From the NCBI GenBank assembly GCA_040752575.1, contig JBFMGK010000027.1, positions 90,360 to 154,359 on the forward strand: a DNA stretch of 64,000 nt, written 5' to 3'. Positions 1 to 64,000 of the stretch are shown here, piece after piece. This DNA is from Candidatus Bipolaricaulota bacterium. Its GTDB lineage: Bacteria > Bipolaricaulota > Bipolaricaulia > UBA7950 > UBA9294. The notes beneath the pieces were generated by a model that saw only the letters and a list, made by a program, of their open reading frames with translations, searched no databases and had not been told where the DNA came from. Each line of letters begins with the position of its first letter. Within the stretch, counting starts at the first letter, position 1. Made by a program: the position numbers and the translations under genes.

Positions 1-86
1 CTTGCGACGCGTCAACATCCGCGGCGAGAACGCAAGAACCCGGCGCCAAAGTGATGCGCATCACCGAACGGCCCGCCGTCGTGCCC

Positions 87-92
87 TATAAT
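87..92 (+). promoter_or_regulatory. Putative -10 element (TATAAT) upstream of the giant surface-protein gene
   Basis: Perfect TATAAT at 87-92 in high-GC intergenic DNA, ~170 nt before ATG 260; no convincing -35. Confidence 0.5.
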
Positions 93-104
93 GGGTTCGG
101 ATGC

Positions 105-216
105 CTCCGTGATTGGGTTCCCGGCTTGCTGATCAGGATTCCGTGCGATCCTTCGCGCGGGGAACCGAATCTGGTAGAATCCACGGGGAGCGGGCCGATC
201 GGCGAGGTGCCCGTTC
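105..216 (+). ncRNA. Candidate structured 5' leader RNA (family unassigned)
   Basis: Nested stems: CTCCGTG(105-111)/CACGGGG(182-188); GATTGGGTTCCC(111-122)/GGGAACCGAATC(160-171), 11/12 paired; CCGTGCG/CGCGCGG inner stem; GAGCGGGC(188-195)/GCCCGTTC(209-216). Confidence 0.35.
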
Positions 217-259
217 AGGCAGGGGAGTGCGGCAAGGGCTGTCGGCGAGGAGGGAGCCA

Positions 260-3200
260 ATGGTTCGACGGGGCGTTGGGCTGGGTTGGATCTTGCTTTC
301 CGTGTGCCTCTTCTCGCTGGTGGCGGGGGCTACGTGCACGACGATCGGGGTGGCTCCGCAGGACGACGATAGCCACGAGGGCCTCTCGTGGGACAACGGT
401 ATGGGCGGGCGCGTGGCGGAGGATGGTGAATGGGCCAGCACGGATCTGAACGGCGACGAACACGAGTTCGACGACTACCCGTTCACGGGGCTCCTTCCCA
501 TCGGAGCCATAATCACCGGGTTCGAAGTGAGGATCCGCGGTTTCAGTAGCGGCGGCCCGGGCTCCGTCCAGGTTGGCCTCTCCTGGGACGGCGGGGGACA
601 GGTCGACAAGCCGGCCGGCGCTTCTCCTTGGACTGTGTCCCTGCCGACCGGCTCTGGAGCGGATGCGACATGGAATAGCGTCGAGATCGAGAATCCGCCG
701 TTCATCCACGAGTTTGCGCGCGCGGAAGTCTGCGGGGGGAACGAAACATTCACTGTCTGGGTGAAGGCCAACGTGGGCGGCGACGCGATCTACGTCGACG
801 CCGTTGAAGTGCGCGTGACGTACTACGACGAGACGGTTCCGCCGTTCACGCCGAACAACCCCACCCCGTCGAGCAGCAGCCACGTGACGGGCACGTGGTA
901 CAACGCGAGCACCCTGCCCGACCCGATGGTGACCGTCGACTGGACGAGTGCCACCGACCGGCCGACCTGCGACAGCGGGATCGACGGGTATCGTGCCATC
1001 TGGGACACAAGTTCCAGCACGAACCTTGGCGCAAGCGACGGCTTCTTCCTTGATGAGGAAGGAGTCCACTCCCAGGACTTCTCGCTCGGCAACGGCCAGT
1101 ACTGGTTCCACATCCGAAGCGTCGACAACGTGGGCAATCTTGCCGATGCAACGTCCCATCTCGGACCGTTCCGATACGACGACTTGTGGCCGACGAACCC
1201 GAACGTCACGAGCACGAAGTCGACCGGCTGGTCGAACACTGCGATCGTGCCGATCGCGGTGAGCGGCGCGAGCGATACGCTATCGGGGATCGACGGCTTC
1301 GCCATCGCGTGGACTCACTCGGGAACGTGGACACCGGATGGGGCGAAGGACCGCGAGGAGGTCTGGGGTGGCGAGACGTTCACAATGGCTGCCGACGGTC
1401 TCTGGTACTTCCACCTGATCGCGGTCGACAACGCCGGCAACTGGGCGGCGGCGGGGTCGGATGTCGAGACCCTGGGGTGGTTCGGCGTGGACACACACGC
1501 CCCGTCCGATCCGACCGCGACCAGCCCAACTCACATCGAGGGCGGGCGATCGAACAACCCGAATGTGCAGATCGGTGTGAGTGGCGCGAGCGATCCGACG
1601 CACGGCGAGCCGGGGTATGAGATGGCGTCGGGTGTGGACGGATTCTCTGTCGGCTGGGACCACAATGCCGCCGGAGTGCCTGACGCGACGAAGGACGAGG
1701 AACAAGGCTGGCCGGGAACGACGTACAACTTGGCCGACGGCACTTGGTACTTCCACCTTCGGACGGTCGACAACGCCGGCAACTGGACGAGCACCGAGAC
1801 CTTTGGGCCGGTCACCATCGATACGGAAGACCCGACGGTGACGACCGTCGTGGCGAGCGACACGCTGATCACGGATGCAGATACCCCAGGCAATGCGACG
1901 TTCACGATCACGGTGGACTTCTCCGAGCCGATGAACACCGGCATTGCACCGTCGCTGTCGTTCAATCCGGCGGTCGCGACGACGCTGACTCTGGACCTGA
2001 CGTCGGGATGGTCGGACTCCGACACGTATGTCGCGCGCTACGACGTCGCGGACGGGAACGCGCGTCTCTTCGACGTTGCGGTGGACGTGTCCGGCGCGCA
2101 AGACGTCGCTGGGAACGAACAGGAGAACTACGCGCCGCAGATTGAGTTTGAAGTGGACACGCTGAATCCGACGGTGTCGAGCGTCGTAGCGAGCGACGCG
2201 TTGATCTCAGACGCGGACACGCCGGGGGACGCGAGCTTCACGGTTACGATCGACTTCGACGACGCGATGAATACGGGCGTCGTGCCAACGGTGTCGCTCA
2301 ATCCAACCGTCGCGTCGACGTTGAGCCTTGACGGGACGTCGGGATGGGCGGACGCCAACACGTACGTCGCTCGGTACGACACGGCCGACGCGAACGTCGA
2401 CGTGGATAGCGTGACGGTCGACGTCAGCGGAGTGCGGGACGCCGCCGGGAACGATCAACAGGACTACACGCCCGTTCACGAGTTTGCGATCGATACGCTC
2501 AACCCGACGGTGAGCATCGGGGCCAATGACGTGGCGATCTACGACGGCGACGTTGGGGTCGACCGGTTCGTGGTGACGGCGACCTACTCGGAGAGCATGG
2601 ATCCCGCGGTGACGCCGTCGCTGGTCTTCCTCCCGGGGATGGCGACAACGTTCACGAACCCGAGTGGGGCGTGGAGCGTCGGCAACACCGTCTACACGTG
2701 GACATATGACGTCGTTGACGACGGTGCAGCCGTGGCGGACATCGACCTCATGGTGTCCGGCGCAGCGGACGTTGCGGGAAACACCCAGATCCTATCCGTC
2801 CGCTCGGACTACATCGACGTGGACTTGCGGAATCCGACGGTCGTGATTGCCGCGAACGATGTGGCGATCTACGACGGTGACGTTGGGGTCGACCGGTTTG
2901 CCGTGACGGCGACGTTCTCCGAAGCGATGAATCCGGCGGTCGTGCCGACGCTGACGTTTACGCCGGCGGTCGCGACGACGTTGACGAACCCGAGTGGGGC
3001 GTGGAGCGTCGGCAACACTGTCTACACGTGGACGTACGACGTGTCCGACGCGGGCGTGACCGTGGCGGATGTGGACGTGACAACCTCCGGCGGACAGGAC
3101 GTAGCGGGCAATGTCCAGGTCTCGAACACGAACACGGACTATGTGGACATCGATACGCAGAATCCCACGGTGGCGAGCGTTGTGGCGAGCGATACGCTGA

Positions 3201-5929
3201 TCACGGACGCGGATACGCCAGGCGACGCGACGTTCACGATCACGGTCGACTTCTCCGAGGCGATGAACACCGGGATTGCGCCGACGGTATCGTTCAGCCC
3301 GGTCGTGGCGCCGACCCTGACGCTGGATGGAACCTCGGGATGGGCGGACGCCGACACGTACGTGGCGCGCTACGACGTCGCGGACGGGAACGTTGACGTC
3401 AACGATGTTGCCGTCGACGTCGCCGGCGCGCAGGATGCGGCCGGGAACGGGCAGCAAGACTACGCGGCGCAGAACGAGTTTGGGATCGACACATTGAATC
3501 CTACGGTGACGAGCGTGACGGCCAGCGACACGCTGATTGCCGACGCGGACGCAGGACAGACGCGCTATGTGACGGCCAACTTCAGCGAGGCCATGGATCA
3601 AGCCGTAACGCCAGTTTTCACTTTCGCTCCGGATGTGGCCTCGACGTTGACGCACACTGGAGGATTGTGGCAGACGACGACGCGCTACCGGGCGTCGTAT
3701 CTGGCCGTCGATGCAGGCGTGGACGTCGACAGTGTGACGGTCGATGTGACGGGAACGAGAGACGAAGCCGGCAACGCCCAACAGGACTACGCGCCGCAGA
3801 ACGAGTTCGCGATCGACACACTGAATCCCACGGTTCTCAGCATCGCGCTGAGCGACAACCTGATCACCGATGCTGACGTCGGCGGAACGTTCACGGTGAC
3901 GATCGACTACAGCGAGCCGATGCAGTCGGGCGTGGCGCCGACCGTGGTCTTTGACCCGGCGCTCGACACGACATTCTCGCTCCTTCTGACAAGCGGCTGG
4001 TCTGACGGCGACACCTACGTCGCGCGATACGCGGTTCTCGACGGCAACGTCACCGTGGACGATGACGACGTGCAGGTGTCGGCGGCAAGGGACTTGGCTG
4101 GCAACGTGCAGATCCCGTCGAGCCTCGACAACGACCTCGACATCGACACCGAGAACCCGATCATCAGCAACTTCGTTGTCACGGGTGGGCCGGTGGGCAC
4201 GAAGAACGGAAACGACTGCGTGCGTGAGGTCACGTTCGTCGCTACGGTGACCGATCCGAACGGCCGCATGGATCCGGGGGACATCGTGATCACGAGCGCG
4301 ACGGTGCCCGCGGGCAATGCGCAGATCGGCGTGCCCTACGACGTGGTTCGCACGGCCGTCGACGTAGATGAAGCGACGATCGAAGGCGTCGTCGACGTGT
4401 ACGACCTGACAGGCTGTCCGGCCTTCCCGCGGATCGTCCTCGATGCGACGGACCTCGTCGGCAACGAGGCAGCCCAAGCGTGGGCGGAGGACGACGTCTA
4501 CGATCTCGTGATCCCGACGATCAACGACTTCACGTTCCACACGGACGATACGTACACGACGACGACCGACGAGTACGAGGTCGACGGGTGCTGTGTGACG
4601 ACCGTCTACTTCTCGGCGAACGTCACGGACAACTGCTGCATCGACGACGGCAACGTTTCGGTCTCGGTTTCGCTGCCGACTCTGAATGCGATCCTTGAGA
4701 ACGTTTGGTGGGAGCCCACGCAGGCGGGGCAGAAACGCGTCGACCTTGTCGGGCACGCCGACGTTCGCTGCGTGACGTCGTGCCCCGCGCGTGTCGAGGT
4801 CGTGATCACGGCCCATGATTGCTGCGGCAACGACGCCGTGCCCGTCACGTCGGGCGCAGGCACGGGGCTCGTGTACGATCGGATGGCTCCGGAGCCCAGC
4901 AACGACCCCGACGGCTACGAGGCGTCGCGCTGTGACGGACTCGAGGTGCGACGCGACAACGATGGTCAGTATCGCCTGATGATTCGCGAGAACACGCCGA
5001 CGTACATCGATGTGCTCTGCAACGACACCGACAACTGCTCGCGTTGCGCGTGCTGCGGAACCCTCTGGATCCACGACATCGTCGAGTATCCGGAGTACGC
5101 CACGTTGACGATCGTCGACGACGAAGGAGACTGCTCCGGGGGAACGAGCCTGCGGTTCGCGCCGGATCGCGGCTATCTAGGCCCCGACCGGTTCACCTAC
5201 CGGATCGTCGATGCGTGCGGGAACATTTCGGACACGGCGACCGCCTACACGGAGACGATCCGCGAGGTGGACGTCGAGGATGTTTTCGCGGTCGGGTGCG
5301 CCGCGAGCGCCATCCGAATCACGGTCGAAGCGACGGACCTGTGGGTCGACCCCGGGTCGCCGGACCTGATCCCATTCGGGTTCTCCATCCTGCAGGATCC
5401 CGCGCACGGGTTGCTCTGGATCGACCCGGCGAGCCTGCGCTACACACCGCCCAGCACGACGGTCGACCCGTTGTACGGCGTAGTCCCCACGATGACGTTC
5501 ACGGAGTCGGCCGCGATCGACCTTGTCTACACGCCGGCGGCGGATTTCGAGGGGAGAGATGCCTTTCGCGTGCTGTTCAGCGATCCCTACGGCGGACGTA
5601 CGGTGGGGCGCGTCGACGTAGCCGTGACGCCGTGCGGATCGGGCGAGGGAACCATGCCGGGGCTGGAGGTGTCGCGCGGGCGGTCGCTGGCCCTCATCAT
5701 GCCGTTGAGCTTCGATCCCAACCGCGAGAGTGGCATCCTCCTGGTCTCCTTGGAGGACGGCATGCCGTTCGCGGCGGGGGTCGAGACAACCTGGAGCGAA
5801 CGGGTGGGCCGGACGATGGTCTGGGTGGACGCGTCCGAGGTTCCGGAGGGAGACTATCGGCTGGAGCTGCCTCTTGGCAACGGCGAGGTCGTAAGCGTTA
5901 CGATCGCGGTGGTAGGGGAGGGCGAATGA
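260..5929 (+). CDS. Giant secreted Ig-like repeat surface protein / adhesin (~1,889 aa)
   Basis: ATG 260 follows GGAGG (249-253); hydrophobic signal-like N-terminus; 3 repeats with [W/Y]-[Y/W]-FHxxxVDNxGN; 7 Ig-like repeats delimited by DTxNPTV with D(A/V)AGN motifs; cadherin/tandem-95-like domains (GPDRFTYRIVD, YTPAADFEGRDAF); very acidic, Thr/Val/Asp-rich. Confidence 0.9.
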   Translation: MVRRGVGLGWILLSVCLFSLVAGATCTTIGVAPQDDDSHEGLSWDNGMGGRVAEDGEWASTDLNGDEHEFDDYPFTGLLPIGAIITGFEVRIRGFSSGGPGSVQVGLSWDGGGQVDKPAGASPWTVSLPTGSGADATWNSVEIENPPFIHEFARAEVCGGNETFTVWVKANVGGDAIYVDAVEVRVTYYDETVPPFTPNNPTPSSSSHVTGTWYNASTLPDPMVTVDWTSATDRPTCDSGIDGYRAIWDTSSSTNLGASDGFFLDEEGVHSQDFSLGNGQYWFHIRSVDNVGNLADATSHLGPFRYDDLWPTNPNVTSTKSTGWSNTAIVPIAVSGASDTLSGIDGFAIAWTHSGTWTPDGAKDREEVWGGETFTMAADGLWYFHLIAVDNAGNWAAAGSDVETLGWFGVDTHAPSDPTATSPTHIEGGRSNNPNVQIGVSGASDPTHGEPGYEMASGVDGFSVGWDHNAAGVPDATKDEEQGWPGTTYNLADGTWYFHLRTVDNAGNWTSTETFGPVTIDTEDPTVTTVVASDTLITDADTPGNATFTITVDFSEPMNTGIAPSLSFNPAVATTLTLDLTSGWSDSDTYVARYDVADGNARLFDVAVDVSGAQDVAGNEQENYAPQIEFEVDTLNPTVSSVVASDALISDADTPGDASFTVTIDFDDAMNTGVVPTVSLNPTVASTLSLDGTSGWADANTYVARYDTADANVDVDSVTVDVSGVRDAAGNDQQDYTPVHEFAIDTLNPTVSIGANDVAIYDGDVGVDRFVVTATYSESMDPAVTPSLVFLPGMATTFTNPSGAWSVGNTVYTWTYDVVDDGAAVADIDLMVSGAADVAGNTQILSVRSDYIDVDLRNPTVVIAANDVAIYDGDVGVDRFAVTATFSEAMNPAVVPTLTFTPAVATTLTNPSGAWSVGNTVYTWTYDVSDAGVTVADVDVTTSGGQDVAGNVQVSNTNTDYVDIDTQNPTVASVVASDTLITDADTPGDATFTITVDFSEAMNTGIAPTVSFSPVVAPTLTLDGTSGWADADTYVARYDVADGNVDVNDVAVDVAGAQDAAGNGQQDYAAQNEFGIDTLNPTVTSVTASDTLIADADAGQTRYVTANFSEAMDQAVTPVFTFAPDVASTLTHTGGLWQTTTRYRASYLAVDAGVDVDSVTVDVTGTRDEAGNAQQDYAPQNEFAIDTLNPTVLSIALSDNLITDADVGGTFTVTIDYSEPMQSGVAPTVVFDPALDTTFSLLLTSGWSDGDTYVARYAVLDGNVTVDDDDVQVSAARDLAGNVQIPSSLDNDLDIDTENPIISNFVVTGGPVGTKNGNDCVREVTFVATVTDPNGRMDPGDIVITSATVPAGNAQIGVPYDVVRTAVDVDEATIEGVVDVYDLTGCPAFPRIVLDATDLVGNEAAQAWAEDDVYDLVIPTINDFTFHTDDTYTTTTDEYEVDGCCVTTVYFSANVTDNCCIDDGNVSVSVSLPTLNAILENVWWEPTQAGQKRVDLVGHADVRCVTSCPARVEVVITAHDCCGNDAVPVTSGAGTGLVYDRMAPEPSNDPDGYEASRCDGLEVRRDNDGQYRLMIRENTPTYIDVLCNDTDNCSRCACCGTLWIHDIVEYPEYATLTIVDDEGDCSGGTSLRFAPDRGYLGPDRFTYRIVDACGNISDTATAYTETIREVDVEDVFAVGCAASAIRITVEATDLWVDPGSPDLIPFGFSILQDPAHGLLWIDPASLRYTPPSTTVDPLYGVVPTMTFTESAAIDLVYTPAADFEGRDAFRVLFSDPYGGRTVGRVDVAVTPCGSGEGTMPGLEVSRGRSLALIMPLSFDPNRESGILLVSLEDGMPFAAGVETTWSERVGRTMVWVDASEVPEGDYRLELPLGNGEVVSVTIAVVGEGE
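1820..4144 (+). repeat. Seven tandem 327-336-bp intragenic Ig-domain repeats
   Basis: Unit starts at 1820, 2156, 2492, 2822, 3152, 3488, 3815; near-identical DNA such as ACGAACCCGAGTGGGGCGTGGAGCGTCGGCAACAC at 2654 and 2984. Confidence 0.9.
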
Positions 5930-7419
5930 ACCGCTGGGTGAAATGGGCCGTGTTGTTTGTCGCCTTGGGATGCGTCAGGTGCAACGCACTGGCGAACCAG
6001 ACCCCCGAGCTACCCGACGCTGTCGTGACGGTCGTACAGGACCGTCCCGAACTTGTGCGCATGGCCGCGAGCGATGCGGACCTCGACCCCATGGATCCCC
6101 AAGCTCACCCGTTGCGGTTCGTACTTCTCGAGGGTCCGACTCACGGGGCGCTGGTCGGAGACCTCGACGCCGTTTCGTACGCCCCCCCGCACGAGGCGTG
6201 GATTGAGCTGACCTACGTCCCGGCAGCCGCGTTCGTCGGAAGGGATGCCTGGACCCTTGTCGTTGTCGATTCGCTGGGTGCGGCGTCTCGCGTCGCCACG
6301 ATCGCGGTCGACGTCGTCAGAGGGCGTGCCGAAGGTCTTCTCGCCGGGACGTGGGATGCCGAGTTCACGTTCAACGTGCAGTCGGCGTCGCTGGTCGCGC
6401 TGAGCCAGCGGATCACCGAGGTCTACCGCGTGGGCGGTCTCACGCTGAGCGGGACGGCGCAGTTCAACCTCGAATCTCCCGGAGGGGTCCAGACGGTAGT
6501 CTTTGACGCGCTGCGGTTCGACTCCGATCTACGCGTAGGCGACCTTGATGCGCGGGCTACCCTGGCTTTCGATCCCCAAGGCGCGAGCGCAGCGGACCTC
6601 TTCGACTACTTGTCGACGAACCTCTCGGCCGAGTTTCTGGGTGTCTCGCTCGCGCACTCGCTCTTCCTCACTCGTCCGCAAACGGCGTCCTATCAGACGC
6701 TCACAGCGTCGGCCGTCCTCTTGGGCGTCAGTGTCTCAAGTACGGTTCGGCTGGCCCTCGACGATGCGTGCGGCTTCGTGTTCTCGCGGAGCGATCTCGG
6801 GGCATCGTGGGCTTGGTGCGACGTTGGGCTGCACGCGGCCCTAGGCTTCGCCGACACGGGATTCGACGTTCTGAGGTTTTCCGCCTATGGAATCGCGCTT
6901 CCCGAGGTGGCGTGGCTTCCCCGTGCCGTCACGTTGAACGCGACGCTGACCTTCGCCGTCGACCAGAAGTCCCTCGACGGTGAACTGGAGTGGACCCCGA
7001 TTCGTGGCGCGTGCCTGCGTCTGTTGGCGGAGCTGGTCACATCGGGTGGAGGCCTCATCGGCGAGGGCGTGACACTGTATGGCCTGGTTCTCGATTGCCA
7101 AATCGGCGACGTGCGCGTGCGCTCCGCGACGTCGCTCGATCCGGGGAAGAACGCCGAGGTCACGGGCCAGATCGACTACTTCGAGTCCCTCACGATCTCC
7201 GGAACGCTCACATCCTGTTGTGGCATCCCCGGGACGTGGAGCGTGGCGACGTACTTTGCCCACGCTTCGACGCAGTTGTTCGACTGGGGCATGCTGCTTG
7301 CGAAGGCCGACGTCGCTCTTTCCGAGCACGTCAGCTTCCGCCTCGACGTAGTCTTCCGATCGGGCGACTTCGGCGATCCGACGTCGGAGTTCACGGTAGG
7401 GTGGGCCGTGCGCTGGTAG
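5926..7419 (+). CDS. Signal peptide + Ig/cadherin-like domain + predicted outer-membrane beta-barrel (~497 aa)
   Basis: ATGA overlap with the upstream stop; signal peptide MNRWVKWAVLFVALG; many alternating amphipathic strands; ends FTVGWAVRW with a terminal aromatic residue (beta-signal-like). Confidence 0.75.
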   Translation: MNRWVKWAVLFVALGCVRCNALANQTPELPDAVVTVVQDRPELVRMAASDADLDPMDPQAHPLRFVLLEGPTHGALVGDLDAVSYAPPHEAWIELTYVPAAAFVGRDAWTLVVVDSLGAASRVATIAVDVVRGRAEGLLAGTWDAEFTFNVQSASLVALSQRITEVYRVGGLTLSGTAQFNLESPGGVQTVVFDALRFDSDLRVGDLDARATLAFDPQGASAADLFDYLSTNLSAEFLGVSLAHSLFLTRPQTASYQTLTASAVLLGVSVSSTVRLALDDACGFVFSRSDLGASWAWCDVGLHAALGFADTGFDVLRFSAYGIALPEVAWLPRAVTLNATLTFAVDQKSLDGELEWTPIRGACLRLLAELVTSGGGLIGEGVTLYGLVLDCQIGDVRVRSATSLDPGKNAEVTGQIDYFESLTISGTLTSCCGIPGTWSVATYFAHASTQLFDWGMLLAKADVALSEHVSFRLDVVFRSGDFGDPTSEFTVGWAVRW

Positions 7420-8102
7420 TGGCGCCGTCCGCCTCGCGATCGAGAAGCCAAATCGGGTCGCCACCCGCGGGGCGGACGCGAGATGCAGGCAGGTCCTCAC
7501 CGTCGCGTAGCCGCCGCACGACGCTCGCTTTCTCTGCCCCGACGACGAGGAAGACGACGCTCTCCGTGGCATCCAGGCGAGGGATCGTCAGCGTGACGCG
7601 CCACTCAGGCTCCGCCGGAGCATGCACGGGCAGCACGAACCTGCGCTCCTCGCGCAAAGCCTGCTGCCGCGGGAACAGCGACGCGGTGTGGCCGTCGGTT
7701 CCGACGCCCAGGAAGCACAGATCGAGGCGCTCGCCGGCGCCGAGCAGGCACCGCAGATCCTGCTCCGCCCGGTCCGCTGCGTCGACCGGGTCAAGCTCGC
7801 CGAGGAACCGATGGACGTTTTGGCGCGGGATCGGGACCTCGTCGAGGAGAGCGCGGCGGATGGCCCCGAAGTTGCTCTGTGGCGAGTCGGCAGGGACGCA
7901 TCGCTCATCGGTAAGCAAGATGTGCGTCGCCTGCCAGTCGATGGGCGACGCAGCAATCCTCCGGTACGCTTCGAGCGGCGTCCGTCCTCCGGCGAGCGCG
8001 ACGATGAAGCGGCCTCGCGCGGCAATGGCGCGGCGGGCGCAGTCGACGAACAGGCGGGACGCCTCTTCAGCGACCTGGGGCGGGCCGGGCAGGACGATGG
8101 CG

Positions 8103-8110
<8 letters not shown>
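7391..8110 (-). CDS. pgl: 6-phosphogluconolactonase
   Basis: ALAGGRTP, DERCVP, LGVGTDGHTASLFP, RVTLT motifs; follows zwf. Confidence 0.93.
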
Positions 8111-9522
<1,412 letters not shown>

Positions 9523-9551
<29 letters not shown>

Positions 9552-10443
9552 GTCCCCCAAACTCCCCGCGGAGCGCGGCGACAAGCCTCGCCGCGAAGTC
9601 CTCCCCGTCTCGACTGGCGATCCTTGTGAGGAGCGCGCCCGTGATGATCGGGGCGGCCACGTCGGCGGCGATGGCCTCGGCGACCGTCCACCGCCCCTCG
9701 CCGCTGTCCGCGACCCACGGCGCGACGCTGGAGAGCGCCGGGTCGCGCGACAGCGCGCCGACGACGAGTTCGAGAAGCCACGACCGGACGACGCTTCCGC
9801 GCCCCCACAGGTCCGCAATGGACCGAAGGTCCAGGTCGAACTCGCGCTTCTTCCGCAGAAGGGCGAACCCCTCGGCGTAGGCCTGCATCAGGCCGTATTC
9901 GATGCCGTTGTGGACCATCTTCACAAAGTGGCCCGCTCCGGAGGGGCCGACGCGGCGCCAGCCGAGGCGGCCGCCTGCCGCCAGCGCGTCGAACCACGGA
10001 GAGAGAGGATCGACGTCCTCCTTTCGGCCCCCGACCATGAGGCAGTATCCCTGGCTCTCGCCGGCGACTCCTCCGCTTGTCCCCACGTCGACGAAGCCGA
10101 CCCCGCGAGCCGCGAGGGCCGCGTGGCGAGCCTGGGAGTCGCGGTAGAACGAGTTTCCACCGTCAACGACGACATCGCCCGGGGAGAGGAGGGGTCCCAG
10201 GTGAGTCGTCGCGGCATCGGTTGGCTCGCCGGCGGGGAGCATGAGCCACACGCAGCGCGGGCTCGGAAGACGAGCCATGACGTCTTCGAGATCCGTGGCC
10301 GGCTCGATGCCCCGTACTTCGGACGCCAAGCGGATGGAGACGTCCGGCGACCGATTCGTGACGACAACGTGGAACCCTGCGCGCGCTGCGCGTCGGGCGA
10401 TGCCGGATCCCATTCTTCCCAGGCCGACCACGGCGTGGTTCAT
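9523..10443 (-). CDS. gnd: 6-phosphogluconate dehydrogenase, decarboxylating (short form)
   Basis: GLGRMG, DGGNS, DVGTSGG, GAGHFVKMVHNGIEYG, DSGEGRWT, FGGH. Confidence 0.94.
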
Positions 10444-12080
10444 CGCGCCTCCTGTCTCGGGGGACGCCGCGCATACGAAGCCAGGACTTCGTCCAGCGCG
10501 GCGGCGGGGTCGCCGCCAAGGTCGTAGCTCTCGACGCGACGACCGCGAGCCCTAAGGGTTGCCGCGTCGCCGAACGCTTGGCAGAGCAAGGCGTCGGCGA
10601 GCCGCTCCCGACCCGACGGTCCTGGAGCATCGAGCGGATCTTCCGTGGCGTCGACGAGATGCACGAAGATCCCGCGGCCCGCGTCTCCCTTGTGGAGTTG
10701 GCCGGTCGAGTGGAGATACCGCGGCCCGAATCCCAGCGTCACCGCGCAGCCCGTCGCGTCGCGCAGCTGCCCCTGCAGTGCTCGCAGGCGCGCCTCGACG
10801 GCGGGCGACGGATCGAGGAACGCAAGGAGTGCAACGTAGTCCCCGACCTTCGCTGAAGCGACCTGACGGTCGAGCTCTTCGCGCGTGAGCGCCCGCCGCG
10901 TCTCCGCCGGGCGACGGCCCGACCTGCGCAGCTCCTCGAGAAGCCGGCGAGTCTCCGTCTTGGCTGACTCGACGTCGGGCTGGTTGAAGGGGTGGATCCC
11001 GAGGACATGACCGGCGATCGCCGTGGCGAACTCGGCGAGGAAGAAGATGCGTCCGAACTCGGGAGCGTCGCGATCGTCCAGGGTGAGCGCGGGGTGCCCG
11101 CCCAAAGCGAGGTCCTCGCTGCGCCGTTCTTCAAGGGGCGAAAGAGAGAGAAAGAGGCGATCGCGTCCGTAGGCCGATGCGGGAGCCAAAGGCTCGCCGA
11201 CGACGGGCAGGATGCCGCGTCCCGATTTGCCCGTGCTCTCCGCGATCAGCTGCTCGATCCAGTCCGCGAGCCCGGCGAGGTCAGGCGGCGCTTCGATCGT
11301 TAGCTTGTCGCGCCCGCCCATGGCTTGGGCGGCGAGCGACGCGCCGAGCCAGGCGCCGCGGTTATCCTGGGGAGATAGGTCCGGCGAGCACGCCGCGGCA
11401 GCCCCGCGAGCCGCGTGGAGCAGGGCTTCGAGGTCGATGCGCAGGAGAGCCCCCGGCACGAGACCTACGAGAGAAAGCGCGGCGTATCGCCCCCCGACGT
11501 TGGGGTCATTGAGGAACGTGCGACGGTAGCCGCGGGCCGCCGCCCACGCGACCAACGGACTGCCGGGGTCGGTGATCGCGACGAACCGACGTCCGGCATC
11601 GCGAGGCCCCAGAACGCCGTCCGCCTGCTCCTGGAAGTAGCGCGCAAGGGTCAGCGTCTCGCTTGTCGTCCCGGACTTCGTCGAGACGACGAACAGCGTG
11701 CGCTGCAGGTCGATCGACGCTGAGACGCGGCGCACGGCACTTGGATGCAGGGTGTCGAGGACGTGGAGCCGAGGCGCGCCTCGGTCGGGAAGACCGGCTC
11801 GCGCCATGGCGTCCGGTGCGAGACTGGATCCTCCCATGCCGAGCAGGACGACGTCGTCCAATCCCTCGCTGCGGGCCTCGTCCGAGAAGTCGCTGAGCTC
11901 GGCCAGGTGCGTGGCCATCGTGTCCGGAAGACGCAACCACCCGAGGCGGTCGACGATTTCGTTGGGGATCGGCGACCAGAGGCGGTGATCTCCGGCCCAG
12001 AGACGCGCGATGACGTTGTCGCGTTCCAGGGCGCAGAGAACGTCACGAAAGCTCTGCGTCGCATGCTTGCCGTCTTCCAT
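10440..12080 (-). CDS. pgi: Glucose-6-phosphate isomerase (type resembling the PGI half of Tal/Pgi fusions)
   Basis: LGMGGSSL, STKSGTT, ITDPGS, GGRY, EQLIAESTGK, FNQPDVESAK, GPRYLHSTGQLHKG; AGGAGG RBS before ATG 12080. Confidence 0.85.
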   Translation of the reverse strand: MEDGKHATQSFRDVLCALERDNVIARLWAGDHRLWSPIPNEIVDRLGWLRLPDTMATHLAELSDFSDEARSEGLDDVVLLGMGGSSLAPDAMARAGLPDRGAPRLHVLDTLHPSAVRRVSASIDLQRTLFVVSTKSGTTSETLTLARYFQEQADGVLGPRDAGRRFVAITDPGSPLVAWAAARGYRRTFLNDPNVGGRYAALSLVGLVPGALLRIDLEALLHAARGAAAACSPDLSPQDNRGAWLGASLAAQAMGGRDKLTIEAPPDLAGLADWIEQLIAESTGKSGRGILPVVGEPLAPASAYGRDRLFLSLSPLEERRSEDLALGGHPALTLDDRDAPEFGRIFFLAEFATAIAGHVLGIHPFNQPDVESAKTETRRLLEELRRSGRRPAETRRALTREELDRQVASAKVGDYVALLAFLDPSPAVEARLRALQGQLRDATGCAVTLGFGPRYLHSTGQLHKGDAGRGIFVHLVDATEDPLDAPGPSGRERLADALLCQAFGDAATLRARGRRVESYDLGGDPAAALDEVLASYARRPPRQEAR

Positions 12081-12125
12081 GGACCCTCCTGGCTGTGTCA
12101 CGATAACACAAACGGCGGCGCGGGG

Positions 12126-12201
12126 TCAGGACAGGCTGGCGCTGCGCCACGCTACGCCGCGGATCAGGGCAGGTTGGCGTTGCGCCACGCCGCGCCGCGG
12201 A
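12126..12201. repeat. 38-bp imperfect tandem duplication of the glk 3' end
   Basis: 12126-12163 and 12164-12201 match at 33/38 positions, and both include the TGA stop. Confidence 0.85.
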
Positions 12202-13168
12202 GGACGGCGTCCGGCGAGAGAATCACGAACAAGGGTATTGATGCGAGGAGCGAGGAGAATCGTCCCTTGGCTTCGAAGACGCGGCGGAACCGCGGCGAGG
12301 TGAGAAACGGGAGAAGGCGTGGCGGAAGGCCTCCCCCGAGATAGACCCCGCCGGTCGCGAGCCATCGCAAGGCAGCGTTCCCGCACTCTGCGGCGAGGAT
12401 GTCCGTCAGCAGCTCGACCGCGGCGACGGCGAGAGGCGATCGCCCCGACAAGGCGGCGTCGACGATCTCGGGCGTCGCCGGCAGCTCGCAGCCGTGGGAC
12501 TCGGGTGCCTCGCCATGACCTTGGCTCTCGCCGTCACGGAGGAAGCCGAACAGGTGGGGAAGCGCGAGACCTGAACAGGTGCGTTCGACGCTCACGTGGT
12601 CATGGTGCTGCCGCAGCTGCAAGAGAAGGCGATCCTGCAGCTCGTTCTGCGAAGAGAAGTCGGCGTGGCTCCCTTCGGAGGGCAAGGCCACCAGGCCGTC
12701 GCGGCCCTGCGCGATGCAGGCCTCGCCCAGACCCGTTCCCAGCGCGAGGACGGCCCTCACGCCCCCTCGCGCAGCTGCGGGACCGAGGCGCTGCAGCTCA
12801 TCATCTCCCAGGCAGGGTACGGACCAGGCAAGGGCCTCCACATCATTGAGGACTTCGACGCGCGCGATGCCCAGCCGGTCACGCAGGGCGGAGCCCTCGA
12901 CGTGCCACGGGAGATTCGTCAGCTGAGCGGACCCGTTGAAGACGGGCCCCGCCACGGCGAACGTCGCCGACTCGATCTGCCGAGCGCCCGGGACCTCGGA
13001 AAGAAAAGCTGCGACGTCGTCAGCCAGGTCTCGTATCTGGTGGCTGGCGAGGGTGCGCGTGGCGATGGGAAGGCGCGGCATCCCTGCGTCGAACACTGCG
13101 AGGACGGTCTTCGTCCCCCCCACGTCCGCGGCAAGCAGGGTTCTGGAGGGCGAACGCCGGCCCGCCAT
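12164..13168 (-). CDS. glk: Glucokinase (E. coli Glk type)
   Basis: ADVGGTK, AVAGPV, LTNLPW, LNDVEA, GTGLGEA, SEGSH, ATGGVYLGGG, KGRF. Confidence 0.92.
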   Translation of the reverse strand: MAGRRSPSRTLLAADVGGTKTVLAVFDAGMPRLPIATRTLASHQIRDLADDVAAFLSEVPGARQIESATFAVAGPVFNGSAQLTNLPWHVEGSALRDRLGIARVEVLNDVEALAWSVPCLGDDELQRLGPAAARGGVRAVLALGTGLGEACIAQGRDGLVALPSEGSHADFSSQNELQDRLLLQLRQHHDHVSVERTCSGLALPHLFGFLRDGESQGHGEAPESHGCELPATPEIVDAALSGRSPLAVAAVELLTDILAAECGNAALRWLATGGVYLGGGLPPRLLPFLTSPRFRRVFEAKGRFSSLLASIPLFVILSPDAVLRGAAWRNANLP

Positions 13169-13195
13169 AAGCACCTCCCCGACGCATTCGCTAAA

Positions 13196-14272
13196 TCAAA
13201 CCAGCGTTGCCTGCGTCTCCGGATCGAAGACGTGAACGGTCTTCAAGTTGACGCGGAGGCGGACCTCTTGGTCGATCTCTACCTGGCGATGCGGATCCAG
13301 GCTCGCAACGATCTGGGATCCGTCGACATCTCCGTAGACCAACAGCGAGTGCCCCAGTTGCTCCTTCACCGAGATGCGCGTCGAGATCGCATCCTGTGTG
13401 TCGGAAACCGGACCGTCTAGGTCCTCCGGGCGTACGCCCATCACGACGCGGTCGGGAACCTCGACCGACGCGTCGATGGGGAGGGAGATACGGAACCCCT
13501 TCCCCGAAAGGATAACGTTTCCCTGCTCGCGCGTTGCCGCAGCCGTGAGGAAGTTCATCGCCGGGCTGCCAATGAACCCGGCCACAAACTGGTTCGCAGG
13601 GTGGTCGTAGGTCTGTTGGGGCGGAGCGTACTGCTGGATGATCCCATCCTTCATCACCGCAATCCGATCTCCAAGCGTCATCGCTTCGACCTGGTCATGG
13701 GTGACGTAGAGGGTTGTGGTCTTCAGCTTATGATGAAGCTGTTCGAGTTCGGTTCGCATCTGAACGCGCAACTTCGCATCAAGATTCGAGAGAGGCTCGT
13801 CGAACAGGAACACCTTCGGGTTGCGCACGATCGCGCGGCCGACTGCGACACGCTGGCGCTGCCCGCCGGAGAGCTCACGCGGCTTGCTCTTGAGCTTGCT
13901 CTCGATGCCCAGGAGTTCGGCGGCATCGTTCACCCGCTTCTTGATCTCGGCCTTGGGGTACTTCCGCAGCTTCAGACCGAACGCCATGTTGTTGAAGACG
14001 TCCATGTGAGGATAGAGCGCGTAGTTCTGAAAGACCATGGCGATGTCGCGGTCCTTCGGCGGCACGTTGTTCACGACGCGATCCCCAATGCGGATTTCGC
14101 CCGACGTCGCGTCTTCGAGCCCGGCCACCATCCGCAGCGTCGTCGTCTTGCCGCATCCCGAAGGCCCAACCAAGACCGTGAACTTGCCGTCTTCGATGAC
14201 CATGGAGATGTCGTTGACGGCGGTGAAGTCCCCAAACCGTTTTACAACGTTCGTCAGCGTGACTTCCGCCAT
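13196..14272 (-). CDS. msmX: Sugar ABC transporter ATP-binding subunit (MalK/MsmX/UgpC family)
   Basis: GPSGCGKTT, VFQNYALYPHM, LSGGQRQR, DEPLSNLDAKLR, VAGFIGSPAMN, C-terminal TOBE-like region. Confidence 0.93.
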   Translation of the reverse strand: MAEVTLTNVVKRFGDFTAVNDISMVIEDGKFTVLVGPSGCGKTTTLRMVAGLEDATSGEIRIGDRVVNNVPPKDRDIAMVFQNYALYPHMDVFNNMAFGLKLRKYPKAEIKKRVNDAAELLGIESKLKSKPRELSGGQRQRVAVGRAIVRNPKVFLFDEPLSNLDAKLRVQMRTELEQLHHKLKTTTLYVTHDQVEAMTLGDRIAVMKDGIIQQYAPPQQTYDHPANQFVAGFIGSPAMNFLTAAATREQGNVILSGKGFRISLPIDASVEVPDRVVMGVRPEDLDGPVSDTQDAISTRISVKEQLGHSLLVYGDVDGSQIVASLDPHRQVEIDQEVRLRVNLKTVHVFDPETQATLV

Positions 14273-14306
14273 GTCGCTCCTCGCTTCCGGTTCCGCTTGA
14301 GCCTGT

Positions 14307-14351
14307 TCACGTGCGCAACGTGAGTGTAGCACGGCAGGGAGGAGGAGCCAA
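14307..14351 (-). promoter_or_regulatory. Sigma70-type promoter of msmX with an adjacent palindrome
   Basis: TTGGCT(14346-14351)-N17-TACACT(14323-14328) with extended TG; inverted repeat TCACGT-N5-ACGTGA at 14307-14323. Confidence 0.55.
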
Positions 14352-14461
14352 CGCGGTCCCGGGTCGTGGGGATCGAGCCGCGTACCCGGTACGCTCTGGG
14401 TATGTGGAGCGAGGAGAAGCGGGCGCAACGATCGACTGACCGAGGCGAGAAGGTGGCGGCA

Positions 14462-15352
14462 ATGCGGAGAGGGTTCGCCAACCTCTTTGTCGTCTACGTT
14501 GTCTGGGGCAGCACGTACCTCGCGATTCGCATTGCCGTGCGCGGGGAGACGGGATTCCCGCCCTTCACGTTGGGCGCATTGCGGCTTCTTGCTGCGGGAA
14601 CGGCCCTCTTGGCGTGGGAGGCCCTTCGCGGGAGAAGACTCCGGCTGTCGCGCAGCGAGGTGGCGACGCTTGCCGCGGCGGGACTTCTGATGTGGGTTGG
14701 AGGCAACGGGCTCGTGAACTGGGCTGAACGTCGAGCGGACTCCGGCTACGCCGCGCTTCTCGTCGGGGCTCTTCCGATCTGGATGGCCGTTCTCGAGGCG
14801 CTGCTCGACCGGCGACGTCCGACGTGGCGGTTCGTCGCTTCCCTGCTGGTGGGATTCGCCGGGCTCTCCTTGCTTACGGTTCCGCGGCTGGCAGGCGCCG
14901 AAGCTGCAGACGCCGCGTCGATTGCGGCGCTGCTGTTCGCGCCTCTTCTGTGGGCGATGGGCGCCGCCCTCCAGACGCGCCGGCCTGTCCCCGCGAGTCC
15001 CGTGCTCGCCACGGCGTATCTCCACCTCTTCGGGGCCCTAGGCTTCGCGATCGCGGCCCTGGCCCTCGGCGAGCGCCTGGGCCGTCCGTCGGCCGGCGCC
15101 TGGGGGGCGTTGGCGTACTTGACCGTTGCGGGATCGATGGTCGCGTTCACATCGTTCGTGCGAGCGCTGAGAGCCCTCCCGACGAGGGTCGTGATGACCT
15201 ACGCGTACGTGAACCCAATCATCGCGGTTCTGCTCGGTGCCGTGGTCCTGAGCGAACAGGTGTCCGCGTGGACAGCCGGCGGGACAGCGCTTGTCCTCGC
15301 CGGCGTCTGGGGCGTGATGCGGAGCCGGTCCCATCGCGAGAACACGGCGTAG
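14462..15352 (+). CDS. EamA/DMT family transporter (YedA-like)
   Basis: VYVVWGSTYLAIR, YAYVNPIIAVLLG; ~10 TM segments; alternative start at 14402. Confidence 0.9.
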   Translation: MRRGFANLFVVYVVWGSTYLAIRIAVRGETGFPPFTLGALRLLAAGTALLAWEALRGRRLRLSRSEVATLAAAGLLMWVGGNGLVNWAERRADSGYAALLVGALPIWMAVLEALLDRRRPTWRFVASLLVGFAGLSLLTVPRLAGAEAADAASIAALLFAPLLWAMGAALQTRRPVPASPVLATAYLHLFGALGFAIAALALGERLGRPSAGAWGALAYLTVAGSMVAFTSFVRALRALPTRVVMTYAYVNPIIAVLLGAVVLSEQVSAWTAGGTALVLAGVWGVMRSRSHRENTA

Positions 15353-15412
15353 CACCCGGCGTTCCGCGCGTGCTCCGGGCCGAGTCGTTTGCGTCCCGCA
15401 CGCGCCGGGCTC

Positions 15413-15790
15413 CTATACCTTGAGCGCGTCCAGGACGATGCGAACGATCAGAAGGACCCAGCCCACGACGATTCCCACCCAGATGACCTTGCGGGCGAAG
15501 TCGATCAGCCCGAAGACAATGAGCAGGAGCGTGATGAACGCAAGATAGCCCAGAGGCTTCTCGAGTTCGGCGGACAAGCGATCCTTCGTGATCAGGTTCA
15601 GGACGTAGAGGAGCCCCTTGCCGAGATAGGTCGAGGCGCTGTCGATAAAGGTGAGGACTTGATCGACGACGCCGGCGGCGCTCGCGGTGTCGGGAGCCGG
15701 AGTCGACTCGACCTGAGCCACGCCGAGAGCTGCCACCCCGAGCAACAATCCTGCCAGCGCCACGACAACGATGTGCTTTCTGTCTTTCAT
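15413..15790 (-). CDS. Small hypothetical membrane protein
   Basis: G-rich RBS, signal-like N-terminus, two C-terminal hydrophobic helices. Confidence 0.75.
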   Translation of the reverse strand: MKDRKHIVVVALAGLLLGVAALGVAQVESTPAPDTASAAGVVDQVLTFIDSASTYLGKGLLYVLNLITKDRLSAELEKPLGYLAFITLLLIVFGLIDFARKVIWVGIVVGWVLLIVRIVLDALKV

Positions 15791-15870
15791 TCTCCCCCCC
15801 TTACGAGTTGGCCCCATGCTAGCGAGATGCGGGTTGGAGGTGAATCCCACGTGTCCCACGGAGGTGGGCC

Positions 15871-16842
15871 TTACCTTACGGAACGGCCCTTGCCCGAGTC
15901 GAGGACGTCGCTCATCTCGCGCGGGAAGGGCTCGAAGAAGGCCTGCCCAGCTAAGTACGGGACATCGAACCGCAGGATCAGGGATTGCATGAGGTGCACG
16001 GGAACCGCGAGCGGCACGCGACCCTCGCGGAACTGCTCCAGCCCGTCGAGGAAAAAGCGCTTCTCCTTGGCTTCGAGCTGAGCGGAGACGTAGCCGAAGG
16101 CGTGCTGCAGGACGTTAATCGCCGACGTCCGGCGGGGGAGCCTCTCGAGAGCCGCCGCGAAGTGCTGCGCGTAGTCGGAGGCGGTCTCGGAGAACGGGCG
16201 ACGCTCGGCGTTGGCGACGATGCGACCGAGCTGCCCCATCTGTGTCTGATTGTAGGCCATCAACAGGAGCTTGTGATCCGCGTGGAAAGCGACAAGGTCG
16301 CTCATCCGTCCGCGCGCGAGAGCCGAGCGCAGCCGCGCCGACGCGAAGATCCGCGTGAGAAAGTGCCCTCGCAGATCGAAGTTTCGCAGACGCCCCTCGT
16401 CTTCCACGGTCCACAACGAACGGGTCTCGAGGACCGCCGCGGCGAAGGCTCCCCGCGTCTTCGTGAACCCCGAACCGCGCACAGGCGCCGCGTACGCGCG
16501 AACGTCGCGCGGCCCGCACGATGGAGACGCTGCCTTCAGAATGGCTCCGTCACAGGCGCCGATCTCGGCGAGGAACGTGTCGGCGAAGCGGGCCATGGCC
16601 TCCGTGACGTCTTTTCCGGTCTCGGGTTGGACCAGCCGGGCCGCCCCGAGGGGGCCGACGAGACGGATGGGCGATCGCGGCACGCCAAGGCCGATCTCGA
16701 CTTCGGGGCAGACGGTGACGACGTCGACGAATGGCTTGATCCGCTCGACGGCGGGTTCCTGCACCGAGAGACCGTTATAGCGGCACGAGGCGAATCCAAG
16801 GCACCGGCTGAAGAGAACCCGCGGGCGAGGGGCCTCGGTCAT
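15871..16842 (-). CDS. DUF523 (thiouracil desulfidase-like Fe-S domain) + DUF1722 protein (YbgA-like)
   Basis: SRCLG..CRYNG, VCPEVEIGLGVPR, SPSCG, EDEGRL, FHADHKLLLMA, NVLQHAFGY. Confidence 0.88.
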   Translation of the reverse strand: MTEAPRPRVLFSRCLGFASCRYNGLSVQEPAVERIKPFVDVVTVCPEVEIGLGVPRSPIRLVGPLGAARLVQPETGKDVTEAMARFADTFLAEIGACDGAILKAASPSCGPRDVRAYAAPVRGSGFTKTRGAFAAAVLETRSLWTVEDEGRLRNFDLRGHFLTRIFASARLRSALARGRMSDLVAFHADHKLLLMAYNQTQMGQLGRIVANAERRPFSETASDYAQHFAAALERLPRRTSAINVLQHAFGYVSAQLEAKEKRFFLDGLEQFREGRVPLAVPVHLMQSLILRFDVPYLAGQAFFEPFPREMSDVLDSGKGRSVR

Positions 16843-17621
16843 GGCGTCTCCCTTGTGGCGAAGGTCTCGGGGTCGAAAAGGGATGGCGCGAGATCCGTCG
16901 CCAAGGCTTCGACGAGGTCTGACGTCGTCACGCGGCCGGCAAAGAGGCGATTCACGATGCGCTGCGTCCGGACGTAAAGATCGCCGTCTTCCCGCGTTGT
17001 GTAGTTGGCGTACTCGACGTCATAGAACGGAAGACCGCTCAGTGCGAACAGCGTCGCGAACAGCGGGCGAGCCGTTTCCTCGTCGACGGTGACCGTGACG
17101 GCCTGGAACGCGACCGAGAAGTCAACGGCCTGGAGATCCAGTTCGAGCCGCGGCGTTCCCTCTTCGGAGACCACCTCGCGCCGGGCGACGAGCGTATAGC
17201 TCTCGGCGAACCGAATGCCGCTCGTCTGGGCGACAGCCGCATCCCCGAACACCTCGGCGGTCGCCGACGTCTTGATGGGGAACTCCAGGTCGGGCGAAGT
17301 GAAATACGTCGCCTCGGGCGTCGTCAGATACACCTGCCCGGCGAGTTCCTCGGGCGTCGTAAACGCAATCCGAGCGCGCCGATCGCCGTCCTGGTCCCGA
17401 AACTGCAATAGGAGCTCTGCTTCCCGAGTCTCGTCGGGAGTTTCCGAGACGATGCGAACGCGGATTTGGTTCACCGAAGCGCTCACGAAGCGGGCCTCGT
17501 CGAGCGCGGCCAAGAGCTCAAGATCCGAGAGCTCGGATGCCGAGGCGAGTGCGGTCTGTTGCGCGGCGCCGGCGGCCAGAGCGACCAGGAAGACAAGGGA
17601 AAGCACGGTGCGGGTCTTCAT
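16839..17621 (-). CDS. LolA-like outer-membrane lipoprotein-sorting family protein
   Basis: Signal peptide; FTTPEELAGQVYL motif; C-terminal LAPSLFDP typical of LolA-like folds; downstream of an ABC ATPase and two permeases. Confidence 0.65.
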   Translation of the reverse strand: MKTRTVLSLVFLVALAAGAAQQTALASASELSDLELLAALDEARFVSASVNQIRVRIVSETPDETREAELLLQFRDQDGDRRARIAFTTPEELAGQVYLTTPEATYFTSPDLEFPIKTSATAEVFGDAAVAQTSGIRFAESYTLVARREVVSEEGTPRLELDLQAVDFSVAFQAVTVTVDEETARPLFATLFALSGLPFYDVEYANYTTREDGDLYVRTQRIVNRLFAGRVTTSDLVEALATDLAPSLFDPETFATRETP

Positions 17622-17665
17622 TGGGCAGCTTCCTTTCTTCTGTGTTGGGGCGGGTCGAAGGACGT

Positions 17666-18877
17666 TCATACACTCTGCAGGGCCTGCACGACGCGCAGGC
17701 GGGCGTTCTTCCACGCGGGAAGGATCGCGCTGGCGAGCGTCGCCAGCACGACGGTCAACAGAGGAGTGAGGGCCGTGGAGGGCGTGAGGTTCAGCTGGAT
17801 CGGCTGAGGAACGGCCGAGCCCGGAGGCGTCCACGCGAATCCGATGGCATTGAAACCGGTAGCCAGGAGAAGCCCTCCCACGGCGCCGAGCGTTGCGCCC
17901 AGAACGCCGATCAGAATGCCCTCGAGCACGAAGCCACGGAACACACGCCACCGTGTCGCTCCGAAGGCTCGTACGGTGCCAACTTCCCGTGTTCGTTCGA
18001 GGAAGGAGATCGTCAGGATCTCAATGACGCTGAAGAAGACCAGCGCGAAGACGGCGATCCCCGCGAGGCCGGAAAAGGCTGTGTAGAACGTCTCCAGGGA
18101 CGAGAAGCTCGGGGAGAGCTCTTTCCACGTTCTCGTGACGAGCGGAAGGCCCTCGGCGGCCAGCGCGGCCGCAAGATCCTTCGCGAAGAGCTCGGCGTCG
18201 TCGAGGTCCTCGAGGCCGATGAGAATCCGCGCCACGCCGTCGGTCTTGAGCAGGCGCTGAACGAACTCGAGCGGGAAGAGACCGAGCTGCCCCTCCAGGG
18301 TCTCGAGAGCCACCGTGAGCGTTCCGACGATGGTGACGGTGGCCGCGTTGAAGTTGCCGCTCGCAGTGCCTGTGGCGACGTTGACGCGGCCGCCGATGCC
18401 GACACTGAGCTTCTCCGCGAGACTCCGCCCGAGAAGCACCTGGCGCGAGGCGTCCACGGGAAGCGGCGAACCCTCGATCCTGTAGCACTCGACGTCCTTC
18501 ACGCAGCTGCAGGTCGTGACGCCGCGTCCGATGATCAACGTACTGCCTCGCTCGTCGCCGACGAGACCGGCGAAGTCGAGTTGCCTCGCCGTACCGGTCA
18601 CACCACGGCGGGTGGCGATGAGTTCGAGGGCTCGCGCCGCGACCTCGGGGGCGATGAGATCCTCGTAGCCCTCGGAGGTGCCGTCGAACAGCCGCTCATG
18701 GGCCACTTGGACGGCGCCCGTCTCGCAGGCAATGGCGACACGCGAGGAACGCAGAGCCTCGCCAATGAATGCCAGTGCAATCAGGAAGATCGCCGTACCT
18801 ACGACGATGACGGCGAGACTGAAGGCCGTTCGCCTTCGGTTGCGAAAGACGTTTCGCAGAGCGGTTCGGAACTCCAA
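17666..18877 (-). CDS. ABC transporter permease, FtsX/LolE/MacB-like
   Basis: ALRNVFRNRRRT, large periplasmic loop, ERTREVGTVRAFG, 3 C-terminal TMs. Confidence 0.9.
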   Translation of the reverse strand: MEFRTALRNVFRNRRRTAFSLAVIVVGTAIFLIALAFIGEALRSSRVAIACETGAVQVAHERLFDGTSEGYEDLIAPEVAARALELIATRRGVTGTARQLDFAGLVGDERGSTLIIGRGVTTCSCVKDVECYRIEGSPLPVDASRQVLLGRSLAEKLSVGIGGRVNVATGTASGNFNAATVTIVGTLTVALETLEGQLGLFPLEFVQRLLKTDGVARILIGLEDLDDAELFAKDLAAALAAEGLPLVTRTWKELSPSFSSLETFYTAFSGLAGIAVFALVFFSVIEILTISFLERTREVGTVRAFGATRWRVFRGFVLEGILIGVLGATLGAVGGLLLATGFNAIGFAWTPPGSAVPQPIQLNLTPSTALTPLLTVVLATLASAILPAWKNARLRVVQALQSV

Positions 18878-18886
18878 CGCAACCTC

Positions 18887-20098
18887 CTATTCGACGCGCA
18901 ACGCGTCGACGACGCGCAGACGCGAGGCCAGCGACGAAGGGTAGAGGGCTGAGAGAAGCGTCGCGACCACGCTCACGGCGAACGGGACGAGAGCCGTCGC
19001 GGGGCCGATCGTCGAGGCCAGGACGACCGGCTCGATGGTCCCGGGGGGCAGCCATTCGATGCCCGCTGCACTGAAGCCCAGCGCGAGCAAGAGCCCGCCG
19101 ATCACTCCGGCACCGCTTCCCAGCACGGCGAGCCACGAGGCTTCCGCGAAGAACAGGCGGAAGACCTCTCCTTGGGTTGTTCCCAACGCGCGGAGCGTGC
19201 CGATCTCCCGCGTGCGCTCCAGGAAGGCGAGCGTCAGGACCTGCAGAATGATGAAGAACACGAGCACCGAGATCGCGAGGGTGAGGAATCCGAACAGCGC
19301 ATCGAAGTAGGACGAGAGCTCCTTGTAGAACGGGGAGAGGTCATCCCACGTGCGCGGCTCAAGGCTGAGGCCGGCGGCATCGAGCGCCGCGGCGAGCCGG
19401 ACGTTGGCGCCCGGGGTCGAGCGAAGGTCGTCGAGCGTGACGATGACTCGATCCACACTATCCGTGTTCAGCAGCCGCTGGCCGAAGGCGAGGGGTACGA
19501 AGATGACCTGCTCCTCGACCTGTTCGCTGCTGTAGCGATAGATGCCAACGATCTGGAAAGGACTTGCGTTGTAGGCTCCTTCCAGCGTCGTGAGCGTGAG
19601 CGTGACTGCGTCGCCGACTGACAGCCCGAGGCGTCGAGCCAGTGAACGCCCCACGAACACGGCCGCCGTATCCGTGGCGACGAGTCCTCGTCCTTCGACG
19701 GCGAGATCGGAGAAGTCGAGGATTGCGTTCTCCGGCTCAATGGCCGTCGCGACGACCACCTGCGTCGAGCGGCCCGAACCGAGAAGGCCCGGGAACTGCA
19801 ATTGGCGGGTGCTGCCGCGGTAGGCGGGGTCCGCCTGTGCCAGGGAAGCGATCCTCTCCGCATCGAGGGGGGCGATCAAGTACTCGTACTCCTCGGCCTC
19901 GTCGTTCCAGAGAAGCGGCGAAGCGATCTGGAGGTTGCCGTACTCCCGAACCGTAGACTCCTGAATCTGGAGGCGCGAATTCTCGAGGAACCCGAGAACG
20001 AAGAGCGATACGGCGGTCCCGAGCGCGATCACCGCGACGGAGAGCGCTGTCCGCCGCCCGTTACGCCACAGGCTTCGCAGCGGCAGTCGCCACCCCAT
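18887..20098 (-). CDS. ABC transporter permease, FtsX/LolC-like (paralogue of the next gene)
   Basis: LRSLWRNGRRT, ERTREIGTLRALG, LYPS..ASRL.VVDALR. Confidence 0.9.
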   Translation of the reverse strand: MGWRLPLRSLWRNGRRTALSVAVIALGTAVSLFVLGFLENSRLQIQESTVREYGNLQIASPLLWNDEAEEYEYLIAPLDAERIASLAQADPAYRGSTRQLQFPGLLGSGRSTQVVVATAIEPENAILDFSDLAVEGRGLVATDTAAVFVGRSLARRLGLSVGDAVTLTLTTLEGAYNASPFQIVGIYRYSSEQVEEQVIFVPLAFGQRLLNTDSVDRVIVTLDDLRSTPGANVRLAAALDAAGLSLEPRTWDDLSPFYKELSSYFDALFGFLTLAISVLVFFIILQVLTLAFLERTREIGTLRALGTTQGEVFRLFFAEASWLAVLGSGAGVIGGLLLALGFSAAGIEWLPPGTIEPVVLASTIGPATALVPFAVSVVATLLSALYPSSLASRLRVVDALRVE

Positions 20099-20813
20099 CG
20101 CCCTCTCCTTCCACCAGACGTCCGTCGAGGATGCGGATCCGGCGCTGTGCGTACCGCGAGACCGCGGGGTCATGGGTCACGACGAGAAACGTCACGCAAT
20201 GGTCCTCGTTGAGACGGCGCATGAGTTCCATGACCGCGGCGCCCGTCTCGGAGTCCAGGTTTGCCGTCGGCTCATCGGCCAAGACGATCATTGGTCCCGT
20301 GACGAGAGCTCGGGCGATGGCCACGCGTTGCCGCTGGCCACCCGAGAGTTCGTTGGGGCGGCGGCGGGCGAAGGCGGTCAGGCCGACCTCCTCGAGGCGC
20401 GCGGCGACCCGTTCGCGGCGCGCCGGCCGGGCGACCCGTTGAAGAAGCAGCGGGTATTCCACGTTCTCCGCCGCGCTCAGAACAGGGATCAGGTTGAACG
20501 ACTGGAAGACCAGGCCGATCTTCGTCTTGCGGAGCTGCGCGAGCTGGCCTTCCGTCAGCGTGCTGGTGGGCTGACCTTCTACATAGACTTCGCCGGTCGT
20601 CGGTCGGTCGATCACCGACATGAGGTTAAGGAAGGTCGTCTTTCCGCTTCCGGACGGACCGTTGATCACGACGAAGTCGCCCTGCGGGGCGGCGAAGTTG
20701 ACGTCCCGCAGCGCGTAGATCGTCTCCGCACCGAGGACGTAGGTCTTCGTGAGCTGCTGCGCTTCCAGGAAACGCGCGCCGCGAACGTGACAGAACTGGC
20801 TCTCTCCGCTCAT
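20061..20813 (-). CDS. ABC transporter ATP-binding protein, LolD-like
   Basis: GPSGSGKTT, FQSFNLIP, LSGGQRQRVAIARAL, ADEPTANLD, VTHD. Confidence 0.92.
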   Translation of the reverse strand: MSGESQFCHVRGARFLEAQQLTKTYVLGAETIYALRDVNFAAPQGDFVVINGPSGSGKTTFLNLMSVIDRPTTGEVYVEGQPTSTLTEGQLAQLRKTKIGLVFQSFNLIPVLSAAENVEYPLLLQRVARPARRERVAARLEEVGLTAFARRRPNELSGGQRQRVAIARALVTGPMIVLADEPTANLDSETGAAVMELMRRLNEDHCVTFLVVTHDPAVSRYAQRRIRILDGRLVEGEGDGVATAAAKPVA

Positions 20814-20947
20814 GATCCCTTCCCTCTCTGTAGACTCTGACTTTACCCGGACGCTTGGCCGACGCACAAGCTCCCGGCGAAGCCGTTGGGTGATCGCGGA
20901 CCGGAAGATCGCTATCATCGGCAGCAACCGGACAAGGGAGGACAACG

Positions 20948-21955
20948 ATGGAGCACCGCCGACTGGGTTCCACGGGACTCCGCGTCTCGTCTTTGTGCTT
21001 CGGCACCATGTCGTTTGGCGACATGGCGAACCCGGGCACATGCGCCTCGCTCTACCGACGGGCACGCGAGGCGGGGATCGACGTTTTCGACTGCGCGAAT
21101 GTCTATTCCGCCGGACGTGCCGAGGAGATCCTCGGGAAGCTCATGGCTGCGGAGCGTCAGCACGTCGTCGTGACGACCAAAGTGGGGTTCCCCACGGGAG
21201 ATGGGCCCAACGATCGCGGGCTGTCAAGAAAGCACGTACTGCAGTCTGTGGAGGACAGCCTGCGGCGGTTGCACACCGATCGCGTCGAGGTTCTCTTCGT
21301 GCATACCGTGGACCCGGCGACGCCCGTCGAGGAGACGCTTCGGGCACTCGACCTCCTCGTGCGGCAAGGGAAGGTCCTCTACCTCGGCGTGAGCAACTGG
21401 GCCGCGTGGCAGATCGCTACGGCCCTTGGCGTCTCGCGCTGCGAGGGGTTGGCGGCGTTCTCGTGCGTCCAGCCGATGTACAACCTCGTCAAGCGGCAGG
21501 CGGAGGTCGAGATTCTTCCCCTGGCACGGGCTATGGACCTCGGAGTGCTGAGCTACAGCCCGCTGGGCGGCGGACTCCTGAGCGGGAAGTACGGCGCGGG
21601 CAAGGCGCCGAGCGGCGGCCGGCTGATCGACAACGCGATGTACGCCGCACGCTACGGCGATGAAGGTGCGTTCCGGGGTGCCGATGCGCTGGGCCAGTTC
21701 GCGAACGAACTCCAGGTGCATCCGGCGACGCTTGCCGTGGCGTGGGTCGCCGCCCATCCCGCGGTCACGGCGCCGATCCTTGGCGCAAGGAACGTCGAGC
21801 AGCTCGAGCCCGCGCTTGCTGCCGCCGAGTTCCCGATGACCGGCGAGCTCTATGCGAAGCTCGCCGCACTGACACCGGAGCCGCCCCCGCCCACGGATCG
21901 CAGCGAGGAACGCCGGGGCGTTGCGTATGGGGGAAGCGCGGAGAAGTACAAGTAG
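20948..21955 (+). CDS. Aldo/keto reductase
   Basis: [52 protein letters not shown]. Confidence 0.93.
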
Positions 21956-21969
21956 CGTTCGGGAGCGCC

Positions 21970-23484
21970 ATGGGCGTCGTCATCCTCGACTTCGGCTCGC
22001 AGACCACTCGGCTGATCGCGCGACGCGTGCGCGAGCTGGGAGCCTACTCGATCCTTCTCCCCGGCACTTCGCCCCTCGAACAGGTCCTGTCCGAGCACCC
22101 CGAGGCGGTGATCCTGTCCGGCGGGCCACGGTCGGCGTTCGAGCCCGCGGCGCCGAAGCCCGACCCGCGGCTTGTCGAGGCGGGGATACCCCTCCTGGGG
22201 ATCTGCTACGGGATGCAGATCCTGGTGCAGTCTGCTGGGGGCGACGTGCGCGACCTCGGCCGACGCTCCTACGGGGCGGATCGCCTCCTCGCGACGCAAG
22301 GGCCTCTCTTTCGCGGCATCGAGGCCGGCGAGCGGGTCTGGATGAGCCATTCAACGGCGGTGGCGGCGCTCCCCGAAGGCTGGGTCGCGCTTGCGGCAAC
22401 GAGCGCCAATCCCCACGCGGCGGTTGCGTCACCTGACGGACGCGCGCTGGGAGTGCAGTTTCACCCAGAGGTGATGCACACTCCCAGTGGAACGACGCTT
22501 CTCGCGAACTTCCTCGAGCTTGCCGGTGTGCCACGGGACTGGACGGCCGAGGCGTCGCTCGACCGTGCGTTGGCGTCGCTGCGCGCCGTGTCCGGCGGGG
22601 GCCGCGTGCTCGTGGGGGTGTCCGGCGGCGTCGACTCCTCAGCGCTTGCGCTCCTGCTGGCAAAGGCGAAGATCGATCACCTTGCCGTTTTCGTCGACCA
22701 CGGACTGCTGCGAGAGGGAGAGAGAGACGAAGTGGAGGCGGCGCTCCGCACGCTGGGTGTACGGCTGGAGGTCGTCGAGGCCTCGCGACGTTTTCTTGTG
22801 GCGCTTCACGGCGTTGAGGATCCGGAGGCGAAGAGGAGGATCATCGGCCGCGAGTTCGTCGCGGTGTTCCGCGACGTCGCCCAGGCACGGGGCCCGTTCC
22901 GGTTTCTGGCGCAAGGGACGCTCTATCCTGACGTGATCGAGTCGGCGGGCGGCGAGGGGACGGAGAACATCAAGAGTCACCACAACGTGGGCGGCCTTCC
23001 GACGGATCTCGGTTTCGAGTTGGTCGAGCCATTTCGCACGTTGTTCAAGGATGAGGTGCGCGAGGTCGCGCGGCTGCTCGGCCTTCCCGACGCGATTCGT
23101 CTCCGTCACCCGTTCCCGGGGCCCGGTCTGGCTGTCAGGATCCTTGGCCCCGTGACCGAAGAGCGGTTGCAGACCGCCCGTCGCGCCGATGCGATCTTCA
23201 TCGAGACCCTGCGGCAGCGCGGCGTCTACGACGACGTCTGGCAAGCTCTGGCGGTTCTGACGCCGATCCGCAGCGTGGGCGTGGCCGGTGACGAACGGCG
23301 CTACGGCTATGTTGTCGGCCTGCGGGCGGTGACGAGCGTCGACGCGATGACCGCCGATTGGGCTCGACTCCCCTACGATGTGCTCGACGAAGCCGCACAG
23401 CGCATCACGCGGGAGATCCCCGAGGTGGGCCGTGTCGTCTATGACGTGACGAGCAAGCCTCCCGGGACCATCGAGTGGGAATAG
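21970..23484 (+). CDS. guaA: GMP synthase (glutamine-hydrolysing)
   Basis: [56 protein letters not shown]. Confidence 0.97.
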
Positions 23485-23615
23485 CGCTGCGACGGGACTG
23501 CGGCGGGAGCAACGTCCTTCCTCCCTGGCTGGAAGAGCGAGACCGCAGGAAAGATCGCCACATGGTCAGCGGGAAAAGCCTTCCAGTCCAGCTGGAGTAC
23601 GCCGGGGGGCCGTAG

Positions 23616-25550
23616 ATGCGGTTGCGGGCGCAGATGCTGCTCGGGACGGCAGCGATCAGTGCCGTCGTGGTCGTGACGCTGCTGGGCATCGTGGCGCCGC
23701 GCCTCGAGCAGTCCTTTGCCGCCCTCGAGTACGGGGCCGTGCGACAGGACCTCGCGCGGGCGACGAACGCAATCCGCGCCGAATTAGCAGCGCTGCAAGG
23801 AACCGCCGAGGACTGGGGGGCGTGGGACGACACGGTCGCGTTTGTCCGCGGCCAGGCTCCTGACTACGTCGAGCAGAACCTCATGCCGTGGTCGATGGAG
23901 AATCTGCGACTCGACTTCATGGTCTTCTACGATGAGGCAGGGCGTCGCGTCCTTGCTCGCGGATTCGACGCCGCAGAGGCCGCGATCGCCGAGGTCGGCG
24001 AGCCGACCCTTAGCGCACTCGGACGCGTTCTCGAATCCCTACGCGCCGAAGCGATCGAGAGCGCGGCGGAGCTGGTGGATCTCGGCGGGGAGTTCGCCCT
24101 TGTTGCGTTCACGCCGATTCTAGACAGCGAGCAACGTGGGCCGAGTGCAGGAACCGTCGCGCTCGGGCGTCTCTTGACGGTGGGGAGTCTTGCCGACCTT
24201 GCGTCCCAGGTGCAGCTTCCGCTGTCGATCCGTTCGTTGGAATCCGACGTCGTTCCGCCGTCCGCCGGCGACCAACTGGCACGCGAGGGTTTCGCCGTCG
24301 CGCCGCTCGACGAGCGGGTGATCGCGGGCTACGCGCTCTGGCCGACGAGGACCGGTGCCCCTGCTGTCGTGAGTTTCGCCACGCCTCGGACCATATTCCA
24401 AACCGGGCAGCGAACGGTGCGAGTCCTGATGGCGAGCCTTCTTGCCATCCTCGTGGCGACCGCCGTCGGCTTCCTGCTCTTCCTGCGTTCGAGAATCCTC
24501 TCGCGCACCTCGGGCTTGGCTGCGGAGGTTGGGAAGATCGCCGCGTCCGGCGATCGCAGCGGGCGCGTCAGTGTCTCCGGCCAGGACGAGCTGGCCGACC
24601 TTGGACGCCAGATCAACGGGATGCTCCGTGCCCTTGAGGCATCGAACGCCGCCCTCGAGCGGAGCGAGGGGCGGTACCGCAATCTCTTCGAGTCATCGCG
24701 CGATCCCATCTACATCACAACTGCCGACGGGGCGTTCGTCGACGTCAACCGGGCGCTGCTTGACCTATTCGGCTACGCCAAAGAGGAACTGAAGACGCTC
24801 TCGGCGGCTTCGCTCTACGCGCGCGTCGAAGACCGCGAGGCGTTTCGCGCCTTGATCGACGAGAAGGGGTTCGTCGCGAACTACCCCGTGAGTCTCCGGA
24901 AGAAGGATGGAACTCACGTCGAGTGCCTGCTGACGACGATCGCTGAGGAGGCTCCAGGCGGTTCCGGACGACACTATCAGGGGATCCTCCGCGATGTCAC
25001 CGAGATCCTCCGCCATCAGGAACGGCTCACGTACCTCGCGACGCATGACCCGCTCACCGGGTTGCTGACGCGAGGTGCGCTCGATGACGTCCTCCAGCTT
25101 GAGATCGCGCGTGCGATGCGCAATCTGGAACGACTGGCCGTGTTCTACCTCGACCTCGATCGATTCAAGGCGATCAACGACACGCACGGGCACGCCGCAG
25201 GCGACCGTCTCCTTCAGGATGTTGCGCAGCGTCTCCGGGCGTCGCTTCGCGCAAGCGATGCGGTCGCGAGGCTTGGCGGCGACGAGTTCGTAGCGCTTCT
25301 TCCCGGCATCGACTCGCCGCGCGATGCGGAGATCGCAGCGGAGAAGGTGGTACGGGCCTTGCGCGACGCGTTCCGCATCGATGGGGAAAAGCTAGACCTC
25401 TCGGTCAGCATCGGGATCGCGCTGTGCCCTGACGACGGAGAGAGCCCGATCCGCCTCCTCCAGAGGGCCGACGCCGCGATGTACTCGGTGAAGGGATTGG
25501 GGCGCAACGGCTGGAAGCGATGCAGCGCTTCAGACGGCTCGCCCTCATGA
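23616..25550 (+). CDS. Membrane diguanylate cyclase (CHASE4-like, HAMP, PAS, GGDEF)
   Basis: Two TMs flanking a DWGAWDDT sensor; DELADLG HAMP; PAS; HDPLTGL, DLDRFKAINDTHGH, RLGGDEF; RxxD I-site (RASD). Confidence 0.93.
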   Translation: MRLRAQMLLGTAAISAVVVVTLLGIVAPRLEQSFAALEYGAVRQDLARATNAIRAELAALQGTAEDWGAWDDTVAFVRGQAPDYVEQNLMPWSMENLRLDFMVFYDEAGRRVLARGFDAAEAAIAEVGEPTLSALGRVLESLRAEAIESAAELVDLGGEFALVAFTPILDSEQRGPSAGTVALGRLLTVGSLADLASQVQLPLSIRSLESDVVPPSAGDQLAREGFAVAPLDERVIAGYALWPTRTGAPAVVSFATPRTIFQTGQRTVRVLMASLLAILVATAVGFLLFLRSRILSRTSGLAAEVGKIAASGDRSGRVSVSGQDELADLGRQINGMLRALEASNAALERSEGRYRNLFESSRDPIYITTADGAFVDVNRALLDLFGYAKEELKTLSAASLYARVEDREAFRALIDEKGFVANYPVSLRKKDGTHVECLLTTIAEEAPGGSGRHYQGILRDVTEILRHQERLTYLATHDPLTGLLTRGALDDVLQLEIARAMRNLERLAVFYLDLDRFKAINDTHGHAAGDRLLQDVAQRLRASLRASDAVARLGGDEFVALLPGIDSPRDAEIAAEKVVRALRDAFRIDGEKLDLSVSIGIALCPDDGESPIRLLQRADAAMYSVKGLGRNGWKRCSASDGSPS

Positions 25551-26810
25551 AGCCGGGTCGCGCGCCAGCGCTGCGGCGAGCGCGGCGGCCAACACGGACG
25601 ACGAATCACGTCGGCGTTCGAGTCGCCGCTTCTCGCGGCGAAGGGCCCGGAATCCGAACGGCGAGTGGGCCTCGAGCCGGCGGACGCAGTCCGGCGTGAA
25701 CTGCCGTGGCGCCGCGGCGACCGCGCCGAGGATGATCTGGAGACTGGCTCCCCGTAGGAGATCTGCCAGCGCCGCGGCGGCAGGCGCCTCGTTGGGGCGA
25801 AGCTGCTCAAGGACCCAGGCGCGGAAGTGCAGAAGCCGGAAGACCAGCCGATCGAGCGGCCAGCGACCGAGGAGTTGGGAGAACACGGTCAGCATTCCGC
25901 AACGCGCGTCTTCTGCCGCATCCTGCAGATCGTCGGCCAGCTGGAGGAGAGCGCCGAGGCTGAAGAAAAGCGAGACGTTTGCTTGGGAGAGGTCGCCGGC
26001 CACGAGGTAGCCGTCGGCGAGAACCGAGGCCCCGCCCTTCTCGAGACTGATGCCGAGGACGTCGATGCCATATGGAGGCTCGTCGCGTTCCAGGAGCGAC
26101 AGACTCCGTGCCTGAGCTGAGTGGATCACGGCAAGGCTCTCGTAGACGCGGGGGACCTCGGCCCGCACGTGCTCGGACTCGACCTCGGCGACGAGACGCC
26201 AGAGGTCGGTCTCGACCTGGCTCTCGGGGGGCAGAGGGTCGCCGGCCAGACGTCGGCCGAAGCGCTCGCCAAGACGCACCTTGTCGAGCTCACGAACCGT
26301 GGGATCGTCGAGCAGATTGTCCGTGAGCGGGTACAGCATGCTGTACGCGAAGACCGACGGAGTGACCCGGAGCGGCAGCCCAAGCATGACTTGAAGCCCG
26401 TTCATGGTCCAGACGTTTCGGCTGGCCTGGAAGATCTCGTCGAGCGGCATCGAGGGCGCGAACTCGCGCGCCCGCCGAGCGAACTCGGTCGCGCAGGTCG
26501 CGAAGCCCCCGTGGAGAAGAAGGTCCACGTGTGCGTCGCTCGCGCCGAGCGACGCGCGAGCGAATGCCCTGCCGGAGAGAGAGAGGCGTCTCTCTGCAGC
26601 GCGACGCTCGTCGACCGTCGTCGGCGGATGCTGGGCCTCTTCGAGCAACTCGTCGACCAGGAGCCGCAGTTCGCGCTCCCGGCGTCGCTGCTCGCAGCGC
26701 GCATACGTTCGGGGTAGCTCCGGAAGGCGTGATGTCCCGCGCCACCAAGCCTCCGCGCACGCGGCGGCGCACTCTTGCGATAGGCGCCCCACGGGGGTGT
26801 TCTCAACCAT
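25545..26810 (-). CDS. Class I isoprenoid-synthase-fold protein of unknown product
   Basis: Two Asp-rich motifs, YPLTDNLLDD and LQLADDLQD, with LEKGG between them; all-helical character; extended -10 TGnTAGACT at 26851-26859. Confidence 0.65.
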   Translation of the reverse strand: MVENTPVGRLSQECAAACAEAWWRGTSRLPELPRTYARCEQRRRERELRLLVDELLEEAQHPPTTVDERRAAERRLSLSGRAFARASLGASDAHVDLLLHGGFATCATEFARRAREFAPSMPLDEIFQASRNVWTMNGLQVMLGLPLRVTPSVFAYSMLYPLTDNLLDDPTVRELDKVRLGERFGRRLAGDPLPPESQVETDLWRLVAEVESEHVRAEVPRVYESLAVIHSAQARSLSLLERDEPPYGIDVLGISLEKGGASVLADGYLVAGDLSQANVSLFFSLGALLQLADDLQDAAEDARCGMLTVFSQLLGRWPLDRLVFRLLHFRAWVLEQLRPNEAPAAAALADLLRGASLQIILGAVAAAPRQFTPDCVRRLEAHSPFGFRALRREKRRLERRRDSSSVLAAALAAALARDPAS

Positions 26811-26962
26811 CGTCAACCTCCGGCTTGCGACGTTCGCGCGTCGCGACCGGAGTCTAACACGACGAGCCAAGGCTGGCGGCACGGGGCAGCCGGGTCTTGC
26901 CGCGCGAGATCCCTCTCAGCGTTGCCGTGGCGCGGCGGACCACCCACCGGGGCCTTGGCGAT

Positions 26963-27988
26963 CTACACCGCATCTCCCACGGAGCCCTCGGGGGGAAGCA
27001 ACGGTCGATGCGGATGGAGATGGCCAGCTCCCTGGATGCCGACGAAGTAAGGCGCGAAGTCGACGTTGCCGCCCGAGAGAAGGATCCCCACGCGCTGGCC
27101 TGGAACCCGGAGTTTGCCGCAAAGCAGTGGGGCAACGGCAACGGCGGCCGAGGGCTCGACGACGAGCTTGGTCCTCTCCCACAGGAATCGCATCGTGGTC
27201 CGGATGTCGGCTTCGCTGACCAGGACGATGTCGTCAAGCGACAGGCGGCGGAGGATCGTGAACGGAAGCTCGCCGAGCGGGGTACGGAGGCCGTCGGCGA
27301 TCGTGTTCGGTGTGAAGTCCGTGACCCGGCTTCCGGTTTGGAGCGAGCGTGCGGCGTCGTCGGCTCCCTCGGGCTCGCAGCCGATCACTCTGGCGTGGGG
27401 GACTACGTGCCGAGCGGCGAGCAGCGTTCCCGAGAGGAGGCCGCCGCCGCCGACGGGCGCAAGGATCAGGTCGAGATCCTTCGCCTCTTCGAGAAGCTCG
27501 CACGTCGCGGAGGCTTGCCCGGCGACGACGAACGGGTCGTCGTGCGGTGAGATGTAGCAGGCTCGGGTCTCGTGAGCGATCCGCTCGACGACCTCCCGAC
27601 GACCGGAGTGCGTGGGGTCGCAGAAGAGGACGCGCGCGCCGTAGTCGCGCGTTGCACCCACCTTGGTGGGATTCGAGTCTTTGGGCATGACCAGCGTTGC
27701 GGGAATCTCATGAAGGCGCGCCGCGAGAGCGAGAGCTTGGGCATGATTGCCGCTCGAGTCGGCCACGACGCCGCGGGGACGCTCGTCGGCGGAGAGACCC
27801 GCAACGGCGTTCACCGCGCCGCGGAACTTGAACGAACCGGTCCTCTGGAAGTTCTCGCACTTGAGGAAGACGCGAGCCCCGCATGCGGCGTCGAGGAGGC
27901 TCGACGTGTGGATGGGCGTGCGATGGGCAAACGGGGCGATGCGCCGGCGCGCGGCCTGGATTTCCGACCAGTTCGGCGCTAGGGGCAT
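26963..27988 (-). CDS. PLP-dependent serine/threonine dehydratase or serine racemase family protein
   Basis: LKCENFQRTGSFKFRGA, SSGNHAQA, PVGGGGLLSG, LSGGNVD; no ACT domain. Confidence 0.9.
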   Translation of the reverse strand: MPLAPNWSEIQAARRRIAPFAHRTPIHTSSLLDAACGARVFLKCENFQRTGSFKFRGAVNAVAGLSADERPRGVVADSSGNHAQALALAARLHEIPATLVMPKDSNPTKVGATRDYGARVLFCDPTHSGRREVVERIAHETRACYISPHDDPFVVAGQASATCELLEEAKDLDLILAPVGGGGLLSGTLLAARHVVPHARVIGCEPEGADDAARSLQTGSRVTDFTPNTIADGLRTPLGELPFTILRRLSLDDIVLVSEADIRTTMRFLWERTKLVVEPSAAVAVAPLLCGKLRVPGQRVGILLSGGNVDFAPYFVGIQGAGHLHPHRPLLPPEGSVGDAV

Positions 27989-28536
27989 GCTTCCTCCCGG
28001 AAGAACGCATCGCGGTAGAGGCGGAGTTCGGCGATCGACTCGCGTAGGTCATCCAGCGCGCGGTGGCGCGACGCCTTGTCCAGCTTTGAGGCGATCTCGG
28101 GACGCCAACGGCGCGCAAGCTCCTTGATGGAACTTACGTCGACGTTCCGATAGTGGAGAGCGGCCTCAAGCTTCGGCATGTGACGGATCAGAAACCGGCG
28201 GTCGAAGCAGACGGAGTTTCCTGCGAGAGGCGAGGCTCCCGAGATGCAGTGGCGCATCACGTAGTCCAGCGTCCGCGCTTCCGCCTCGGCGAGCGCCACC
28301 GTCGAGGCACGAGACGCCTCGAGTAGGCCGCTTGCCGCATGCTGGCGCGCACACCACGGGTCGAGTTGGCCGATCGCGTGCCCCGCCTGGTGGACGACCA
28401 GATCGATCCCGTCGCCGAGTTCGTTGAGTTCCTTGTCGGTGACAAGGCAGGCGATCTCGAGGACGACGCGCGTCTCGGGGTCGAGACCGGTCGTCTCCAG
28501 ATCGATCCAAACGAGGTGATCCGCCTGTCGCGCCAT
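27979..28536 (-). CDS. orn: Oligoribonuclease
   Basis: LVWIDLETTGL, LAGNSV..DRRFL, HYRNVDVSSIKELARRW, HRALDD..ESIAELRLY. Confidence 0.94.
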   Translation of the reverse strand: MARQADHLVWIDLETTGLDPETRVVLEIACLVTDKELNELGDGIDLVVHQAGHAIGQLDPWCARQHAASGLLEASRASTVALAEAEARTLDYVMRHCISGASPLAGNSVCFDRRFLIRHMPKLEAALHYRNVDVSSIKELARRWRPEIASKLDKASRHRALDDLRESIAELRLYRDAFFREEACP

Positions 28537-28633
28537 GTCCTGCCCTCCGCGTGGAGCGTAACGCCGCCGGGGCTTGGCGGCCATGGAAGCGCGGGGGCAG
28601 GGCGTCAGCGCGTCCCGCCCCCTGCTTGGGAAC

Positions 28634-29905
28634 CTAGTGCTTCTTTGTCGCAGCCCTGGCGGCGGGTGGAGTCAGGCCGACGAGCGAGACGACGAGGCCG
28701 AGCCCGGCGAGCGCCATGACGGGGACGAAGACCGAGAGGTAGCTTCCGGTGGCGTCTCGGATCATGCCCGAGAGGATGCTCCCGAGAATGGCTCCGACCC
28801 CGTACGCCGTGAACACGATGCCGTAGTTTCTCGCGTAGTGCCGTGTCCCAAAGAAAGTGGCCGTCGCCGTGGGCGCGATCGCCAGCCACCCGCCGAGATT
28901 CAGATACAACAGGACGAAGGCGACGAAGTAGACGGCGCTACTGCCCTTGCCTGCGAAGTAAACCAGGCCAGCTGCGAGCAGGATCAGGACGAACGAGAGA
29001 GCCGCCGCGTAACGAGGGGTCAGCCGATCGGTCAACCAGCCGAAGAGCGGCCTGCCGATGGCGTTCGGAATCGCGAAGATCGACACGGCCAGAGTGGCCA
29101 GGGTGCTCGTCACGCCGGCGACCTCGAGCCCGAAAGGTTTGGCGATCCCGATCGACATCAGGCCGGCGAGACAGCCGATGGTGTAGCAGCCCCACAGTGC
29201 GTAGAACGTGCCGCGTCTCACCATCTGTCCGCGATCCAGATCGGCAGCGCCCGACGTGCTGCCTGAGGTCTTGCCCGCCTTGGCCGCCGCAGGTTTGAAC
29301 CCCTTGGGCGCCCAGCCGGACGGCGGGAAACGCAGGGGGAGGGCGAGGGCGAGGAGGATGACGAGGAACACCGCTCCGAGCACCGTGAACGTGCGGACGA
29401 CGCCGAGTGGGCCGATCAACGCGTCGGCAACGGGGGCGAGGATCAGCGCCGAGAGACCGAAACCCATCACGGTGAGCCCGACCGCGAGTCCTTTCTTGTC
29501 CGGGAACCACTTGCCGGCCACGGCAATCGGGCAACCATACGCAACGCCGACGCCGCCTCCCGCAAGCACGCCGTAGAAGAGCGTAAGAACCCAGATGTTC
29601 GGCGAGAATCCAGACAGGATCCAGCCGGCGCCGACGAGCGATCCGCCCAGCAAGGTCGCCTTGCGCGGGCCCCACTTCTCGACCAGCGGCCCGGCGAGCG
29701 CCATGCCGAGGGCGAAGACCCCCAGGAAGATCATGAAGGGGAAACCGGCTTGCGTGGCCGTGATCCCCCAAAGCGCCTGCAGCGGCGGCCGGAATACGCT
29801 GAACGCGTAGACAGCTCCGAGGCATAGATTGATCAGGAGTCCAACCAGTACGAAGACCCAACGGCCGGACTCCGGCTTCATCCCGAAAACCCTCTCCTCC
29901 GTCAT
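28634..29905 (-). CDS. OFA (oxalate/formate antiporter) family MFS transporter
   Basis: LCLGAVYAFSVF, KWFPDKKGLAVG, FFGTRHYARNYG; ~12 TMs. Confidence 0.88.
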   Translation of the reverse strand: MTEERVFGMKPESGRWVFVLVGLLINLCLGAVYAFSVFRPPLQALWGITATQAGFPFMIFLGVFALGMALAGPLVEKWGPRKATLLGGSLVGAGWILSGFSPNIWVLTLFYGVLAGGGVGVAYGCPIAVAGKWFPDKKGLAVGLTVMGFGLSALILAPVADALIGPLGVVRTFTVLGAVFLVILLALALPLRFPPSGWAPKGFKPAAAKAGKTSGSTSGAADLDRGQMVRRGTFYALWGCYTIGCLAGLMSIGIAKPFGLEVAGVTSTLATLAVSIFAIPNAIGRPLFGWLTDRLTPRYAAALSFVLILLAAGLVYFAGKGSSAVYFVAFVLLYLNLGGWLAIAPTATATFFGTRHYARNYGIVFTAYGVGAILGSILSGMIRDATGSYLSVFVPVMALAGLGLVVSLVGLTPPAARAATKKH

Positions 29906-29987
29906 GCCATCCCTCCAAGAAGGAGCGGGGACCCGAGGGCCCCCGCTCGTGCGTTTTTCTTCTTCCTCCGGGCAGTCCGGCACGGGA

Positions 29988-31946
29988 CTAGCCCTTGTAC
30001 CCCACCGCTTTCTTCAGCTCCTCAACGGTTTCGGGATTGAGAAGCGTGGTCAGATCTCCGACGGGCTCGTCGCGCACGAGGGCCTTGAGAATCCGGCGCA
30101 TGATCTTCCCGCTCCGCGTCTTCGGCACGTCGTGGGCGAAGATGATCTCCTCGGGGCGTCCCGTCGGGCCGATCACCCGGTTCACCGTGGCGAGCAGGTC
30201 CTTGCGGATCTCCTCGGACGGCTCAATGCCCCTGCGCAGCAGGACGAAGGCCACGGGGACCTCGCCCTTCAGGTCATGCGGCTTCGACACGACAGCCACT
30301 TCGCTGACCTTGTCGTTCTGAGCGAGCGCGCTCTCGACCTCCGCCGTCGCCAACCGATGCCCGGCGACGTTCATCACGTCGTCGACACGGCCGGTGATGC
30401 GGAAGTTGCCCGTCTCGTCCTTGCGCGCGCCATCGCTCGTGAAGTACCGCTTCGGCCCGTAGTCCGAGAAGTACTGGTTCTTGAAGCGATCCATGTCGCC
30501 GTAGATGCCTCGCGTGAGGGAAGGCGGGAACGGATCGAAGATCGCGAGGTATCCGCCCTCGCCGACTTTCAGCGGTTGGCCTCCCGAGTCGAGGATGTCG
30601 CCCAGAATGCCGGGGAAGCCACGGCCCGCGACCGTCGGGATGAACGGCCCAATGCCGGGCAGGTTGTTAACCATGTTCGCCCCGGTCTCCGTCTGCCACC
30701 ACGTGTCGATGATCGGGCAGCGCCCGCCGCCAATGTGCTCGAAGTACCACATCCAAGCGTCGACGTTGATCGGCTCGCCGACCGTGCCGAGGATGCGGAG
30801 GCTCGAGAGATCGTGCTTCGCCGGCCACTCGTCGCCTTGCTTGAGCAGCATGCGAATGAGGGTCGGTGCCGTGTAGAGCTGCGTGATCTTGTGCCGCTCG
30901 ATGATGTCCCACATCCGGCCGTAGTCGGGCATGTCGGGCGAGCCCTCGTACATGAACGACGTGACGCCGTTCATCAGCGGCCCGTAGTTGATGTAGGTGT
31001 GTCCAGTCACCCAACCGACGTCGGCCGTGCACCAATAGATGTCGCCTGGGTGCATGTCGAAGTTCCACTTCGCCGTCGCGTAAGACTGAACAGCGTAGCC
31101 GCCGGTCGTGTGCATGATGCCCTTCGGCTTGCCCGTCGTGCCCGAAGTGTAGAGCAGGAACGAGAGATGTTCCGAGTCGAGTTCCTCGGCCGGGCACTCG
31201 GCGGAGGCGGCGGCCACGAGTTCGTGGTACCACACATCGCGCCCGGCCTTCATGGAGACCGAGCCGTCAAGACGCTTCACGACCACGATCTTCTCGACCT
31301 TCGTCCCTTCGCACCCCAGTTCGGCGGCCTTCTTCAATTCAATGGCCTTGCCGCGGCGGTAGTACCCGTCGGCCGTGATGACGACTTTGGCTCCGGCATC
31401 GTCCATGCGGTCGCGGAGCGACTCCGGGCTGAAGGCCGAGAACACGACACTGTGGGGAGCACCAATGCGGGCGCAGGCCTGCATCGCAATGACCGCTTCC
31501 GGAATCATCGGCATGTAGATCCCCACGCGATCGCCCTTCTTCACGCCGAGGGACTTCAAGCCGTTGGCGAACTTGCAGACGCGCTCGTGGAGTTCCTTGT
31601 AGGTGAGGCGAACCACCTTCTCGTCCAGAGGTTCGGGCTCCCAGATGATGGCCAGGCGATCCCCATGGCCGGCCTTGATGTGGCGGTCGAGGGAGTTGTA
31701 CGAAAGGTTCGTCTTACCGCCGGTGAACCACTTGTAGGCGTGGGGAGCGAACTCGTACGCCTTGTCCCACTTCTTGAACCAGTGGAGTTCCTCGGCGAAC
31801 GTAGACCAGAACGCGACGGGGTCCGCCGCTGCCTGTGCGTAGATCGCCTCGTCGGAAACCCACGCGTGCTTCTTCATCTCATCCGTGGGCCAGAACACAT
31901 TCTCTCGCGTCGGGTCGCCCTTGACCCACCTCTTCGCCTCCGGCAC
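29988..31946 (-). CDS. acs: Acetyl-CoA synthetase (AMP-forming)
   Basis: [47 protein letters not shown]; GTG start after GGAGG. Confidence 0.94.
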
Positions 31947-31989
31947 GGTGTGACCTCCTGTTTGCCCCATGGGAAAGAAGATGGCGCCG

Positions 31990-32018
31990 AGTCTATCGAA
32001 AGGGGGGCCCGTCTTCAA
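31990..32018 (-). promoter_or_regulatory. Putative acs promoter
   Basis: TTGAAG-N17-TAGACT on the minus strand. Confidence 0.55.
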
Positions 32019-32566
32019 CGCGAGATGACGAGTGGCGGCGTGAGCTTGTAGAGAAAGGGGAGTCGAAGGTAGGCGCGGTAGGCGGGGAGGGCTCGGAGGA
32101 CGCGTCTCACATAGGCAGCGGTCTCCGAGAAGGGCGCTTCGCCCGTCTTGCGCCACTCGGCGACGCGTGTCGGTCCTGCGTTGTAGGCCATCAGAGCCGT
32201 CGAAACGTCGCCGAACCGATCGAGCATGTCGCGCAGGTACTCCGTACCCAGGCGAACGTTGGTCTCGGGGTCGAGGAGATCCTGGATCGGCGTGCCGAGG
32301 TCGGCGGCGACGGCGCATGCCGTCTCTTCCATCAGCTGCATGAGGCCGAGAGCGCCCCGGGCGGATCGCGCGTCGCTACGAAAGCGGCTCTCGGCGCGGA
32401 TCACCGCCATCACCAAAGCAGGGTCAAGCCCGCGGAGGGACGCCTCGCGAACCACGAGGTCCACGTGTGCGATGGGGTAGAGGACGCGGAATGCCATCGC
32501 CCCGAGAAACAGGACACTGCATGCGGCGAGTCCGACGAAGACGACACGTCGCGAGAGGCGGCGCAT
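32015..32566 (-). CDS. Lytic transglycosylase (SLT domain) with N-terminal anchor
   Basis: [22 protein letters not shown]. Confidence 0.92.
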
Positions 32567-32628
32567 GTCCGCATCGTACGCGAATCCTCTATAATCGGCG
32601 AGCCCGAACGGCGGGCGAAATGGGGGGC

Positions 32629-33318
32629 ATGAGGCGATTCATTCTCTGGCTGCGTGCCACGTTTCTCAGCGGGCTCCTGGCGCTTCTGCCGCTGGGGGCG
32701 ACGGTCTACATCGTCTGGGGCCTCTACGCCTTGCTCGATGGCTTGATGGGCCGCGGGCGGCCGATCGGCGATGCGATCGAACGAGCGATCGGACGCGAGA
32801 TCCCCGGCCTGGGGATCGTCGTCCTCGTGGCCCTTGTGTTGACGATCGGCGTCATCACGCGCAACATCGTTGGGCGGACAGTTCATGAGTACTTCGAGCG
32901 CCTCTTCTTTTCGGTCCCCGGCGTACGACGGATCTATGGGACGCTGAAGCAGTTCGCGGGTGCGTTGCTCGGAGACGACGGGGCGGCATCGTTCTCGCGC
33001 GTCGTGATGTTCGAGTATCCAAAGCCGGGGGTGTACGCATTGGGCCTGGTCACGAACGAACACCTGGGAAAGCTCGAGGACGTCGCCGGCGAGGAGTGCG
33101 TCATGGTTTACCTGCCCACGGTGCCGAATCCGCTGTCGGGCTTGATGCTTGTCGTGCCGCGCCGGCTGGTCCAGCACGTCGACATGGGCGTCGAGGAGGC
33201 GCTGTCGATGATTGTGTCGAGCGGATCCGTGCTTCCGGATCGACTGACAGGCCGGGCGACGGACCCGTCGGCGGAGGCTCAAAGCGCCTCCCGCCGTAAG
33301 TCGAAGAGGAAGGGATAA
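32629..33318 (+). CDS. DUF502 family membrane protein
   Basis: FLSGLLALLPL, VPGVRRIYGTLKQ, EYPKPG, YLPTVPNPLSG, IVSSG; TATAAT at 32590-32595. Confidence 0.88.
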   Translation: MRRFILWLRATFLSGLLALLPLGATVYIVWGLYALLDGLMGRGRPIGDAIERAIGREIPGLGIVVLVALVLTIGVITRNIVGRTVHEYFERLFFSVPGVRRIYGTLKQFAGALLGDDGAASFSRVVMFEYPKPGVYALGLVTNEHLGKLEDVAGEECVMVYLPTVPNPLSGLMLVVPRRLVQHVDMGVEEALSMIVSSGSVLPDRLTGRATDPSAEAQSASRRKSKRKG

Positions 33319-33320
33319 CG

Positions 33321-34163
33321 ATGTCCCTGTTCAAAGAGCGCCAGTACTTGCGGATCCGAATGGATCGCGATGCCGACGACAGCCTGTGGATGAAGTGCAC
33401 GTCGTGCGGTGAGATGGTCTTCAAGCGCCGGGTGCGGGAGAACAACAACGTATGTCCCAACTGCGGGGAGTACTTCTTCCTGACGGCCCCGGAGCGCGTC
33501 GAGTCGCTGCTCGATCCTGGGAGCATCGAGGACATCACGAAGCCGATCGTAACGAATGATCCCCTGGGCTTCTCCGACGCTCAGCCCTACGCTGCACGGG
33601 TCGCGGAGGCGCAGGAGCTGACGTCGCTCGGGGATGCGATCGTCGTCGCGCGCGGGGCGATCGAAGGGATTCCCGTCGTACTCGGTGCGATGGACTTTCG
33701 GTTCATCGGGGGAAGCATGGGTTGCGTCATGGGCGAGCAGATCTGCCATGCCATCGAGACCGCGATCAGCCGCCGCGCCGGGTTCGTCCTCATCTCTTCG
33801 TCGGGTGGGGCGCGGATCCAGGAGGGCACCCTGTCCTTGTTCCAGATGGCGAAGACCGTCTCGAGTCGTCGTCAGCTCGCGGAAGCCCGATTGCCGTTTG
33901 TCTCCGTGATGACGTACCCGACGTCCGGAGGGGTTCAGGCGTCCATCGCCTCGCTGGGGGACGTCCTGATCGCGGAACGTGGCGCCCTGATTGGATTCGC
34001 CGGGCGGCGCGTGATTCAGCAGACGATTGCCCAGGAGCTGCCTGCTCACTTCCAGACCGAGGCGTTTGCCTTGGAGCGCGGGCAGATCGACCGAGTCGTG
34101 CGACGAGAAGACCTGCGAAGTGAGCTCGCGTTGGCGCTTGGCTTCTTCATGGAGGCGCGATGA
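33321..34163 (+). CDS. accD: Acetyl-CoA carboxylase carboxyltransferase beta subunit
   Basis: LWMKCTSC..CPNC zinc finger, MDFRFIGGSMG, SGGARIQEG, LIGFAGRRVI. Confidence 0.95.
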   Translation: MSLFKERQYLRIRMDRDADDSLWMKCTSCGEMVFKRRVRENNNVCPNCGEYFFLTAPERVESLLDPGSIEDITKPIVTNDPLGFSDAQPYAARVAEAQELTSLGDAIVVARGAIEGIPVVLGAMDFRFIGGSMGCVMGEQICHAIETAISRRAGFVLISSSGGARIQEGTLSLFQMAKTVSSRRQLAEARLPFVSVMTYPTSGGVQASIASLGDVLIAERGALIGFAGRRVIQQTIAQELPAHFQTEAFALERGQIDRVVRREDLRSELALALGFFMEAR

Positions 34164-35119
34164 GCGACGAACGGTCCCTGGACCTGCTCGAAGCGAAGAT
34201 CGAGGAACTGAGGCAGCTTGAGGCTGCAGGGGGAATCGACCTCTCGGGCGAGATCGTACGCCTGGAGGAGAAGCTCGCGACGTTGCGTCGGTCCCACTAC
34301 GAGAGCCTCGACGATTGGGAACGCGTCAAACTTGCGCGCCACGCGAAACGTCCCTATGCACTCGACTACATTGAGCGCGTCTTCGAGGGCTTCTACGAGC
34401 TGCGCGGTGACCGCATCTACGGCGACGATCGGGCCCTCTTGACGGGAATCGCGCGCCTTGCCGGGCGCTCCGTCGTGGTCCTTGCCCAGCAGAAAGGGCG
34501 AACGACCGAAGAGAACCGCGAGCGCTACTTCGGGATGCCCCGCCCGCAGGGGTTCCGCAAAGCGCGGCGGGCTATCGATCTGGCAGACCGATTTCGCTTC
34601 CCGGTCGTCTCGCTTGTCGATACCGCGGGTGCGTACCCGGGGCTCGAGGCGGAAGAACTCAATGTCGGCGCGACGATTGCCGAATCCCTGGAGGCGATGG
34701 CTGGGGTACGGGTTCCGACGGTTTCCGTGGTCCTGGGCGAGGGCGGATCGGGCGGGGCGCTCGCCATCGCGGCGGCCGACTGCATCTTGATGCTCGAGAA
34801 CGCGATCTTCTCGGTGATCACGCCCGAGGGGGCCGCGGCCATCCTCTGGAAGGACAAGGACAAGGCGAAGCAAGCCGCGGCAGCGTTGCAGATGACCGCG
34901 GACCGACTGCTTGCGCTGGACCTGATTGACGGTGTGCTGGCCGAGCCGCTCGGCGGAGCGCACAAGGATCCGGTGCGCATGGCGGAGACGCTGAAGGCGG
35001 AACTTCTGCGCAGACTGGACGCTTTGTCCGCCCTGCCGATCGACGAACTCCTGGCGCGGCGGCGGACTCGCTACCGCAATGTGGGACAGTACAGCCTGGC
35101 GACGGGGGCCGAGGGATGA
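34160..35119 (+). CDS. accA: Acetyl-CoA carboxylase carboxyltransferase alpha subunit
   Basis: LARHAKRP, FGMPRPQGFRKA, DTAGAYPG, GEGGSGGALA, EPLGGAH. Confidence 0.95.
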   Translation: MSDERSLDLLEAKIEELRQLEAAGGIDLSGEIVRLEEKLATLRRSHYESLDDWERVKLARHAKRPYALDYIERVFEGFYELRGDRIYGDDRALLTGIARLAGRSVVVLAQQKGRTTEENRERYFGMPRPQGFRKARRAIDLADRFRFPVVSLVDTAGAYPGLEAEELNVGATIAESLEAMAGVRVPTVSVVLGEGGSGGALAIAAADCILMLENAIFSVITPEGAAAILWKDKDKAKQAAAALQMTADRLLALDLIDGVLAEPLGGAHKDPVRMAETLKAELLRRLDALSALPIDELLARRRTRYRNVGQYSLATGAEG

Positions 35120-35601
35120 AGCGTCTCCTGCTGGGCGTGGGAAACCGGCTCGGCGGCGACGATGGCATCGGGCCCGCTCTGGCGGCGCAGCTCTCGGGAG
35201 CCGCGGGCTGGCAGACGGTTGACTGCGGCGTTGCGGTGGAGAACGCATGCGGGATCGTCGCGCGCGAGGCGCCCGATCTCCTCGTCGTCGTCGACGCTGC
35301 CCGGATGGGCCTCTCTCCGGGAGCAGTGCGGCGGGTACCGATCGAGGCCACGGAGCGACTCCTCGTATCGACGCACGCTCTTCCGTTGTCGTTTCTGTGG
35401 CCGCGACTCACGGGCGGCGCGCGCCGCACCGTGTTCCTCGGAGTCGAGCCCGCAACCCTCGCCTTGGGGGAAGGGCTCTCGCCGGACGTCGCTTCGGCGC
35501 TCGAGGTTCTTGAGCGCGCCCTGCGGGCCGGAGATCTCGAGACGATACCCGTCCTATCCCCCTCTTGCTTCAACCCTAGCCGGACCGAGCTGCCGGGCTG
35601 A
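35116..35601 (+). CDS. Hydrogenase maturation endopeptidase (HycI-like)
   Basis: LLGVGNRLGGDDGIG, VVVDAA, STHALPL; ATGA-coupled to accA. Confidence 0.85.
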   Translation: MKRLLLGVGNRLGGDDGIGPALAAQLSGAAGWQTVDCGVAVENACGIVAREAPDLLVVVDAARMGLSPGAVRRVPIEATERLLVSTHALPLSFLWPRLTGGARRTVFLGVEPATLALGEGLSPDVASALEVLERALRAGDLETIPVLSPSCFNPSRTELPG

Positions 35602-36811
35602 CCTCGCCGGCCGAGTCCCGACCGCGGCCAAAGAACCAGGCCGTCATGACGCTGGCGGTGACGTAGAACGCAGCCGTCAAGACGAACAGCGGCGTGAAGC
35701 CGATCGATCCCTGAAGCTGCCCGCTCACCCATGCGGAGAGTGCCCAGCCCAGATTCCACGCGAGCATGAGGAGACTGGCCGCCAACGGCCGAACGGAAGC
35801 TGGAACCACGGTCATGGAGAAGGCGGCGAAGATCGGGGAACTCATATTCATCAGCGCCGTGCGAGCGAGGAAGCATCCCGCAGAGGCCGCGAACCCTGGA
35901 ACGAGGGCCATCGCCAGAAGGAGAGGAATCGACGCGAGCTGGCTCGCGACGACGGCCCGGATCCTTCCGAAACGCCGGGCGAGGCCTGGCGAGGCGAGCG
36001 CAGCGCAGCCGGTCAGGAACGAGGACAGCGCGAACACGGTGCCGAGGAGATCGTCCGGGACGGCAAAGCGGAGTCGGAAGAAGACGTTGAGGAACGGCAT
36101 CGTCAACCCTGCGCCCAGCGCGCCGACCAGCTGTACTGCGAACAGCGCTGCCAGAATGTGTTTGTGGGATCGCCAGGCCGCGACATGGAGGCGCTCGTCT
36201 TCGCGCTGCGAGACGGCGCGGAGCCGCGACAAGGGAAGCAGGGCGGCGAGCGTGAGGGCGGCGGCGACAAAGAGAAGGGCACGATAGCCGTCTCGATCGG
36301 GGCGGCCGCCCTCGACGAGCCATCGGGCGGCAAACCCTCCAAACAGGCTCGCCGCGACGCTGGCGAAGGTGCTCACGGCAAACTGGAGGCCGAACAGACG
36401 GGTTCTGGAGCCGATCGGTGTGGCGCTCATCATGAGCGGGGACGACACCACGGAGAGCAGGACCGATCCGACGCCCGAGGCAACCGCCGCTCCGACCAAG
36501 ACGGGCGCAGCGGGCCAAGATGCCCAGGCCAGCAGCGCGAGCGCAAGCAGGATCGTGCCGAGAAGAAGAGACCGACGAAAGCCTAGTCGCGGAAGCACGA
36601 TGCCGATCGGAATGGCGCTCAAAGCGGTGACCAGCGCTGGGAGGGCGGCGAGAAGCCCCACAAGCGCACGGTCATAGCCGAGCGAGAGAACGTAGAGATT
36701 GAAGAACAGGTACAGGAGACCGGAACCGAAGCCTAGGCATGCTGTCGCCAGAAGGTATCTTCGGCCATCCGCCGAGATGTGGACGGCAGGAGCGGCGAGC
36801 CGAAAGATCAC
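35576..36811 (-). CDS. MFS transporter
   Basis: ~12 hydrophobic segments, [22 protein letters not shown]; GTG start overlaps the tkt stop (GTGA). Confidence 0.85.
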
Positions 36812-38871
36812 GTCGTGTCTTTGGAGGCGAGCAAGCTCCGTGCCGCGGCGAGGACGGCCTCGGTGCTGAACCCGAAGTGCTCGAGCACTTCGCCGCCCGG
36901 GCCGCAGGCTCCGAAGCGATCCACGCCCAGGGCCATCCCTCCGGCAAGCATCTCGCCCCATCCGGACGTCCGCCCTGCTTCGACGACCAGCCGGGCTCGC
37001 ACTTGGCTCGAAAGGACCGTCTCGCGATATGCAGCCGGCTGGCGCTGGAACAGCTCAATGCTCGGCATCGAGACGACCCGGGCAGCGTGCCCCTCCTCGC
37101 AGAGCCGGCGCGCGGCGGCGAGGGCGAGGGAGACCTCGGATCCCGTTGCGATGAGAAGGATCTCCGGGTCTGCGGACGACGACCACAAGACGTACCCGCC
37201 GCGTCTCACTTCGTCGGCCGATTCGACGAGAGATCGATCGAACGTCGGCAACGCTTGGCGCGACAGCACGAGGGCGGTCGGTCCGTCGGTCCGTTCGAGC
37301 GCGATCCGCCAAGCAGCCACGGTTTCGTTGGCGTCCCCCGGCCGCAAGACGACGAGGTTGGGGATCAGGCGGAGGCTCATCAGGTGCTCGACGGGCTGAT
37401 GCGTGGGCCCATCCTCGCCGACGCCGATGGAGTCGTGGGTGAAGACAAAGACCGTTCGGCAGCCCGAAAGCGCTGCGATGCGCAGGGCAGGGCGGAGGTA
37501 GTCGGAGAAGACGAGGAACGTTGCGACGTATGGAATCAGGCCGCCGTGGGCGGCAAGGCCGTTCGCGATCGCTGCCATCGCATGCTCGCGCACGCCGAAG
37601 TGCAGGTTACGTCCCGCGTAGCCCCACGAGGCTCCCACGCGGCCCTGCACCCCTTCGGGAGAGGTCTCCGGCGCCTGTAGGTCTCCGGCGCCGCGGAGGG
37701 CCGTGAGGGTTGACGGGTTGAGGTCGGCCGCGCCTCCGACCAGTTCAGGGATTCGCGCGGCGAGAGCCTGCAGCGCGGCCTCTGACGCCTTGCGCGTCGC
37801 CATTCCGGTGGGGTCTTCTGGAAAGACCGGCAGGTCGTCGGTCCAGTCGTCGGGCAAGCGCCCTAGATGACGGCGGTCGAATTCGGCCGCGAGGTCGGCG
37901 AACTGCGCGCGGTAGACGGCATACGCCGCCACCCACTTCGCGCGGGCGGCCGCGCCGCGCGCTGCGGCCTCGAGACATGCCGCAGCGACATCTTCCGGAA
38001 CCAGGAATGGCGGCTCCTGGGGCCACCCCAGCGCCTGCTTTGCCGCGCGAACCTCCGACGGTCCAAGGGGCGCGCCGTGGGCCTCGAACGTATTCTGCTT
38101 GGAAGGGGCTCCGTACCCAATCACCGTCTTGACGATCAGCAGGGAAGGACGCGAGGTTTCGTCGACGGCCGCCCCGATGGCCGCGTCGAGCTCTTCGAGG
38201 TCGTTCCCGTCGCGCACCGTCAGGACATGCCAGCCTGCAGAAGCGAAGCGAAGCTCGACGTCTTCCGATGTCGAGAGCGAAGTCGATCCGGCGAGGCACA
38301 CGTCGTTGGCGTCATAGAGAACGACAAGGCGACCGAGGCGAAGGTGCCCGGCCAGCGCGCATGCCTCGTAGGAGATCCCCTCCATAAGATCGCCATCTCC
38401 AGCCAGGACGAACGTCCGGTGCCCAACCACCTCGCACCCCGGGCGGTTGAACGTCGCCGCGAGGTGGCGCTCCGCGATCGCCATGCCGACGGCGTTGGCC
38501 AACCCCTGCCCCAGGGGTCCGGTGGTGACCTCCACTCCCGGGGTGAGTCCACGTTCCGGATGTCCGGGCGTGCGCGAGCCCCACTGGCGGAACGCCTGCA
38601 GGTCCGCAAGGCTCAGGTCGTAGCCGAACAGGTGGAGGGCGGCGTAGAGAAGGGCTGACCCGTGCCCCGCCGAGAGCACGAAGCGGTCTCGATCGGGCCA
38701 GTCAGGATGCTGTGGATCGAAGCGCAGATGGCGAGACCAGAGAGCGTAGAGCATCGGCGCCGCGCCGAGGGGAAGCCCAGGGTGGCCGGACTTCGCGCGC
38801 TCGATCGCGTCGATGGACAGGAAGCGCAAGGCGCTGATGCAGCGGTCGTCGATGTCTGTTCTCGAGTGCAT
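36808..38871 (-). CDS. tkt: Transketolase
   Basis: [54 protein letters not shown]. Confidence 0.97.
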
Positions 38872-39013
38872 GGTTCCTCCCCGCGTACGCCGCGCGTCGC
38901 CGACACTTTCGTTTCCCCTTCGACGCTTGTCAAGGACTGGCTTGCCGCCCGTCCCGCGTTCGATAGACTCTACCGACGGCGGTGAGGGTGCGTGGCCGCC
39001 GAGGAGGCAAGGG

Positions 39014-40018
39014 ATGCCGTTTTGTGGGGGATCAGAGCTGCATGACGCCTACAAGCAGGCTCGGCGGGGCGGCTACGCGTATATGGCGAACAACATCGCC
39101 GAGCCGAACACGCTGATCGGACTTCTCGAAGCGTACACGGCGGCGGGGTCCGACCTCCTCGTCCAGATCAGTCCGGGCGCCGCGAAGTACGCCGGCGCCG
39201 GGGACAAGATGGCGGGCTTGCGCGTGCTGTCAGGTCTCGTCAAGAATCTGGCCGCTCCGCGTGCGATTCGTGTGTTCGTCAATCTCGACCACTTCACACG
39301 CAACGAGATGGAACTCATCCAGGTAGCGATTGATGAGCGGCTCGTGTCGTCGATCATGATCGACGCGTCGCACGAGAGCTTCGAGGAGAACGCGAGGATC
39401 AGCCGCGAGGTCGTCGAGAGGGCCCGCGGGAGCGGCATTCTGGTCGAAGCGGAACTAGGGAAGATCCGAGGCGTCGAGGACGAGATCTCCTCCGACGATG
39501 CCTTCTATACCCAACCCGATGAGGCGGTCGAATTCGTGCGGTCCTCCGGCGCCGACCTCCTCGCGATTTCGATCGGAACCGAGCATGGAGTCTCCAAGGG
39601 GCGGAAGATCCGCCTGCGCGTCGATCTTGCGAAGGCCATCCAAGAGCGGCTTGCTGCGGCCGGGCTGGAGACGCCGCTCGTTCTGCATGGATCCTCGGGC
39701 CTCTTGATCGAACAGGTGCGCGAGGTCATCCGCTACGGCGTCTGCAAGCTGAACAAGGACACGCACTATCAGTACGTTTACAGCCGAGCGGCGTGCGAAT
39801 TCTACGTAAAGCACGCCGCGTCGATCCTCCCCCCTGCAGGCGTCGAGGACGATGTTGTCGACCTTTTCGCCGGGGGCGAGTGGAGTCCCGACAAGAAGCA
39901 CTTCGACCCGCGCGTCGCGGGCCGCGAAGTCCAGGAGAGGATTCGCTGGATCGCCGGTGAGCTCCTCAAGCAGGCGGGCAGCGCGGGGCACGGGCGAACA
40001 TCACCGCCCCCTTCTTGA
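39014..40018 (+). CDS. fba: Class II fructose-bisphosphate aldolase family
   Basis: [37 protein letters not shown]; GAGGAGG RBS; TTGCCG-N16-TAGACT upstream. Confidence 0.85.
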
Positions 40019-40045
40019 GGGGGCGCAGGTGAGCGTCATCGCCTC

Positions 40046-41086
40046 TCAAGCGGACGGCGTCGATGCCTGGGTCTCGCGCAGGTAGCGCGCCGCATCTTCA
40101 GGCGGCATCGGGTTGATGTAGAAACCAGTTCCCCACTCGAAGCCCGCCACCTGCGTGAGACGGGGCAGAATGGCGATCCGCCAGTGGTAGTCGTACGGAA
40201 GCGTCGACCAATACCCCGGGCGTCCGGGACGCAGAACGGGGTTGGGAGCCGTCTTGAGGACGAAGTTGTACGGGACGTCTCCGAGGAGCGCCTTGAGCCG
40301 GCCGAGCGTGCGGATGAGGGCACGCGCGAGTCCCCATCTCTGCTCTTGGCTCAGCGATGTGAAGTCGTGCGAGTGCATCTTGGGGTAGATCACCAGTTCG
40401 AACGGAAAGCGCGAGTCGTAGGGAGCCCACACGACGTAACCGTCCGTGTCGTCGACGATGCGCTCGCCGCTGCGGAGTTCGCCGAGCATAATGTCGCAGT
40501 AGAGGCAACGTTCCTTCTTCTCGTAATAGGCGCGCGCCGTCTGCAACGAGTTACGGACCTCTTGCGGAACGATGGGCGTCGCGATGATCTGCGAGTGGGG
40601 ATGCGCGAGCGATGCTCCCGCCTCGCGTCCGTGGTTCTTGAACAGGAGGACGTACCGAAACCACGGGTTGCGCATGAGGTCGATGATGCGGCTGATGTAC
40701 GCGTCCACGACGAGCTTCACCTGGTCCTCGCTCATCTCGGGAATCCCCGCGTTGTGATCCGGAGTCTCGATCACGACCTCGTGGGCTCCCACGCCGTGCA
40801 TGCGATCGAACACTCCGTCGACCGACTCGCGGCCCAGCTCGTGGTAGTCGTGAAGGGCGGCGTACTTGTTCGGGATCACCCGGACGCGCCAGCCTTGGGG
40901 ACCGGAGATGCGTGCGATCTCGGGAGGTGTCATCGCCTCGTTGCCGAGGCAGAAGGGACAGGTCGCCGCTCTCTCGGGCGTTTCGGCCGGAGAAGCCTTG
41001 CGCTCGAAGTCCGAGGGGCGCTTCGCTCGTTCCGGAGCGACGATAACCCAGCGGTTGCTTGTCGGACCGCGTCGTAGTTCTGGCAT
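40046..41086 (-). CDS. galT: GalT-family (HIT) sugar-1-phosphate nucleotidyltransferase
   Basis: ELRR..WVIVAPERAKRP, CPFC..NE, HEVVIETPDH, GASLAHPHSQ, GFEWGTG. Confidence 0.85.
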   Translation of the reverse strand: MPELRRGPTSNRWVIVAPERAKRPSDFERKASPAETPERAATCPFCLGNEAMTPPEIARISGPQGWRVRVIPNKYAALHDYHELGRESVDGVFDRMHGVGAHEVVIETPDHNAGIPEMSEDQVKLVVDAYISRIIDLMRNPWFRYVLLFKNHGREAGASLAHPHSQIIATPIVPQEVRNSLQTARAYYEKKERCLYCDIMLGELRSGERIVDDTDGYVVWAPYDSRFPFELVIYPKMHSHDFTSLSQEQRWGLARALIRTLGRLKALLGDVPYNFVLKTAPNPVLRPGRPGYWSTLPYDYHWRIAILPRLTQVAGFEWGTGFYINPMPPEDAARYLRETQASTPSA

Positions 41087-41156
41087 GTCTTTCCTTTTCC
41101 GGTCAGAAGAGTCGTCTCGATTCTACCTTAGTCGGGCACGCGCCTCACGCGTTGGG

Positions 41157-41185
41157 TTGACGGTTCCACGCCGCGTGTCGATACT
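41157..41185 (+). promoter_or_regulatory. Putative glgA promoter
   Basis: TTGACG-N17-GATACT followed by AGGAGGTG RBS. Confidence 0.5.
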
Positions 41186-41204
41186 TCTTTCAGGAGGTGA
41201 AGGA

Positions 41205-42629
41205 ATGCGCGTTTTGTTTGTCGCTGCAGAGGTCACTCCGTTCGCCAAGACGGGCGGACTGGCCGATGTAGCTCTTGCTCTTCCGAGAGCCCTCGCGTCG
41301 TTGGGCGTCGAGGTCCTCGTGGTGATGCCCAAGCATCGCGCGGTTGCTGCGAAGGCGGAGTTGCTCGAAGCGGCGCGTTTCGAGGTCGCGCTGGGTTCCG
41401 GCACGAAACCCTGTGTCGCCTATTCGGCGGTGTTGCCGGACAGCCGTGTGCCGATCTATTTCCTGGGAAACGACGGCTACTTCGATCGCCCGGCGATCTA
41501 TGGGGAGGGGGGCGAATACCACGATGCACTCGAGCGCTTCGCTTTCCTGTCTCGCGGAGCCCTGGAACTCGCCGAGGCGCTTAGATGGAAGGCCGATCTC
41601 GTTCACGCCAACGATTGGCATACAGCGCTTCTTCCTGCCTACGTTCGGAGCGCCCGTCTGCCGCATACCCGCGACGCCAAGACCGTTCTGACCATACACA
41701 ATCTCTCGTATCAAGGATCCTTCCCGTGCGAACAGGCCGCCGTGACCGGGTTGCCCGAGGACGTCCTCGCGTCCTACGTCAGGGGCGACCGAGTGAACCT
41801 CCTGCGGGGCGGCATTCTGACCACTGATCTTGTGACGACGGTTTCTCCGACCTATGCGAAGGAGATTCTGGACGCGGGGGATGGGCTCGAGGAAGAGCTT
41901 CGGAGCCGCAAGGAAGCTCTTCACGGGGTGATCAACGGGATTGATGATCGCGTCTGGGATCCGGCAGCCGATCCGTTCCTATGGGCGACGTATACACGCG
42001 GAGATCTCGCGGGCAAGGCGAGGAACAAGGCCGAACTCCAGAAGGCTCTCGGGCTTGCCGAGGATCCGGGCGCTCCGCTCGTGGGGGCGATTTCGCGACT
42101 CGCGGAGCAGAAGGGGTTCGACCTCATCCTCGGGGCTTGGGATCGGATCATGGATACCGGGGTGCAGTTCGTCGTTCTCGGAACCGGATCGCCGGACGTT
42201 GAAGCCTTCTTCCGCGCCGCGGCGGAGCGGTCCAGAAGCCGCGTCGCGTCGCTGATCACGTTCTCCGAAGAGTGGGCTCATCGGATCGAGGCGGCGTCAG
42301 ACATCTTCCTCATGCCGTCGCGATTCGAGCCCTGCGGGCTAAATCAGCAGTACTCCCTGCGCTACGGCACGGTACCGGTCGTTCGCGCGACGGGCGGATT
42401 GCGTGACACCATCCTGGACGCTGACGCCGACCCGCAAAACGGGAATGGTTTCTCCTTCGAGCCGTACACCGCGGACGCGGTGTTGGACACCCTGGCGAGG
42501 GCGCTCGCCGTGTACCGACAGGCACCGGTGCGCTGGCAGGATATCCTCCGCCGCGGTATGGACCGCGACCTCTCTTGGGAGGGTCCCGCCAGAGCGTACC
42601 GCGACCTGTACCGCCAGGTCGTCTGCTAA
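41205..42629 (+). CDS. glgA: Glycogen synthase (GT5)
   Basis: KTGGLADV, HANDWHT, TIHNLSYQG, SRLAEQKG, PSRFEPCGLNQ, TGGLRDT. Confidence 0.96.
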   Translation: MRVLFVAAEVTPFAKTGGLADVALALPRALASLGVEVLVVMPKHRAVAAKAELLEAARFEVALGSGTKPCVAYSAVLPDSRVPIYFLGNDGYFDRPAIYGEGGEYHDALERFAFLSRGALELAEALRWKADLVHANDWHTALLPAYVRSARLPHTRDAKTVLTIHNLSYQGSFPCEQAAVTGLPEDVLASYVRGDRVNLLRGGILTTDLVTTVSPTYAKEILDAGDGLEEELRSRKEALHGVINGIDDRVWDPAADPFLWATYTRGDLAGKARNKAELQKALGLAEDPGAPLVGAISRLAEQKGFDLILGAWDRIMDTGVQFVVLGTGSPDVEAFFRAAAERSRSRVASLITFSEEWAHRIEAASDIFLMPSRFEPCGLNQQYSLRYGTVPVVRATGGLRDTILDADADPQNGNGFSFEPYTADAVLDTLARALAVYRQAPVRWQDILRRGMDRDLSWEGPARAYRDLYRQVVC

Positions 42630-43981
42630 GACCCTTCAACCCGGCGGTACGCTACAACCGCGTCAAGCGGTGCGAGGGTCAAGCGGGAGGGGAGCGGTTC
42701 GCCGCCGATCGCATCGACGTATGGGCCTTCGTCTCCGAGAGAGACGAAGGCCGCGTCCTTGGGGTCGGCATTCAGCGCGACCACGACCATCTCTTCGGGC
42801 GTGCGACGCTCCATCGTGAGGGCACGCCCCTCCGTCATGCCGAAAGCAAGGTCGCCGCGGCGCAGGGCGTCAGAGCGGCGGCGGAGAAGGGCCAGTGCGC
42901 GCGTTCGCGAGAGCAACTCGTCGTCCCAGCGTTCCGGCTGCCAGGGAAATGGCCGCCGATTGTCGGGATCCTCGCCGCCCTGCATGCCGATCTCGTCTCC
43001 GTAGTAGATGGCGGGCGCGCCGGGGAACGTGAAGAGAAACGTCGCGGCGAGAAGCAACCGTCGGCGGTCACCGTCACACAACGTGAGAAAGCGCGGTTTG
43101 TCGTGGCTGCCTAGAAGGGTCATCGAAGCGGCGTTGCCGTCCTCCGTATAGCTATGCCAGATGGACAAGACGCTAGCAACGAACCGCTCGGCGTCCCATC
43201 GCCCCTCGGCAAAGAAGGCAACGAGGCGCTCCCAGAGCTTGTAGTGCATGACGCCATCGAGGGCGTCGTGGCGAAACCAGGGCGTCCCGAGTCCCATCAC
43301 CTCTCCGAGGACGTACGTCTCCGCACGAGTCTCGTGGCTCACGCGGTAGATCTCTCGGACGAAGTCCGGCGGGAGGTACTCGGTTGTATCCAGTCGCCAG
43401 CCGTCGATTCCCAACGCTTCGATCCAGTAGCGCACCACCGACAGCAGGTACTCCCGCACGGTAGGATTCCGGAGGTTCCACTCGGGCATTCCGGGTACGC
43501 CGGCCCAGCAAGCGTAGTTTGGCTTCGGTCGCTTCTCGACCGAGGCTCCGCGGACGGTGAACCAGTCCCAGTAGGGCGAAGAGGATCCCCCCCTGACGAC
43601 GTCCTCGAAAAACGGATGCCGGTCGCTCGCGTGGTTGAACACGCCATCGAGGACGATCCGCATCTCGCGGTCGTGCAAGGCGGCGACGAGATCGGCCAGC
43701 GCCCCCTTGCCGCCGAGCCGCGGGTCGACCTGGTAGTAGTCCGTGGTGTCGTACCGGTGGTACGACGAAGCCGTGAAGATCGGCGTTAGGTAAAGCGCGT
43801 TGACGCCGAGTCGCTCGAGATAGGGAATCGCATCGCGCACGCCGACGAGATCGCCGCCTAAAACGTCGCGCGTTGCGGGCCCCGAAGCTGGCCAGCCGGG
43901 GTCTCGGCGCCGAAAGCGGTCCGGGAAGATCTGGTAGAAGACGGCGTCTTGAACCCAGGCTGGGGGACGGTGGGCGTTCAT
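42626..43981 (-). CDS. Cytoplasmic GH13 (cyclomaltodextrinase/neopullulanase-like, no N-domain)
   Basis: YQIFPDRF, HRYDTTDY, DGVFNH, DGWRLD, GE, LGSHD, YYGDEIG..GGEDPDNRR. Confidence 0.9.
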   Translation of the reverse strand: MNAHRPPAWVQDAVFYQIFPDRFRRRDPGWPASGPATRDVLGGDLVGVRDAIPYLERLGVNALYLTPIFTASSYHRYDTTDYYQVDPRLGGKGALADLVAALHDREMRIVLDGVFNHASDRHPFFEDVVRGGSSSPYWDWFTVRGASVEKRPKPNYACWAGVPGMPEWNLRNPTVREYLLSVVRYWIEALGIDGWRLDTTEYLPPDFVREIYRVSHETRAETYVLGEVMGLGTPWFRHDALDGVMHYKLWERLVAFFAEGRWDAERFVASVLSIWHSYTEDGNAASMTLLGSHDKPRFLTLCDGDRRRLLLAATFLFTFPGAPAIYYGDEIGMQGGEDPDNRRPFPWQPERWDDELLSRTRALALLRRRSDALRRGDLAFGMTEGRALTMERRTPEEMVVVALNADPKDAAFVSLGDEGPYVDAIGGEPLPSRLTLAPLDAVVAYRRVEGS

Positions 43982-43997
43982 GCGGCGCTCCTTTTGG

Positions 43998-45584
43998 TCA
44001 GGGAACGGAGAGGATGAGGGTCGAGAAGGGGGGGAGTACGGCATCCGTGACCACGATGCTCCCCGCGTCGTCGGCATGCCAGTGTGGCTCGTGAGCTTCC
44101 CCGAACACGACTCCCGGCGCTGCGACGCCCGACGACGCTCCAGACCAGCCCGCGAAGGTCAGGTCGCCGAGATCGATGCTGAGCGACGTGACGTTGTGAA
44201 CGACGAACAGCGACGTCGTGCCGAAAGACCTTGAGAAGGCCAAGAGGCCTGGGTGGGATGCGGTCAGTAAAGCCGTTTCCCCGTAACCCAAGGCGGGCGT
44301 GGCCTTTCGCAGAGCGATCAACGCGCGGTAACGCGCGTAGAGGGAGTCGGGATCCCTTGCCCCGTCAGAGACCGTGCGCGATGCCGCGTCGACCGAGAAA
44401 GGCTGCCACGGGATCGCTGACGTGAAGCCGAGCCCAGGTCCCGGTTCCCATGGCATGGGAGTTCGAATGCGCTCGTCGGGCTTGACCCCCGTCATGCCCA
44501 CCTCCTCGCCGTAGTAGAGGAAGGGAACGCCTGGCAGGGTCAGAAGAATCGCCGCCGCAAGCTTCGCGCGTCTCTCGTCCCCGCGCAGCCGGCTCATCGT
44601 GCGGTCCTGATCGTGGTTGCTGAGGAACGTGGCGAACCTCTCGCCCGGGTACGTTCTGAGTACCAGGTCGATGGCGCTCCGCATCGAGCGACCGTTTCCC
44701 GAAAGGACGCCTCCCAACACGGCCTCCGCGAGCGAAAACTCGAACGCGACGTCCAGCTCGCGGTCGAGGTACGGGACAATGGCCTCGGGGCGGTCCCACA
44801 CTTCGCCCACGAGGACGGCGTCGGGCTTCCAACCCTTGACCACCGCGGCAAATCCCTTGAGCCAGAAGTGCGTCGCGGCCGTGTTGGACAACGTGCCGTC
44901 GGTCTCGATCAGGTGCCGGATGGCGTCGAGGCGAAACCCATCGACGCCGACATCGAGCAGCCAGAACCGCGCAATGTCGAACACGGCTTGCGTCACGTGG
45001 GGGGTCCTGTAGTTGAGGTCGGGCATGCCGCTCCAGAACAGGCCGTAGTACCACGAGAGGCCCGCGCGGTGCCACACGGGTTGGCCCCAAGGTCCGGGAG
45101 CGAGCGACGGGCTGTTCGACCAGATGTACCAGTCTTGCCGCGCGCTTCCCGGAATCAGCGACTCCTGGAACCAGGGGTGAAGGTCCGACGTGTGGTTCAG
45201 GACGAGGTCGACGATCACGCGCAGCCCCCGGCGGTGCGCCTCTCGGACGAGCAACTTAGCATCCTCCAGCGTCCCATAGTCGGGTTCCACGGACACGTAA
45301 TCGGTGACATCGTAACCGTGGTAACTCGGCGACTCGGCGATCGGCATGAGCCAAAGGGCTGTCACGCCGAGATCCTCCTCCGTCGAAGGGTCTCCGTCGT
45401 TCAGCCAGTCCAGGCGCGCGATGAGGCCCGGGAGGTCGCCAATGCCGTCGCCGTCGGAGTCTTGGAAGCTGCGGACGAAGACCTCGTAGAACACGGCACC
45501 TTCCCACCAAGCGGCCGGCGACGGCGCGGCCGATGCCGCCCAGCCATAGGCGACGAGGAGCACGAAGAGCGTCAGCCTTCTCAC
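43998..45584 (-). CDS. Secreted GH13 alpha-amylase
   Basis: Signal peptide; FVRSFQDSDGDGIGD, DLVLNH, MPDLN, DGFRLDA, GEVW, FLSNHD; GTG start overlaps the malG stop. Confidence 0.9.
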   Translation of the reverse strand: MRRLTLFVLLVAYGWAASAAPSPAAWWEGAVFYEVFVRSFQDSDGDGIGDLPGLIARLDWLNDGDPSTEEDLGVTALWLMPIAESPSYHGYDVTDYVSVEPDYGTLEDAKLLVREAHRRGLRVIVDLVLNHTSDLHPWFQESLIPGSARQDWYIWSNSPSLAPGPWGQPVWHRAGLSWYYGLFWSGMPDLNYRTPHVTQAVFDIARFWLLDVGVDGFRLDAIRHLIETDGTLSNTAATHFWLKGFAAVVKGWKPDAVLVGEVWDRPEAIVPYLDRELDVAFEFSLAEAVLGGVLSGNGRSMRSAIDLVLRTYPGERFATFLSNHDQDRTMSRLRGDERRAKLAAAILLTLPGVPFLYYGEEVGMTGVKPDERIRTPMPWEPGPGLGFTSAIPWQPFSVDAASRTVSDGARDPDSLYARYRALIALRKATPALGYGETALLTASHPGLLAFSRSFGTTSLFVVHNVTSLSIDLGDLTFAGWSGASSGVAAPGVVFGEAHEPHWHADDAGSIVVTDAVLPPFSTLILSVP

Positions 45585-46438
45585 TCCTTCACGCCCCCCC
45601 TCGTCAACCCGGACACGAGCGATCGCTGCGACAGGATGAACACGATCACGAAAGGAAGCACGGACAGGACGGCTCCAGCCGCGAACATCCCCCACCGCTT
45701 CCCGAACTGGTCCGAAATCAGAAGCGACATTCCAACCGGAAGGGTGAACTGATTCGTGTCCCGCAGGATGAAGCTCGCGAGCAGGAGCTCAGAGTAGCAC
45801 GAGATGAAGGACAGCAGGAAAATCGTTGCCAGGATCGGGCGCGCGAGCGGGAGGACGATGTGGTAGAACGCCTGGAAGGGCGTCGCCCCGTCGACCTTCG
45901 CGGACTCCTCCAACGAGCGAGGAATCGTGTCGAAGTACCCTTTCATCAGCCACGTATTGAAGCCCATCGCTCCCCCGAGGTAAACGAGGATCAGGCCCGT
46001 GTGGGTGTTGAGTCCGGCCCAGGGGAAGAACTCGCCCAGGGTGAGGAGCAGAAGGAACAGCGCGACCATGGCCAACATCTGGGGAAACATCTGCACCAGG
46101 AGCAGACCGAGCAAGCCGACGCGACGTCCTTTGAACCGGAAGCGCGAGAACGCATACGCTCCGAGGGCTGTCAGCGCAACCGTAAGGGCCGAAGTGACCA
46201 CGGTGACTTTCATGCTGTTCCACATCCAGAGACCGAAACGGTAGCGGTCACTCGTCAGGAGGTCGCGATACTGCCGAAGCGTCGGGTTCGGCGGGATGAG
46301 CTTCTGGAACTGCATGCTGTCCAGATCGTTGAACGACGCGGAAACCATCCACAGGATCGGGAAGACGGCGAAGGCCACGGCGATCAGGAGCACCGCGTGG
46401 CGCCACAGGCTGCCGAGCCGGGAGTGCTTCTCATACAT
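45581..46438 (-). CDS. malG: Maltose/maltodextrin ABC permease
   Basis: YAFSRFRFKGR, QMFP, KGYFDTIPRSLEESAKVDGA (EAA loop). Confidence 0.92.
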   Translation of the reverse strand: MYEKHSRLGSLWRHAVLLIAVAFAVFPILWMVSASFNDLDSMQFQKLIPPNPTLRQYRDLLTSDRYRFGLWMWNSMKVTVVTSALTVALTALGAYAFSRFRFKGRRVGLLGLLLVQMFPQMLAMVALFLLLLTLGEFFPWAGLNTHTGLILVYLGGAMGFNTWLMKGYFDTIPRSLEESAKVDGATPFQAFYHIVLPLARPILATIFLLSFISCYSELLLASFILRDTNQFTLPVGMSLLISDQFGKRWGMFAAGAVLSVLPFVIVFILSQRSLVSGLTRGGVKE

Positions 46439-47990
46439 TCTTGCTCAACTCCTCGAGCGTTCCCGTCAGGCGGAAGTTGATCGCGCTGATCGTCGCGATG
46501 ATCAGGAAGATCAGGACCGAGATCGAGGCGGCGAGGCCGAGTTGATTGCCGCGCGCCCCCTCGAACGCCAACCGGTAGGTGTACGTGATGAGGACGTCGG
46601 TCGCCCCGGCGGGTGTCTGCGCGCCGATGATCGGCGGGCGGCCCTCGGTAAGAAGCCAGACGAGCGTGAAGTTGTTGAAGTTGAACGCGAAGCTGCCGAT
46701 CAGGAGCGGCGCGAGAGGCATCAACAGCAACGGCAGCGTGATGCGCCGGAACTGCTGCCCCCAGCGCGCGCCATCGACGCGCGCGGCTTCGTAGAGCGAG
46801 ACGTCGATCGACTGAAGCGCGCCGAGCGCGATGATCATCATGTACGGGAAGCCAAGCCAGAGATTGACGAGCAGCAGCGCCGCCCGCGCGCCCATCGCGC
46901 TCTCGAGCCAGGCAACGCGCGCCCCGGCTCCGAAGAGGGCGACGAGGATCTGGTTCACGACGCCGAAGTTCAGGTTGAGCATTCCTCGCCACACGAGGAT
47001 CGTCACGAAGGCGGGCACGGCGTAGGGCAGAACCGCGAGGACGCGGTAGACATGGCGCAGGCGCAAGAAGGGATCGTTCAGGAGCATGGCGAGCGCAAGG
47101 CCGAGCGAGAAGTTGAGCAGGACCGTGAGCCCGGCGAACACGAACGTCCAACCGAACACCGTGAAGAACGGACCGACGATGGCTGGACTCGTGAACAGCC
47201 GAAGGTAGTTGCCTAGGCCGACGGATCTGCGGTAGCCGGGGAAGATCTCCTCTCCGTCCTCGGCGGTGAAGATGCCCTCTTTGTCGGCGTATACCTTGCC
47301 CTTCTCGAGGTCGGTCATGGTCGCCGCCGCCCCGTCGTAGGCATAAAGGGGGCGCAGAACCGTGAAGTCCGGCAGGCTTCGGAGGCCGACAGGCTCGCCC
47401 TCCAGGTCGATGCGTAACGTCTGAAGCACCGCCAAGCGCTGGACAACCTCACGAAAATCCAGCCGCCGATACGTGGCCAGCACACGGTCGAACCGTCCGT
47501 CTCCATCGTCGTCTGCGGCGCGTTCGTCGGGGTCCAGCATCCTCGAAGCTTCACCGCCGGCGTAGAGGAAACGTCCCGAGGGGCCAGTCAGAACCAGGGC
47601 CAAATCTCCCGCGGGGTCTTCGAAGGCATCGAATGCGTACCGCGCCGCGTCGGGCGGTGAATACGTACGCTCGAGCAGCTGATGGACGGCCTGGGTCTTC
47701 GAGAGCATGTGGCCGGTGCCCACGTTGGTCGTCGAGGCCATGAATGTGTACCCGATCGGGTAGATGACCATGACAACGAGAAAGAGAACGCCCGGGGCGA
47801 GCCAGCGGAGAGGATAGGCCCGAGGTGAGAGGAAGAGGTAGATCAGTCCGCCGGCGCCCACGAGAGGCAGAACGGCGAGCACGGGGCTCCCGAGCCCGGC
47901 GAGCGAGATGGCCGCGAAGACGGCCAAACCGGCGATGAGGCTCAGGAAGACGATCTTCAACACCCAACGGAGCGCGTCGCTCGGGATCAT
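46431..47990 (-). CDS. malF: Maltose/maltodextrin ABC permease with large periplasmic loop
   Basis: LPYAVPAF, VNLWLGFPYMM, LYEAARVDGA, FAFNFNNF, AGATDVLITYTYRLAF. Confidence 0.92.
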   Translation of the reverse strand: MIPSDALRWVLKIVFLSLIAGLAVFAAISLAGLGSPVLAVLPLVGAGGLIYLFLSPRAYPLRWLAPGVLFLVVMVIYPIGYTFMASTTNVGTGHMLSKTQAVHQLLERTYSPPDAARYAFDAFEDPAGDLALVLTGPSGRFLYAGGEASRMLDPDERAADDDGDGRFDRVLATYRRLDFREVVQRLAVLQTLRIDLEGEPVGLRSLPDFTVLRPLYAYDGAAATMTDLEKGKVYADKEGIFTAEDGEEIFPGYRRSVGLGNYLRLFTSPAIVGPFFTVFGWTFVFAGLTVLLNFSLGLALAMLLNDPFLRLRHVYRVLAVLPYAVPAFVTILVWRGMLNLNFGVVNQILVALFGAGARVAWLESAMGARAALLLVNLWLGFPYMMIIALGALQSIDVSLYEAARVDGARWGQQFRRITLPLLLMPLAPLLIGSFAFNFNNFTLVWLLTEGRPPIIGAQTPAGATDVLITYTYRLAFEGARGNQLGLAASISVLIFLIIATISAINFRLTGTLEELSKNV

Positions 47991-47998
47991 GGGAAGTG

Positions 47999-48024
47999 GC
48001 GGGGCCGGCCGAAGCCGGCCCCGC
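47999..48024 (-). terminator. malE-malF intercistronic hairpin (mRNA stabiliser or attenuator)
   Basis: Perfect 11-bp stem GCGGGGCCGGC-TTCG-GCCGGCCCCGC with a cUUCGg tetraloop; no U-tract. Confidence 0.75.
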
Positions 48025-48030
48025 GGGAGA

Positions 48031-49233
48031 CTATTCGGTCGGGCAGCCGAGCGTGGTGCGGATCTGGTCGGCCGCGTTTTGCATGGCCGTTGCCGGGTCA
48101 AGCTGCTGGTTCACGATGAGCGCCAGCGCATCGGACCAGGCCGACCACACCGATCCCATCTGCGGGATCTTCGGCATCGGGAGACCGTTCGCAGCGCTTG
48201 CTGCGAACCCCTGGATGTCAGCGTTGCCGGTCAACTCGGCCAAAGCCGGGATGTAGGCCGGAGGCCGGCCGCCACGGTCGTAGAGGTCGAGCATGACTTC
48301 CTTCGTGACCAAGAAGTCCTTCACGAAGAGGTTGGCCAGGACCTTGTTGGCGCTAAACGCGCTGATCATGAAGCCCTGTACGCCGACGAAAACCTTCGGT
48401 GTGCCGCCGCCAATGGTTGGGATGGCCGCGACGCCGTAGTTGATCCCGGCCTTCACCGCATCGGGAAGCGTCCACGGACCGCCGATCATCGCGCCGAGCT
48501 TGCCCTGGTAGAACAGGCCCGTCACGAGGCTGTAGTCCGCTCCGGCGACCTCGATCCCTTCCTTGACCATCTGGTCGAGGACAACTGCGCCGGCAATCGA
48601 TCCGGCGTTGTCGAGACCGATGTCGCACGGGTCAAGCACTCCCTGCGCGTTGGTCCCGAAGATGTAGCCGCCGCCCGCCGAGTGGAGGGCGAACGTGTGG
48701 TAGGGATCGGGCTGCTGGATCAGGAGACCGTATGTTCCGGCCTCGGCATCGGTGAGCCCCTTGGCGATCGTCAGCAGGCCCTCGAACGTGCTGGGCAGCA
48801 CGGGGATGAGAGCCTTGTTGTAGATGAGTGCGACGTTCTCGGTCGCGTAAGGGACGCCATAGAGCTGTGCGCCCCACAGGAACGCGTCGATCGCGACCGG
48901 GTCAAACTCGTCGATCATGGCGCCGGGCAGGACGATCGGCTCGAGCAGCCCGTTTTGGATGAGCTCACCCAGCCAGTCGTGCGCGCCGATGAGGATGTCC
49001 GGACCCTCGCCCGCCGGGCCGGCGGTCGCGAGCTGCCCGCGCATGTCTCCAAAGCCCACTTCCTGAATCTCCACCTCGACGCCGTACGCTGCTGTGAACT
49101 GCGCTGCGACGATCTGCATGACGGGCGTGCGCGTGTCGTCCGCCCAGATGAGCAGCTTGCCGGCGACGCTGGCCGTCGTGGCCAATCCTGCGATGAGCAG
49201 GAGGCCCAGAACCAATACCGCGACTCGCTTCAT
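48031..49233 (-). CDS. malE: Maltose/maltodextrin-binding protein
   Basis: Signal peptide; GEGPDILIGAHDWLG, LIYNK, GPW, FVGVQG, MPKIPQMGSVW; AAGGAGG RBS. Confidence 0.92.
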   Translation of the reverse strand: MKRVAVLVLGLLLIAGLATTASVAGKLLIWADDTRTPVMQIVAAQFTAAYGVEVEIQEVGFGDMRGQLATAGPAGEGPDILIGAHDWLGELIQNGLLEPIVLPGAMIDEFDPVAIDAFLWGAQLYGVPYATENVALIYNKALIPVLPSTFEGLLTIAKGLTDAEAGTYGLLIQQPDPYHTFALHSAGGGYIFGTNAQGVLDPCDIGLDNAGSIAGAVVLDQMVKEGIEVAGADYSLVTGLFYQGKLGAMIGGPWTLPDAVKAGINYGVAAIPTIGGGTPKVFVGVQGFMISAFSANKVLANLFVKDFLVTKEVMLDLYDRGGRPPAYIPALAELTGNADIQGFAASAANGLPMPKIPQMGSVWSAWSDALALIVNQQLDPATAMQNAADQIRTTLGCPTE

Positions 49234-49315
49234 GGTCATTCCTCCTTGATGCGTTCTTCGTCCTCCGTCCCACGTTACGACGCGACTCTGTTCTCCGCCC
49301 TTTCTACACCACCTC

Positions 49316-52222
49316 CTATTCTGAGTCCAACGAAATGTGGAGAGGAACCAGGGTGACGTACTGACCGGCCGCGGCGTCGTACGCCGAAAGCATGGCCGCC
49401 TGCGGGATCCCTTCGGGAACGACAAGATCGTAGATCCCAGGTGCCCAGAACGGGTCTGGGTTGCCGCCACCAGCCCACTCGCCCGGCGATGCGCCGATCG
49501 ACCGCAGGTAATTCTGGCCGTATCCGTCCTGCGATCCTACGAGAACGTAGTGCCAACCCTCCGCCGCAGGAAGATACAGCTTAGGGATCGTGACGATGAC
49601 GCGCCCGCGCTTGGGGTCGGACGCGACTTCGACGAGGAACGGCCCCTCGCCGGCTGCGGTCCAGAGGTGGCGTCCGTAGGCCGGCCATCCGGCGACGCGC
49701 ACGAAGACATCCCAGGGGTGGTTGGGATCGAATGCGACGCGGGCCGCTTCACCCTCAGGGTGGGAATCCGTGAGTCCGCCGTCGGCTACGTCGAAGTAGA
49801 GGTAGAGGAGTGGATGGCTGAATCCTTGAGGTCCGTTCCAGGGGTTCGGCAGTGCGGCGAAGTCGTACGCGAACTGCCAGCTGGTTCCGGCATCGTAGAC
49901 GCTGTAGCGGACGAGGTCGAACAAGCCCTCCACGTCGAAGACGCTGTTGAGCGGATAGACGTAGGAGCCGGGCCCGTAGTCGTCGCCTCGAGGGTCGTCG
50001 ACCGAGGCCCGCTCGACTCCGCGGATGAGCGTTGGGATCGAGGCGAGGAGCGGTGTCTGGGGGATCTTCCCCATGGTCTCGCCGGCACGCTCCAGGACAA
50101 CGGTCAGCGTGACGGCCTTGCCGGGCTCGACGCCCAGCTCAGCGAAGGGGACCGAGAACTCGATCACGCTTCCCACGGCCGCCTTCCGCTGGGCAATCGT
50201 CGGCAACGTCGAGGCATAGGTCCAGCCGCCGCGCCCGTCCGCCGCGTACTTGGAGACGATCCCGACGCCATTCGCGTCCAGCTTCGAGAAGCTCAACTGG
50301 ATCGCGCTGGCCAACGGGAACCCAAGACTGGCTGAGCCGTACCTCGTTGCCACATTGGCCGGCTCGCCGGGCCGCCCCGAGGCATACAGCGCCAGGATCA
50401 AGTCCTGGCCGACGAAAGCCGATGCAGAGTCCAGAGTCTCCACCTGCACGCAGAGATTCGTTTCGCGATAGGCGAGGCGCAGTGCTGCGAGCGGGCCCTG
50501 CGAAGTGACCGTGACCGCGTCGCTCCAGCCCTCGCTCGCTTCGGAGATGCCATTCACCGTGGGAGAAACCTCGCCAAGGCTTGCCGGCATCGGCGGAACC
50601 AAGCGCAGCGTGAGCACGGCGGGAACCTCCTCGGGTTGGACCCCTGCGGCGCGGTAAGCTCCGATGAGATGGGACTTGAAAAGCCAGTCGAAGAGGTCAT
50701 CGGTGTTGGAGTCCTGATCCGTGCCGTACCACCAGAACCAGTCCGACCCCTGTGCGGCGTATATCGCGGAGAGGGCCTCGGCAGGGTCGCCCGCCGCCGA
50801 GACCGCGGCGCGCGCCGCGGCCAGATGTTCCCAAGCTTCATCCTCGTCGGGCTCTCCGCTCCAGGTTGCAAGGTCTCCGGCCCACGAGCCGACGGGCAGC
50901 GAGGGCAGTGCAAGGAGCGTCGAGACGGAGGCCAGGGCTTCACTCGGCGTCACAGCGCGAACCCAGTCGGCGTCTGCGAGAGCCGCGTAGAGCTGACGTA
51001 GGAAACTGCGGCCATTGTTGGGGTATCCGGCCATGAACATCCAGTTCTCGCCGTCGAGGGCGATCGTCAGCAGCCGCCCTGTCGGGTCCTCGACCTCATC
51101 GTAGATGCGCCGCAACTCGCCCATGAAGTCCGCAACGGCGGCCTCCGTGGGCTTGTTCCCGTAGGCAAAGCTGATGCGGTTCGAGAGCTCGGACTCGCGG
51201 AACAGAAGCGCCGTGCCCTCGTAGCAGTACACCTGCGTCAGGTCCGCCGCGCTGGGCGAGCGTCCCAGCGCTTGCGCAAGGAGGCCCTCGTCGGTCGTTG
51301 TCCAAGCGAAGCCGGCGTCCGAGAGGAGGGAGACCGCCGCGTCGGACACCGCCTGCTCTGGGGGCCAGACGCCTTCTGCGGGCGCACCAAACAGCCGCTC
51401 GTGTTGGGCCTGGGCCGCGGCGAGTTGCCCGATAACGTCGCCCTCCCATCCGCGTGCGGCAAGGAGCGGCAGGATAGGATGGTAGAAGGGGCTCGTGAAC
51501 AGCTCGTTTCCCAATGCGGCGGCGGCGCGGTAGGCGTCGACCACGCTCTGAAGGACCCGCATCTGCGCTTCGAGAACGATCTGGATGTCCGGCCACGTCC
51601 AATCGCGGTGCCCGCGAAGCGACGCGACGCCGAAGCTCTCGTGAAGCTCGGGCGAGATCTGCCACAGAAGGAAGAGGCCGGAGGCGTCGAGCAGCTCCTG
51701 ATCATCGAGATCTCTTGTCCCGCGCAGGGCGTTGAGCTCCGCGTATCGAAGGTCGAAATACGGGTCGTTCGCGTCGTCGTCGAACATGTAGCCGTTGATC
51801 CAGAACGCCTGTTCCTGCAGGTTGGCGCGATCGTCGGCGGGAAGGCCTGCGGCGTCGTGGACAAGGGTCCACAGCCACTTGAGGTGGTTGTCGACGGCGC
51901 CGACGAGTTCGTAGAGACCTCCCTTTGCGGCCTCCTCGGCGGTGATCGTCGCATAGTCCTCGAGCTGCCACAGAAGGCTCGGTTGGAGGTTGAATGCGAC
52001 GTGCACCGAGGGGAATTCCGCAGAGATCCGGGCCGAGTCAATGTACTCCTGCACCGCGTGGATGCGGACCCACGGCAGTTCGTACTCCCCGGTGAGGCGA
52101 TTCCAGTACAGCGGCTGGTGCTGGTGCCAGATTACGGCCACCTGCAAGGGAGACTTCTCTCCGACCGCCGCGACGCCGCTGAGCGACGCCGCGAGGAGCA
52201 ACATGATGACGACGCGTTTCAT
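49316..52222 (-). CDS. Secreted GH57 amylopullulanase-like enzyme with C-terminal glucodextranase/DOMON-like domains
   Basis: WHQHQPLY, PFYHPILPL, WPPEQAVS (nucleophile Glu), IALDGENW (acid/base Asp), SDWFWWYG; DPRGDDYGPGSYVYP, NPWNGPQGFS. Confidence 0.9.
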   Translation of the reverse strand: MKRVVIMLLLAASLSGVAAVGEKSPLQVAVIWHQHQPLYWNRLTGEYELPWVRIHAVQEYIDSARISAEFPSVHVAFNLQPSLLWQLEDYATITAEEAAKGGLYELVGAVDNHLKWLWTLVHDAAGLPADDRANLQEQAFWINGYMFDDDANDPYFDLRYAELNALRGTRDLDDQELLDASGLFLLWQISPELHESFGVASLRGHRDWTWPDIQIVLEAQMRVLQSVVDAYRAAAALGNELFTSPFYHPILPLLAARGWEGDVIGQLAAAQAQHERLFGAPAEGVWPPEQAVSDAAVSLLSDAGFAWTTTDEGLLAQALGRSPSAADLTQVYCYEGTALLFRESELSNRISFAYGNKPTEAAVADFMGELRRIYDEVEDPTGRLLTIALDGENWMFMAGYPNNGRSFLRQLYAALADADWVRAVTPSEALASVSTLLALPSLPVGSWAGDLATWSGEPDEDEAWEHLAAARAAVSAAGDPAEALSAIYAAQGSDWFWWYGTDQDSNTDDLFDWLFKSHLIGAYRAAGVQPEEVPAVLTLRLVPPMPASLGEVSPTVNGISEASEGWSDAVTVTSQGPLAALRLAYRETNLCVQVETLDSASAFVGQDLILALYASGRPGEPANVATRYGSASLGFPLASAIQLSFSKLDANGVGIVSKYAADGRGGWTYASTLPTIAQRKAAVGSVIEFSVPFAELGVEPGKAVTLTVVLERAGETMGKIPQTPLLASIPTLIRGVERASVDDPRGDDYGPGSYVYPLNSVFDVEGLFDLVRYSVYDAGTSWQFAYDFAALPNPWNGPQGFSHPLLYLYFDVADGGLTDSHPEGEAARVAFDPNHPWDVFVRVAGWPAYGRHLWTAAGEGPFLVEVASDPKRGRVIVTIPKLYLPAAEGWHYVLVGSQDGYGQNYLRSIGASPGEWAGGGNPDPFWAPGIYDLVVPEGIPQAAMLSAYDAAAGQYVTLVPLHISLDSE

Positions 52223-52227
52223 GGCAC

Positions 52228-54339
52228 TCACCTCCGAGTGACGACGAGCGTCGACGCGCCCGTCGGCACTTCGACGCAGACGATCTCGCCTCGCTCTACG
52301 GTCCGCAGAGGATGGCCGGACGCGTCGGCGACGTGGAGCGGATCAGGCGAGAAGAACGAGAACCAGTCTCGGCTTGCCTCGACGTGGATGTGCCAGGCGC
52401 CGTTCGTCGACGCGTGCTGCAGAGAGCCGACGGGCGCAGGGACTAGCTTGTCGAGGAAGCCGAGAGGAACGATGCCGTGGGCGCTGGGTGCGTACATCAT
52501 GTAGGCGACTTGTCCCGGAGCCAGGCGTCGAAACGTCGATTCGACGGTGCGGCCGGCGAGGACATCCCATGCCAGCGTCTCGGCGTCCGGACGCGGGAGC
52601 TCGAGGTCGGCCGTTCGATCGCTGGCATTCATCGCCCACACGTACTCCCAACGCGCCTCTCCCGCGAGGCGCTCGGTGCGGTAGACCTCGACGGGGCCTC
52701 CGAGCGTTGGCGTGTCGGGCATCGGCGGCGCGTCCGGGTGCAGAAGAACCCCGCGGGACGAGATCAACGAAGACACGAGCGCCGGGTCCGTCATCCCCGG
52801 GCCGTCTCCAATCCCGACAGGCCCGCAAGAGAGGGCACGCAGCGCGGCCTCGATGCGCGGCTCGGCTCCCCCGAGTCCAGGGTGAGCGCGCGAGAGGAAG
52901 AGGTCGTGGAATGGAAGAAGCCCCAGAGCGTAGAGCGCTGCGCCGACGAGGGCGTTCTGCCGCCGCAGGTGCCGCCGCTCCATCGCATCGCGGCGGAAGC
53001 CCGGATGCCCGAGGTTGGCGAGAGTCTCCAGCGCCTCTGGCTGACCGAACAGGTAATCGATGGCTGTGCGTGCCGCGAGGGCGTTCGGCATCTGGGTCGA
53101 GGCAAGGGCCATCCCCATCGTCTGCATGCACAACACCAAGCTCAGGCCCTGTCGGTGTAGTGCGCCGGCCATGTCCGAGAACCATCGATCGGCATGAACG
53201 GAATCGCTCCGCAGGGCGGAAGAGAGGTGCTGCTGCGTGCGAAGCCAGTCGTGCCACGCGGCACAGCCACCTTGGCGCGAGATTTCGGCCGCAACGTCTG
53301 TGTAGAAGTCAGCATCTCCGCCCTTCGCGCGGTAGCCGTTGTCTGCGGCCAGCGCGGAGAGGTGAAGCACGAAGCTCACGTCAAAGCGTCTTCCGAGGTC
53401 GGCAAGACCCCCTGCATACTTGGCCGGGTCCGGAGCGAATTGCACGGCTTGGCCGATCTCTCGGTAGGGGTACCAGAGGTCCAGACCCACGTACCCGATG
53501 GGGATGCCCATGCCGCGGAGCCCGGCGAGAACCTCGGCCAGGTGGTCCGCACCGAGTGGACGGATGGGCTCAGTGTAGTAGCCGCCGTAGGCATTCCACC
53601 ATCCCAGCGCGGACGTCGCCACGCTGGCCGCGGCGTCGGGGCGGCGCTTCCCGCCTTGTTGAAGAAGGGCATCCCCGAGCTGCAGGAGTGCCGCGGCGAC
53701 GTCATCGCCGCCGGCGCAAACGGTCTCGAGGATCGTCCCGGCGGGAAGCGATCCGATGGCTCCGTGCAATGCGCGCGCCGCACCACCGGGTGCGCGGACC
53801 AGAGGGCTCGTGAGAAACTGACTGGAGGGCGAGACGGCCAGCGCGCCACCCTCACCGTAGAGGACCAGGGGGGCGAACGCCTCCCTGGGCAGAGAGCCCG
53901 GCCCCCGGCCGCAGATCCCTGCGGGCCAGTATCCACCGAGCGATCCATCACCCGAGGATCCGAGCCCGTACGTGAAGGCGAGAAAGGCGGTTCCGGCAGC
54001 GAACTGGAACCGGGGCGCCGAGACGAGCGAGGTCTCGAAGGAGTCGTGGGTGGCCAGGTCCGAGACCGGCTCTTCGAGCACAACGCGGATCCAGACGACA
54101 TCGCCGCATGTCTCGACTTCCTGACGCGCTACGGGTTGCGTGCCCGCGGTCCAGGTTCTCTGGACGACACTCCGAAGCCCGCCGGCCCCCCGACCGATTG
54201 CGTGCTCCCAGGGTGAGGCCCGCAACGTCGTCTCTTGGTCGGCGCTCTGTCCGAACGAGACGGCGAGATCGCGAATCGCAACGCCGCCGCGCGCAATCGA
54301 CAACTCCCCGGAAGCGTCGATCCGCGCGGACAAGGTCAT
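52228..54339 (-). CDS. Uncharacterised glycoside-hydrolase-like protein (GH-D clan / raffinose-synthase-like features)
   Basis: Position in the sugar operon; LGWWNAYGGYY, YVGLDLWY, RALSCGPVGIGD resembling GH36/Sip1-type motifs; ATGA-coupled to the ROK gene. Confidence 0.5.
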   Translation of the reverse strand: MTLSARIDASGELSIARGGVAIRDLAVSFGQSADQETTLRASPWEHAIGRGAGGLRSVVQRTWTAGTQPVARQEVETCGDVVWIRVVLEEPVSDLATHDSFETSLVSAPRFQFAAGTAFLAFTYGLGSSGDGSLGGYWPAGICGRGPGSLPREAFAPLVLYGEGGALAVSPSSQFLTSPLVRAPGGAARALHGAIGSLPAGTILETVCAGGDDVAAALLQLGDALLQQGGKRRPDAAASVATSALGWWNAYGGYYTEPIRPLGADHLAEVLAGLRGMGIPIGYVGLDLWYPYREIGQAVQFAPDPAKYAGGLADLGRRFDVSFVLHLSALAADNGYRAKGGDADFYTDVAAEISRQGGCAAWHDWLRTQQHLSSALRSDSVHADRWFSDMAGALHRQGLSLVLCMQTMGMALASTQMPNALAARTAIDYLFGQPEALETLANLGHPGFRRDAMERRHLRRQNALVGAALYALGLLPFHDLFLSRAHPGLGGAEPRIEAALRALSCGPVGIGDGPGMTDPALVSSLISSRGVLLHPDAPPMPDTPTLGGPVEVYRTERLAGEARWEYVWAMNASDRTADLELPRPDAETLAWDVLAGRTVESTFRRLAPGQVAYMMYAPSAHGIVPLGFLDKLVPAPVGSLQHASTNGAWHIHVEASRDWFSFFSPDPLHVADASGHPLRTVERGEIVCVEVPTGASTLVVTRR

Positions 54340-55496
54340 TCCAATCCTCCCTGGGCCGGGACGCGGAAGAACTCCGCGGCGACGAGGGTCGCGGCGCCGA
54401 TCAGGAAGCCGTCGGAGCCGAGTTCCGCCGGGACGATGGCGAGCCGGTCCGCTTCCGCGGGGAACGAGTGGCGACGAACGACATCCTCGAGGGCGGGAAG
54501 GAAGAGATCGGCGGCATCCATCCTCTCTCCTCCTAGGACCACGGCTTCGGGGTTGAGCAGGTTCACGAGGTTTTTCGCTCCCAGTCCGAGAAACCGTCCC
54601 ATTCGCGTGAACGCCTCCCGCGCCGCGGCGCCCTGTCCGTTCCGCGCGGCGTGGGCCATCGCGTCGACCGACGCGAACCCTAGTCGAGAAGCCTCTTCCT
54701 TCAGAAAGCGATCCGAGGCGTAGACCTCAAGACAGCCCCTCTCCTGGCATCGGCACACGGGACCGTCGGGGTCGATCGTCATGTGCCCGACCTCTCCCGC
54801 ACCGCCGAAGGCTCCTCGGTAGATCTCCCCGCTGAGTACAACGCCTGCGCCGATACCTTCTCCAACGGTGATGCAGATGAAGTGTTGGAACTGCCGCCCT
54901 GCGCCGTACCAACGCTCTGCGAGCGCGAGGGCGTTCACGTCGTTCTCAACCCATACGGGAAGGCCGAGGCGTGCCTCGAGGGGCTCGCGGAGAGGGACGC
55001 GCTCCCAACCGAGAATGGGGCTGTAGAGGTCCACACCGGCGGTGGGGTCGACAAATCCGGAGACGGCAAGTCCGATGCCGAGTGTTCTCTCTGCAGCGAG
55101 CCGTTCGGCGAGCCGGCCCGTCACCTCGAGCACGCACTGCGGCGATGGGGGGGAGTCGATGGCGATGGCATCGCGACGCACGATTCTCCCCGTCATGTCG
55201 ACGCTGGCTGCGAGGACGCGCTCTCGCTCGACCTTCACGCCGATGGAAACGGCGTACTCGGGGTTCAGCGAGAGGAGGACCGCAGGGCGACCTCCGCTCG
55301 AGCCCTGCTTCCCCATCTCGCGAACGACACCCTCTTCTAGCAGCTCGCGGACGACGCGTGTAAGACAGGAAGGCGCAAGTCCGGTACGGTCGGCGATCTC
55401 GGTTCGCGACAGCGTTCCGTGCAGTCGCAGCAGGTTGATGATCAGGGCTCGGTTCTGGCGACGTACCAGATCCTGATCGCCCTTTGGGATGCGCAT
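54336..55496 (-). CDS. ROK family transcriptional repressor (NagC/XylR-like)
   Basis: N-terminal HTH (SRTEIADRTGL, GGRP), ENDVNA, GIGAG, GEVGH, CRCQERGCLE. Confidence 0.94.
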   Translation of the reverse strand: MRIPKGDQDLVRRQNRALIINLLRLHGTLSRTEIADRTGLAPSCLTRVVRELLEEGVVREMGKQGSSGGRPAVLLSLNPEYAVSIGVKVERERVLAASVDMTGRIVRRDAIAIDSPPSPQCVLEVTGRLAERLAAERTLGIGLAVSGFVDPTAGVDLYSPILGWERVPLREPLEARLGLPVWVENDVNALALAERWYGAGRQFQHFICITVGEGIGAGVVLSGEIYRGAFGGAGEVGHMTIDPDGPVCRCQERGCLEVYASDRFLKEEASRLGFASVDAMAHAARNGQGAAAREAFTRMGRFLGLGAKNLVNLLNPEAVVLGGERMDAADLFLPALEDVVRRHSFPAEADRLAIVPAELGSDGFLIGAATLVAAEFFRVPAQGGLE

Positions 55497-55500
55497 CGGG

Positions 55501-55525
55501 TTACTTCCTTCCCGGAATGAACTAA
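55501..55525. promoter_or_regulatory. Predicted ROK operator
   Basis: 25-bp imperfect palindrome TTACTTCCTTCC-C-GGAATGAACTAA (10/12 arm positions paired), XylR-like TTAGTT..AACTAA ends, between the -10 and the start codon. Confidence 0.7.
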
Positions 55526-55528
55526 GCC

Positions 55529-55558
55529 AGTATAGAATGCTCCCCGATGGGGAGTCAA
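55529..55558 (-). promoter_or_regulatory. Promoter of the ROK/maltodextrin operon
   Basis: TTGACT-N18-TATACT on the minus strand. Confidence 0.7.
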
Positions 55559-55578
55559 GATCCCGGGAGGAGCTTGGC

Positions 55579-55607
55579 TTGACCGGGCCTCGTCGTCCCT
55601 CTAGAGT
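55579..55607 (+). promoter_or_regulatory. Promoter of the phosphoesterase/ParB-fusion operon (probably leaderless)
   Basis: TTGACC-N17-TAGAGT, 8 nt before the GTG start; no SD sequence. Confidence 0.6.
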
Positions 55608-55615
55608 CAACGATC

Positions 55616-56257
55616 GTGAAGGCGCTGGTGTTGAGCGACGTCGTGAGGGAGGTCTTCTATGCCGAAGACCCGCACCGCACCGTAGGCGAGATCGACATCA
55701 TCCTGTCTTGCGGTGATCTGCCCTACGAGTACCTGGAGTATGTCCTGACCATGCTGAACGCTCCGCTCCTGTACGTGTACGGGAATCACGATCGAACCGT
55801 GTATGCCGAGGGGGGCGCGGTGAAGGAGGGGCCCGAGGGTGGCGTGGGGATTGACGGTCGGGTCGTGACGATCCGCACGCGTAGAGGAGACATCCTGCGC
55901 GTCGCCGGTCTCGGCGGAAGTCGCCGCTATAACGCAGGTTCTCACCAGTACAGCGAGGCCGAGATGCGAGCGCGCATCCGGCGCATGTCCCCTCGCCTGT
56001 TCTGGAATCTCTGGCGGCAAGGGCGAGGCGCGGATCTTGTGATCAGCCATGCAGCTCCCTGGGGAATCCACGACAACGCGGATCCTTGCCATCGCGGGTT
56101 CCGGGCCTACGTGAAGCTCATCGACCGGTTCCGGCCGAGGGTCTGGCTGCACGGGCACGTCCACCCGGAATACCAGACGGACCTTGCGGTTCGCCGGCGA
56201 GGCGACACCGAAGTGCGTTCGGTCTACGGCTACTCCGTCGTCGAGGTGAACCCTTGA
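55616..56257 (+). CDS. Calcineurin-like metallophosphoesterase
   Basis: LSD, CGDL, YGNHD, ISHA, HGHVH metal-binding motifs. Confidence 0.9.
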   Translation: MKALVLSDVVREVFYAEDPHRTVGEIDIILSCGDLPYEYLEYVLTMLNAPLLYVYGNHDRTVYAEGGAVKEGPEGGVGIDGRVVTIRTRRGDILRVAGLGGSRRYNAGSHQYSEAEMRARIRRMSPRLFWNLWRQGRGADLVISHAAPWGIHDNADPCHRGFRAYVKLIDRFRPRVWLHGHVHPEYQTDLAVRRRGDTEVRSVYGYSVVEVNP

Positions 56258-59091
56258 TCGACGCGGAGTTCGAGCGCGCGAGGCGGAAGGCGTCATTGCA
56301 TAGGATCCTGTCGTTCATCCAGGGCAAACCGTCATTCCTACTGCCGTTTGACGTCGTGCGGGATGCGGTCGACGTCCGGTCGACGTTCTACGCAGGGATC
56401 CGCGAGATCGACCTCGCGAAGGTCGTCGGAAGTGTCAACCGCTACCGCGACTTCGACCGGGAGTTCCTGCCCACGAGGGATGATTCGGCGGAACGATGGG
56501 CGAACGTCCACAGGACGTTCGAAGAGGGTCCCGGCTTCGCTCCCATTCGCGTCTACCAGGTCGGAGATGCGTACTTCGTCCTCGACGGCAACCATCGTGT
56601 ATCGGTCGCGAGGCAGATGGGGCTCAAGACGATCGAGGCCGAAGTGACGGTCCTCGAGTCGCGGGTTCCGTTCGACGGCCGCGTCCAGGCCGACGACATT
56701 CCCGTGAAGGCCGGATACGCAGCGTTTCTTCGCCGGACGCACCTCGACGAGAGCCGGCGGGAGCAGCGGATCGAACTCACGTTGCCCGGCGGATACGCCG
56801 TGCTGCTCGAGCACATCGCCGTACACCAGTACTACCTTGGCCTGCGGGAGCGACGAGATGTGTCGTACGAGGAGGCGGCGGCGTCCTGGTACGATCACCT
56901 CTACCAGCCACTTGCCCGAATTCTCCGCGAAGAGGACCTGTTGCGTTCCTTCCCGGGTCGCACCGAGGCCGACCTCTACGTCTGGATCGCCGAACACCTG
57001 TACTACCTGCGCGAGGAGTTCGGCGATGACGTGCGACTGGACACGGCCGCACGCGATTATGTGGAGATGAGACGAACCCCGATCTGGGCGAAGCTTGTGG
57101 CGGAATGGGAGGGGAAGATGCGACACGGAGAAGGCGGACGTGCGCCGTGGAGACCCCTGGGGCGCGAGACGCGGGAGCTTCGGCGCGTCGCCGCGCGGTT
57201 GGACCATCTGCGGCGGCAGGGCGACGACCAGCGCTACCGCGTTCCGCGCCGCTGGGTGGACCCGGCCGATGCGAGCGGCGACGTGATGGAAGCGTCCGCT
57301 GTGCGGTTCTGGCGCGACGCGGTGGACAGGGTCTTGCGCGCCCCCCGAGAGGATCTTCCCGAGGGGGCGGGGGGCTCATGGACGACCCGATCGACGATAT
57401 ACAACCTGTTCGTGCGAAGTGGATGTGCGTTCGACCACGACGGCGACGGCGTGATCCGCGCCGAGGGAGCGCGTCGGGAAACCGGGACGTTCCTGAAGGC
57501 CATCGCGTTGCTTCCGTACCTGCGCAGTCTCGGCTGCGACGTCGTCCATCTTCTCCCCATTGCGTCGATTGGCGCCGACGGCCGAAAAGGGGATCTGGGG
57601 TCGCCGTACGCGATTCGCGATCCCTATGCTCTCGACGAGAACCTCGCCGAGCCTCTGCTCGGTCTGGGTGTGGACGCGGAGTTTCGCGCGTTTGTGGAAG
57701 CCGCGCACCATCTCGGGATACGCGTCGTGACGGAATTCGTGTTCCGAACGGCGGCCAAGGATGCGGCGTGGGCGGAACAGCATCCCGAGTGGTTCTACTG
57801 GATCTCGGCCGACGTCCACGATCGCCCCGCAGGTAGTGTCGATGAGGCCCGATACGGGAACCCCGTGTTCACGCCCGAGGAACTCCAGCGGCTTCGGGAT
57901 GCCGTGGCCAAAGAGGAATACGACGACCTTGTGCCGCCGCACGCGAGCTATCGGGCGATGTTCTTGCCCGTGCCGCGTCGTGAAGACGTCGCGAGGCGGA
58001 AAGGGAGAATTGAAGCGGTGAGCCCTCAGGGTGCCAAGGCGAGGGTTCCCGGGGCGTTCGCCGATTGGCCGCCGGACGATACGCAGCCTCCGTGGAGCGA
58101 CGTCACCTACCTGCGCCTCTACGACCATCCCGACTTCAACTACATCGCGTACAACACGGTCCGGATGTACGACGCGCGGCTTGCCCGGGCGGAACACGCC
58201 GTGGTTCCACTCTGGGACAAGATCGTCGGCATCCTCCCTCATTACATCAGGACCTTTGGCATCGACGGCGCGATGGTCGATATGGGACACGCTCTTCCGC
58301 TGGACCTCAAGCGCCGAATCATCACGGAAGCGCGGGCCGCGAAGCCGGATTTCGCCTTCTGGGACGAAGACTTCTCGCTCCGCCGAGCCTCGCGCGACGA
58401 GGGGTACAACGCGGCGATGGGGAGTCTGTGGTGGACGCTGCACCGCGCGGAGGAACTCACGCAGCACGTCCTTCCGGGCTTGGCGCGCGAGGCTTCGCCG
58501 CTGCCGTTCTTCGCGACGCCCGAGACCCACAATACGCCTCGCTGTGCTTCTCGGTTCGGGGGGCGGGAGCGTTCCCGCGCCTCGTGGGCCGTTGCCGCCT
58601 TTCTCCCTGGCGTTCCGTTTGTCCACGGCGGGTTCGAACTCGGCGAGGTTCATCCTGTGAATACCGGGCTTGACTTCCCTCCCGACGCCGCGGCCACGTA
58701 CCCAGCGGAGGGGCTTCCCCTCTATGCCGCGCGCGCCTATGATTGGGCCGCCTCCGGCGACATCACGGCGGTACTCCGTCGTTGTCTCGAGATTCGTGCA
58801 GAGTTTCTCGACGTGATCTGCGACCCGTCTCCGGCCTCCCTTTCGGTGCTTTCGGCCGCTGAAGGTGCGGTGGCGTATGAGCGACGTGGCGACGGAGGGC
58901 GAGTGGCCGTTGCGGCGAACCTCTCGGCTGCACCGACGCGCGTGCGGCTCTCAGGGTTGTCGTTCGGCGACGGAGAGTGCATCGATCGGCTCGGAGGCCG
59001 GCGGGTTGTCGTCATCGGCGGCGATGCCTCGCTCGATCTGGCGCCGTGGGAGGCGATCGTGATGAGCGAACGCACGGCGCGATCGTCCTAG
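56254..59091 (+). CDS. Fusion protein: ParB/Srx-like domain + DUF4032-like helical repeats + GH13 maltosyltransferase-like domain (~945 aa)
   Basis: TTG start overlaps the upstream TGA; PIRVYQVGDAYFVLDGNHRVSVAR; two H..YL..(V/L)..AA..(W/Y) repeats; GTFLKAIALLPYL, GSPYA, FGIDGAMVDMGHALP, ETHNTPR. Confidence 0.8.
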   Translation: MIDAEFERARRKASLHRILSFIQGKPSFLLPFDVVRDAVDVRSTFYAGIREIDLAKVVGSVNRYRDFDREFLPTRDDSAERWANVHRTFEEGPGFAPIRVYQVGDAYFVLDGNHRVSVARQMGLKTIEAEVTVLESRVPFDGRVQADDIPVKAGYAAFLRRTHLDESRREQRIELTLPGGYAVLLEHIAVHQYYLGLRERRDVSYEEAAASWYDHLYQPLARILREEDLLRSFPGRTEADLYVWIAEHLYYLREEFGDDVRLDTAARDYVEMRRTPIWAKLVAEWEGKMRHGEGGRAPWRPLGRETRELRRVAARLDHLRRQGDDQRYRVPRRWVDPADASGDVMEASAVRFWRDAVDRVLRAPREDLPEGAGGSWTTRSTIYNLFVRSGCAFDHDGDGVIRAEGARRETGTFLKAIALLPYLRSLGCDVVHLLPIASIGADGRKGDLGSPYAIRDPYALDENLAEPLLGLGVDAEFRAFVEAAHHLGIRVVTEFVFRTAAKDAAWAEQHPEWFYWISADVHDRPAGSVDEARYGNPVFTPEELQRLRDAVAKEEYDDLVPPHASYRAMFLPVPRREDVARRKGRIEAVSPQGAKARVPGAFADWPPDDTQPPWSDVTYLRLYDHPDFNYIAYNTVRMYDARLARAEHAVVPLWDKIVGILPHYIRTFGIDGAMVDMGHALPLDLKRRIITEARAAKPDFAFWDEDFSLRRASRDEGYNAAMGSLWWTLHRAEELTQHVLPGLAREASPLPFFATPETHNTPRCASRFGGRERSRASWAVAAFLPGVPFVHGGFELGEVHPVNTGLDFPPDAAATYPAEGLPLYAARAYDWAASGDITAVLRRCLEIRAEFLDVICDPSPASLSVLSAAEGAVAYERRGDGGRVAVAANLSAAPTRVRLSGLSFGDGECIDRLGGRRVVVIGGDASLDLAPWEAIVMSERTARSS

Positions 59092-59627
59092 CTGGCGGCG
59101 GCGAACCCCTCTTCGAGCGCCTTTTCATTGACCGCGATCAACTTGTCCTTGCCGCTGCTCTGGAGAGCGGCCGCCATCGCGGCCTTGATGCGTTCAAGAG
59201 AGACGATGCCGGTGGCTCGAGCGTAGGCGCCCAAGGCAACCATGTTCCCTGTGCGCGCGTTGCCGGCACGAAGGGCGAGATCGTTGATCGGAAGCGCGAA
59301 CGAGGCGAGGTCGGTCCGCCTCACGGGACGCTCGATGAGCGATCGGTTCACGATCAACACGCCGCCCTTTGCGACGACGGACTCGAACTTCTCGAGTGAG
59401 GGGAGGTTCATCGCAATGACGGCGGTGGGCTCGTCGACGATCGGCGAACCGACCGGAGCATCGGAGAGGACGACCGTGCAATTGGCCGTTCCGCCCCGCA
59501 TTTCCGGGCCGTACGAGGGGAGCCACGTGACCTCGAGTCCGCTGTCCATCCCCGCTTGGGCAAGGATCTTGCCGGCGAGGATGACGCCCTGACCGCCAAA
59601 CCCGGCGATGACGACTGACGATTCCAT
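59088..59627 (-). CDS. 2-oxoacid:ferredoxin oxidoreductase gamma subunit
   Basis: AGFGGQG, PSYGPEMRGGTANC, NMVALGA. Confidence 0.93.
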   Translation of the reverse strand: MESSVVIAGFGGQGVILAGKILAQAGMDSGLEVTWLPSYGPEMRGGTANCTVVLSDAPVGSPIVDEPTAVIAMNLPSLEKFESVVAKGGVLIVNRSLIERPVRRTDLASFALPINDLALRAGNARTGNMVALGAYARATGIVSLERIKAAMAAALQSSGKDKLIAVNEKALEEGFAAAS

Positions 59628-59633
59628 CGTCGA

Positions 59634-60392
59634 CTACCCCCTGTTCACGAGGTCGCCGAGCGGGAAGACCTTCGTAACCACCTCGGCGACGTGGCGATTG
59701 GATTCCACAGGTGTCATGTGCCAGTTCGTCGGGCACGTGGAGAGGATCTCGACGAGCGAGTACCCCTTGCCTTCGACCTGATTCTGGAAGGCCTTTCTGA
59801 TCGCTTGAGTGCAATCGAGGATGCGGCGCGTGTCGTAGAGAGCTTGGCGGGTCACATACACCGGTGCGTCAAGCTGCGCGATGATCTCGGAGAAACGAAT
59901 CGGATACCCGCACGTCTTCGGATCGCGTCCGTCCGGCGACGTAATGGTCTTCTGTGCGACCAGCGTGGTGGGGGCCATCTCGCCGCCCGTCATCCCGTAG
60001 ATCTGGTTGTTGACGAAGATGACGGTGATGTTCTCGCCCCGATTGGCGGCATGGATCGATTCCGCCGTACCGATGCTCGCGAAGTCGCCGTCGCCCTGAT
60101 AGGAAAAGACGACGAGATCCGGGCGCGCACGTTTGACGCCCGTGGCGACCGCGCTGGCGCGGCCATGGGCTACCTGAAGGGCATCGCAGCGGTACCAGAG
60201 GTAGGCGAAGACGGAGCAGCCTACGGGGGCGATGCCGACCGTACGCTCCTGAATGCCGAGCTCGTCAAGGACCTGCCCGATGATCCGCGTGATGATGCCG
60301 TGGTGACAGCCCGGACAATACGTGAAACGGACGTCGGTAAGGCTTTTGGGGCGCGAGAAGACCGTCACCGTCTTGGCCGTGTCAGTGGGCAT
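59634..60392 (-). CDS. 2-oxoacid:ferredoxin oxidoreductase beta (TPP-binding) subunit
   Basis: YCPGCHHG, PVGC, HGRA, YQGDGD, NNQIYGMTGG, CPTNW. Confidence 0.93.
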   Translation of the reverse strand: MPTDTAKTVTVFSRPKSLTDVRFTYCPGCHHGIITRIIGQVLDELGIQERTVGIAPVGCSVFAYLWYRCDALQVAHGRASAVATGVKRARPDLVVFSYQGDGDFASIGTAESIHAANRGENITVIFVNNQIYGMTGGEMAPTTLVAQKTITSPDGRDPKTCGYPIRFSEIIAQLDAPVYVTRQALYDTRRILDCTQAIRKAFQNQVEGKGYSLVEILSTCPTNWHMTPVESNRHVAEVVTKVFPLGDLVNRG

Positions 60393-61437
60393 GCTTCCTC
60401 ACCTCGCTCAGGATCTCTCGGGGCGTCGGGACGACGCCGCCCATCTCGCCATAGAACGGAGTGCCCGCCCGCTCAGCGACGGCGAGTCTCACGTCCTCCC
60501 ACATCTGCCCGGCGCTCATCTCGACGGTCAGCACCGTGCGAACGCGTCCGGCGAGCTCGCGCAGTGCATCGTACGGGAACGGCCAGAGCGTGATCGGGCG
60601 GAACAGCCCGACGCGAAGTCCCTCGTCCCGCGCCATGCGCACGACCGTCTTGGCGATTCGCGCGATCGTGCCGTAGGCGACGACGACGAGATCTGCGTCG
60701 TCGACGTCGGCGGTCTCGTAGCGAATCTCGGCGGCCCGGATGGCATCGTACTTTGCCTGCAGCTCCAGGTTCATCCTCTTCAGGTTCTCCGGGGCGAGGT
60801 CGAAGCTCAGGACGATGTTCGGATCGCGGCCGCGGGCTCCCGTCGTCGCCCAGGGCTTCTCCGGCAGCGTGGCGGGGTCGATCGGCTCCGGAAGCTCGAC
60901 CGCCTCCATCATCTGTCCGAGAAGCCCGTCGGCAAGGATCATTACGGGCGTGCGGTAGCGATCGGCCAGCTCGAAGGCGAGTGCGGTGAGTTCTCCGGCC
61001 TCGGGAACGGTCGACGGGCCGAGGACGATCATGTGGTAGTCGCCATGCCCGCCGCCCTTGGTCGCCTGGAAGTAGTCGCTCTGCGCAGGCGCGATGTTAC
61101 CAAGCCCCGGGCCACCCCGTACGACGTTGACGATGACGGCCGGGAGATTCGAGCCGGCGATGTACGAGATCCCTTCGAGTTTGAGGCTGATCCCCGGCGA
61201 AGACGAGGAGGTCATCGTCCGCACGCCCGCGGCGGACGCCCCGTACACCATGTTGATCGCCGCGACTTCGCTCTCCGCCTGGATAAACGTGCGGCCGAGA
61301 GCGGGCATCCGGCGAGCCATGTGCTCAACGAGCTCGCCTTGGGGCGTGATCGGGTACGCGAAGTAGCACTGACAGCCGGCGCGGATGGCCGCCTCGGCGA
61401 TGACTTCGTTGCCGCGTAGTAGCAGCCGGTCAGACAT
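60382..61437 (-). CDS. 2-oxoacid:ferredoxin oxidoreductase alpha subunit (VOR-like)
   Basis: GNEVIAEAAI, YPITPQ, QAESEVAA, SSSPGISL, RGGPGLGNI, GGGHGDY. Confidence 0.93.
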   Translation of the reverse strand: MSDRLLLRGNEVIAEAAIRAGCQCYFAYPITPQGELVEHMARRMPALGRTFIQAESEVAAINMVYGASAAGVRTMTSSSSPGISLKLEGISYIAGSNLPAVIVNVVRGGPGLGNIAPAQSDYFQATKGGGHGDYHMIVLGPSTVPEAGELTALAFELADRYRTPVMILADGLLGQMMEAVELPEPIDPATLPEKPWATTGARGRDPNIVLSFDLAPENLKRMNLELQAKYDAIRAAEIRYETADVDDADLVVVAYGTIARIAKTVVRMARDEGLRVGLFRPITLWPFPYDALRELAGRVRTVLTVEMSAGQMWEDVRLAVAERAGTPFYGEMGGVVPTPREILSEVRKHAH

Positions 61438-61446
61438 GTCGTCTCC

Positions 61447-61671
61447 TTACGCCGAGGGTTTCTCGCGGTAGACGGCCAACGCGATGTCCGGACACGTGAG
61501 GGCGCAGAATGCGCAGCCGACACAGCTTTCGGGTTTCGCGACGCATACGGTGTCGTATCCGCTCTGGTTCAGGGTTCCCGAGAGCGCGAGCACGTGCTGC
61601 GGGCAAGCCGCAATGCACAGCCCGCATCCCTTGCACCGCTCGACGTCGACGACGACCAGACCGCGCGCCAT
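61447..61671 (-). CDS. 2x[4Fe-4S] ferredoxin-like delta subunit
   Basis: CKGCGLC...CP and CVGCAFC...CPD. Confidence 0.92.
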
Positions 61672-61705
61672 TCGACCTCCTCTTGTCTCTTGCGTCCGCG
61701 CCGTG

Positions 61706-62161
61706 CTACGAGTCTCGTGGACGATGCCCGCCCGGGGCGGGATCTACAGCCCTCTTGCCGCGGCGCTTTCGGGCGCGCGCAATCGCGCTGCCCGCTCGGG
61801 CGACCCAATCGCGCACGCCGTCCTCGTGGGACGAGAGGCGCGGCACATCCGCTTCGCGCCGAAGAGACGTTCCCCGGCGATCGGCAAGAACCTGGTGGAG
61901 CCTGTCGAACTCCTGATCGAAGGCCGCTACGCTGTCCGCGTCGGCGCCCCGTCCAACCCTAAGAGGGGCCACGAGACTGCGGCCATCGGCGGCGCGCCCT
62001 TCCAGGACGAACTCACCGCGATATCCGACGGGCGCGTCAAAGCCCGGGCAAGGACGAAGCGTTGCGACCTCATCGGAGTCGAGACGCACCTCGGGCCCGG
62101 CTTCTCCCGCGACGATTTCGCCGAAGAGGGTTACGCGGTCATTCCAGCGCCGCTCATCCAC
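61706..62161 (-). CDS. Hypothetical protein (~151 aa)
   Basis: Fills the gap between rpmB and the ferredoxin gene on the same strand; GTG start with GAGG upstream; protein-like composition. Confidence 0.5.
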
Positions 62162-62175
62162 GCGGGAGACCTCGG

Positions 62176-62367
62176 CTACGATGCCTTGACTACGCGACCG
62201 GACTTGATGCACTGCGTGCAGACCCGCACCCATGCACGGCGTCCGTCGACCACAGCGTGGATGCGCTGCAGATTCGGTGCCTGGACACGGCGGGTGTGTC
62301 GCATCGAGTGGCTCACCATGTTCGCGGTGAGCGGCCGCTTCCCGCACACGCTACAGACCTTGGACAT
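62176..62367 (-). CDS. rpmB: 50S ribosomal protein L28 (zinc-ribbon form)
   Basis: MSKVCSVCGK..NMVSHS..HTRR...PNLQ..VCTQCIKSG. Confidence 0.95.
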   Translation of the reverse strand: MSKVCSVCGKRPLTANMVSHSMRHTRRVQAPNLQRIHAVVDGRRAWVRVCTQCIKSGRVVKAS

Positions 62368-62385
62368 CCCGGTTCACCTCGTTCT

Positions 62386-63054
62386 TTACCTTCCCACGGC
62401 CCCGAGCAGGGGCTCCGTGTACAGCGGTTCAAGCTCGCACAGATTGCTGTCGCGCAGTTCAAGTCCCAGGCGGGCGACGGCAAGGGCCGACGGAGACAGA
62501 GCCTCCGGCCGACCGAGGCGGACCCGCTCCGGAACCGCGACAGCCCCGACCGCTCGAACCGCCCCGCTCCCCACGACCAGCACGGGACGTTCGTCGTGCA
62601 CCAGACGCTCCACGAGATCTGCCTCGCGGAGCGCCAGGGTTGCCGTGGTCGGCTTCATGCCTGCGTACCAGCGAGCGTACACCATATCGTGTCGGCTCGC
62701 GATGACAACGCACACGCGATGGGCTTCGGCTCCCGCCTGGTGGCGATACGCCTGCGTCCCCTCGACTCCCCGCAACGGCACGCCCAACGCCTGGCACAGG
62801 CCCTTGGCGGTCGCCAAACCGATGCGTAGGCCGGTAAACGAACCCGGCCCCAGGTTGACGCAGACGGCCCCCACGTCCTGGACGCTGAGGCCCGTCTCGG
62901 CGAGCGACTCGCTGACCGTCGGGAGAAGGCACTCGGCGTGACGCAGAGGCTCGGCGAGGGCTCGCTCGACGGCAAGACCCGCCCCGTCGACCAGAGCCAC
63001 GCTGCCGCGCGACTCCGACGTATCGATTCCGACGACGAGCATGCCAAGGGGCAT
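62386..63054 (-). CDS. tsaB: tRNA threonylcarbamoyladenosine biosynthesis protein
   Basis: GIDTS, GPGSFTGLRIG...AKGL, LEPLY. Confidence 0.92.
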   Translation of the reverse strand: MPLGMLVVGIDTSESRGSVALVDGAGLAVERALAEPLRHAECLLPTVSESLAETGLSVQDVGAVCVNLGPGSFTGLRIGLATAKGLCQALGVPLRGVEGTQAYRHQAGAEAHRVCVVIASRHDMVYARWYAGMKPTTATLALREADLVERLVHDERPVLVVGSGAVRAVGAVAVPERVRLGRPEALSPSALAVARLGLELRDSNLCELEPLYTEPLLGAVGR

Positions 63055-63077
63055 GGTAGGCTAGTGCGGGCATGGTT

Positions 63078-63995
63078 TCAACCGACCCAGAGAGCCTCCG
63101 ACGGAGGAAAGAGGTCAACGTTCGCGGCGACGGCATCCACGTCGGCGGCGATCGCACGGCGCAGCTCTTCCAGGGACGGGAAGGGGCGGTCTCCGCGGAT
63201 CCTTGTCAGAAGCTGAACCTCCAATCGCCGATTCCTCAGGTCGGTGACGGGGCGGCGCAAGAGGTGGGCTTCAACTCGTTGGGGAGAGTCCTCGAGCGTA
63301 GGGCGGCTGCCGATGTAGACGAGGCTTGCTGTCGCCCCTGGGGAGGGGGCGGCAAAGGCCCACGCCGCGTAGACGCCGTCCGCCGGCAGCAGAACGGCCG
63401 GACTCACGTCCAGGTTGGCCGTAGGGAAGCCGAGCTGCTCCCCCAGGCCGTCACCTCGGACCACCGTGCCGAGCAGGACGGGCGGTCGACCGAGAAGGCG
63501 GCGCGCCTCCTCGACGGCTCCCGCCCGCACGAGGGCGCGGATGCGCGTTGAGCTTACGGGAAGGCCGTCTACGTAGACAGGATCGACGACGACCACGTCC
63601 ACGCCGTGCGACGTCGCTTCGCCACGCAACGTCTCGACCACTCCGCGACGCTCGTGACCGAAGCGAAAGTCATAACCCACGACGACGGCCGACGCAGCCA
63701 GGCGGTTCACGATCTCGCGTTCGACGAACTCGTGCGGCGTCAGGAGGCGAAGATGGGCGAAGGTCCCCTCGACGACGCGGTCGGCCGATCGCGAGAGGAG
63801 CGATCTCCTGGCGTCGGGCGGCAGGAGAAGGGCCGGTGGGCCGCCAGCGATCGCCGCGCGGGGCGAAACATCGAAGGTATAGGCCACCGAGGCGGCGCCG
63901 CGTCGAGACGCTTCACGGCGCGCGGCGGCGAGGACCGCCGCGTGGCCGATGTGCACGCCGTCGAACATCCCGACAGCAACCACCGAAGACTGCAT
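63078..63995 (-). CDS. ribF: Bifunctional riboflavin kinase/FAD synthetase (start at the window edge, may extend)
   Basis: GMFDGVHIGH, VGYDFRFG, VSSTRIR, LGFPTANL, GVYA, GSRPT, VEAHL. Confidence 0.95.
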   Translation of the reverse strand: MQSSVVAVGMFDGVHIGHAAVLAAARREASRRGAASVAYTFDVSPRAAIAGGPPALLLPPDARRSLLSRSADRVVEGTFAHLRLLTPHEFVEREIVNRLAASAVVVGYDFRFGHERRGVVETLRGEATSHGVDVVVVDPVYVDGLPVSSTRIRALVRAGAVEEARRLLGRPPVLLGTVVRGDGLGEQLGFPTANLDVSPAVLLPADGVYAAWAFAAPSPGATASLVYIGSRPTLEDSPQRVEAHLLRRPVTDLRNRRLEVQLLTRIRGDRPFPSLEELRRAIAADVDAVAANVDLFPPSEALWVG

Positions 63996-64000
63996 GCAAT

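Follow-up and report, generated by a model that had tools for sequence, protein, structure and literature searches.

A giant Ig-repeat protein and its translationally coupled, predicted outer-membrane barrel: a candidate lineage-specific cargo-barrel pair in Bipolaricaulota

The locus analyzed here, part of a 64,000-nucleotide stretch of DNA from a Candidatus Bipolaricaulota bacterium (hereafter the window), raises the question of whether a giant secreted protein (ORF A, the "cargo") and the protein encoded directly behind it (ORF B) form a dedicated pair, and of what such a pair might do at the outer membrane. A preliminary description of the window had proposed a lineage-specific surface-display system outside the known cargo-barrel classes. 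An outer sheath without LPS surrounds the cells of Bipolaricaulota and of the neighbouring Thermotogota and other deep-branching Terrabacteria, and for the placement of large proteins on or through such a membrane this coupled pair offers a concrete, testable candidate. What is new here is the barrel family, its cargo-paired clade, the conserved pairing, and the Ig-domain homology between the partners.

The cargo gene and its junction with ORF B

The features of ORF A, numbered from the first letter of the window, are the following:

248..256, + strand, Shine-Dalgarno-like GAGGAGGGA preceding the ORF A start codon, read directly
260..5929, + strand, ORF A (P0001), a 1,889-aa secreted, very acidic Ig-repeat protein, from translation
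260..334, + strand, signal peptide of ORF A, about aa 1-25, sequence MVRRGVGLGWILLSVCLFSLVAGA, with a putative cleavage site
335..1819, + strand, variable N-terminal region, aa 26-520, with WYFH..VDNAGNW-type domains, from domain matches and relatives
1820..4144, + strand, seven tandem Ig-like repeats of ~110 aa, aa 521-1295, each opening D[TL]xNPTV
4499..5926, + strand, conserved Cys-rich C-terminal module, aa 1414-1889 (~470 aa)
5270..5629, + strand, penultimate Big_9-type domain, aa ~1671-1790, with homology to the ORF B Ig domain
5926..5929, + strand, ATGA start/stop overlap (translational coupling), read directly

The GAGGAGGGAG stretch at 248-256 closely precedes the ATG at 260, and hydrophobic 19-mers are confined to the N-terminus of the protein (positions 4-13). 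Profiles and hydrophobicity both agree with the initial picture of a signal-peptide giant of 1,889 aa that lacks a C-terminal TM segment, LPxTG, SLH, RTX or an autotransporter barrel. A sequence scan found neither an LPxTG nor a GGxGxD motif, and the searches of Pfam and NCBIfam at E<=1 returned no SLH, RTX, autotransporter, TPS or T9SS-tail match, the only matches being to Big_9 and, weakly, to OmpL47-type and tandem-95 domains. A haemagglutination-activity/TPS match was absent (Pfam, NCBIfam) from both the N-terminal 494 aa and the whole of P0001, the last 90 aa gave no Por_Secre_tail or CHU_C match even at E<=10, and no peptidoglycan-binding or SLH domain was found in the cargo.

The N-terminal region yielded a weak OmpL47-type match (E 7.6e-9, below cut-off) together with a Big_13 match, and it is across this part that relatives of the cargo vary in length and Pfam content. 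The Ig-like repeats, with starts at aa 521, 633, 745, 855, 965, 1077, 1186 and 1296, gave a weak Big_12 match, and at the DNA level a tandem repeat of period 330 extends over 2531-3141. ORF A is strongly acidic (D+E = 285 vs K+R = 67); strong acidity combined with cadherin-like repeats is typical of extracellular adhesins. The possibility that ORF A and ORF B are high-GC shadow frames was rejected, given the GC3 of ORF A (0.83) and the existence of homologues for both ORFs.

The two genes meet at GAATGAAC, where the ATG of ORF B and the TGA of ORF A share 4 nt; reading this junction confirmed the ATGA coupling to a 497-aa signal-peptide protein that had been reported.

The barrel partner

ORF B comprises a signal peptide, an Ig domain and a predicted barrel:

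5926..7419, + strand, ORF B (P0002), a predicted 497-aa outer-membrane protein, from translation and model
5926..5994, + strand, signal peptide of ORF B, about aa 1-23, sequence MNRWVKWAVLFVALGCVRCNALA, modelled as a helix at residues 2-22, with a putative cleavage site
5995..6330, + strand, Big_9/cadherin-like Ig domain, aa 24-135, presumably on the periplasmic side
6331..7416, + strand, 22-stranded beta-barrel, aa 136-497, ending in W, from DSSP on the model

The AlphaFold2 model of ORF B, obtained from a 62-sequence alignment, reached a pLDDT of 90.6 and a pTM of 0.66, and DSSP assigned it 22 strands between residues 138 and 496, with no plug. All top Foldseek and VIA matches of the model are outer-membrane barrels, the nearest folds being 22-stranded TonB-dependent transporter barrels (VIA Z 18-19, 319-336 residues, 4.1-4.7 A) and the second nearest 24-stranded ushers (VIA Z 13-15, rmsd 5.7-7.7 A). 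Alternating hydrophobicity is 2.56 in the barrel vs 1.31 in the Ig domain, and the C-terminus reads ...GWAVRW. The earlier view of the partner as a membrane barrel ending in W holds in the model for residues ~136-497, but the first ~110 mature residues had to be reassigned to an Ig-like domain. This domain has seven modelled strands, a VIA Z of 9.6 to the SraP cadherin-like module, and a Big_9 match at residues 24-121 (Pfam E 6.5e-4, below cut-off) that is precomputed for most ORF B homologues. By its model, ORF B is an outer-membrane beta-barrel behind an N-terminal Ig domain.

The barrel connections are short (2-14 residues; the even-numbered ones mostly 2, the odd-numbered ones 4-14), and a linker of only 6 residues separates the Ig domain from strand 1. 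Short even-numbered connections and a terminal aromatic residue correspond to the canonical outer-membrane topology, which would place the Ig domain in the periplasm, while the pTM of just 0.66 leaves its position relative to the barrel unfixed by the model. The attributes of a BAM substrate are present, namely a signal peptide, an even number of amphipathic strands in the modelled barrel, short turns, an aromatic C-terminus and a BamA in the genome.

No POTRA, POTRA_2, ShlB or Omp85 match was detected in ORF B (Pfam/NCBIfam, E<=1), nor any usher, Plug, TonB_dep_Rec, PorP_SprF, DUF560 or TPR match in profile scans at E<=1 to 10. The scans thus support the original statements that the partner has no POTRA and the cargo no TPS domain, and the absence of ShlB and PorP_SprF matches, together with the 22 modelled strands, distinguishes ORF B from a standard TpsB or PorP. 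Its 86 homologues besides ORF B are all unnamed, 'hypothetical' or 'Ig-like'.

The C-terminal module of the cargo

In an alignment of 56 sequences, the invariant and near-invariant columns of ORF A cluster at aa 1415-1884, in a module made up of CC-motif domains, two Big_9-type domains and a final beta domain of ~90 aa. Cysteines are concentrated here: 18 of the 24 in ORF A lie at aa 1444-1792, and 20 at 1320-1792. The last 390 aa have 109 homologues besides ORF A and are common to 55 proteins of 1,044-2,377 aa, at 38-57% identity; among the partners encoded upstream of barrels, the module aligns at the very C-terminus in 10 of 17. A variable N-terminus joined to a conserved module of ~470 aa that reaches the last residues is as expected of a module for sorting or anchoring.

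The homology between the penultimate domain of the cargo and the Ig domain of ORF B is supported by hhalign (probability 99.4%, E 1.2e-21, 32% identity) and by blastp (E 1.2e-9). The barrel Ig domains of at least 17 other genomes match this penultimate domain, and not the first Big_9 domain.

Conservation of the pairing

The cargo-barrel pairing is conserved in both directions and across genera. Seen from the barrel, a large same-strand ORF lies upstream at 17 of the 20 loci fetched and ends 0-553 nt before the barrel, the exception in gap size being one locus with 1,106 nt and a 291-aa Ig ORF in between; these upstream ORFs measure 594-2,043 aa as translated, several of them being cut by contig ends. 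Seen from the cargo, a barrel follows directly 3' in 19 of 20 full-length matches to the C-terminal module. The partner is missing in three divergent barrel members and one cargo homologue. A 4-nt ATGA/GTGA overlap is possible at 19 of 22 cargo-barrel junctions (18 of 21 when the ORF A/B junction is set aside), which argues for 1:1 co-production.

The preliminary description had made its proposal depend on a conserved adjacency, which these counts bear out, and had suggested looking for paralogous pairs in the same genome. A second pair is indeed present on contig C43, where only 7 nt lie between the gene of a 1,146-aa Big_9/HYR protein and that of a bare barrel behind it. No barrel adjoins any of ten further giants in the genome that look secreted and measure up to 4,627 aa; giants of this genome evidently manage without one as a rule, which points to ORF A/B as a specific pair rather than an export route of general use. 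No cargo-barrel fusion longer than 870 aa was found, a result that carries little weight.

An unannotated barrel family with Omp-beta-like relatives

The family to which the ORF B barrel belongs is unannotated and counts 788 clusters, mainly from Bipolaricaulota; it has no Pfam or NCBIfam relative, and its profile finds no sequence relative in the PDB. Bare barrels located directly 3' of a single gene encoding SLH, a coiled coil and a C-terminal TM segment are homologous to ORF B (profile E 1e-35 to 1e-40). The ORF B homologue profile matches G086:C1:246692-247768 at E 1.2e-37, with an SLH gene at 245993 preceding it, and a family barrel likewise lies 3' of an SLH gene in G039:C3. A family barrel occurs downstream on the same strand at 11 of 30 SLH loci, and, within the window's own taxonomic family, at 9 of the 9 SLH loci having at least 937 nt of room. 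These bare members behind a single SLH/Omp-alpha-like gene mark the family as the "Omp-beta-like" toga barrel of this phylum. According to Witwinowski et al. (bioRxiv 10.1101/2021.05.31.446380) and Sexton et al. (bioRxiv 10.1101/2022.09.22.508938), Omp-alpha/Omp-beta is a split OmpM-like tether of Thermotogae that is reported also for Bipolaricaulota; Sexton et al. further state that Thermotogae barrels except BamA have no homologues in other phyla.

The Omp-alpha-like SLH protein measures only ~200 aa, and its copy in this genome lies on contig C15. ORF B is not adjacent to an SLH gene and sits between ftsZ and pgl/zwf. The tree sets cargo-paired barrels apart from bare barrels next to SLH genes (split support 89/87), and ORF B falls within the cargo-paired clade. 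Judged from sequence, ORF B is a specialised paralogue of the Omp-beta-like toga barrels and not an orphan invention. The proposal of a lineage-specific system outside known classes consequently stands in part: no known-class signature was found, but the barrel comes from a multi-copy family of the phylum. The ancestral role of this family is likely structural or porin-like, and the ORF A/B pair would illustrate the recruitment of a structural porin family to the display of proteins.

Barrels of the cargo-paired clade carry from 0 to 2 copies of the Ig domain, and N-terminal extensions across the wider family range from 0 to ~585 aa and contain DUF11 as well as Big_9 domains, so that the Ig domain cannot be obligatory as a receptor or plug. 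Barrel-only orthologues, which lack it, retain the cargo pairing, and some family members have one to five N-terminal domains fused to a C-terminal barrel. Bare members of the family lie behind an SLH gene or stand alone, and a DUF11-barrel in G039 also stands alone, without a large upstream gene.

Genome context and export machinery

The pair lies directly after ftsW-murC-ftsA-ftsZ, with a BamA carrying POTRA domains, an OmpH-like gene and FabZ 12 kb upstream. This BamA-like gene is the only Omp85 found, and the genome check for Bam and Tps genes that had been suggested returned BamA and no ShlB. Searches of the genome, which is 94.7% complete, returned no OEP/TolC, secretin, TamB, ShlB, usher, TonB-dependent barrel or LpxC; a search for SprA_N (T9SS core) gave no match, the control being likewise silent in 14 of 14 control genomes. 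No chaperone gene flanks the pair. The outer membrane is of the toga type, without LPS genes, and a toga-like sheath is documented for Bipolaricaulota.

Proposed mechanism and alternative readings

We propose, with a probability of roughly 0.5, that ORF A and ORF B may constitute a lineage-specific cargo-barrel anchoring or export pair, with binding, topology and export all inferred from the features above. The likely task of the barrel is to retain or export the giant at the outer sheath, by a route outside described secretion systems. The two proteins would be a dedicated, co-translated pair of the toga-like outer membrane, in which BamA would insert ORF B as a barrel of 22 strands joined by very short loops, its Big_9 Ig domain presumably hanging into the periplasm, and Sec would export ORF A. 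The Cys-rich module of the cargo would dock on the barrel, probably via its penultimate Big_9 domain, and perhaps fill the wide barrel lumen; the acidic N-terminal Ig repeats would cross the pore and project outward from the cell, forming a rod-like adhesin or a surface layer, with the bulky C-terminal module as stopper and anchor. Overall, the arrangement would resemble an autotransporter split over two genes, or an adhesin kept in its pore. A bolder version, which we advance only tentatively, sees here a new class of export and anchoring at the outer membrane of toga diderms without LPS, in which a 22-stranded barrel of the Omp-beta family, its periplasmic Ig domain serving as 'receptor', would thread a giant delivered by Sec to the surface, where a Cys-rich C-terminal stopper would retain it, and which would have evolved from a structural toga porin and not from Omp85. 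If true, the pair would take on tasks that fall elsewhere to type I, V and IX systems. With a first cultured member of Bipolaricaulota now reported, proteomics and cryo-ET are feasible.

The best-surviving alternative, although an unlikely one, is a periplasmic tether or scaffold: the giant would never cross the outer membrane, its C-terminal module would bind the barrel at the Ig domain or the rim, and its Ig-repeat rod would span or organise the wide periplasm from toga to cell body, beside the short Omp-alpha-like SLH protein. With a barrel Ig domain that is periplasmic by topology and homologous to the penultimate domain of the cargo, the simplest contact is periplasmic, and such a role is consistent with the absence of a recognised translocon among the systems searched for in the genome, the ~200 aa of the Omp-alpha-like protein, the toga-like sheath and the position of the pair beside ftsW-murC-ftsA-ftsZ and 12 kb from bamA. 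However, a cargo of 1,044-2,377 aa whose N-terminal domains vary among close relatives suits diversifying surface proteins better than a fixed-length spacer, its extreme acidity and cadherin-like repeats are adhesin-typical, it has no peptidoglycan-binding or SLH domain, and barrel-only orthologues remain paired.

Somewhat more doubtful is that the genes are loosely linked neighbours, ORF B being another toga porin or structural barrel that gained its Ig domain by gene fission or shuffling from the adjoining gene, while the giant travels otherwise. The multi-copy family with its mostly bare or stand-alone members, the extensions of 0 to ~585 aa with DUF11 as well as Big_9 domains, the lone DUF11-barrel in G039 and the other giants without barrels would all accord with such a history. 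Against it, adjacency at 19/20 and 17/20 loci and overlap at 19/22 junctions would be hard to keep without selection for joint production, the conserved part of the cargo is the C-terminus, nearest the barrel gene, and the paired barrels form their own clade.

Comparison with described systems

That the pair is a divergent member of two-partner secretion, T9SS type-B/PorP-SprF, Slam/T11SS, chaperone-usher or TonB-dependent receptor systems is very improbable: the cargo-beside-barrel gene order recalls such systems and residues 136-497 superpose on TonB-dependent transporters (Z 18-19) and ushers (Z 13-15), but their signature domains are absent from ORF A and ORF B (E<=1 to 10), ShlB, usher and TonB-dependent barrel families were not found in the genome, and with 22 strands the barrel, whose profile has no PDB sequence relative, matches neither TpsB (16) nor ushers (24).

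With type V systems (Va, Vb), the pair shares a large repeat passenger made 1:1 with a barrel encoded on its 3' side, and a variable passenger joined to a conserved barrel-proximal module; the family members with 1-5 N-terminal domains before a C-terminal barrel have the domain order of type Va autotransporters. In contrast, ORF B has 22 strands vs 12 or 16, POTRA, TPS domain and Omp85/ShlB signature are absent, ORF A and ORF B have separate signal peptides, and the 6-residue link from the Ig domain to strand 1 is too short for membrane crossing. Two-partner secretion (Vb) was rejected in the absence of the POTRA and 16-stranded Omp85/ShlB barrel of TpsB and of a cargo TPS domain. T9SS type-B systems likewise place a PorP-SprF barrel gene right behind a large Big_9/cadherin-type surface protein, and the conserved C-terminal beta domain of the cargo could serve as a pairing element; however, no Por_Secre_tail, CHU_C or PorP_SprF match was found in the scans of P0001 and P0002, which lack the corresponding sorting domain and barrel, and the lineage lies outside Bacteroidota.

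Chaperone-usher systems (PapC/FimD) also use a wide barrel that passes Ig-fold units and is gated by its own Ig-like domain (Z 13-15), but ushers have 24 strands, a plug within the barrel sequence, N- and C-terminal domains and a chaperone; with PF00577 found in neither the genome nor P0002, and no flanking chaperone, the likeness is structural only. TonB-dependent transporters, the best structural match (Z 18-19), similarly place an N-terminal globular domain before a 22-stranded barrel, whereas in ORF B an Ig domain replaces the plug, the loops are very short and some orthologues have no N-terminal domain; Plug/TonB_dep_Rec is absent in ORF B and the family was not found in the genome. Slam/T11SS (a DUF560 14-stranded barrel plus TPR) was set aside, with no DUF560 or TPR match and a model of 22 strands.

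LapA-type adhesins rely on a type I system, a TolC-like pore and an N-terminal retention module. They too are giant acidic Ig-repeat adhesins held at the surface as a folded terminal module cannot pass the pore, but ORF A would travel via Sec, the genome search turned up no OEP/TolC, and the module conserved in the cargo is the C-terminal one. The Omp-alpha/Omp-beta tether shares with the pair an LPS-less toga membrane and the homology of ORF B to the Bipolaricaulota barrels behind the SLH gene, which are "Omp-beta-like" by gene position; unlike these, ORF B lies away from the SLH gene, carries an Ig domain, is coupled to a giant and belongs to a separate clade.

Gene pair and genomic setting

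The pair lies in assembly G000, the window's own genome (2.16-Mb, 78 contigs, 65.8% GC, 94.7% complete), in which the window corresponds to C27:90360-154359, in the following arrangement:

Upstream of the pair: bamA (POTRA and Omp85), an OmpH-like gene and fabZ, then ftsW, murC, ftsA and ftsZ
260-5929, + strand: ORF A (P0001), 1,889 aa, signal-peptide-like start
5926-7419, + strand: ORF B (P0002), 497 aa, signal-peptide-like start
Downstream of the pair, convergent: pgl and zwf

The TGA stop codon of ORF A is overlapped by the ATG of ORF B, with the junction sequence GAATGAAC, so that the preliminary description of two signal-peptide proteins coupled through ATGA holds, with a 4-nt overlap. 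A GAGGAGGGA stretch is located upstream of the ORF A start codon (ATG at 260), and a scan for promoters and terminators yielded nothing usable. The minus strand inside ORF A also carries a 760-aa open frame (window 2792-5074), probably no more than a shadow of the high-GC coding strand.

Organization of the giant protein

ORF A is very acidic, with 285 D+E residues against 67 K+R. Its sequence contains neither an LPxTG nor a GGxGxD motif, its sole hydrophobic stretch is the N-terminal one, and searches of Pfam and NCBIfam returned nothing beyond Big_9 (E 1.1e-7), an OmpL47-type domain below threshold and weak tandem-95 matches, all of which agrees with the preliminary account of a giant Ig-repeat protein devoid of such anchoring signals. 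The protein is divided as follows:

Following the signal peptide, ~500 aa in length: N-terminal region with WYFH..VDNAGNW-type domains
aa 521-1295: seven repeats of ~110 aa each, starting with D[TL]xNPTV
From about aa 1414 to the last residues: conserved, Cys-rich C-terminal module with two Big_9-type domains and, at its very end, a beta-rich domain of ~90 aa

The cysteines are concentrated toward the C-terminus, with 18 of 24 in the C-terminal module and 20 of 24 at aa 1320-1792, several of them forming vicinal CC pairs; conserved pairs of the module include P0001 residues 1444-1445, 1459-1460, 1521-1522 and 1598-1599. Pfam gave nothing significant for the last 90 aa, the CC-rich domain or the transition domain, and the only leads for the C-terminus in the ESM Atlas were Big_9/cadherin, all under 0.9. 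A search with residues 1500-1889 retrieved 110 proteins, the query included, half of which (55) matched with 38-57% identity over 82-100% coverage. Since these 55 relatives keep the C-terminal part and differ both in length (1,044-2,377 aa) and in N-terminal Pfam content, the cargo is constant at its C-terminus and variable at its N-terminus.

ORF B is predicted to combine an Ig domain with a 22-stranded barrel

The AlphaFold2 model of ORF B, built with a 62-sequence alignment, reached a pLDDT of 90.6 and comprises a signal helix, a seven-stranded Ig domain (residues 32-131) and, after a link of 6 residues, 22 strands located within residues 138-496. The barrel ending in W that had been proposed from the sequence was therefore recovered; what had been missed is that the first ~110 mature residues are an Ig domain. 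This region matches Big_9 at E 6.5e-4, below the Pfam cut-off, and a Big_9 match is precomputed for most ORF B homologues. The pTM of 0.66 is compatible with placement of the Ig domain either under or inside the barrel.

Outer-membrane barrels were all of the leading Foldseek matches of the model. In an exhaustive VIA search, 22-stranded TonB-dependent transporter barrels ranked at the top (Z 18.0-19.2), superposing 319-336 residues of the model range 136-497 at an rmsd of 4.1-4.7 A, followed by ushers (Z 13-15) and MtrB (14.4), while for 16- to 19-stranded porins, VDAC and Tom40 Z was <=14, over about 240 aligned residues. For the Ig domain, the match was the SraP cadherin-like module (VIA Z 9.6). 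Alternating hydrophobicity of the strand residues showed a mean difference of 2.56 in the barrel versus 1.31 in the Ig domain. Because the even-numbered connections are short (mostly 2 residues), the odd-numbered ones longer (4-14 residues) and the terminal residue is W, we assign the canonical topology with both termini periplasmic, which in the model would put the Ig domain on the periplasmic side. The barrel has neither a loop long enough to constrict the lumen nor a plug sequence.

Conservation of the pairing

Adjacency was counted from both sides in related, non-independent genomes, all of them MAG-type assemblies, and proved to be conserved. On the barrel side, a large same-strand ORF ends 0-553 nt before the barrel match in 17 of 20 fetched loci, with translated lengths of 594-2,043 aa, four of them cut by contig ends; in one relative (G001), a 291-aa Ig ORF stands between the upstream ORF and the barrel. 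The three loci that have no large upstream ORF (G060, G034 and G135) form one small divergent clade. All 17 upstream ORFs match P0001, 10 of them through to the C-terminus and 7 in the Big_9 region only. On the cargo side, the C-terminal module was searched with a profile of 380 aa (A5), which produced 20 near-full-length matches, window included. A barrel immediately follows on the same strand in 19 of these; in the remaining one, G101:C47, the contig ends 486 nt after the cargo homologue, and this stretch contains no ORF. A 4-nt start/stop overlap (ATGA or GTGA) is possible at 19 of 22 cargo-barrel junctions, the other three comprising two gaps of ~110 nt and one longer. The upstream cargo is kept whether an orthologous barrel has 0, 1 or 2 Ig domains.

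The paralogous pair sought in the same genome was found on another contig (C43:8143-15153, minus strand), where a 1,146-aa Big_9/HYR/cadherin-like protein is followed after 7 nt by a bare barrel, that is, one with no N-terminal domain, which is a very divergent member of the ORF B family. An 824-aa FG-GAP repeat protein precedes this cargo.

No protein of more than 870 aa that fuses cargo and barrel turned up in a dedicated search, which is weak evidence. Separately, a locus of G001 (L059, G001:C1:1624500-1637500) contains a 3,283-aa open frame (1229-11077) in which a giant protein and a family barrel are joined with no stop between them, the intervening part carrying two hydrophobic segments, the second signal-peptide-like, and a small beta domain. 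Either this fusion is natural, or the assembly has lost the stop codon that divides two genes.

The barrel family and its relation to Omp-beta

The barrel part of ORF B has no sequence relative in Pfam, NCBIfam or the PDB; its profile retrieved only two noise matches among PDB sequences (E 0.31 and 1.2). The 86 homologues found besides ORF B itself are unnamed, hypothetical or Ig-like, and come from entries named Ca. Bipolaricaulota, Acetothermia and, once, Atribacteria. A related-locus search with P0002 gave a single locus, in a MAG titled 'uncultured Thermotogae bacterium', and one with another protein, P0234, gave none. A barrel-only profile of 43 sequences (A4), searched against 1.84 billion representatives at E<=1e-3, matched 788 clusters. 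Among the matches listed, the barrel is C-terminal in 149 of 150, the exception being P0331, in which it occupies residues 47-395 of 744, and N-terminal extensions measure 0, ~135, ~235, ~347 and up to ~585 aa, those sampled being Big_9 or DUF11/DUF7507 domains. A family match is present in 119 of 151 genomes of a phylum sample, usually with several per genome; G000 holds six, namely ORF B, three tandem bare members on C75, one on C43 and one on C5.

Bare members lie directly 3' of the single SLH gene in two relatives (G086 and G039) and 2.5 kb from it in G001, the product of this gene being a ~200-aa protein that carries a C-terminal TM segment besides its SLH domain and coiled coil. Across 30 sampled SLH loci, a family member is downstream on the same strand in 11; within the window's own taxonomic family the figure is 9/9 for loci with >=937 nt of downstream sequence, the sequence of the other five ending too early to judge, and most of the SLH loci that have no downstream barrel belong to other taxonomic families. 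Witwinowski et al. (bioRxiv 10.1101/2021.05.31.446380) describe the OmpM-like tether of Bipolaricaulota as split into an SLH protein (Omp-alpha) and an adjoining barrel (Omp-beta). Since bare members adjoin the SLH gene in this same way, the family is by position the Omp-beta-like barrel of the phylum, and we infer that these are the same genes as the Omp-beta reported there. Sexton et al. (bioRxiv 10.1101/2022.09.22.508938) state that, BamA aside, the barrels of Thermotogae lack homologues in other phyla.

A maximum-likelihood tree of the 43 barrels, rooted at its midpoint, unites the SLH-adjacent barrels with the other bare ones and places ORF B in a 35-row group (split support 89/87, not starred) in which nearly all barrels have a large gene upstream. 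The bare members suggest a structural or porin origin for the family.

Five cysteines are invariant across the whole family (P0002 residues 282, 298, 363 and 431-432, the last a vicinal CC in the motif CCGxPGxW) and, in the model, would lie near periplasmic turns. They are not cargo-specific, being invariant in bare paralogues as well. Candidate roles for the cysteines of barrel and cargo in the envelope of an anaerobe are disulfides or metal binding.

The three tandem bare genes of G000 (C75:437-4483, ~340 aa mature, two nearly identical) fill a 5-kb contig, and its single gene for a ~200-aa SLH, coiled-coil and C-terminal-TM protein is on C15:1-1000, 300 nt from the contig end. The ends of C15 and C75 have a short repeat in common; because this repeat is also present at the ends of C7, C20, C33 and C78, a join of Omp-alpha to Omp-beta across these contigs is plausible but unproven.

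Outer-membrane systems of the genome

In published work, Bipolaricaulota are described as lacking LPS and having a sheath like that of Thermotoga, and the first isolate (cultured strain in bioRxiv 10.1101/2025.11.21.689855) is presented as a Gram-negative organism whose toga carries a hexagonal surface array. In G000, at 94.7% completeness, LpxC, OEP/TolC, secretin, TamB, ShlB, usher and TonB-dependent barrel were not found, with positive controls; a search for SprA_N gave no match, its control also being silent. The outer-membrane barrel families detected consist of one BamA-like gene and six Omp-beta-like genes only. Ten of the 18 largest open frames look secreted or surface: a DUF11/CARDB protein of 4,627 aa, a Big_3_5/TSP3 protein of 2,091 aa, an alpha-2-macroglobulin, three beta-helix proteins, a PKD-subtilase, a sortilin/BNR protein, a CARDB protein and a PKD protein. 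No barrel-family member lies beside any of these ten, and the barrel is therefore specific to the Big_9-tailed cargo rather than a general exporter.

A proposed dedicated cargo-barrel pair

The most economical reading is that ORF A and ORF B constitute a dedicated cargo-barrel pair whose members are produced 1:1. Homology links the Ig domain of ORF B to the penultimate domain of the cargo (hhalign probability 99.4%, E 1.2e-21, 32% identity; blastp E 1.2e-9). The barrel Ig of at least 17 other genomes also matches this part of the cargo profile (positions ~160-286), in contrast to generic Big_9 proteins, which match the first Big_9 domain (positions ~66-160). This homology fits either a homotypic contact or an origin by gene-boundary shift within an Ig array. 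That barrel N-terminal domains always match the neighboring cargo was rejected, given a DUF11-barrel of G039 with no large upstream gene.

We favor a model in which the giant protein is threaded and retained. A barrel derived from a structural toga porin would supply both a wide pore with no plug and, on the periplasmic side, an Ig domain for docking. Through this pore the acidic rod of repeats would pass outward, while the conserved Cys-rich C-terminal module, remaining in the pore or beside it, would serve as anchor and stopper; binding, passage and exposure are predicted steps. As the main rival reading, the giant protein may instead act as a periplasmic tether that the periplasmic Ig domain of the barrel keeps in place. 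Caution against over-reading the threaded model is warranted because the Ig domain is dispensable in some orthologues, and likewise because of the suggested structural or porin origin, the lone DUF11-barrel and the ten giants with no adjoining barrel.

Judged by sequence and strand number, the pair belongs neither to the two-partner systems or T9SS type-B/PorP pairs nor to the Slams, ushers or TonB-dependent receptors, and to that extent the earlier placement outside the two-partner, T11SS and T9SS type-B/PorP classes is upheld. Functionally, it would most resemble an autotransporter split into two genes or a pore-retained adhesin; structurally, it resembles a TonB-dependent transporter with an Ig domain in place of the plug. 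In the full-text literature searched, which included the isolate preprint, no description of the pair or of the barrel family was found, and there is a fair chance that the pair is a new export class.

Other genes of the window

Two well-coded ORFs with GC3 of about 0.8 have no Pfam family at E<=1e-5:

25548-26882, - strand: 445 aa
61484-62938, + strand: 485 aa

Elsewhere in the window (49319-54339, minus strand), a 971-aa GH57 enzyme with a C-terminal Glucodextran_C (SLH-like binding) module is preceded by a 703-aa protein with no Pfam match and followed by a sugar ABC transporter and two alpha-amylase-family genes; this group is probably a toga-bound starch-degrading set.

Follow-up and report, generated by a model that had tools for sequence, protein, structure and literature searches.

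The window analysed in this work is a 64,000-nucleotide stretch of DNA from a Candidatus Bipolaricaulota bacterium, and it contains two adjacent genes on the forward strand, the first for a giant envelope protein composed of immunoglobulin (Ig)-like repeats (referred to here as the cargo) and the second for a predicted outer-membrane barrel. The features of this gene pair are as follows.

260..5929, + strand: cargo gene, giant Ig-repeat envelope protein of 1889 aa from the ATG at 260, in a frame open from 113 (ORF and translation)
4970..5260, + strand: domain A, third from the cargo C-terminus, a Big_9 domain with a Cys-rich insertion (HMM envelope)
5261..5632, + strand: domain B, penultimate cargo domain, Big_9 subfamily (HMM envelope, BLASTP, hhalign, reciprocal HMM)
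5660..5911, + strand: domain C, C-terminal all-beta domain of the cargo, ~84 aa, ending ...PLGNGE.V.VTIAV (alignments)
5926..7419, + strand: outer-membrane barrel gene, 497 aa (ORF and translation)
5926..5997, + strand: aa 1-24 of the barrel protein, taken as its signal peptide, MNRWVKWAVLFVALGCVRCNALA (AF2 helix 3-23; assigned by inspection)
5998..6330, + strand: domain N, N-terminal Ig-like domain of the barrel protein (HMM envelope, BLASTP, hhalign, AF2)
6331..7416, + strand: predicted 22-strand beta-barrel, aa 136-497, ending ...VRW (AF2, VIA-align)

The stop codon of the cargo gene and the start codon of the barrel gene overlap in the sequence ATGA. The same 4-nt overlap was found by script in 9 of 13 cargo-barrel pairs, and two further pairs appear by eye to overlap as GTGA; in 12 of the 16 related loci the barrel gene is preceded by the cargo gene, the remaining 4 being interrupted by contig ends. 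The pairing of a cargo with a barrel, which had been proposed from a sequence-only reading of this DNA, is borne out by our analyses: the downstream product is predicted to fold into an outer-membrane barrel of 22 strands, and the pair recurs across the Bipolaricaulota with its two genes, as judged from their arrangement, translationally coupled. A scan of positions 1-8000 of the window for promoters and terminators yielded nothing of use (three promoter-like sites against 0.7 expected, none of them upstream of the cargo start, and two terminator-like sites against 4.0 expected). One DNA run contains 5% of the sampled words of the sequence, and no RNA run is listed as containing them. No chaperone or pilin genes adjoin the pair.

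All of the structures considered here are predictions. The AF2 model of the barrel protein (pLDDT 88.4) consists of 22 strands over residues 138-496, preceded by domain N (strands at 32-131, pLDDT mostly >90), from which the barrel is separated by a linker of only about 6 residues. In fold, the predicted barrel resembles the 22-strand barrels of TonB-dependent transporters, with Z 19.1 to PirA (rmsd 4.3 A over 332 aligned residues) and Z 15-18 to Cir, BtuB, and FhuA in VIA-align (overall, Z 15-19 over about 330 residues at an rmsd of about 4 A), and it likewise has a domain of roughly 110 aa directly ahead of the barrel. This is a resemblance of fold only: identity is 7-11%, there is no match to Plug (PF07715) or TonB_dep_Rec (PF00593) at E<=1, the N-terminal domain is an Ig-like Big_9 domain rather than a plug fold, and the loops are short, with the entire barrel contained in 362 aa. 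A weaker fold match is seen to the pores of the chaperone-usher proteins PapC and FimD (Foldseek E about 5e-6, TMq 0.33), which are 24-strand barrels that handle Ig-fold substrates and carry a beta-sandwich plug and periplasmic domains; unlike these ushers, the barrel protein has no match to Usher (PF00577), and its substrate would be a single giant polypeptide. Two-partner secretion (TpsB/Omp85) was considered and rejected, with no POTRA, ShlB, or Omp85 match in the barrel protein and 22 strands predicted; an Omp85/BamA protein is encoded elsewhere in the same genome by a separate gene (contig C27:77935-78636). Neither the barrel part nor domain C of the cargo matches a family in Pfam or NCBIfam, weak OmpL47-type and tandem-95 matches being below their cut-offs. 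Among its 86 homologues, which share 40-55% identity, every named one is from Bipolaricaulota/Acetothermia, and the barrel family can be regarded as specific for the Bipolaricaulota. The N-terminal extensions within this family vary, comprising no Big_9 domain, one or two Big_9 domains, or DUF11/DUF7507 domains, and an N-type domain (80-119 bits) is retained even on distantly related barrels (158-260 bits).

The cargo protein starts with a signal peptide, contains numerous all-beta repeats together with Cys-rich modules, and closes with domains A, B, and C, a conserved C-terminal module shared by 29 cargo orthologues of 1152-2186 aa. Its sole Pfam match is to Big_9, the best stretch being aa 1574-1661 (domain A). 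Domain B is flanked by conserved Cys residues and is predicted by AF2 to form an Ig-like beta-sandwich, with a VIA Z of about 8 to the Ig modules of SraP/GspB in a fold search that covered residues 14-234 of the model of the cargo C-terminus. Domain C, the most widely conserved mark of the cargo C-terminus, is found in 96 of 184 genomes of the phylum (E<=1e-3), and in this organism's genome it is confined to this cargo protein. No Pfam family matches domain C at E<=10 beyond chance level; its last two strands we take, by eye, to recall the C-terminal sorting domain of T9SS, and none of 16 domain-C sequences matches a CTD of the Por_Secre_tail type at E<=10.

The sequence-only reading had further claimed that the N-terminal domain of the barrel protein aligns with the penultimate domain of the cargo. 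Both the positions and the sequences of the two domains proved to be correct, and the pairwise statistics are far beyond chance: BLASTP of B against N gives 30/93 identities (32%; 46.2 bits, E 5e-12), and hhalign of the N profile (62 sequences) against the B profile (38 sequences) gives a probability of 99.9 (E 3e-34, score 187, 102 columns), compared with E 5e-9 (score 52) for N against domain A and E 1.4e-8 (score 50) for A against B. Reciprocal HMM searches were carried out against 171 proteins, including ~53 tandem-95/Big_9 proteins, together with all ORFs of the organism's own genome. The N-HMM scored domain B of 29 out of 29 cargo orthologues at 32.8-90.5 bits and all other Big_9-type domains at <=28.2 bits; with the B-HMM, the N domains of the barrels reached 44-79 bits, compared with <=29.1 bits for generic domains. 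The possibility that the two domains are no closer to one another than to generic tandem-95/Big_9 domains is contradicted by these results, since N and B are each other's closest relatives by both hhalign and reciprocal HMM. Because their mutual profile and HMM scores exceed the generic Big_9 scores, N and B are best regarded as sister copies within a lineage-specific Big_9 subfamily. Like the bacterial cadherin-like tandem-95/Big_9 adhesins, N, B, and A are members of Big_9, and some copies also match Cadherin_4 or Cadherin_5; unlike in those adhesins, N and B constitute a subfamily of their own (33-90 bits mutually vs. <=29 for generic copies), and each protein has a single copy in a set place instead of a tandem array. 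All 24 N and B copies analysed match Big_9 (PF17963) at E<=0.01 (best 1.5e-11), the N domain of the window scoring 24.6 bits when searched alone (cut-off 23.6) and 21 bits, below the cut-off, within the whole barrel protein. The YxPP insertion that had been described as shared is so only in part: a short Y-x-x-P strand is common to both domains (Y-x-x-P-H in the barrel consensus), but the insertion that follows it, which varies in length from 3 to 18 residues, is present in the cargo copies only.

Mean identities are 54.5% among N domains, 50.4% among B domains, 33-34% between N and B, and about 22% between either of these and A, so that N and B are each conserved across lineages at 50-55% identity, on par with the barrel. 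Copies from the same locus are 33.8% identical vs. 33.4 +/- 3.7% for copies from different loci, and concerted evolution as a general process was rejected for the 11 close-family loci. In a phylogenetic tree, all 24 N and B sequences form a clade against domain A, within which the 13 B sequences are monophyletic (support 0.76) and N is paraphyletic (support 0.17); in distant families, the cargo copies group with the barrel copies. The direction and the number of the duplications cannot be placed from this tree. The two copies lie, according to our domain assignments, at the facing ends of two proteins across a gene boundary.

An N/B-type domain (>=50 bits) is present in 78 of 184 genomes of the phylum, 27 of which have the domain in both of two adjacent genes. 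Where the C domain is strong (28 loci), B accompanies it in 25 and N in 22. N is absent in at least five lineages that have a complete pair whose cargo retains B (G111, G112, G167, G171, and G006), and domain B of two such N-less loci (L016 and L018) scores 143-154 bits to the B-HMM. This loss of N from at least five complete pairs indicates that N is not needed for the module. Conversely, N is retained and the cargo B has decayed to 17-30 bits in two genomes (G119 and G115), so that loci with B only, with N only, and with both are all seen. A rule that N and B are never both lost is unsupported, as both are lacking in 8 of 49 C-domain loci, most of which are weak C-domain matches of doubtful orthology; one of the eight (G086) has a barrel, and its domains are perhaps too diverged to be detected. 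In one genome (G121), the only one in which homogenisation of the copies was seen, the cargo copy is 98% identical to the barrel copy and about 390 bp match at 100%, the mark of a cross-boundary duplication or gene conversion of very recent date; the repeat could be an assembly artefact because the genomes, possibly with a few exceptions, are metagenome bins. Three other pairs of a giant protein with a barrel of the same family are known to us (on contig C43 of the same genome and at loci L037 and L038). No domain common to the two proteins was detected by BLASTP (E<=10) in L038 or by eye in C43, and L037 gave only a 32-residue match at chance level (E 0.05); hence the sharing of a domain across the gene boundary is not a general rule of the barrel family.

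Information regarding the wider family of the barrel comes from its paralogues that consist of a barrel only. In 2 of the 5 genomes checked (G128 and G117), these lie directly 3' of an SLH gene on the same strand, and in another (G006) one lies within 2.5 kb of an SLH gene on the opposite strand; in the organism's own genome, contig C15 ends with the gene for a protein that combines SLH, coiled-coil, and TM parts, and contig C75 encodes three barrels in tandem. An OmpM-like tether split into a pair of proteins (Omp-alpha plus Omp-beta) is described for Thermotogae, Bipolaricaulota, and Fraserbacteria in two reports (Witwinowski et al., 10.1101/2021.05.31.446380; Sexton et al., PNAS 2023, PMC10160955), the first of which describes the system of Bipolaricaulota as split into adjacent SLH and barrel proteins. 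Because barrel-only members of its family follow the SLH tether gene, the barrel protein of the window resembles Omp-beta. The gene pair is like Omp-alpha/Omp-beta in having two genes with the partner upstream and the barrel downstream, a likeness of gene order. It differs in that the partner is a 1889-aa Ig-repeat protein with neither SLH domain nor coiled coil by Pfam, so that this barrel is not adjacent to an SLH protein, and in that the barrel has an N-terminal Ig domain paralogous to the penultimate domain of its partner. An SLH-porin cluster of Atribacterota was also noted as a structural neighbour in the Atlas (TM 0.63), and it provides a lead only.

Slightly better than even confidence can be placed in the interpretation that the gene pair represents a conserved two-gene envelope module of the Bipolaricaulota, composed of an Ig fibre and an Omp-beta-like 22-strand barrel with the sister copies B and N at their junction. 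In the proposed mechanism, a giant Sec-exported fibre of Ig-like domains would pair with a dedicated 22-strand outer-membrane barrel, drawn from the phylum's Omp-beta-like family, i.e., from the barrel half of a split OmpM-type tether, and the Ig fibre would replace the upstream SLH/coiled-coil partner. A cross-boundary duplication that predates the divergence of the sampled lineages would have given rise to B and N, purifying selection would have retained both, and recombination would have homogenised them again in at least one lineage. The C-terminal module of the cargo would then be the barrel-proximal end of the fibre, located at the N-terminus of the barrel and most likely at its periplasmic mouth, where B and C may form the constant part of the junction and N, on the side of the barrel, an accessory copy that is common yet dispensable. 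The N-B pair is possibly the joint between the fibre and the barrel.

How the two copies might act at such a junction can be explained in several ways. It is possible, though doubtful, that N of the barrel binds B of the fibre directly, possibly with Ca2+, forming an Ig-Ig joint that rejoins the halves of a split OmpM-like protein. The two are specific sister domains at the facing ends of translationally coupled proteins, they are conserved as well as the barrel itself, and the homogenised copies of G121 show that they are interchangeable in sequence; moreover, by the Omp-alpha/Omp-beta precedent (10.1101/2021.05.31.446380), proteins encoded upstream of barrels of this family have to join up with the barrel again. 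Against this, N is missing in at least five complete pairs with a well-conserved B, B has decayed in G119 and G115 while N was kept, and the same-locus identity (33.8%) is no higher than the cross-locus identity (33.4%). Similarly limited confidence can be given to the view that N and B have no functional link, and that a local duplication or recombination between neighbours, in either direction, has left ordinary spacer Ig domains on a fibre and on a barrel that serves as a porin or tether not touching B. The cross-boundary recombination of G121, the dispensability of each copy in some lineages, and the free variation of the N-terminal extensions of the barrel family are all in accordance with this view, but it accounts less readily for the 50-55% identity of both copies across lineages, which is like that of the barrel, for the persistence of an N-type domain even on distantly related barrels, and for the conservation of the pairing and the translational coupling.

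An interchangeable plug is an unlikely explanation, in which an Ig domain of ~110-125 aa would fill the lumen or the periplasmic mouth of a plugless barrel, either in cis (N) or in trans (B, which would thereby lock the C-terminus of the fibre), in a manner likened to the usher plug or to LptE in LptD, so that either copy could be lost. The barrel is of the size of a TonB-dependent transporter without a match to a Plug family, N precedes it by a linker of ~6 residues in the position of a transporter plug, many VIA alignments start within N (at about model residue 50) opposite residues of the plug region, and the three states with B only, N only, and both all occur. However, the alignments that start in N total 318-339 residues, not above the 332 of the barrel-only alignment to PirA, and therefore few if any residues of N can be matched to the plug region; barrel-only paralogues without an Ig partner exist, as does a locus with a barrel and neither domain (G086, where the domains are maybe too diverged to detect), and related phyla have large open barrels. 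Lastly, the split inverse autotransporter (intimin/invasin-like) ancestor put forward in the sequence-only reading, or a classical autotransporter ancestor, is highly improbable, as an Ig-repeat passenger and an outer-membrane barrel encoded by adjacent genes form only a loose analogy, the barrel is predicted to have 22 strands and not 12, a separate signal peptide is present on each of the two proteins, the cargo gene stands on its own upstream of the barrel, so that fusing the two would give the classical or OmpM-like order, Pfam has no autotransporter or intimin-barrel match at E<=1, and no fused fibre-barrel form was found in the best 150 of 646 representative clusters (longest 927 aa) or, which is weak evidence, among 7998 longer candidates of 871-2485 aa.

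Within the Terrabacteria, the Bipolaricaulota and the Thermotogae hold a near-basal position, and arguments on the origin and loss of the second membrane draw on their 'toga' outer membranes, which are rich in protein. We know of no account of how the split Omp-alpha and Omp-beta halves re-associate, and we found no description of the present module in the papers listed on the Bipolaricaulota/Acetothermia outer membrane or on Big_9 domains with barrels or adhesins, supplements aside. The outer membrane of this organism is toga-like and poor in LPS, according to two sources (PMC6092417; 10.1101/2025.11.21.689855). The module has a constant place directly behind ftsQAZ, which hints at a possible connection with division or envelope architecture. 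The locus provides a second, paralogous module of a partner and a barrel, with recognisable sister domains on either side of its probable junction, and it comes with natural variants in which N is missing, B has decayed, or the copies have been homogenised. We offer tentatively, with rather low confidence, the proposal that the giant Ig fibre is locked to the Omp-beta-like barrel either by an Ig-Ig junction built for the purpose or by a plug that can act interchangeably in cis and in trans, and that this arrangement evolved from the split OmpM tether by exchange of an SLH stalk for an Ig fibre. As far as their sequences indicate, the cross-boundary sister Ig domains are conserved in this phylum, which is deep-branching and little known. 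If the junction is not real, the locus is still a clean case of two adjacent genes exchanging a domain; if it is, a new principle of outer-membrane anchoring would be at hand, and a fibre locked to its barrel through N and B would represent a previously undescribed way in which deep-branching diderms couple a fibre to their toga-like outer membrane.

Two co-directional genes occupy positions 113–7419 of the window (G000:C27:90360-154359, from a genome bin of 2.16 Mb with 94.7% completeness), and the two secreted proteins that they encode are translationally coupled. The upstream (cargo) gene encodes an Ig-repeat protein, here called the fibre, which begins with a signal-peptide-like segment (MVRRGVGLGWILLSVCLFSLVAGA), and the downstream gene encodes a predicted large barrel of the outer membrane that belongs to the Omp-beta-like family, Omp-beta being the barrel half of a split OmpM-type tether. 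Each protein carries, at the end facing the other, one of two sister Ig domains: B in the fibre and N in the barrel protein.

113 to 5929 (+): cargo gene, open frame from 113 with the likely start at ATG 260; 1889 aa
4970 to 5260 (+): domain A of the fibre
5261 to 5632 (+): domain B of the fibre
5660 to 5911 (+): domain C of the fibre
5926 to 7419 (+): barrel gene, ATG 5926 overlapping the cargo stop codon (GAATGA); 497 aa with its own signal peptide
5998 to 6330 (+): domain N, the N-terminal Ig-like domain of the barrel protein

The genes murC-murB-ftsQ-ftsA-ftsZ lie directly upstream of the pair (L023, the flanking locus G000:C27:80361-90360 plus window 1-260), the cargo start being ~590 bp beyond the ftsZ stop, and inspection by eye indicates that FtsA- and FtsZ-like frames also precede the pair in at least 6 related loci of other species. 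An Omp85/BamA gene is located 12 kb upstream of the pair. The downstream neighbours are convergent (window 7391-12101, minus strand) and encode 6-phosphogluconolactonase-like (pgl), glucose-6-phosphate dehydrogenase (zwf), and phosphoglucose isomerase (pgi) proteins. The sole Pfam family detected in the two proteins is Big_9, which scores 33.1 bits in the cargo but only 21 bits, below the cut-off of 23.6, in the barrel protein, and an NCBIfam scan of both proteins returned nothing but sub-threshold tandem-95 and OmpL47-type matches.

A sequence-only reading of this DNA had proposed that the penultimate cargo domain, which corresponds to domain B, resembles the N-terminal domain of the barrel protein, and pairwise alignment of the two stretches confirmed this resemblance (30/93 identities, E 5e-12). 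Domains A, B, and C, each of them all-beta, form a conserved C-terminal module that is common to 29 cargo orthologues; in an AF2 model of this module (pLDDT 81.9), structure comparison identifies B as an Ig-like sandwich of generic type (Z ~8). The specificity of the resemblance was assessed with profiles of N and B on 171 proteins, ~53 of which are generic tandem-95/Big_9 proteins, together with all own-genome ORFs of at least 60 aa.

Table. Profile comparisons of domains N, A, and B.
hhalign, N versus B: probability 99.9, E 3e-34, score 187
hhalign, N versus A: E 5e-9, score 52
hhalign, A versus B: E 1.4e-8, score 50
N-HMM versus barrel N domains: 120-188 bits
N-HMM versus the B domain of 29/29 cargo orthologues: 32.8-90.5 bits, near full length
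N-HMM versus all other Big_9-type domains: at most 28.2 bits, mostly in the C-terminal third only
B-HMM versus cargo B domains: 120-174 bits
B-HMM versus barrel N domains: 44-79 bits
B-HMM versus generic domains: at most 29.1 bits

In both directions the N/B scores exceed those of generic tandem-95/Big_9 domains, and the window's own pair (36 and 52 bits) is low in these ranges yet above the generic domains. Because the scores lie above the generic level and each of the 24 N and B copies in the alignment belongs to Big_9, the similarity of N and B is real, specific, and family-wide. The claim that the two domains share a YxPP insertion stands for the Y-x-x-P strand, which is common to N and B, but not for the 3-18-residue insertion that follows it, which is found only in the cargo. 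Vicinal cysteine motifs (DDCC, DNCCI, DCCGN; window 4400-5700, protein level) are conserved in the C-terminal third of the cargo, in which domain A carries a Cys-rich insert and two conserved Cys residues, lacking in N, flank domain B; in the barrel protein (window 6800-7250), C431-C432 is near-invariant and C298 and C363 are invariant.

The gene pair is conserved beyond the window. A search with the barrel protein retrieved 87 proteins (E<=1e-3): besides the query, 85 are homologues over the full length, with 37-55% identity, and one is a distant protein (26%) made up of the barrel only. Every homologue bearing a name is from Candidatus Bipolaricaulota or Acetothermia. The cargo gene is found upstream of the barrel gene in 12 of the 16 loci from other species, the other 4 being cut at contig ends, and a 4-nt start/stop overlap was detected by script in 9 of 13 pairs, with two more GTGA-like overlaps recognized by eye and two pairs with gaps of ~110 nt. 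Among the 184 genomes of the phylum, 96 match a combined N+B profile (E<=1e-5; 78 of them at 50 bits or more), and 96 match a domain-C profile (E<=1e-3). In 27 genomes, two adjacent same-strand frames both have the N+B match. Five complete pairs (in genomes G111, G112, G167, G171, and G006) have B and lack N, the barrel beginning right after the signal peptide.

Of the 50 loci whose C domain scores at least 34 bits, 49 were classified (one fragment was omitted): 21 have both B and N, 17 have B only, 3 have N only, and 8 have neither; B is present in 25 and N in 22 of the 28 strong C-domain loci (at least 59 bits). Two of the three loci with N only are cut or fragmented, and the third (G119) has a decayed B (30 bits). 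Barrels without N score as high with the barrel HMM (463-487 bits) as the long forms, and the cargo B domains of their lineages nest in the tree among those of N-bearing lineages, which points to a secondary loss of N in the short-form lineages. Domain N is dispensable, and the N and B copies are both under purifying selection. In some genomes from another family of the class (G009:C38:56990-58191 and G023:C1:26674-27851), the barrel directly follows the C-terminal domain of the cargo but is encoded on the other strand, and thus the genes remain neighbours even after inversion.

Mean identities are 54.5% among N copies and 50.4% among B copies, 33.8% between N and B of the same locus and 33.4 +/- 3.7% between N and B of different loci, and 22.4% and 21.5% for N and B, respectively, against A. 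A tree with A as the outgroup unites N and B in a single clade (24/24), in which B is monophyletic (13/13, support 0.76) and the base of N is unresolved. Judging from these identities and the tree, the N/B duplication predates the sampled close family, and general concerted evolution is absent. The cargo copy of more distant families is nearer to N (93-104 bits to the N-HMM versus 49-61 bits to the B-HMM) and groups in the tree among the barrel copies, and this resemblance suggests either a fast evolution of B in the close family, with gain of the insertion and cysteines, or repeated exchange between the copies. One locus (L033, G121:C42) contains a direct repeat of ~640 bp (2130-2770 and 3360-3990, spaced by 1217 bp), one copy being the cargo 3' end and the other the barrel 5' end. 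Identity is 100% over ~390 bp of it and 98% between the domains at the protein level, and the repeat reaches as far as the first residues of the barrel. At this locus the cargo frame is cut short by a 2-bp difference, which leaves domain C in a separate 103-aa frame. This repeat represents either a recent exchange, by duplication or gene conversion, or an artefact of assembly or misassembly of the bin.

The AF2 model of the barrel protein (65 sequences; pLDDT 88.4, pTM 0.65) contains a helix (3-23), an Ig-like domain (32-131), and 22 strands (138-496) with the terminal residues VRW. With VIA-align, the predicted barrel matches 22-strand TonB-dependent transporter barrels, namely PirA (Z 19.1, rmsd 4.3 A, 332 residues aligned) and Cir and BtuB (Z ~18), and Foldseek matches of the protein include usher pores and porins (E ~1e-5). 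The closest fold is the barrel of the TonB-dependent transporter minus its plug, and Pfam found neither a Plug domain nor a known barrel family in the protein. Searched against 1.84 billion representatives, a barrel-only profile recovered 646 clusters (50% identity; E<=1e-3), for which names and Atlas taxa point to Bipolaricaulota alone. Their architectures include the barrel alone (~360-400 aa), or the barrel preceded by one Ig domain (~495-510 aa), two Big_9 domains (~575 aa), or DUF11/DUF7507 domains (~690-780 aa). The longest protein in the best 150 of these clusters is 927 aa, with no giant fusion among them, and a search for longer proteins (7998 candidates, 871-2485 aa) provided weak evidence against fibre-barrel fusions, none being found.

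The window's own genome contains at least 5 further members of the barrel family and a single SLH protein, and two giant-plus-barrel pairs (L037 and L038) were found in other genomes.

Own genome C75:437-4480 (+): three tandem barrel-only paralogues
Own genome C5: one barrel-family member
Own genome C43:8146-12754 (-): a 1170-aa Ig protein (HYR-like and Big_9 domains), then a barrel paralogue without the N-terminal Ig domain
Own genome C15:~240-860 (-): the SLH protein, Omp-alpha-like, with signal peptide, SLH, coiled coil, and C-terminal TM helix; at a contig end
L037 (G165:C83), 908-9815: giant-plus-barrel pair, 2530 aa and 398 aa
L038 (G114:C157), 4426-11262: giant-plus-barrel pair, 1691 aa and 554 aa

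Contigs C15 and C75 may be neighbours, since a similar repeat element is present at both contig ends. Two barrel-only paralogues follow the SLH gene in G128 and one in G117; in G006 the barrel is 2.5 kb from the SLH gene on the other strand, and in G005 and G175 the SLH gene and barrel paralogue are not adjacent. The adjacency in G128 and G117 agrees with the accessible text of the published account (10.1101/2021.05.31.446380), according to which the SLH part and the barrel of the OmpM-like tether of Bipolaricaulota are split between two neighbouring proteins. Hence, the barrel of the window is paralogous to the Omp-beta-like tether barrel, and the split Omp-alpha/Omp-beta tether is the closest known system, differing in its upstream partner, where the Ig fibre replaces the SLH stalk. 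The L037 and L038 pairs indicate that the pairing of this barrel family with a large upstream protein recurs, and no domain common to both genes across the boundary was found in L037, L038, or the C43 pair. The giant proteins of L037 and L038 end in helix-rich regions, and the DUF11/DUF7507-type N-extension of some barrels is ~40% identical to the N-terminal domains of the L037 giant.

The suggestion of a split inverse-autotransporter-like ancestor was not upheld, as the locus is neither an inverse nor a classical autotransporter in feature-by-feature membership tests. The same tests did not identify it as a TpsB or a recognisable usher. The accessible text of earlier reports describes the outer membrane of the phylum as toga-like, its surface bearing a hexagonal lattice of 6.25 nm (10.1101/2025.11.21.689855), and presents a genome that lacks LPS genes and has no annotated adhesins (PMC6092417). 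The domain family of N and B, Big_9, is already known; in the accessible portions of the literature searched, there is no description of the fibre-barrel module or of cross-boundary sister domains. The specific paralogy of N and B, the way it is distributed, including natural variants that lack N or have a decayed B, and the recent homogenisation event are new here.

It appears improbable that N and B constitute a purpose-built Ig-Ig joint, or a plug acting in cis or in trans.

The C-terminal A-B-C module would be the barrel-proximal end of the fibre, because it is the sole conserved part of fibres of 1150-2190 aa, because no other mark is as widespread as domain C, and because the split-OmpM precedent requires upstream partners to re-associate with the barrel. 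The fibre and the barrel would then meet at the periplasmic mouth of the barrel, since an even strand number places the N-terminus, and hence N and its 6-residue linker, on the periplasmic side.

Follow-up and report, generated by a model that had tools for sequence, protein, structure and literature searches.

The window analysed here, a stretch of 64,000 nucleotides from a Candidatus Bipolaricaulota bacterium, contains a two-gene unit coupled by a TTGA overlap and transcribed divergently from a maltodextrin operon headed by a ROK-family regulator (Table 1). Both open reading frames and the ROK-controlled operon lie as a first-pass annotation of this DNA had described them. The operon runs from the ROK gene through a 703-aa protein (p703), a GH57, a solute-binding protein and a MalF-like permease to two GH13 amylases, and its synteny is kept in loci L002, L131, L132, L134 and L136. 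The annotation had also seen no parA nearby, and no ParA-like gene is present on the contig of the window.

Table 1. Features of the locus, in window coordinates.
Feature	Positions	Strand	Basis or remark
ROK-family regulator, N-terminal winged helix; first gene of the divergent operon	54336..55496	-	Pfam ROK, E 1.6e-55; HTH_24, E 4.7e-7
Promoter-like site for the ROK gene (TTGACT, 18 nt, TATACT)	55529..55558	-	Promoter-pattern search
Promoter-like site for gene 1 (TTGACC, 17 nt, TAGAGT)	55579..55607	+	8 nt in front of the GTG start of gene 1
Gene 1, 213-aa metallophosphoesterase (MPE), dedicated partner of the N-module	55616..56257	+	Pfam, AF2 model, folds, profiles
Gene 2	56254..59091	+	Start TTG at 56254, stop 59089-59091
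Gene 2 residues 1-145, N-terminal helix and ParB/sulfiredoxin-fold domain	56254..56688	+	AF2, Foldseek, VIA-align, profile
DGNHR motif, residues 111-115	56584..56598	+	Aligns with the ParB GERR box (alignment to ParB chains)
Gene 2 residues 146-292, helical domain of DUF4032 type with a ~36-residue internal repeat	56689..57129	+	Pfam, model, hhalign
Gene 2 residues ~300-945, GH13 maltosyltransferase-like domain	57151..59091	+	1gju match; Pfam Alpha-amylase and Malt_amylase_C
D676	58279..58281	+	Aligns with nucleophile Asp385 of T. maritima maltosyltransferase; D in 87/87 family sequences
E705	58366..58368	+	Aligns with acid/base Glu414; 87/87 sequences
N760, in place of the third catalytic residue, Asp468 of T. 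maritima maltosyltransferase	58531..58533	+	ETHN versus ETPD

Two promoter-like sites were found, against 0.4 expected. Both hexamers of the gene 1 site are invariant in 4/4 aligned intergenic regions, and the CAGTATAG and GTCAAGA blocks at the ROK-side site are invariant in 4/4 sequences. The spacing of 8 nt between promoter-like site and start codon suggests that the gene 1 mRNA may be leaderless or nearly so.

Gene 1, with a GTG start codon and a TGA stop codon at 56255-56257, encodes a calcineurin-type metallophosphoesterase (MPE), as previously annotated (Pfam Metallophos, E 6e-10). Its AF2 model (pLDDT 93.6) matches the folds of Dbr1, MPPED2, Mre11, GpdQ and Rv0805 with TM values of 0.5-0.64, Dbr1 and Mre11 being the top matches, while the best sequence-profile matches in the PDB are MPPED2 (E 4.6e-4) and Dbr1 (E 8.5e-3). 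Residues D8, D34, N57, H58, H145, H159, H179 and H181 are invariant in an alignment of 37 sequences, and the first metallophosphoesterase motif lacks its His, reading SDxV and not DxH. The closest relatives are phosphodiesterases, although as weak neighbours, and the substrate class is our guess from them.

The automatic gene call for gene 2 uses a later TTG (56296) and gives a protein of 931 aa (P0004). The start at 56254 is better supported, since an alignment of 32 fused proteins shows no variation at F6 and A9 and hardly any at M1; in the relative L002 the corresponding junction is an ATGA overlap. The protein is tripartite, with a ParB/sulfiredoxin-fold domain, a helical DUF4032-type domain and a GH13 domain, and we refer to the first two, which occupy the first ~290 residues, as the N-module.

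The assignment of the N-terminus to the ParB/Srx superfamily agrees with the predicted fold, but it cannot be made with Pfam. In the AF2 model of the N-module (pLDDT 91.1, pTM 0.84), Foldseek finds Noc, ParB and Srx at a probability of ~1, and CTP-switch proteins (Noc, ParB, KorB) are among the best global matches. For residues ~45-140, VIA-align gives Z scores of 8.0 for Srx, 6.9 for a free serine kinase, 6.8 for PadC, and 6.3 for both KorB and SbnI, the best eight matches all belonging to the superfamily (Z 5.4-8.0). Pfam ParB leaves the gene 2 protein unmatched even at E<=10, PF02195 matches 0/26 family members, and the profile of the domain matches ParB 4umk weakly (E 0.015), so that the assignment is one of predicted fold and weak profile similarity. 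Within the DGNHR motif, found where it had been reported, 26 stand-alone relatives show no variation at D111, G112 and R115 and almost none at H114, and all four residues are invariant in the 32 fused proteins. The following domain, all-helical in the model, matches Pfam DUF4032 at residues 196-271 (30 bits, cut-off 23.8). The two helical repeats noted earlier escape BLASTP, and hhalign of the two halves recovers them with 92% probability (E 6e-7, 36 columns). Neither an HTH nor a C-terminal dimerisation domain was recognised in gene 2.

The remainder of the protein resembles a Thermotoga maltosyltransferase (MTase), as had been proposed: the T. maritima enzyme 1gju matches residues 374-897 with E 3.4e-84, unfused homologues align from residue ~302-328 onwards, and the GlgE match is confined to residues 402-524 (E ~3e-15). 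The catalytic triad of the T. maritima enzyme we take to be Asp385, Glu414 and Asp468. The nucleophile and the acid/base are conserved, and the GH13 reading needs one correction, namely that the third catalytic Asp is replaced by Asn. This is a property of the family and not of the fusion, since the position holds N in 85/87 and D in 2/87 family sequences.

The conserved unit is the MPE with the N-module, not the three-part fusion. We compared 151 genomes of the Bipolaricaulota phylum and 151 of Chloroflexota, judging MPE absence at E<=1e-20. In the Bipolaricaulota sample, 58 genomes carry the N-module, and the 53 that carry the MPE are all among them, always with the two genes adjacent (53/53); the MPE lies directly upstream in 41/42 loci of this phylum. 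Among the Chloroflexota, 61 genomes have the N-module and 56 the MPE, all 56 being among the 61, with the genes adjacent in 34/56, in several orders, and unlinked in 22/56 (by ~512 kb in G230, for instance). An MPE without N-module was found in 0 of the 93 Bipolaricaulota-phylum and 0 of the 90 Chloroflexota genomes that lack the N-module; as genomes of the same phylum are kin, these co-occurrence counts overstate the number of independent events. An N-module without MPE occurs in five genomes of each sample at the same threshold, and several of these N-module matches are partial or divergent. Both proteins are joined in one polypeptide in P0196, P0269, P0270 and locus L220, in at least three protein clusters. 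In metagenome loci with a Usp-fused N-module the MPE is next door in 15/80, or in 12/38 where at least 900 bp are available on both sides. The expectation that the phosphoesterase pairing is conserved across genomes is thus borne out. A search for other effector fusions, also proposed earlier, found two Usp domains, a SLOG/LOG domain (P0145) and an AsnC ligand-binding domain (P0270) at the N-module C-terminus of relatives, and many N-modules stand alone, at ~290-340 aa and lacking an effector domain. With no paper on the pair found in the literature, the MPE and N-module form a real, conserved, widespread and uncharacterised two-protein system.

One possible reading of such a pair is a nucleic-acid unit, in which the N-module would be a ParB-like DNA or RNA binder, the MPE a Mre11-/Dbr1-like nuclease, and the fusion a maltodextrin-responsive "trigger enzyme" for regulating or processing nucleic acid. 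In its favour, Dbr1 and Mre11 head the fold matches of the MPE, Foldseek aligns 230-265 N-module columns to Noc, ParB and KorB, in which an HTH follows the ParB domain, and two Atlas clusters are automatically named "transcriptional regulator family protein". However, these long alignments have an rmsd of 13-19 Å, and VIA-align gives the helical domain neither a clear or informative structural match nor an HTH match (Z <= 4.9), a result that is inconclusive rather than negative. The invariant residues of this domain (Y181, W212, Y217, F233, T237 and D240) are mostly aromatic or acidic, not basic. Moreover, a defence library gave no match beyond a partial one to the MPE motif, and the pair is single-copy among varied, mostly housekeeping neighbours. 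We therefore consider a nucleic-acid role very unlikely.

The fusion is not unique to this assembly: 32 of the best 120 listed relatives share the fused length of ~931-958 aa, with 50-61% identity to the window protein, and the N-module-GH13 fusion was seen in eight related loci. In the MTase tree, all nine fused sequences form one clade (SH-aLRT 93), inside which two unfused sequences of the same genus nest; these two genomes have kept the MTase and lost both N-module and MPE, which indicates that the MTase does not need them. In genus g6, an unfused MTase stands in the same ROK...POR synteny and the MPE/N-module pair lies elsewhere in the genome. The fusion has a single origin within one Bipolaricaulota subclade, at the ancestral MTase locus beside the ROK/GH57/MalEF operon, followed by two losses. 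This history could be that of an accident, in which an MPE/N-module cassette would have inserted in front of the MTase gene and the loss of a stop codon would have put functions with no relation to each other into one protein, as the presumed function of the MTase without N-module in relatives and the two losses might indicate. Nevertheless, the fusion persists down to ~50% identity across at least two genera, in L001 as well as L002, with the key N-module residues invariant; of the 23 residues that never vary among stand-alone N-modules, 20 are also invariant in the 32 fused proteins, which shows the N-module within the fusion to be under selection. In addition to the MTase fusion beside ROK/GH57/MalEF, second and third alpha-glucan contexts exist in other genera, an MPE-N-module-GlgA operon in genus g33 (L125; G095) and a GH57 gene ~2 kb off in L111 and L112. 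A meaningless fusion is accordingly the reading to which we give hardly any credence.

These three separate contexts, together with the Rosetta stone link made by the N-module-MTase fusion, would fit a SerK/SbnI-like ParB/Srx kinase that phosphorylates maltose, maltodextrin or glucan. The GH13 domain would use or remodel the product in a GlgE-like manner, or the phosphate would open the glucan as in the plant GWD/SEX4 cycle, and the MPE would remove it. The closest folds include those of the free serine kinase and SbnI, and in the Bipolaricaulota sample N-module and GlgA occur together in 46 genomes, the N-module only in 12, GlgA only in 17 and neither in 76. However, Chloroflexota show no such association (both in 36, N-module only in 25, GlgA only in 49, neither in 41), and 48 of the 58 N-module genomes of the Bipolaricaulota phylum have no MTase-type GH13, while 4 of 14 genomes with the MTase lack the pair. 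Stand-alone pairs adjoin unrelated genes (UvrA, AOR, MetRS, CDP-alcohol phosphatidyltransferase), the Usp, SLOG and AsnC-type partners are unconnected with sugars, and the Asn in place of the third catalytic Asp is, as noted, family-wide. The proposed tie of the unit to alpha-glucan metabolism does not hold in general, and a maltokinase/GlgE-like route, offered in the first-pass annotation as an alternative, is unlikely as the general function. Sugar or glucan phosphorylation is, in our judgement, an improbable explanation of the window proteins as well.

Starting from the observed architecture, folds, partnership of the two proteins and fusion history, we propose, with a probability of roughly 0.55, that the MPE of gene 1 and the N-module of gene 2 are one conserved unit that runs a candidate nucleotide/phosphoester cycle, coupled to a metabolite through a variable C-terminus. 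Nucleotide binding, the chemistry, its substrate and the direction of control are what we infer. The ParB/Srx domain would bind a nucleoside triphosphate at the G-x-H-R box; it would then either hydrolyse the nucleotide or pass a phosphoryl or nucleotidyl group on to a ligand that the helical domain helps to hold; and the MPE would hydrolyse the product and reset the cycle, so that the writer/eraser chemistry suggested earlier, in which a phosphate or nucleotide mark is removed by the MPE, is possible. The C-terminal domain (Usp, SLOG/LOG or AsnC-type in relatives) would couple the cycle to a metabolite, and the suggestion that the GH13 domain is a sensor or a regulated output fits the ligand-binding domains found in that same position. 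In one Bipolaricaulota subclade, the unit came to lie where the only MTase-type GH13 glucanotransferase of the cell is encoded (G000 has one MTase copy), and the N-module was fused to the N-terminus of the enzyme. The coupled partner would here be a putatively still-catalytic maltosyltransferase, and the cycle would be tied to maltodextrin or alpha-glucan turnover beside the ROK-headed uptake and degradation operon. The MTase fusion is a first handle on a possible role of this unstudied unit.

The same arrangement might instead be a pure allosteric switch, with no chemistry on a third molecule: NTP binding would drive self-association of the ParB/Srx domain, opening or closing a dimeric maltosyltransferase (or the Usp/SLOG partner in relatives), and the MPE would clear the bound nucleotide. 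The CTP-switch proteins among the best global fold matches, the conservation of the P-box in stand-alone and fused proteins, and the position of the N-module, N-terminal to an enzyme that relatives use without it, as is typical of an added regulatory domain, are consistent with a switch. Section 7 of a 2025 survey of the ParB fold (PMC12704722) describes fusions to ligand-sensing CBS domains, including archaeal ParB-CBS proteins, which, in its authors' view, couple the binding or hydrolysis of a nucleotide to the metabolic state. However, no dimerisation domain was identified, and the common stand-alone N-modules have no effector, which implies that the N-module must have an output of its own. 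Known ParB switches hydrolyse their own CTP, and a dedicated, strictly co-occurring phosphoesterase is, to our knowledge, not one of their features. We regard the pure switch as rather unlikely and retain the nucleotide/phosphoester cycle as the preferred reading.

Compared with known systems, gene 2 shares with the T. maritima maltosyltransferase (PDB 1gju/1gjw) the GH13 homology and the conserved nucleophile Asp and acid/base Glu, but its clade has Asn for the third Asp, gene 2 carries an added ~290-aa N-terminal module, and its activity is predicted. The MPE has MPPED2/Dbr1-type metallophosphodiesterases as best profile matches and among its best fold matches, and a motif of the H-x-P-P-x-G-I-H-D type near H145 in the profile alignment; however, it has just 213 aa, its first motif has no His, it is strictly tied to the N-module, and the likeness is too weak for the substrate to be transferred. 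Plants phosphorylate glucan reversibly, with GWD/PWD kinases and SEX4/LSF2 phosphatases. This cycle and the maltokinase/GlgE route share with the unit a phosphoryl writer/eraser logic beside alpha-glucan enzymes, which is a functional analogy only, as the window proteins have no homology to these enzymes and the pair mostly occurs outside any alpha-glucan context.

With the ParB/Srx superfamily (Srx, the N-domains of ParB, Noc and KorB, PadC, SerK and SbnI) the N-module shares the core fold of residues ~45-140 and the position of the phosphate box, DGNHR versus GERR, its G-x-H-R form being presumably nearer to the Srx box than to that of ParB. It differs in being missed by Pfam ParB, in having no ParA partner and no recognised HTH or C-terminal dimerisation domain, and in carrying a family-specific helical DUF4032-type domain and a dedicated MPE partner. 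A term search of the main text of the ParB-fold survey (PMC12704722) returned none of these distinguishing features. The ParB-CBS proteins described in that text are alike in joining a ParB-type nucleotide-binding fold to a small-molecule-binding domain, whereas the partners here are Usp, SLOG/LOG and AsnC-type domains or a whole GH13 enzyme, accompanied by the DUF4032-type domain and the MPE.

The metallophosphoesterase (MPE) encoded by gene 1 and the N-module of gene 2, which comprises a ParB/sulfiredoxin (Srx)-fold domain and a helical DUF4032-type domain, constitute a real, conserved and uncharacterised system. At E<=1e-3, 3876 cluster representatives belong to the N-module family (407 at E<=1e-30), including stand-alone proteins of ~280-340 aa, forms of ~560-590 aa, tandem duplications and one representative of ~948 aa. 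In a sample of 151 genomes from the phylum of the window, the N-module is present in 58; in 41 of 42 loci an MPE gene of the same orientation immediately precedes it, whether the N-module is fused to the GH13 domain (8 loci) or unfused, and the sole exception is locus L138, whose N-module is divergent. The MPE profile matches 53 of the 151 genomes, all of which carry the N-module, and coordinate comparison places the two genes side by side in 53/53, although genomes of one phylum are kin and such counts are not independent trials. Those with an N-module and no MPE (G005, G079, G089, G101 and G142) have partial, interrupted or divergent N-module matches. Occurrence within a genus is uneven, and the two genes come or go together: in genus g1, both genes are found in G052, G122, G125 and the genome of the window (G000), and neither in G032 and G039.

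A sample of 151 Chloroflexota gives the same picture with a looser gene arrangement, since all 56 genomes with the MPE are among the 61 with the N-module (an unpublished genome of the sample, G192, has neither). By coordinate comparison, both genes are on one contig within 1.5 kb in 34 of these 56, with the MPE first, the N-module first, or the two divergent, and in the other 22 they are apart, for example by ~512 kb in G230 and ~438 kb in G153. Among 80 metagenome loci in which the N-module is fused to Usp domains, an MPE orthologue adjoins in 15 (convergent and downstream in 11, co-directional and upstream in 4), or in 12 of the 38 loci whose flanks are both 900 bp or longer. The two are also found in single chains: P0269 (MPE and N-module), P0196 (MPE, N-module and two Usp domains, with 35% identity to gene 1 and a profile E-value of 2e-60) and P0270 (MPE, N-module and an AsnC/Lrp ligand-binding domain), while in locus L220 they share one open frame. 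Joint patchy presence, varied gene orders, co-occurrence without linkage and fusions, taken as a whole, argue strongly that the MPE and the N-module act together; the pairing supposed by the first-pass annotation is conserved across genomes. A clustering of the neighbourhoods of 114 loci (34 stand-alone, 80 Usp-fused) found no conserved neighbour in more than 12 of them, a weak result given that its crude filter of overlapping ORFs missed the MPE itself, for which reason adjacency was counted by profile.

The following table compiles the features of the locus. The two-gene unit with its TTGA overlap was found as first described, and in the related locus L002 the same junction is an ATGA overlap. 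The automatic gene call starts gene 2 at a later TTG, giving 931 aa (P0004); the upstream TTG has the better support as start because, across 32 aligned fused proteins, F6 and A9 never vary and M1 hardly does. Beyond the ROK regulator lie the gene of a 703-aa protein (p703), a GH57 gene with a glucodextranase C-terminal module, a solute-binding protein, a MalF-like permease, two GH13 amylases and, further along, a glycogen synthase gene. The position of the p703 gene between ROK and GH57 is kept in relatives; a sequence search with p703 found no Pfam family and no PDB match, and its predicted structure in the protein atlas is near raffinose-synthase/GH36-type glycosidases (TM 0.72-0.82). Three genes for 2-oxoacid:ferredoxin oxidoreductase subunits lie 3' of gene 2 and convergent to it. 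The stop codons of gene 2 and of the gamma-subunit gene overlap (59088-59091), and a search for terminator-like sites between the two genes found none. An ORF of 485 aa without a Pfam family has matches in loci L232, L233 and L236-L238 that are broken into several separate ORFs; either this gene is often disrupted or the long ORF is in the wrong frame.

Features of the MPE/fusion locus and its surroundings, in window coordinates
Feature	Position	Strand	Remarks
p703 gene	52228-54339	-	between ROK and GH57
ROK regulator	54336-55496	-	winged helix; divergent from gene 1
Promoter-like site to gene 1 start	55579-55616	+	in the gene 1/ROK spacer
Gene 1 (MPE)	55616-56257	+	213 aa; GTG start, TGA stop at 56255-56257
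Gene 2 (P0003)	56254-59091	+	945 aa; TTG start; overlaps gene 1 in TTGA
DGNHR motif	56584-56598	+	gene 2, residues 111-115
N760 codon	58531-58533	+	gene 2
Oxidoreductase gamma-subunit gene	59088-59627	-	convergent to gene 2
485-aa ORF	61484-62941	+	no Pfam family

The ParB/Srx assignment of the N-terminus comes from structure prediction and profiles of the family. Pfam ParB_N (PF02195) does not match the gene 2 protein at E<=10, nor any of 26 stand-alone relatives at E<=0.01, although some relatives do carry a precomputed PF02195 match; for this N-terminus, Pfam returned no ParB family and NCBIfam nothing informative. A profile of the 26 relatives matches ParB chains weakly (4umk, E 0.015; 7bnr, E 0.1), in an alignment that places DGNHR on the GERR box of ParB; the corresponding phosphate-binding box of Srx is G-C-H-R. 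The AlphaFold2 model built from the same 26-sequence alignment has a pLDDT of 91.1 and a pTM of 0.84. With this model, Foldseek retrieves Noc, ParB, pNOB8 ParB, PadC, KorB and sulfiredoxin at a probability of ~1, with the closest local fit to Arabidopsis Srx (6ky4; TM 0.67, rmsd 2.6 Å, 83 columns). In an independent search against representative structures, the top eight chains, which match residues ~45-140, all belong to the ParB/Srx superfamily: Srx (Z 8.0 and 7.0), the free serine kinase SerK (6.9), PadC (6.8), KorB (6.3), SbnI (6.3), Atu1540 (5.5) and pNOB8 ParB (5.4). The gene 2 N-terminus is therefore predicted to have the core alpha/beta fold of the ParB N-domain and sulfiredoxin, and in this respect it models as had been expected. 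G112 and R115 of the box are invariant in the 26 stand-alone and the 32 fused sequences. The invariant residues of the stand-alone relatives also include G59, R63, F71, P73, R81, D111, Y181, W212, Y217, P219, F233, T237 and D240, and 20 of 23 such residues are invariant in the 32 fused proteins as well.

The second part of the module matches Pfam DUF4032 (PF13224) at residues 196-271 with 30.3 bits, against a gathering cut-off of 23.8; the match spans only profile positions 89-160 of 163 and recurs in 13 of the 26 relatives. DUF4032 matches are also present in Thermus thermophilus and Corynebacterium glutamicum. Residues 146-292 are all-helical in the model; in a search with the whole N-module model, this part, which lies where a canonical ParB has its HTH DNA-binding domain, gave weak helical matches (Z <= 4.9). 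The two helical repeats proposed for this region do not align by BLASTP of one half against the other, but a profile-profile comparison relates them (92%, E 6e-7, 36 columns). As first noted, no parA lies nearby: there is none among the neighbours of genes 1 and 2 or on contig C27, which carries the locus, and the two ParA-like (AAA_31) matches of G000 are both on contig C60. A Pfam ParB_N query of the whole genome, which is 94.7% complete, found no match at E<=0.01 and so, with this query, no canonical ParB.

The ParB/Srx domain would bind an NTP, and with the helical domain it could carry out a phosphoryl or nucleotidyl transfer, or a hydrolysis. According to a 2025 survey of the ParB-CTPase fold (PMC12704722), specificity is not reliably predicted by either sequence analysis or AlphaFold3. 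A different reading, which we consider rather unlikely, is that of an NTP switch without chemistry that acts on the MTase.

Gene 1 is a calcineurin-like metallophosphoesterase, as annotated, by its Pfam match (PF00149, Metallophos, E 6e-10), its predicted model (pLDDT 93.6) and 146 PDB fold matches at E<=0.001, which are all metallophosphoesterases among the matches listed. The canonical motifs of these enzymes are DxH, GD, GNH[DE], H and GHxH. In an alignment of 37 orthologues, D8, D34, N57, H58, H145, H159, H179 and H181 are invariant, and the first motif, SDxV, is without the His. The closest folds are Dbr1, MPPED2, aq_1956, Mre11, purple acid phosphatase, GpdQ and Rv0805 (TM 0.5-0.64), and the closest relatives by sequence profile are MPPED2 (E 4.6e-4) and Dbr1 (E 8.5e-3). 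These nearest relatives are mostly phosphodiesterases, with a likeness too weak for naming a substrate. The MPE would hydrolyse the product of the N-module. A unit directed at nucleic acids is very unlikely in our judgement. Among the PADLOC anti-phage models the N-module has no match and the MPE only a partial one (candidate PDC-S10, residues 138-187, E 3.4e-8). A prediction of the complex of the N-module with the MPE scored 0.00 and, having been made without controls, weighs neither for nor against binding.

The C-terminal domain of gene 2 bears out the likeness to the Thermotoga maltosyltransferase: Pfam places Alpha-amylase/hDGE_amylase at residues 405-532 and Malt_amylase_C at 865-934, and residues 374-897 align with residues 78-608 of the Thermotoga maritima MTase (1gju) at E 3.4e-84. 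By the numbering of the catalytic triad of the Thermotoga enzyme, D676 is at the nucleophile position and E705 at that of the acid/base, and N760 stands where the third catalytic Asp would be. GH13 enzymes normally have His-Asp at this third position; T. maritima MTase has Pro-Asp (ETPD), whereas the clade of the window has His-Asn (ETHN in gene 2). In a set of 87 GH13 sequences (the window and the ORFs of loci L001-L080 and L131-L136), D676 and E705 are kept in 87/87 and Asn is at position 760 in 85/87, with Asp in L019 and L078. The sequence thus identifies the GH13 part as a maltosyltransferase homologue that lacks the third catalytic Asp, the transition-state stabiliser. The idea that Asn760 marks a GH13 domain inactivated in the fusion as a sensor was rejected because the Asn is family-wide, in fused and unfused members alike, and because G000 has no MTase gene besides the fused one, for which reason its MTase function must be retained. 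The His-Asn clade includes MAGs of Chloroflexota, Bacteroidota, Ignavibacteriota and Bipolaricaulota, and a GH13 clade this large with Asn in place of the third Asp bears on the annotation of genes as ‘alpha-amylase’, ‘maltosyltransferase’ or ‘GlgE-like’.

The GH13 domain is one of several partners at a variable position. The C-terminus of the N-module in relatives is followed by nothing, by a second N-module, by two Usp domains, by a SLOG/LOG domain (P0145), by an AsnC-type ligand-binding domain (P0270) or by GH13, so that fusions to other effector domains do exist. Nor is the GH13 fusion confined to this assembly, given the 8 fused loci of the phylum and the 32 of the best 120 listed relatives with GH13-fused length. 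A contig search found the fusion in 2 of 80 loci, both labelled as Bipolaricaulota MAGs, the other 78 being unfused MTase homologues; a gene 1 homologue lies beside the two fused loci only. One locus, L008, is titled ‘uncultured Thermotogae bacterium’; this label disagrees with the taxonomy, because the record is the same genome as G099 (= G154), with identical N-module coordinates, which is placed in the window's own family.

MTase-type GH13 genes are found in 14 of the 151 genomes of the phylum, all from one family: the fused form in 7 (genera g1 and g10), an unfused MTase plus a separate MPE/N-module pair in 3 (genus g6), and an unfused MTase without the pair in 4 (G032, G039, G020 and G093). 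The unfused MTase of g6 has the synteny of the window (GH57, p703, ROK, the divergent MTase and the oxidoreductase genes), with no MPE or N-module at that place. A quick maximum-likelihood tree was made from 28 MTase domains: that of the window, 8 fused and 7 unfused ones of the phylum and, as outgroup, 12 of the 78 unfused MTases from other phyla, the remaining 66 being left out. In it, all 9 fused MTases form one clade (SH-aLRT 93). The unfused MTases of G032 and G039 nest within the g1 part of this clade (98 and 96), and those of g6, g3 and g12 branch outside it. The simplest reading is one insertion-and-fusion followed by two losses of the module and the MPE; the MTase therefore works without the N-module. 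A fusion without functional meaning is highly improbable in our estimation.

This lineage has a genuine tie to alpha-glucan metabolism; the N-module family as a whole does not. Elsewhere in the phylum, in genus g33, a glycogen synthase gene (GlgA) directly follows the MPE and the N-module in one operon (locus L125, 6337-9258; G095, contig C72, 1179-3386), and in loci L111 and L112 a GH57 gene is ~2 kb from the pair. The phylum sample has 46 genomes with both the N-module and GlgA (PF08323), 12 with the N-module only, 17 with GlgA only and 76 with neither. This association was not reproduced in Chloroflexota (36 both, 25 N-module only, 49 GlgA only, 41 neither), which speaks against a general role of the pair in glycogen metabolism. 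In addition, 48 of the 58 N-module genomes of the phylum have no MTase, and most stand-alone pairs have unrelated neighbours (UvrA, aldehyde:ferredoxin oxidoreductase, MetRS, CDP-alcohol phosphatidyltransferase). A route by way of a sugar or glucan kinase seems quite unlikely.

Control by the ROK regulator is unsupported because no conserved palindrome fit for a ROK operator is apparent in the 119-bp spacer between gene 1 and the ROK gene. A shared operator was rejected there, only back-to-back promoter-like sites and the ROK leader being conserved. The spacer has two promoter-like sites (0.4 expected), both with hexamers invariant in 4/4 relatives. The -10 of the plus-strand site stops 8 nt short of the gene 1 start codon (GTG here, ATG in 3 relatives), a spacing suggestive of a leaderless transcript of the MPE/fusion operon. 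A search of sequencing runs gave no RNA run among the matches listed, and one DNA run with 0.23 of the words.

The data themselves give the fold assignments, the conservation of the box, the partnership of the two proteins, the variability of the C-terminal position and the history of the fusion. The explanation that we favour, with a probability of about 0.55, combines an NTP-dependent chemistry of the N-module, hydrolysis by the MPE, and a C-terminal domain that would link this cycle to a metabolite; in the window, a working maltosyltransferase would provide the link. The interpretation of the first-pass annotation, a writer and an eraser tied to the GH13 domain, passes its computational tests, but the core is the pair of the MPE and the ParB/Srx-DUF4032 module, and the MTase is one of several partners, specific to its lineage. 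The MTase fusion is the most practical entry to the function of the pair because it is the sole variant with a known partner substrate and a simple assay.

No paper on DUF4032 was found in the searchable literature, a literature search on the MPE/N-module pair found nothing, and the protein atlas names the family only as ‘DUF4032/ParB N-terminal domain-containing protein’. The 2025 survey presents the ParB/Srx fold as a versatile NTP-binding module beyond chromosome segregation; a term search of its main text returns no DUF4032, Usp, amylase or phosphoesterase, and its supplementary tables may list such fusions (PMC12704722). The available part of a preprint (bioRxiv 10.64898/2026.10.19.760177) concerns ParA-linked effector systems and not the MPE/N-module pair. 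What the N-module family adds is its large size, a strictly co-occurring and sometimes fused MPE partner, and metabolite-binding C-terminal partners, a pattern that suggests a two-enzyme cycle, so far undescribed, in Chloroflexota, Bipolaricaulota and further phyla. Taken together, and quite tentatively, these elements might represent a previously unrecognised and widespread nucleotide-driven cycle of modification or signalling, in which the writer would be a ParB/Srx-type NTP-dependent transferase, the eraser a dedicated phosphodiesterase, and the swappable Usp, SLOG/LOG, AsnC-type and GH13 ends would set the input or the target. In this Bipolaricaulota lineage, the direct target of such a cycle would be alpha-glucan metabolism; glucan, maltodextrins or the maltosyltransferase itself might, for instance, be reversibly phosphorylated or nucleotidylated. 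If true, the cycle would be a bacterial counterpart, built from unrelated folds, of the GWD/SEX4 cycle of plants.
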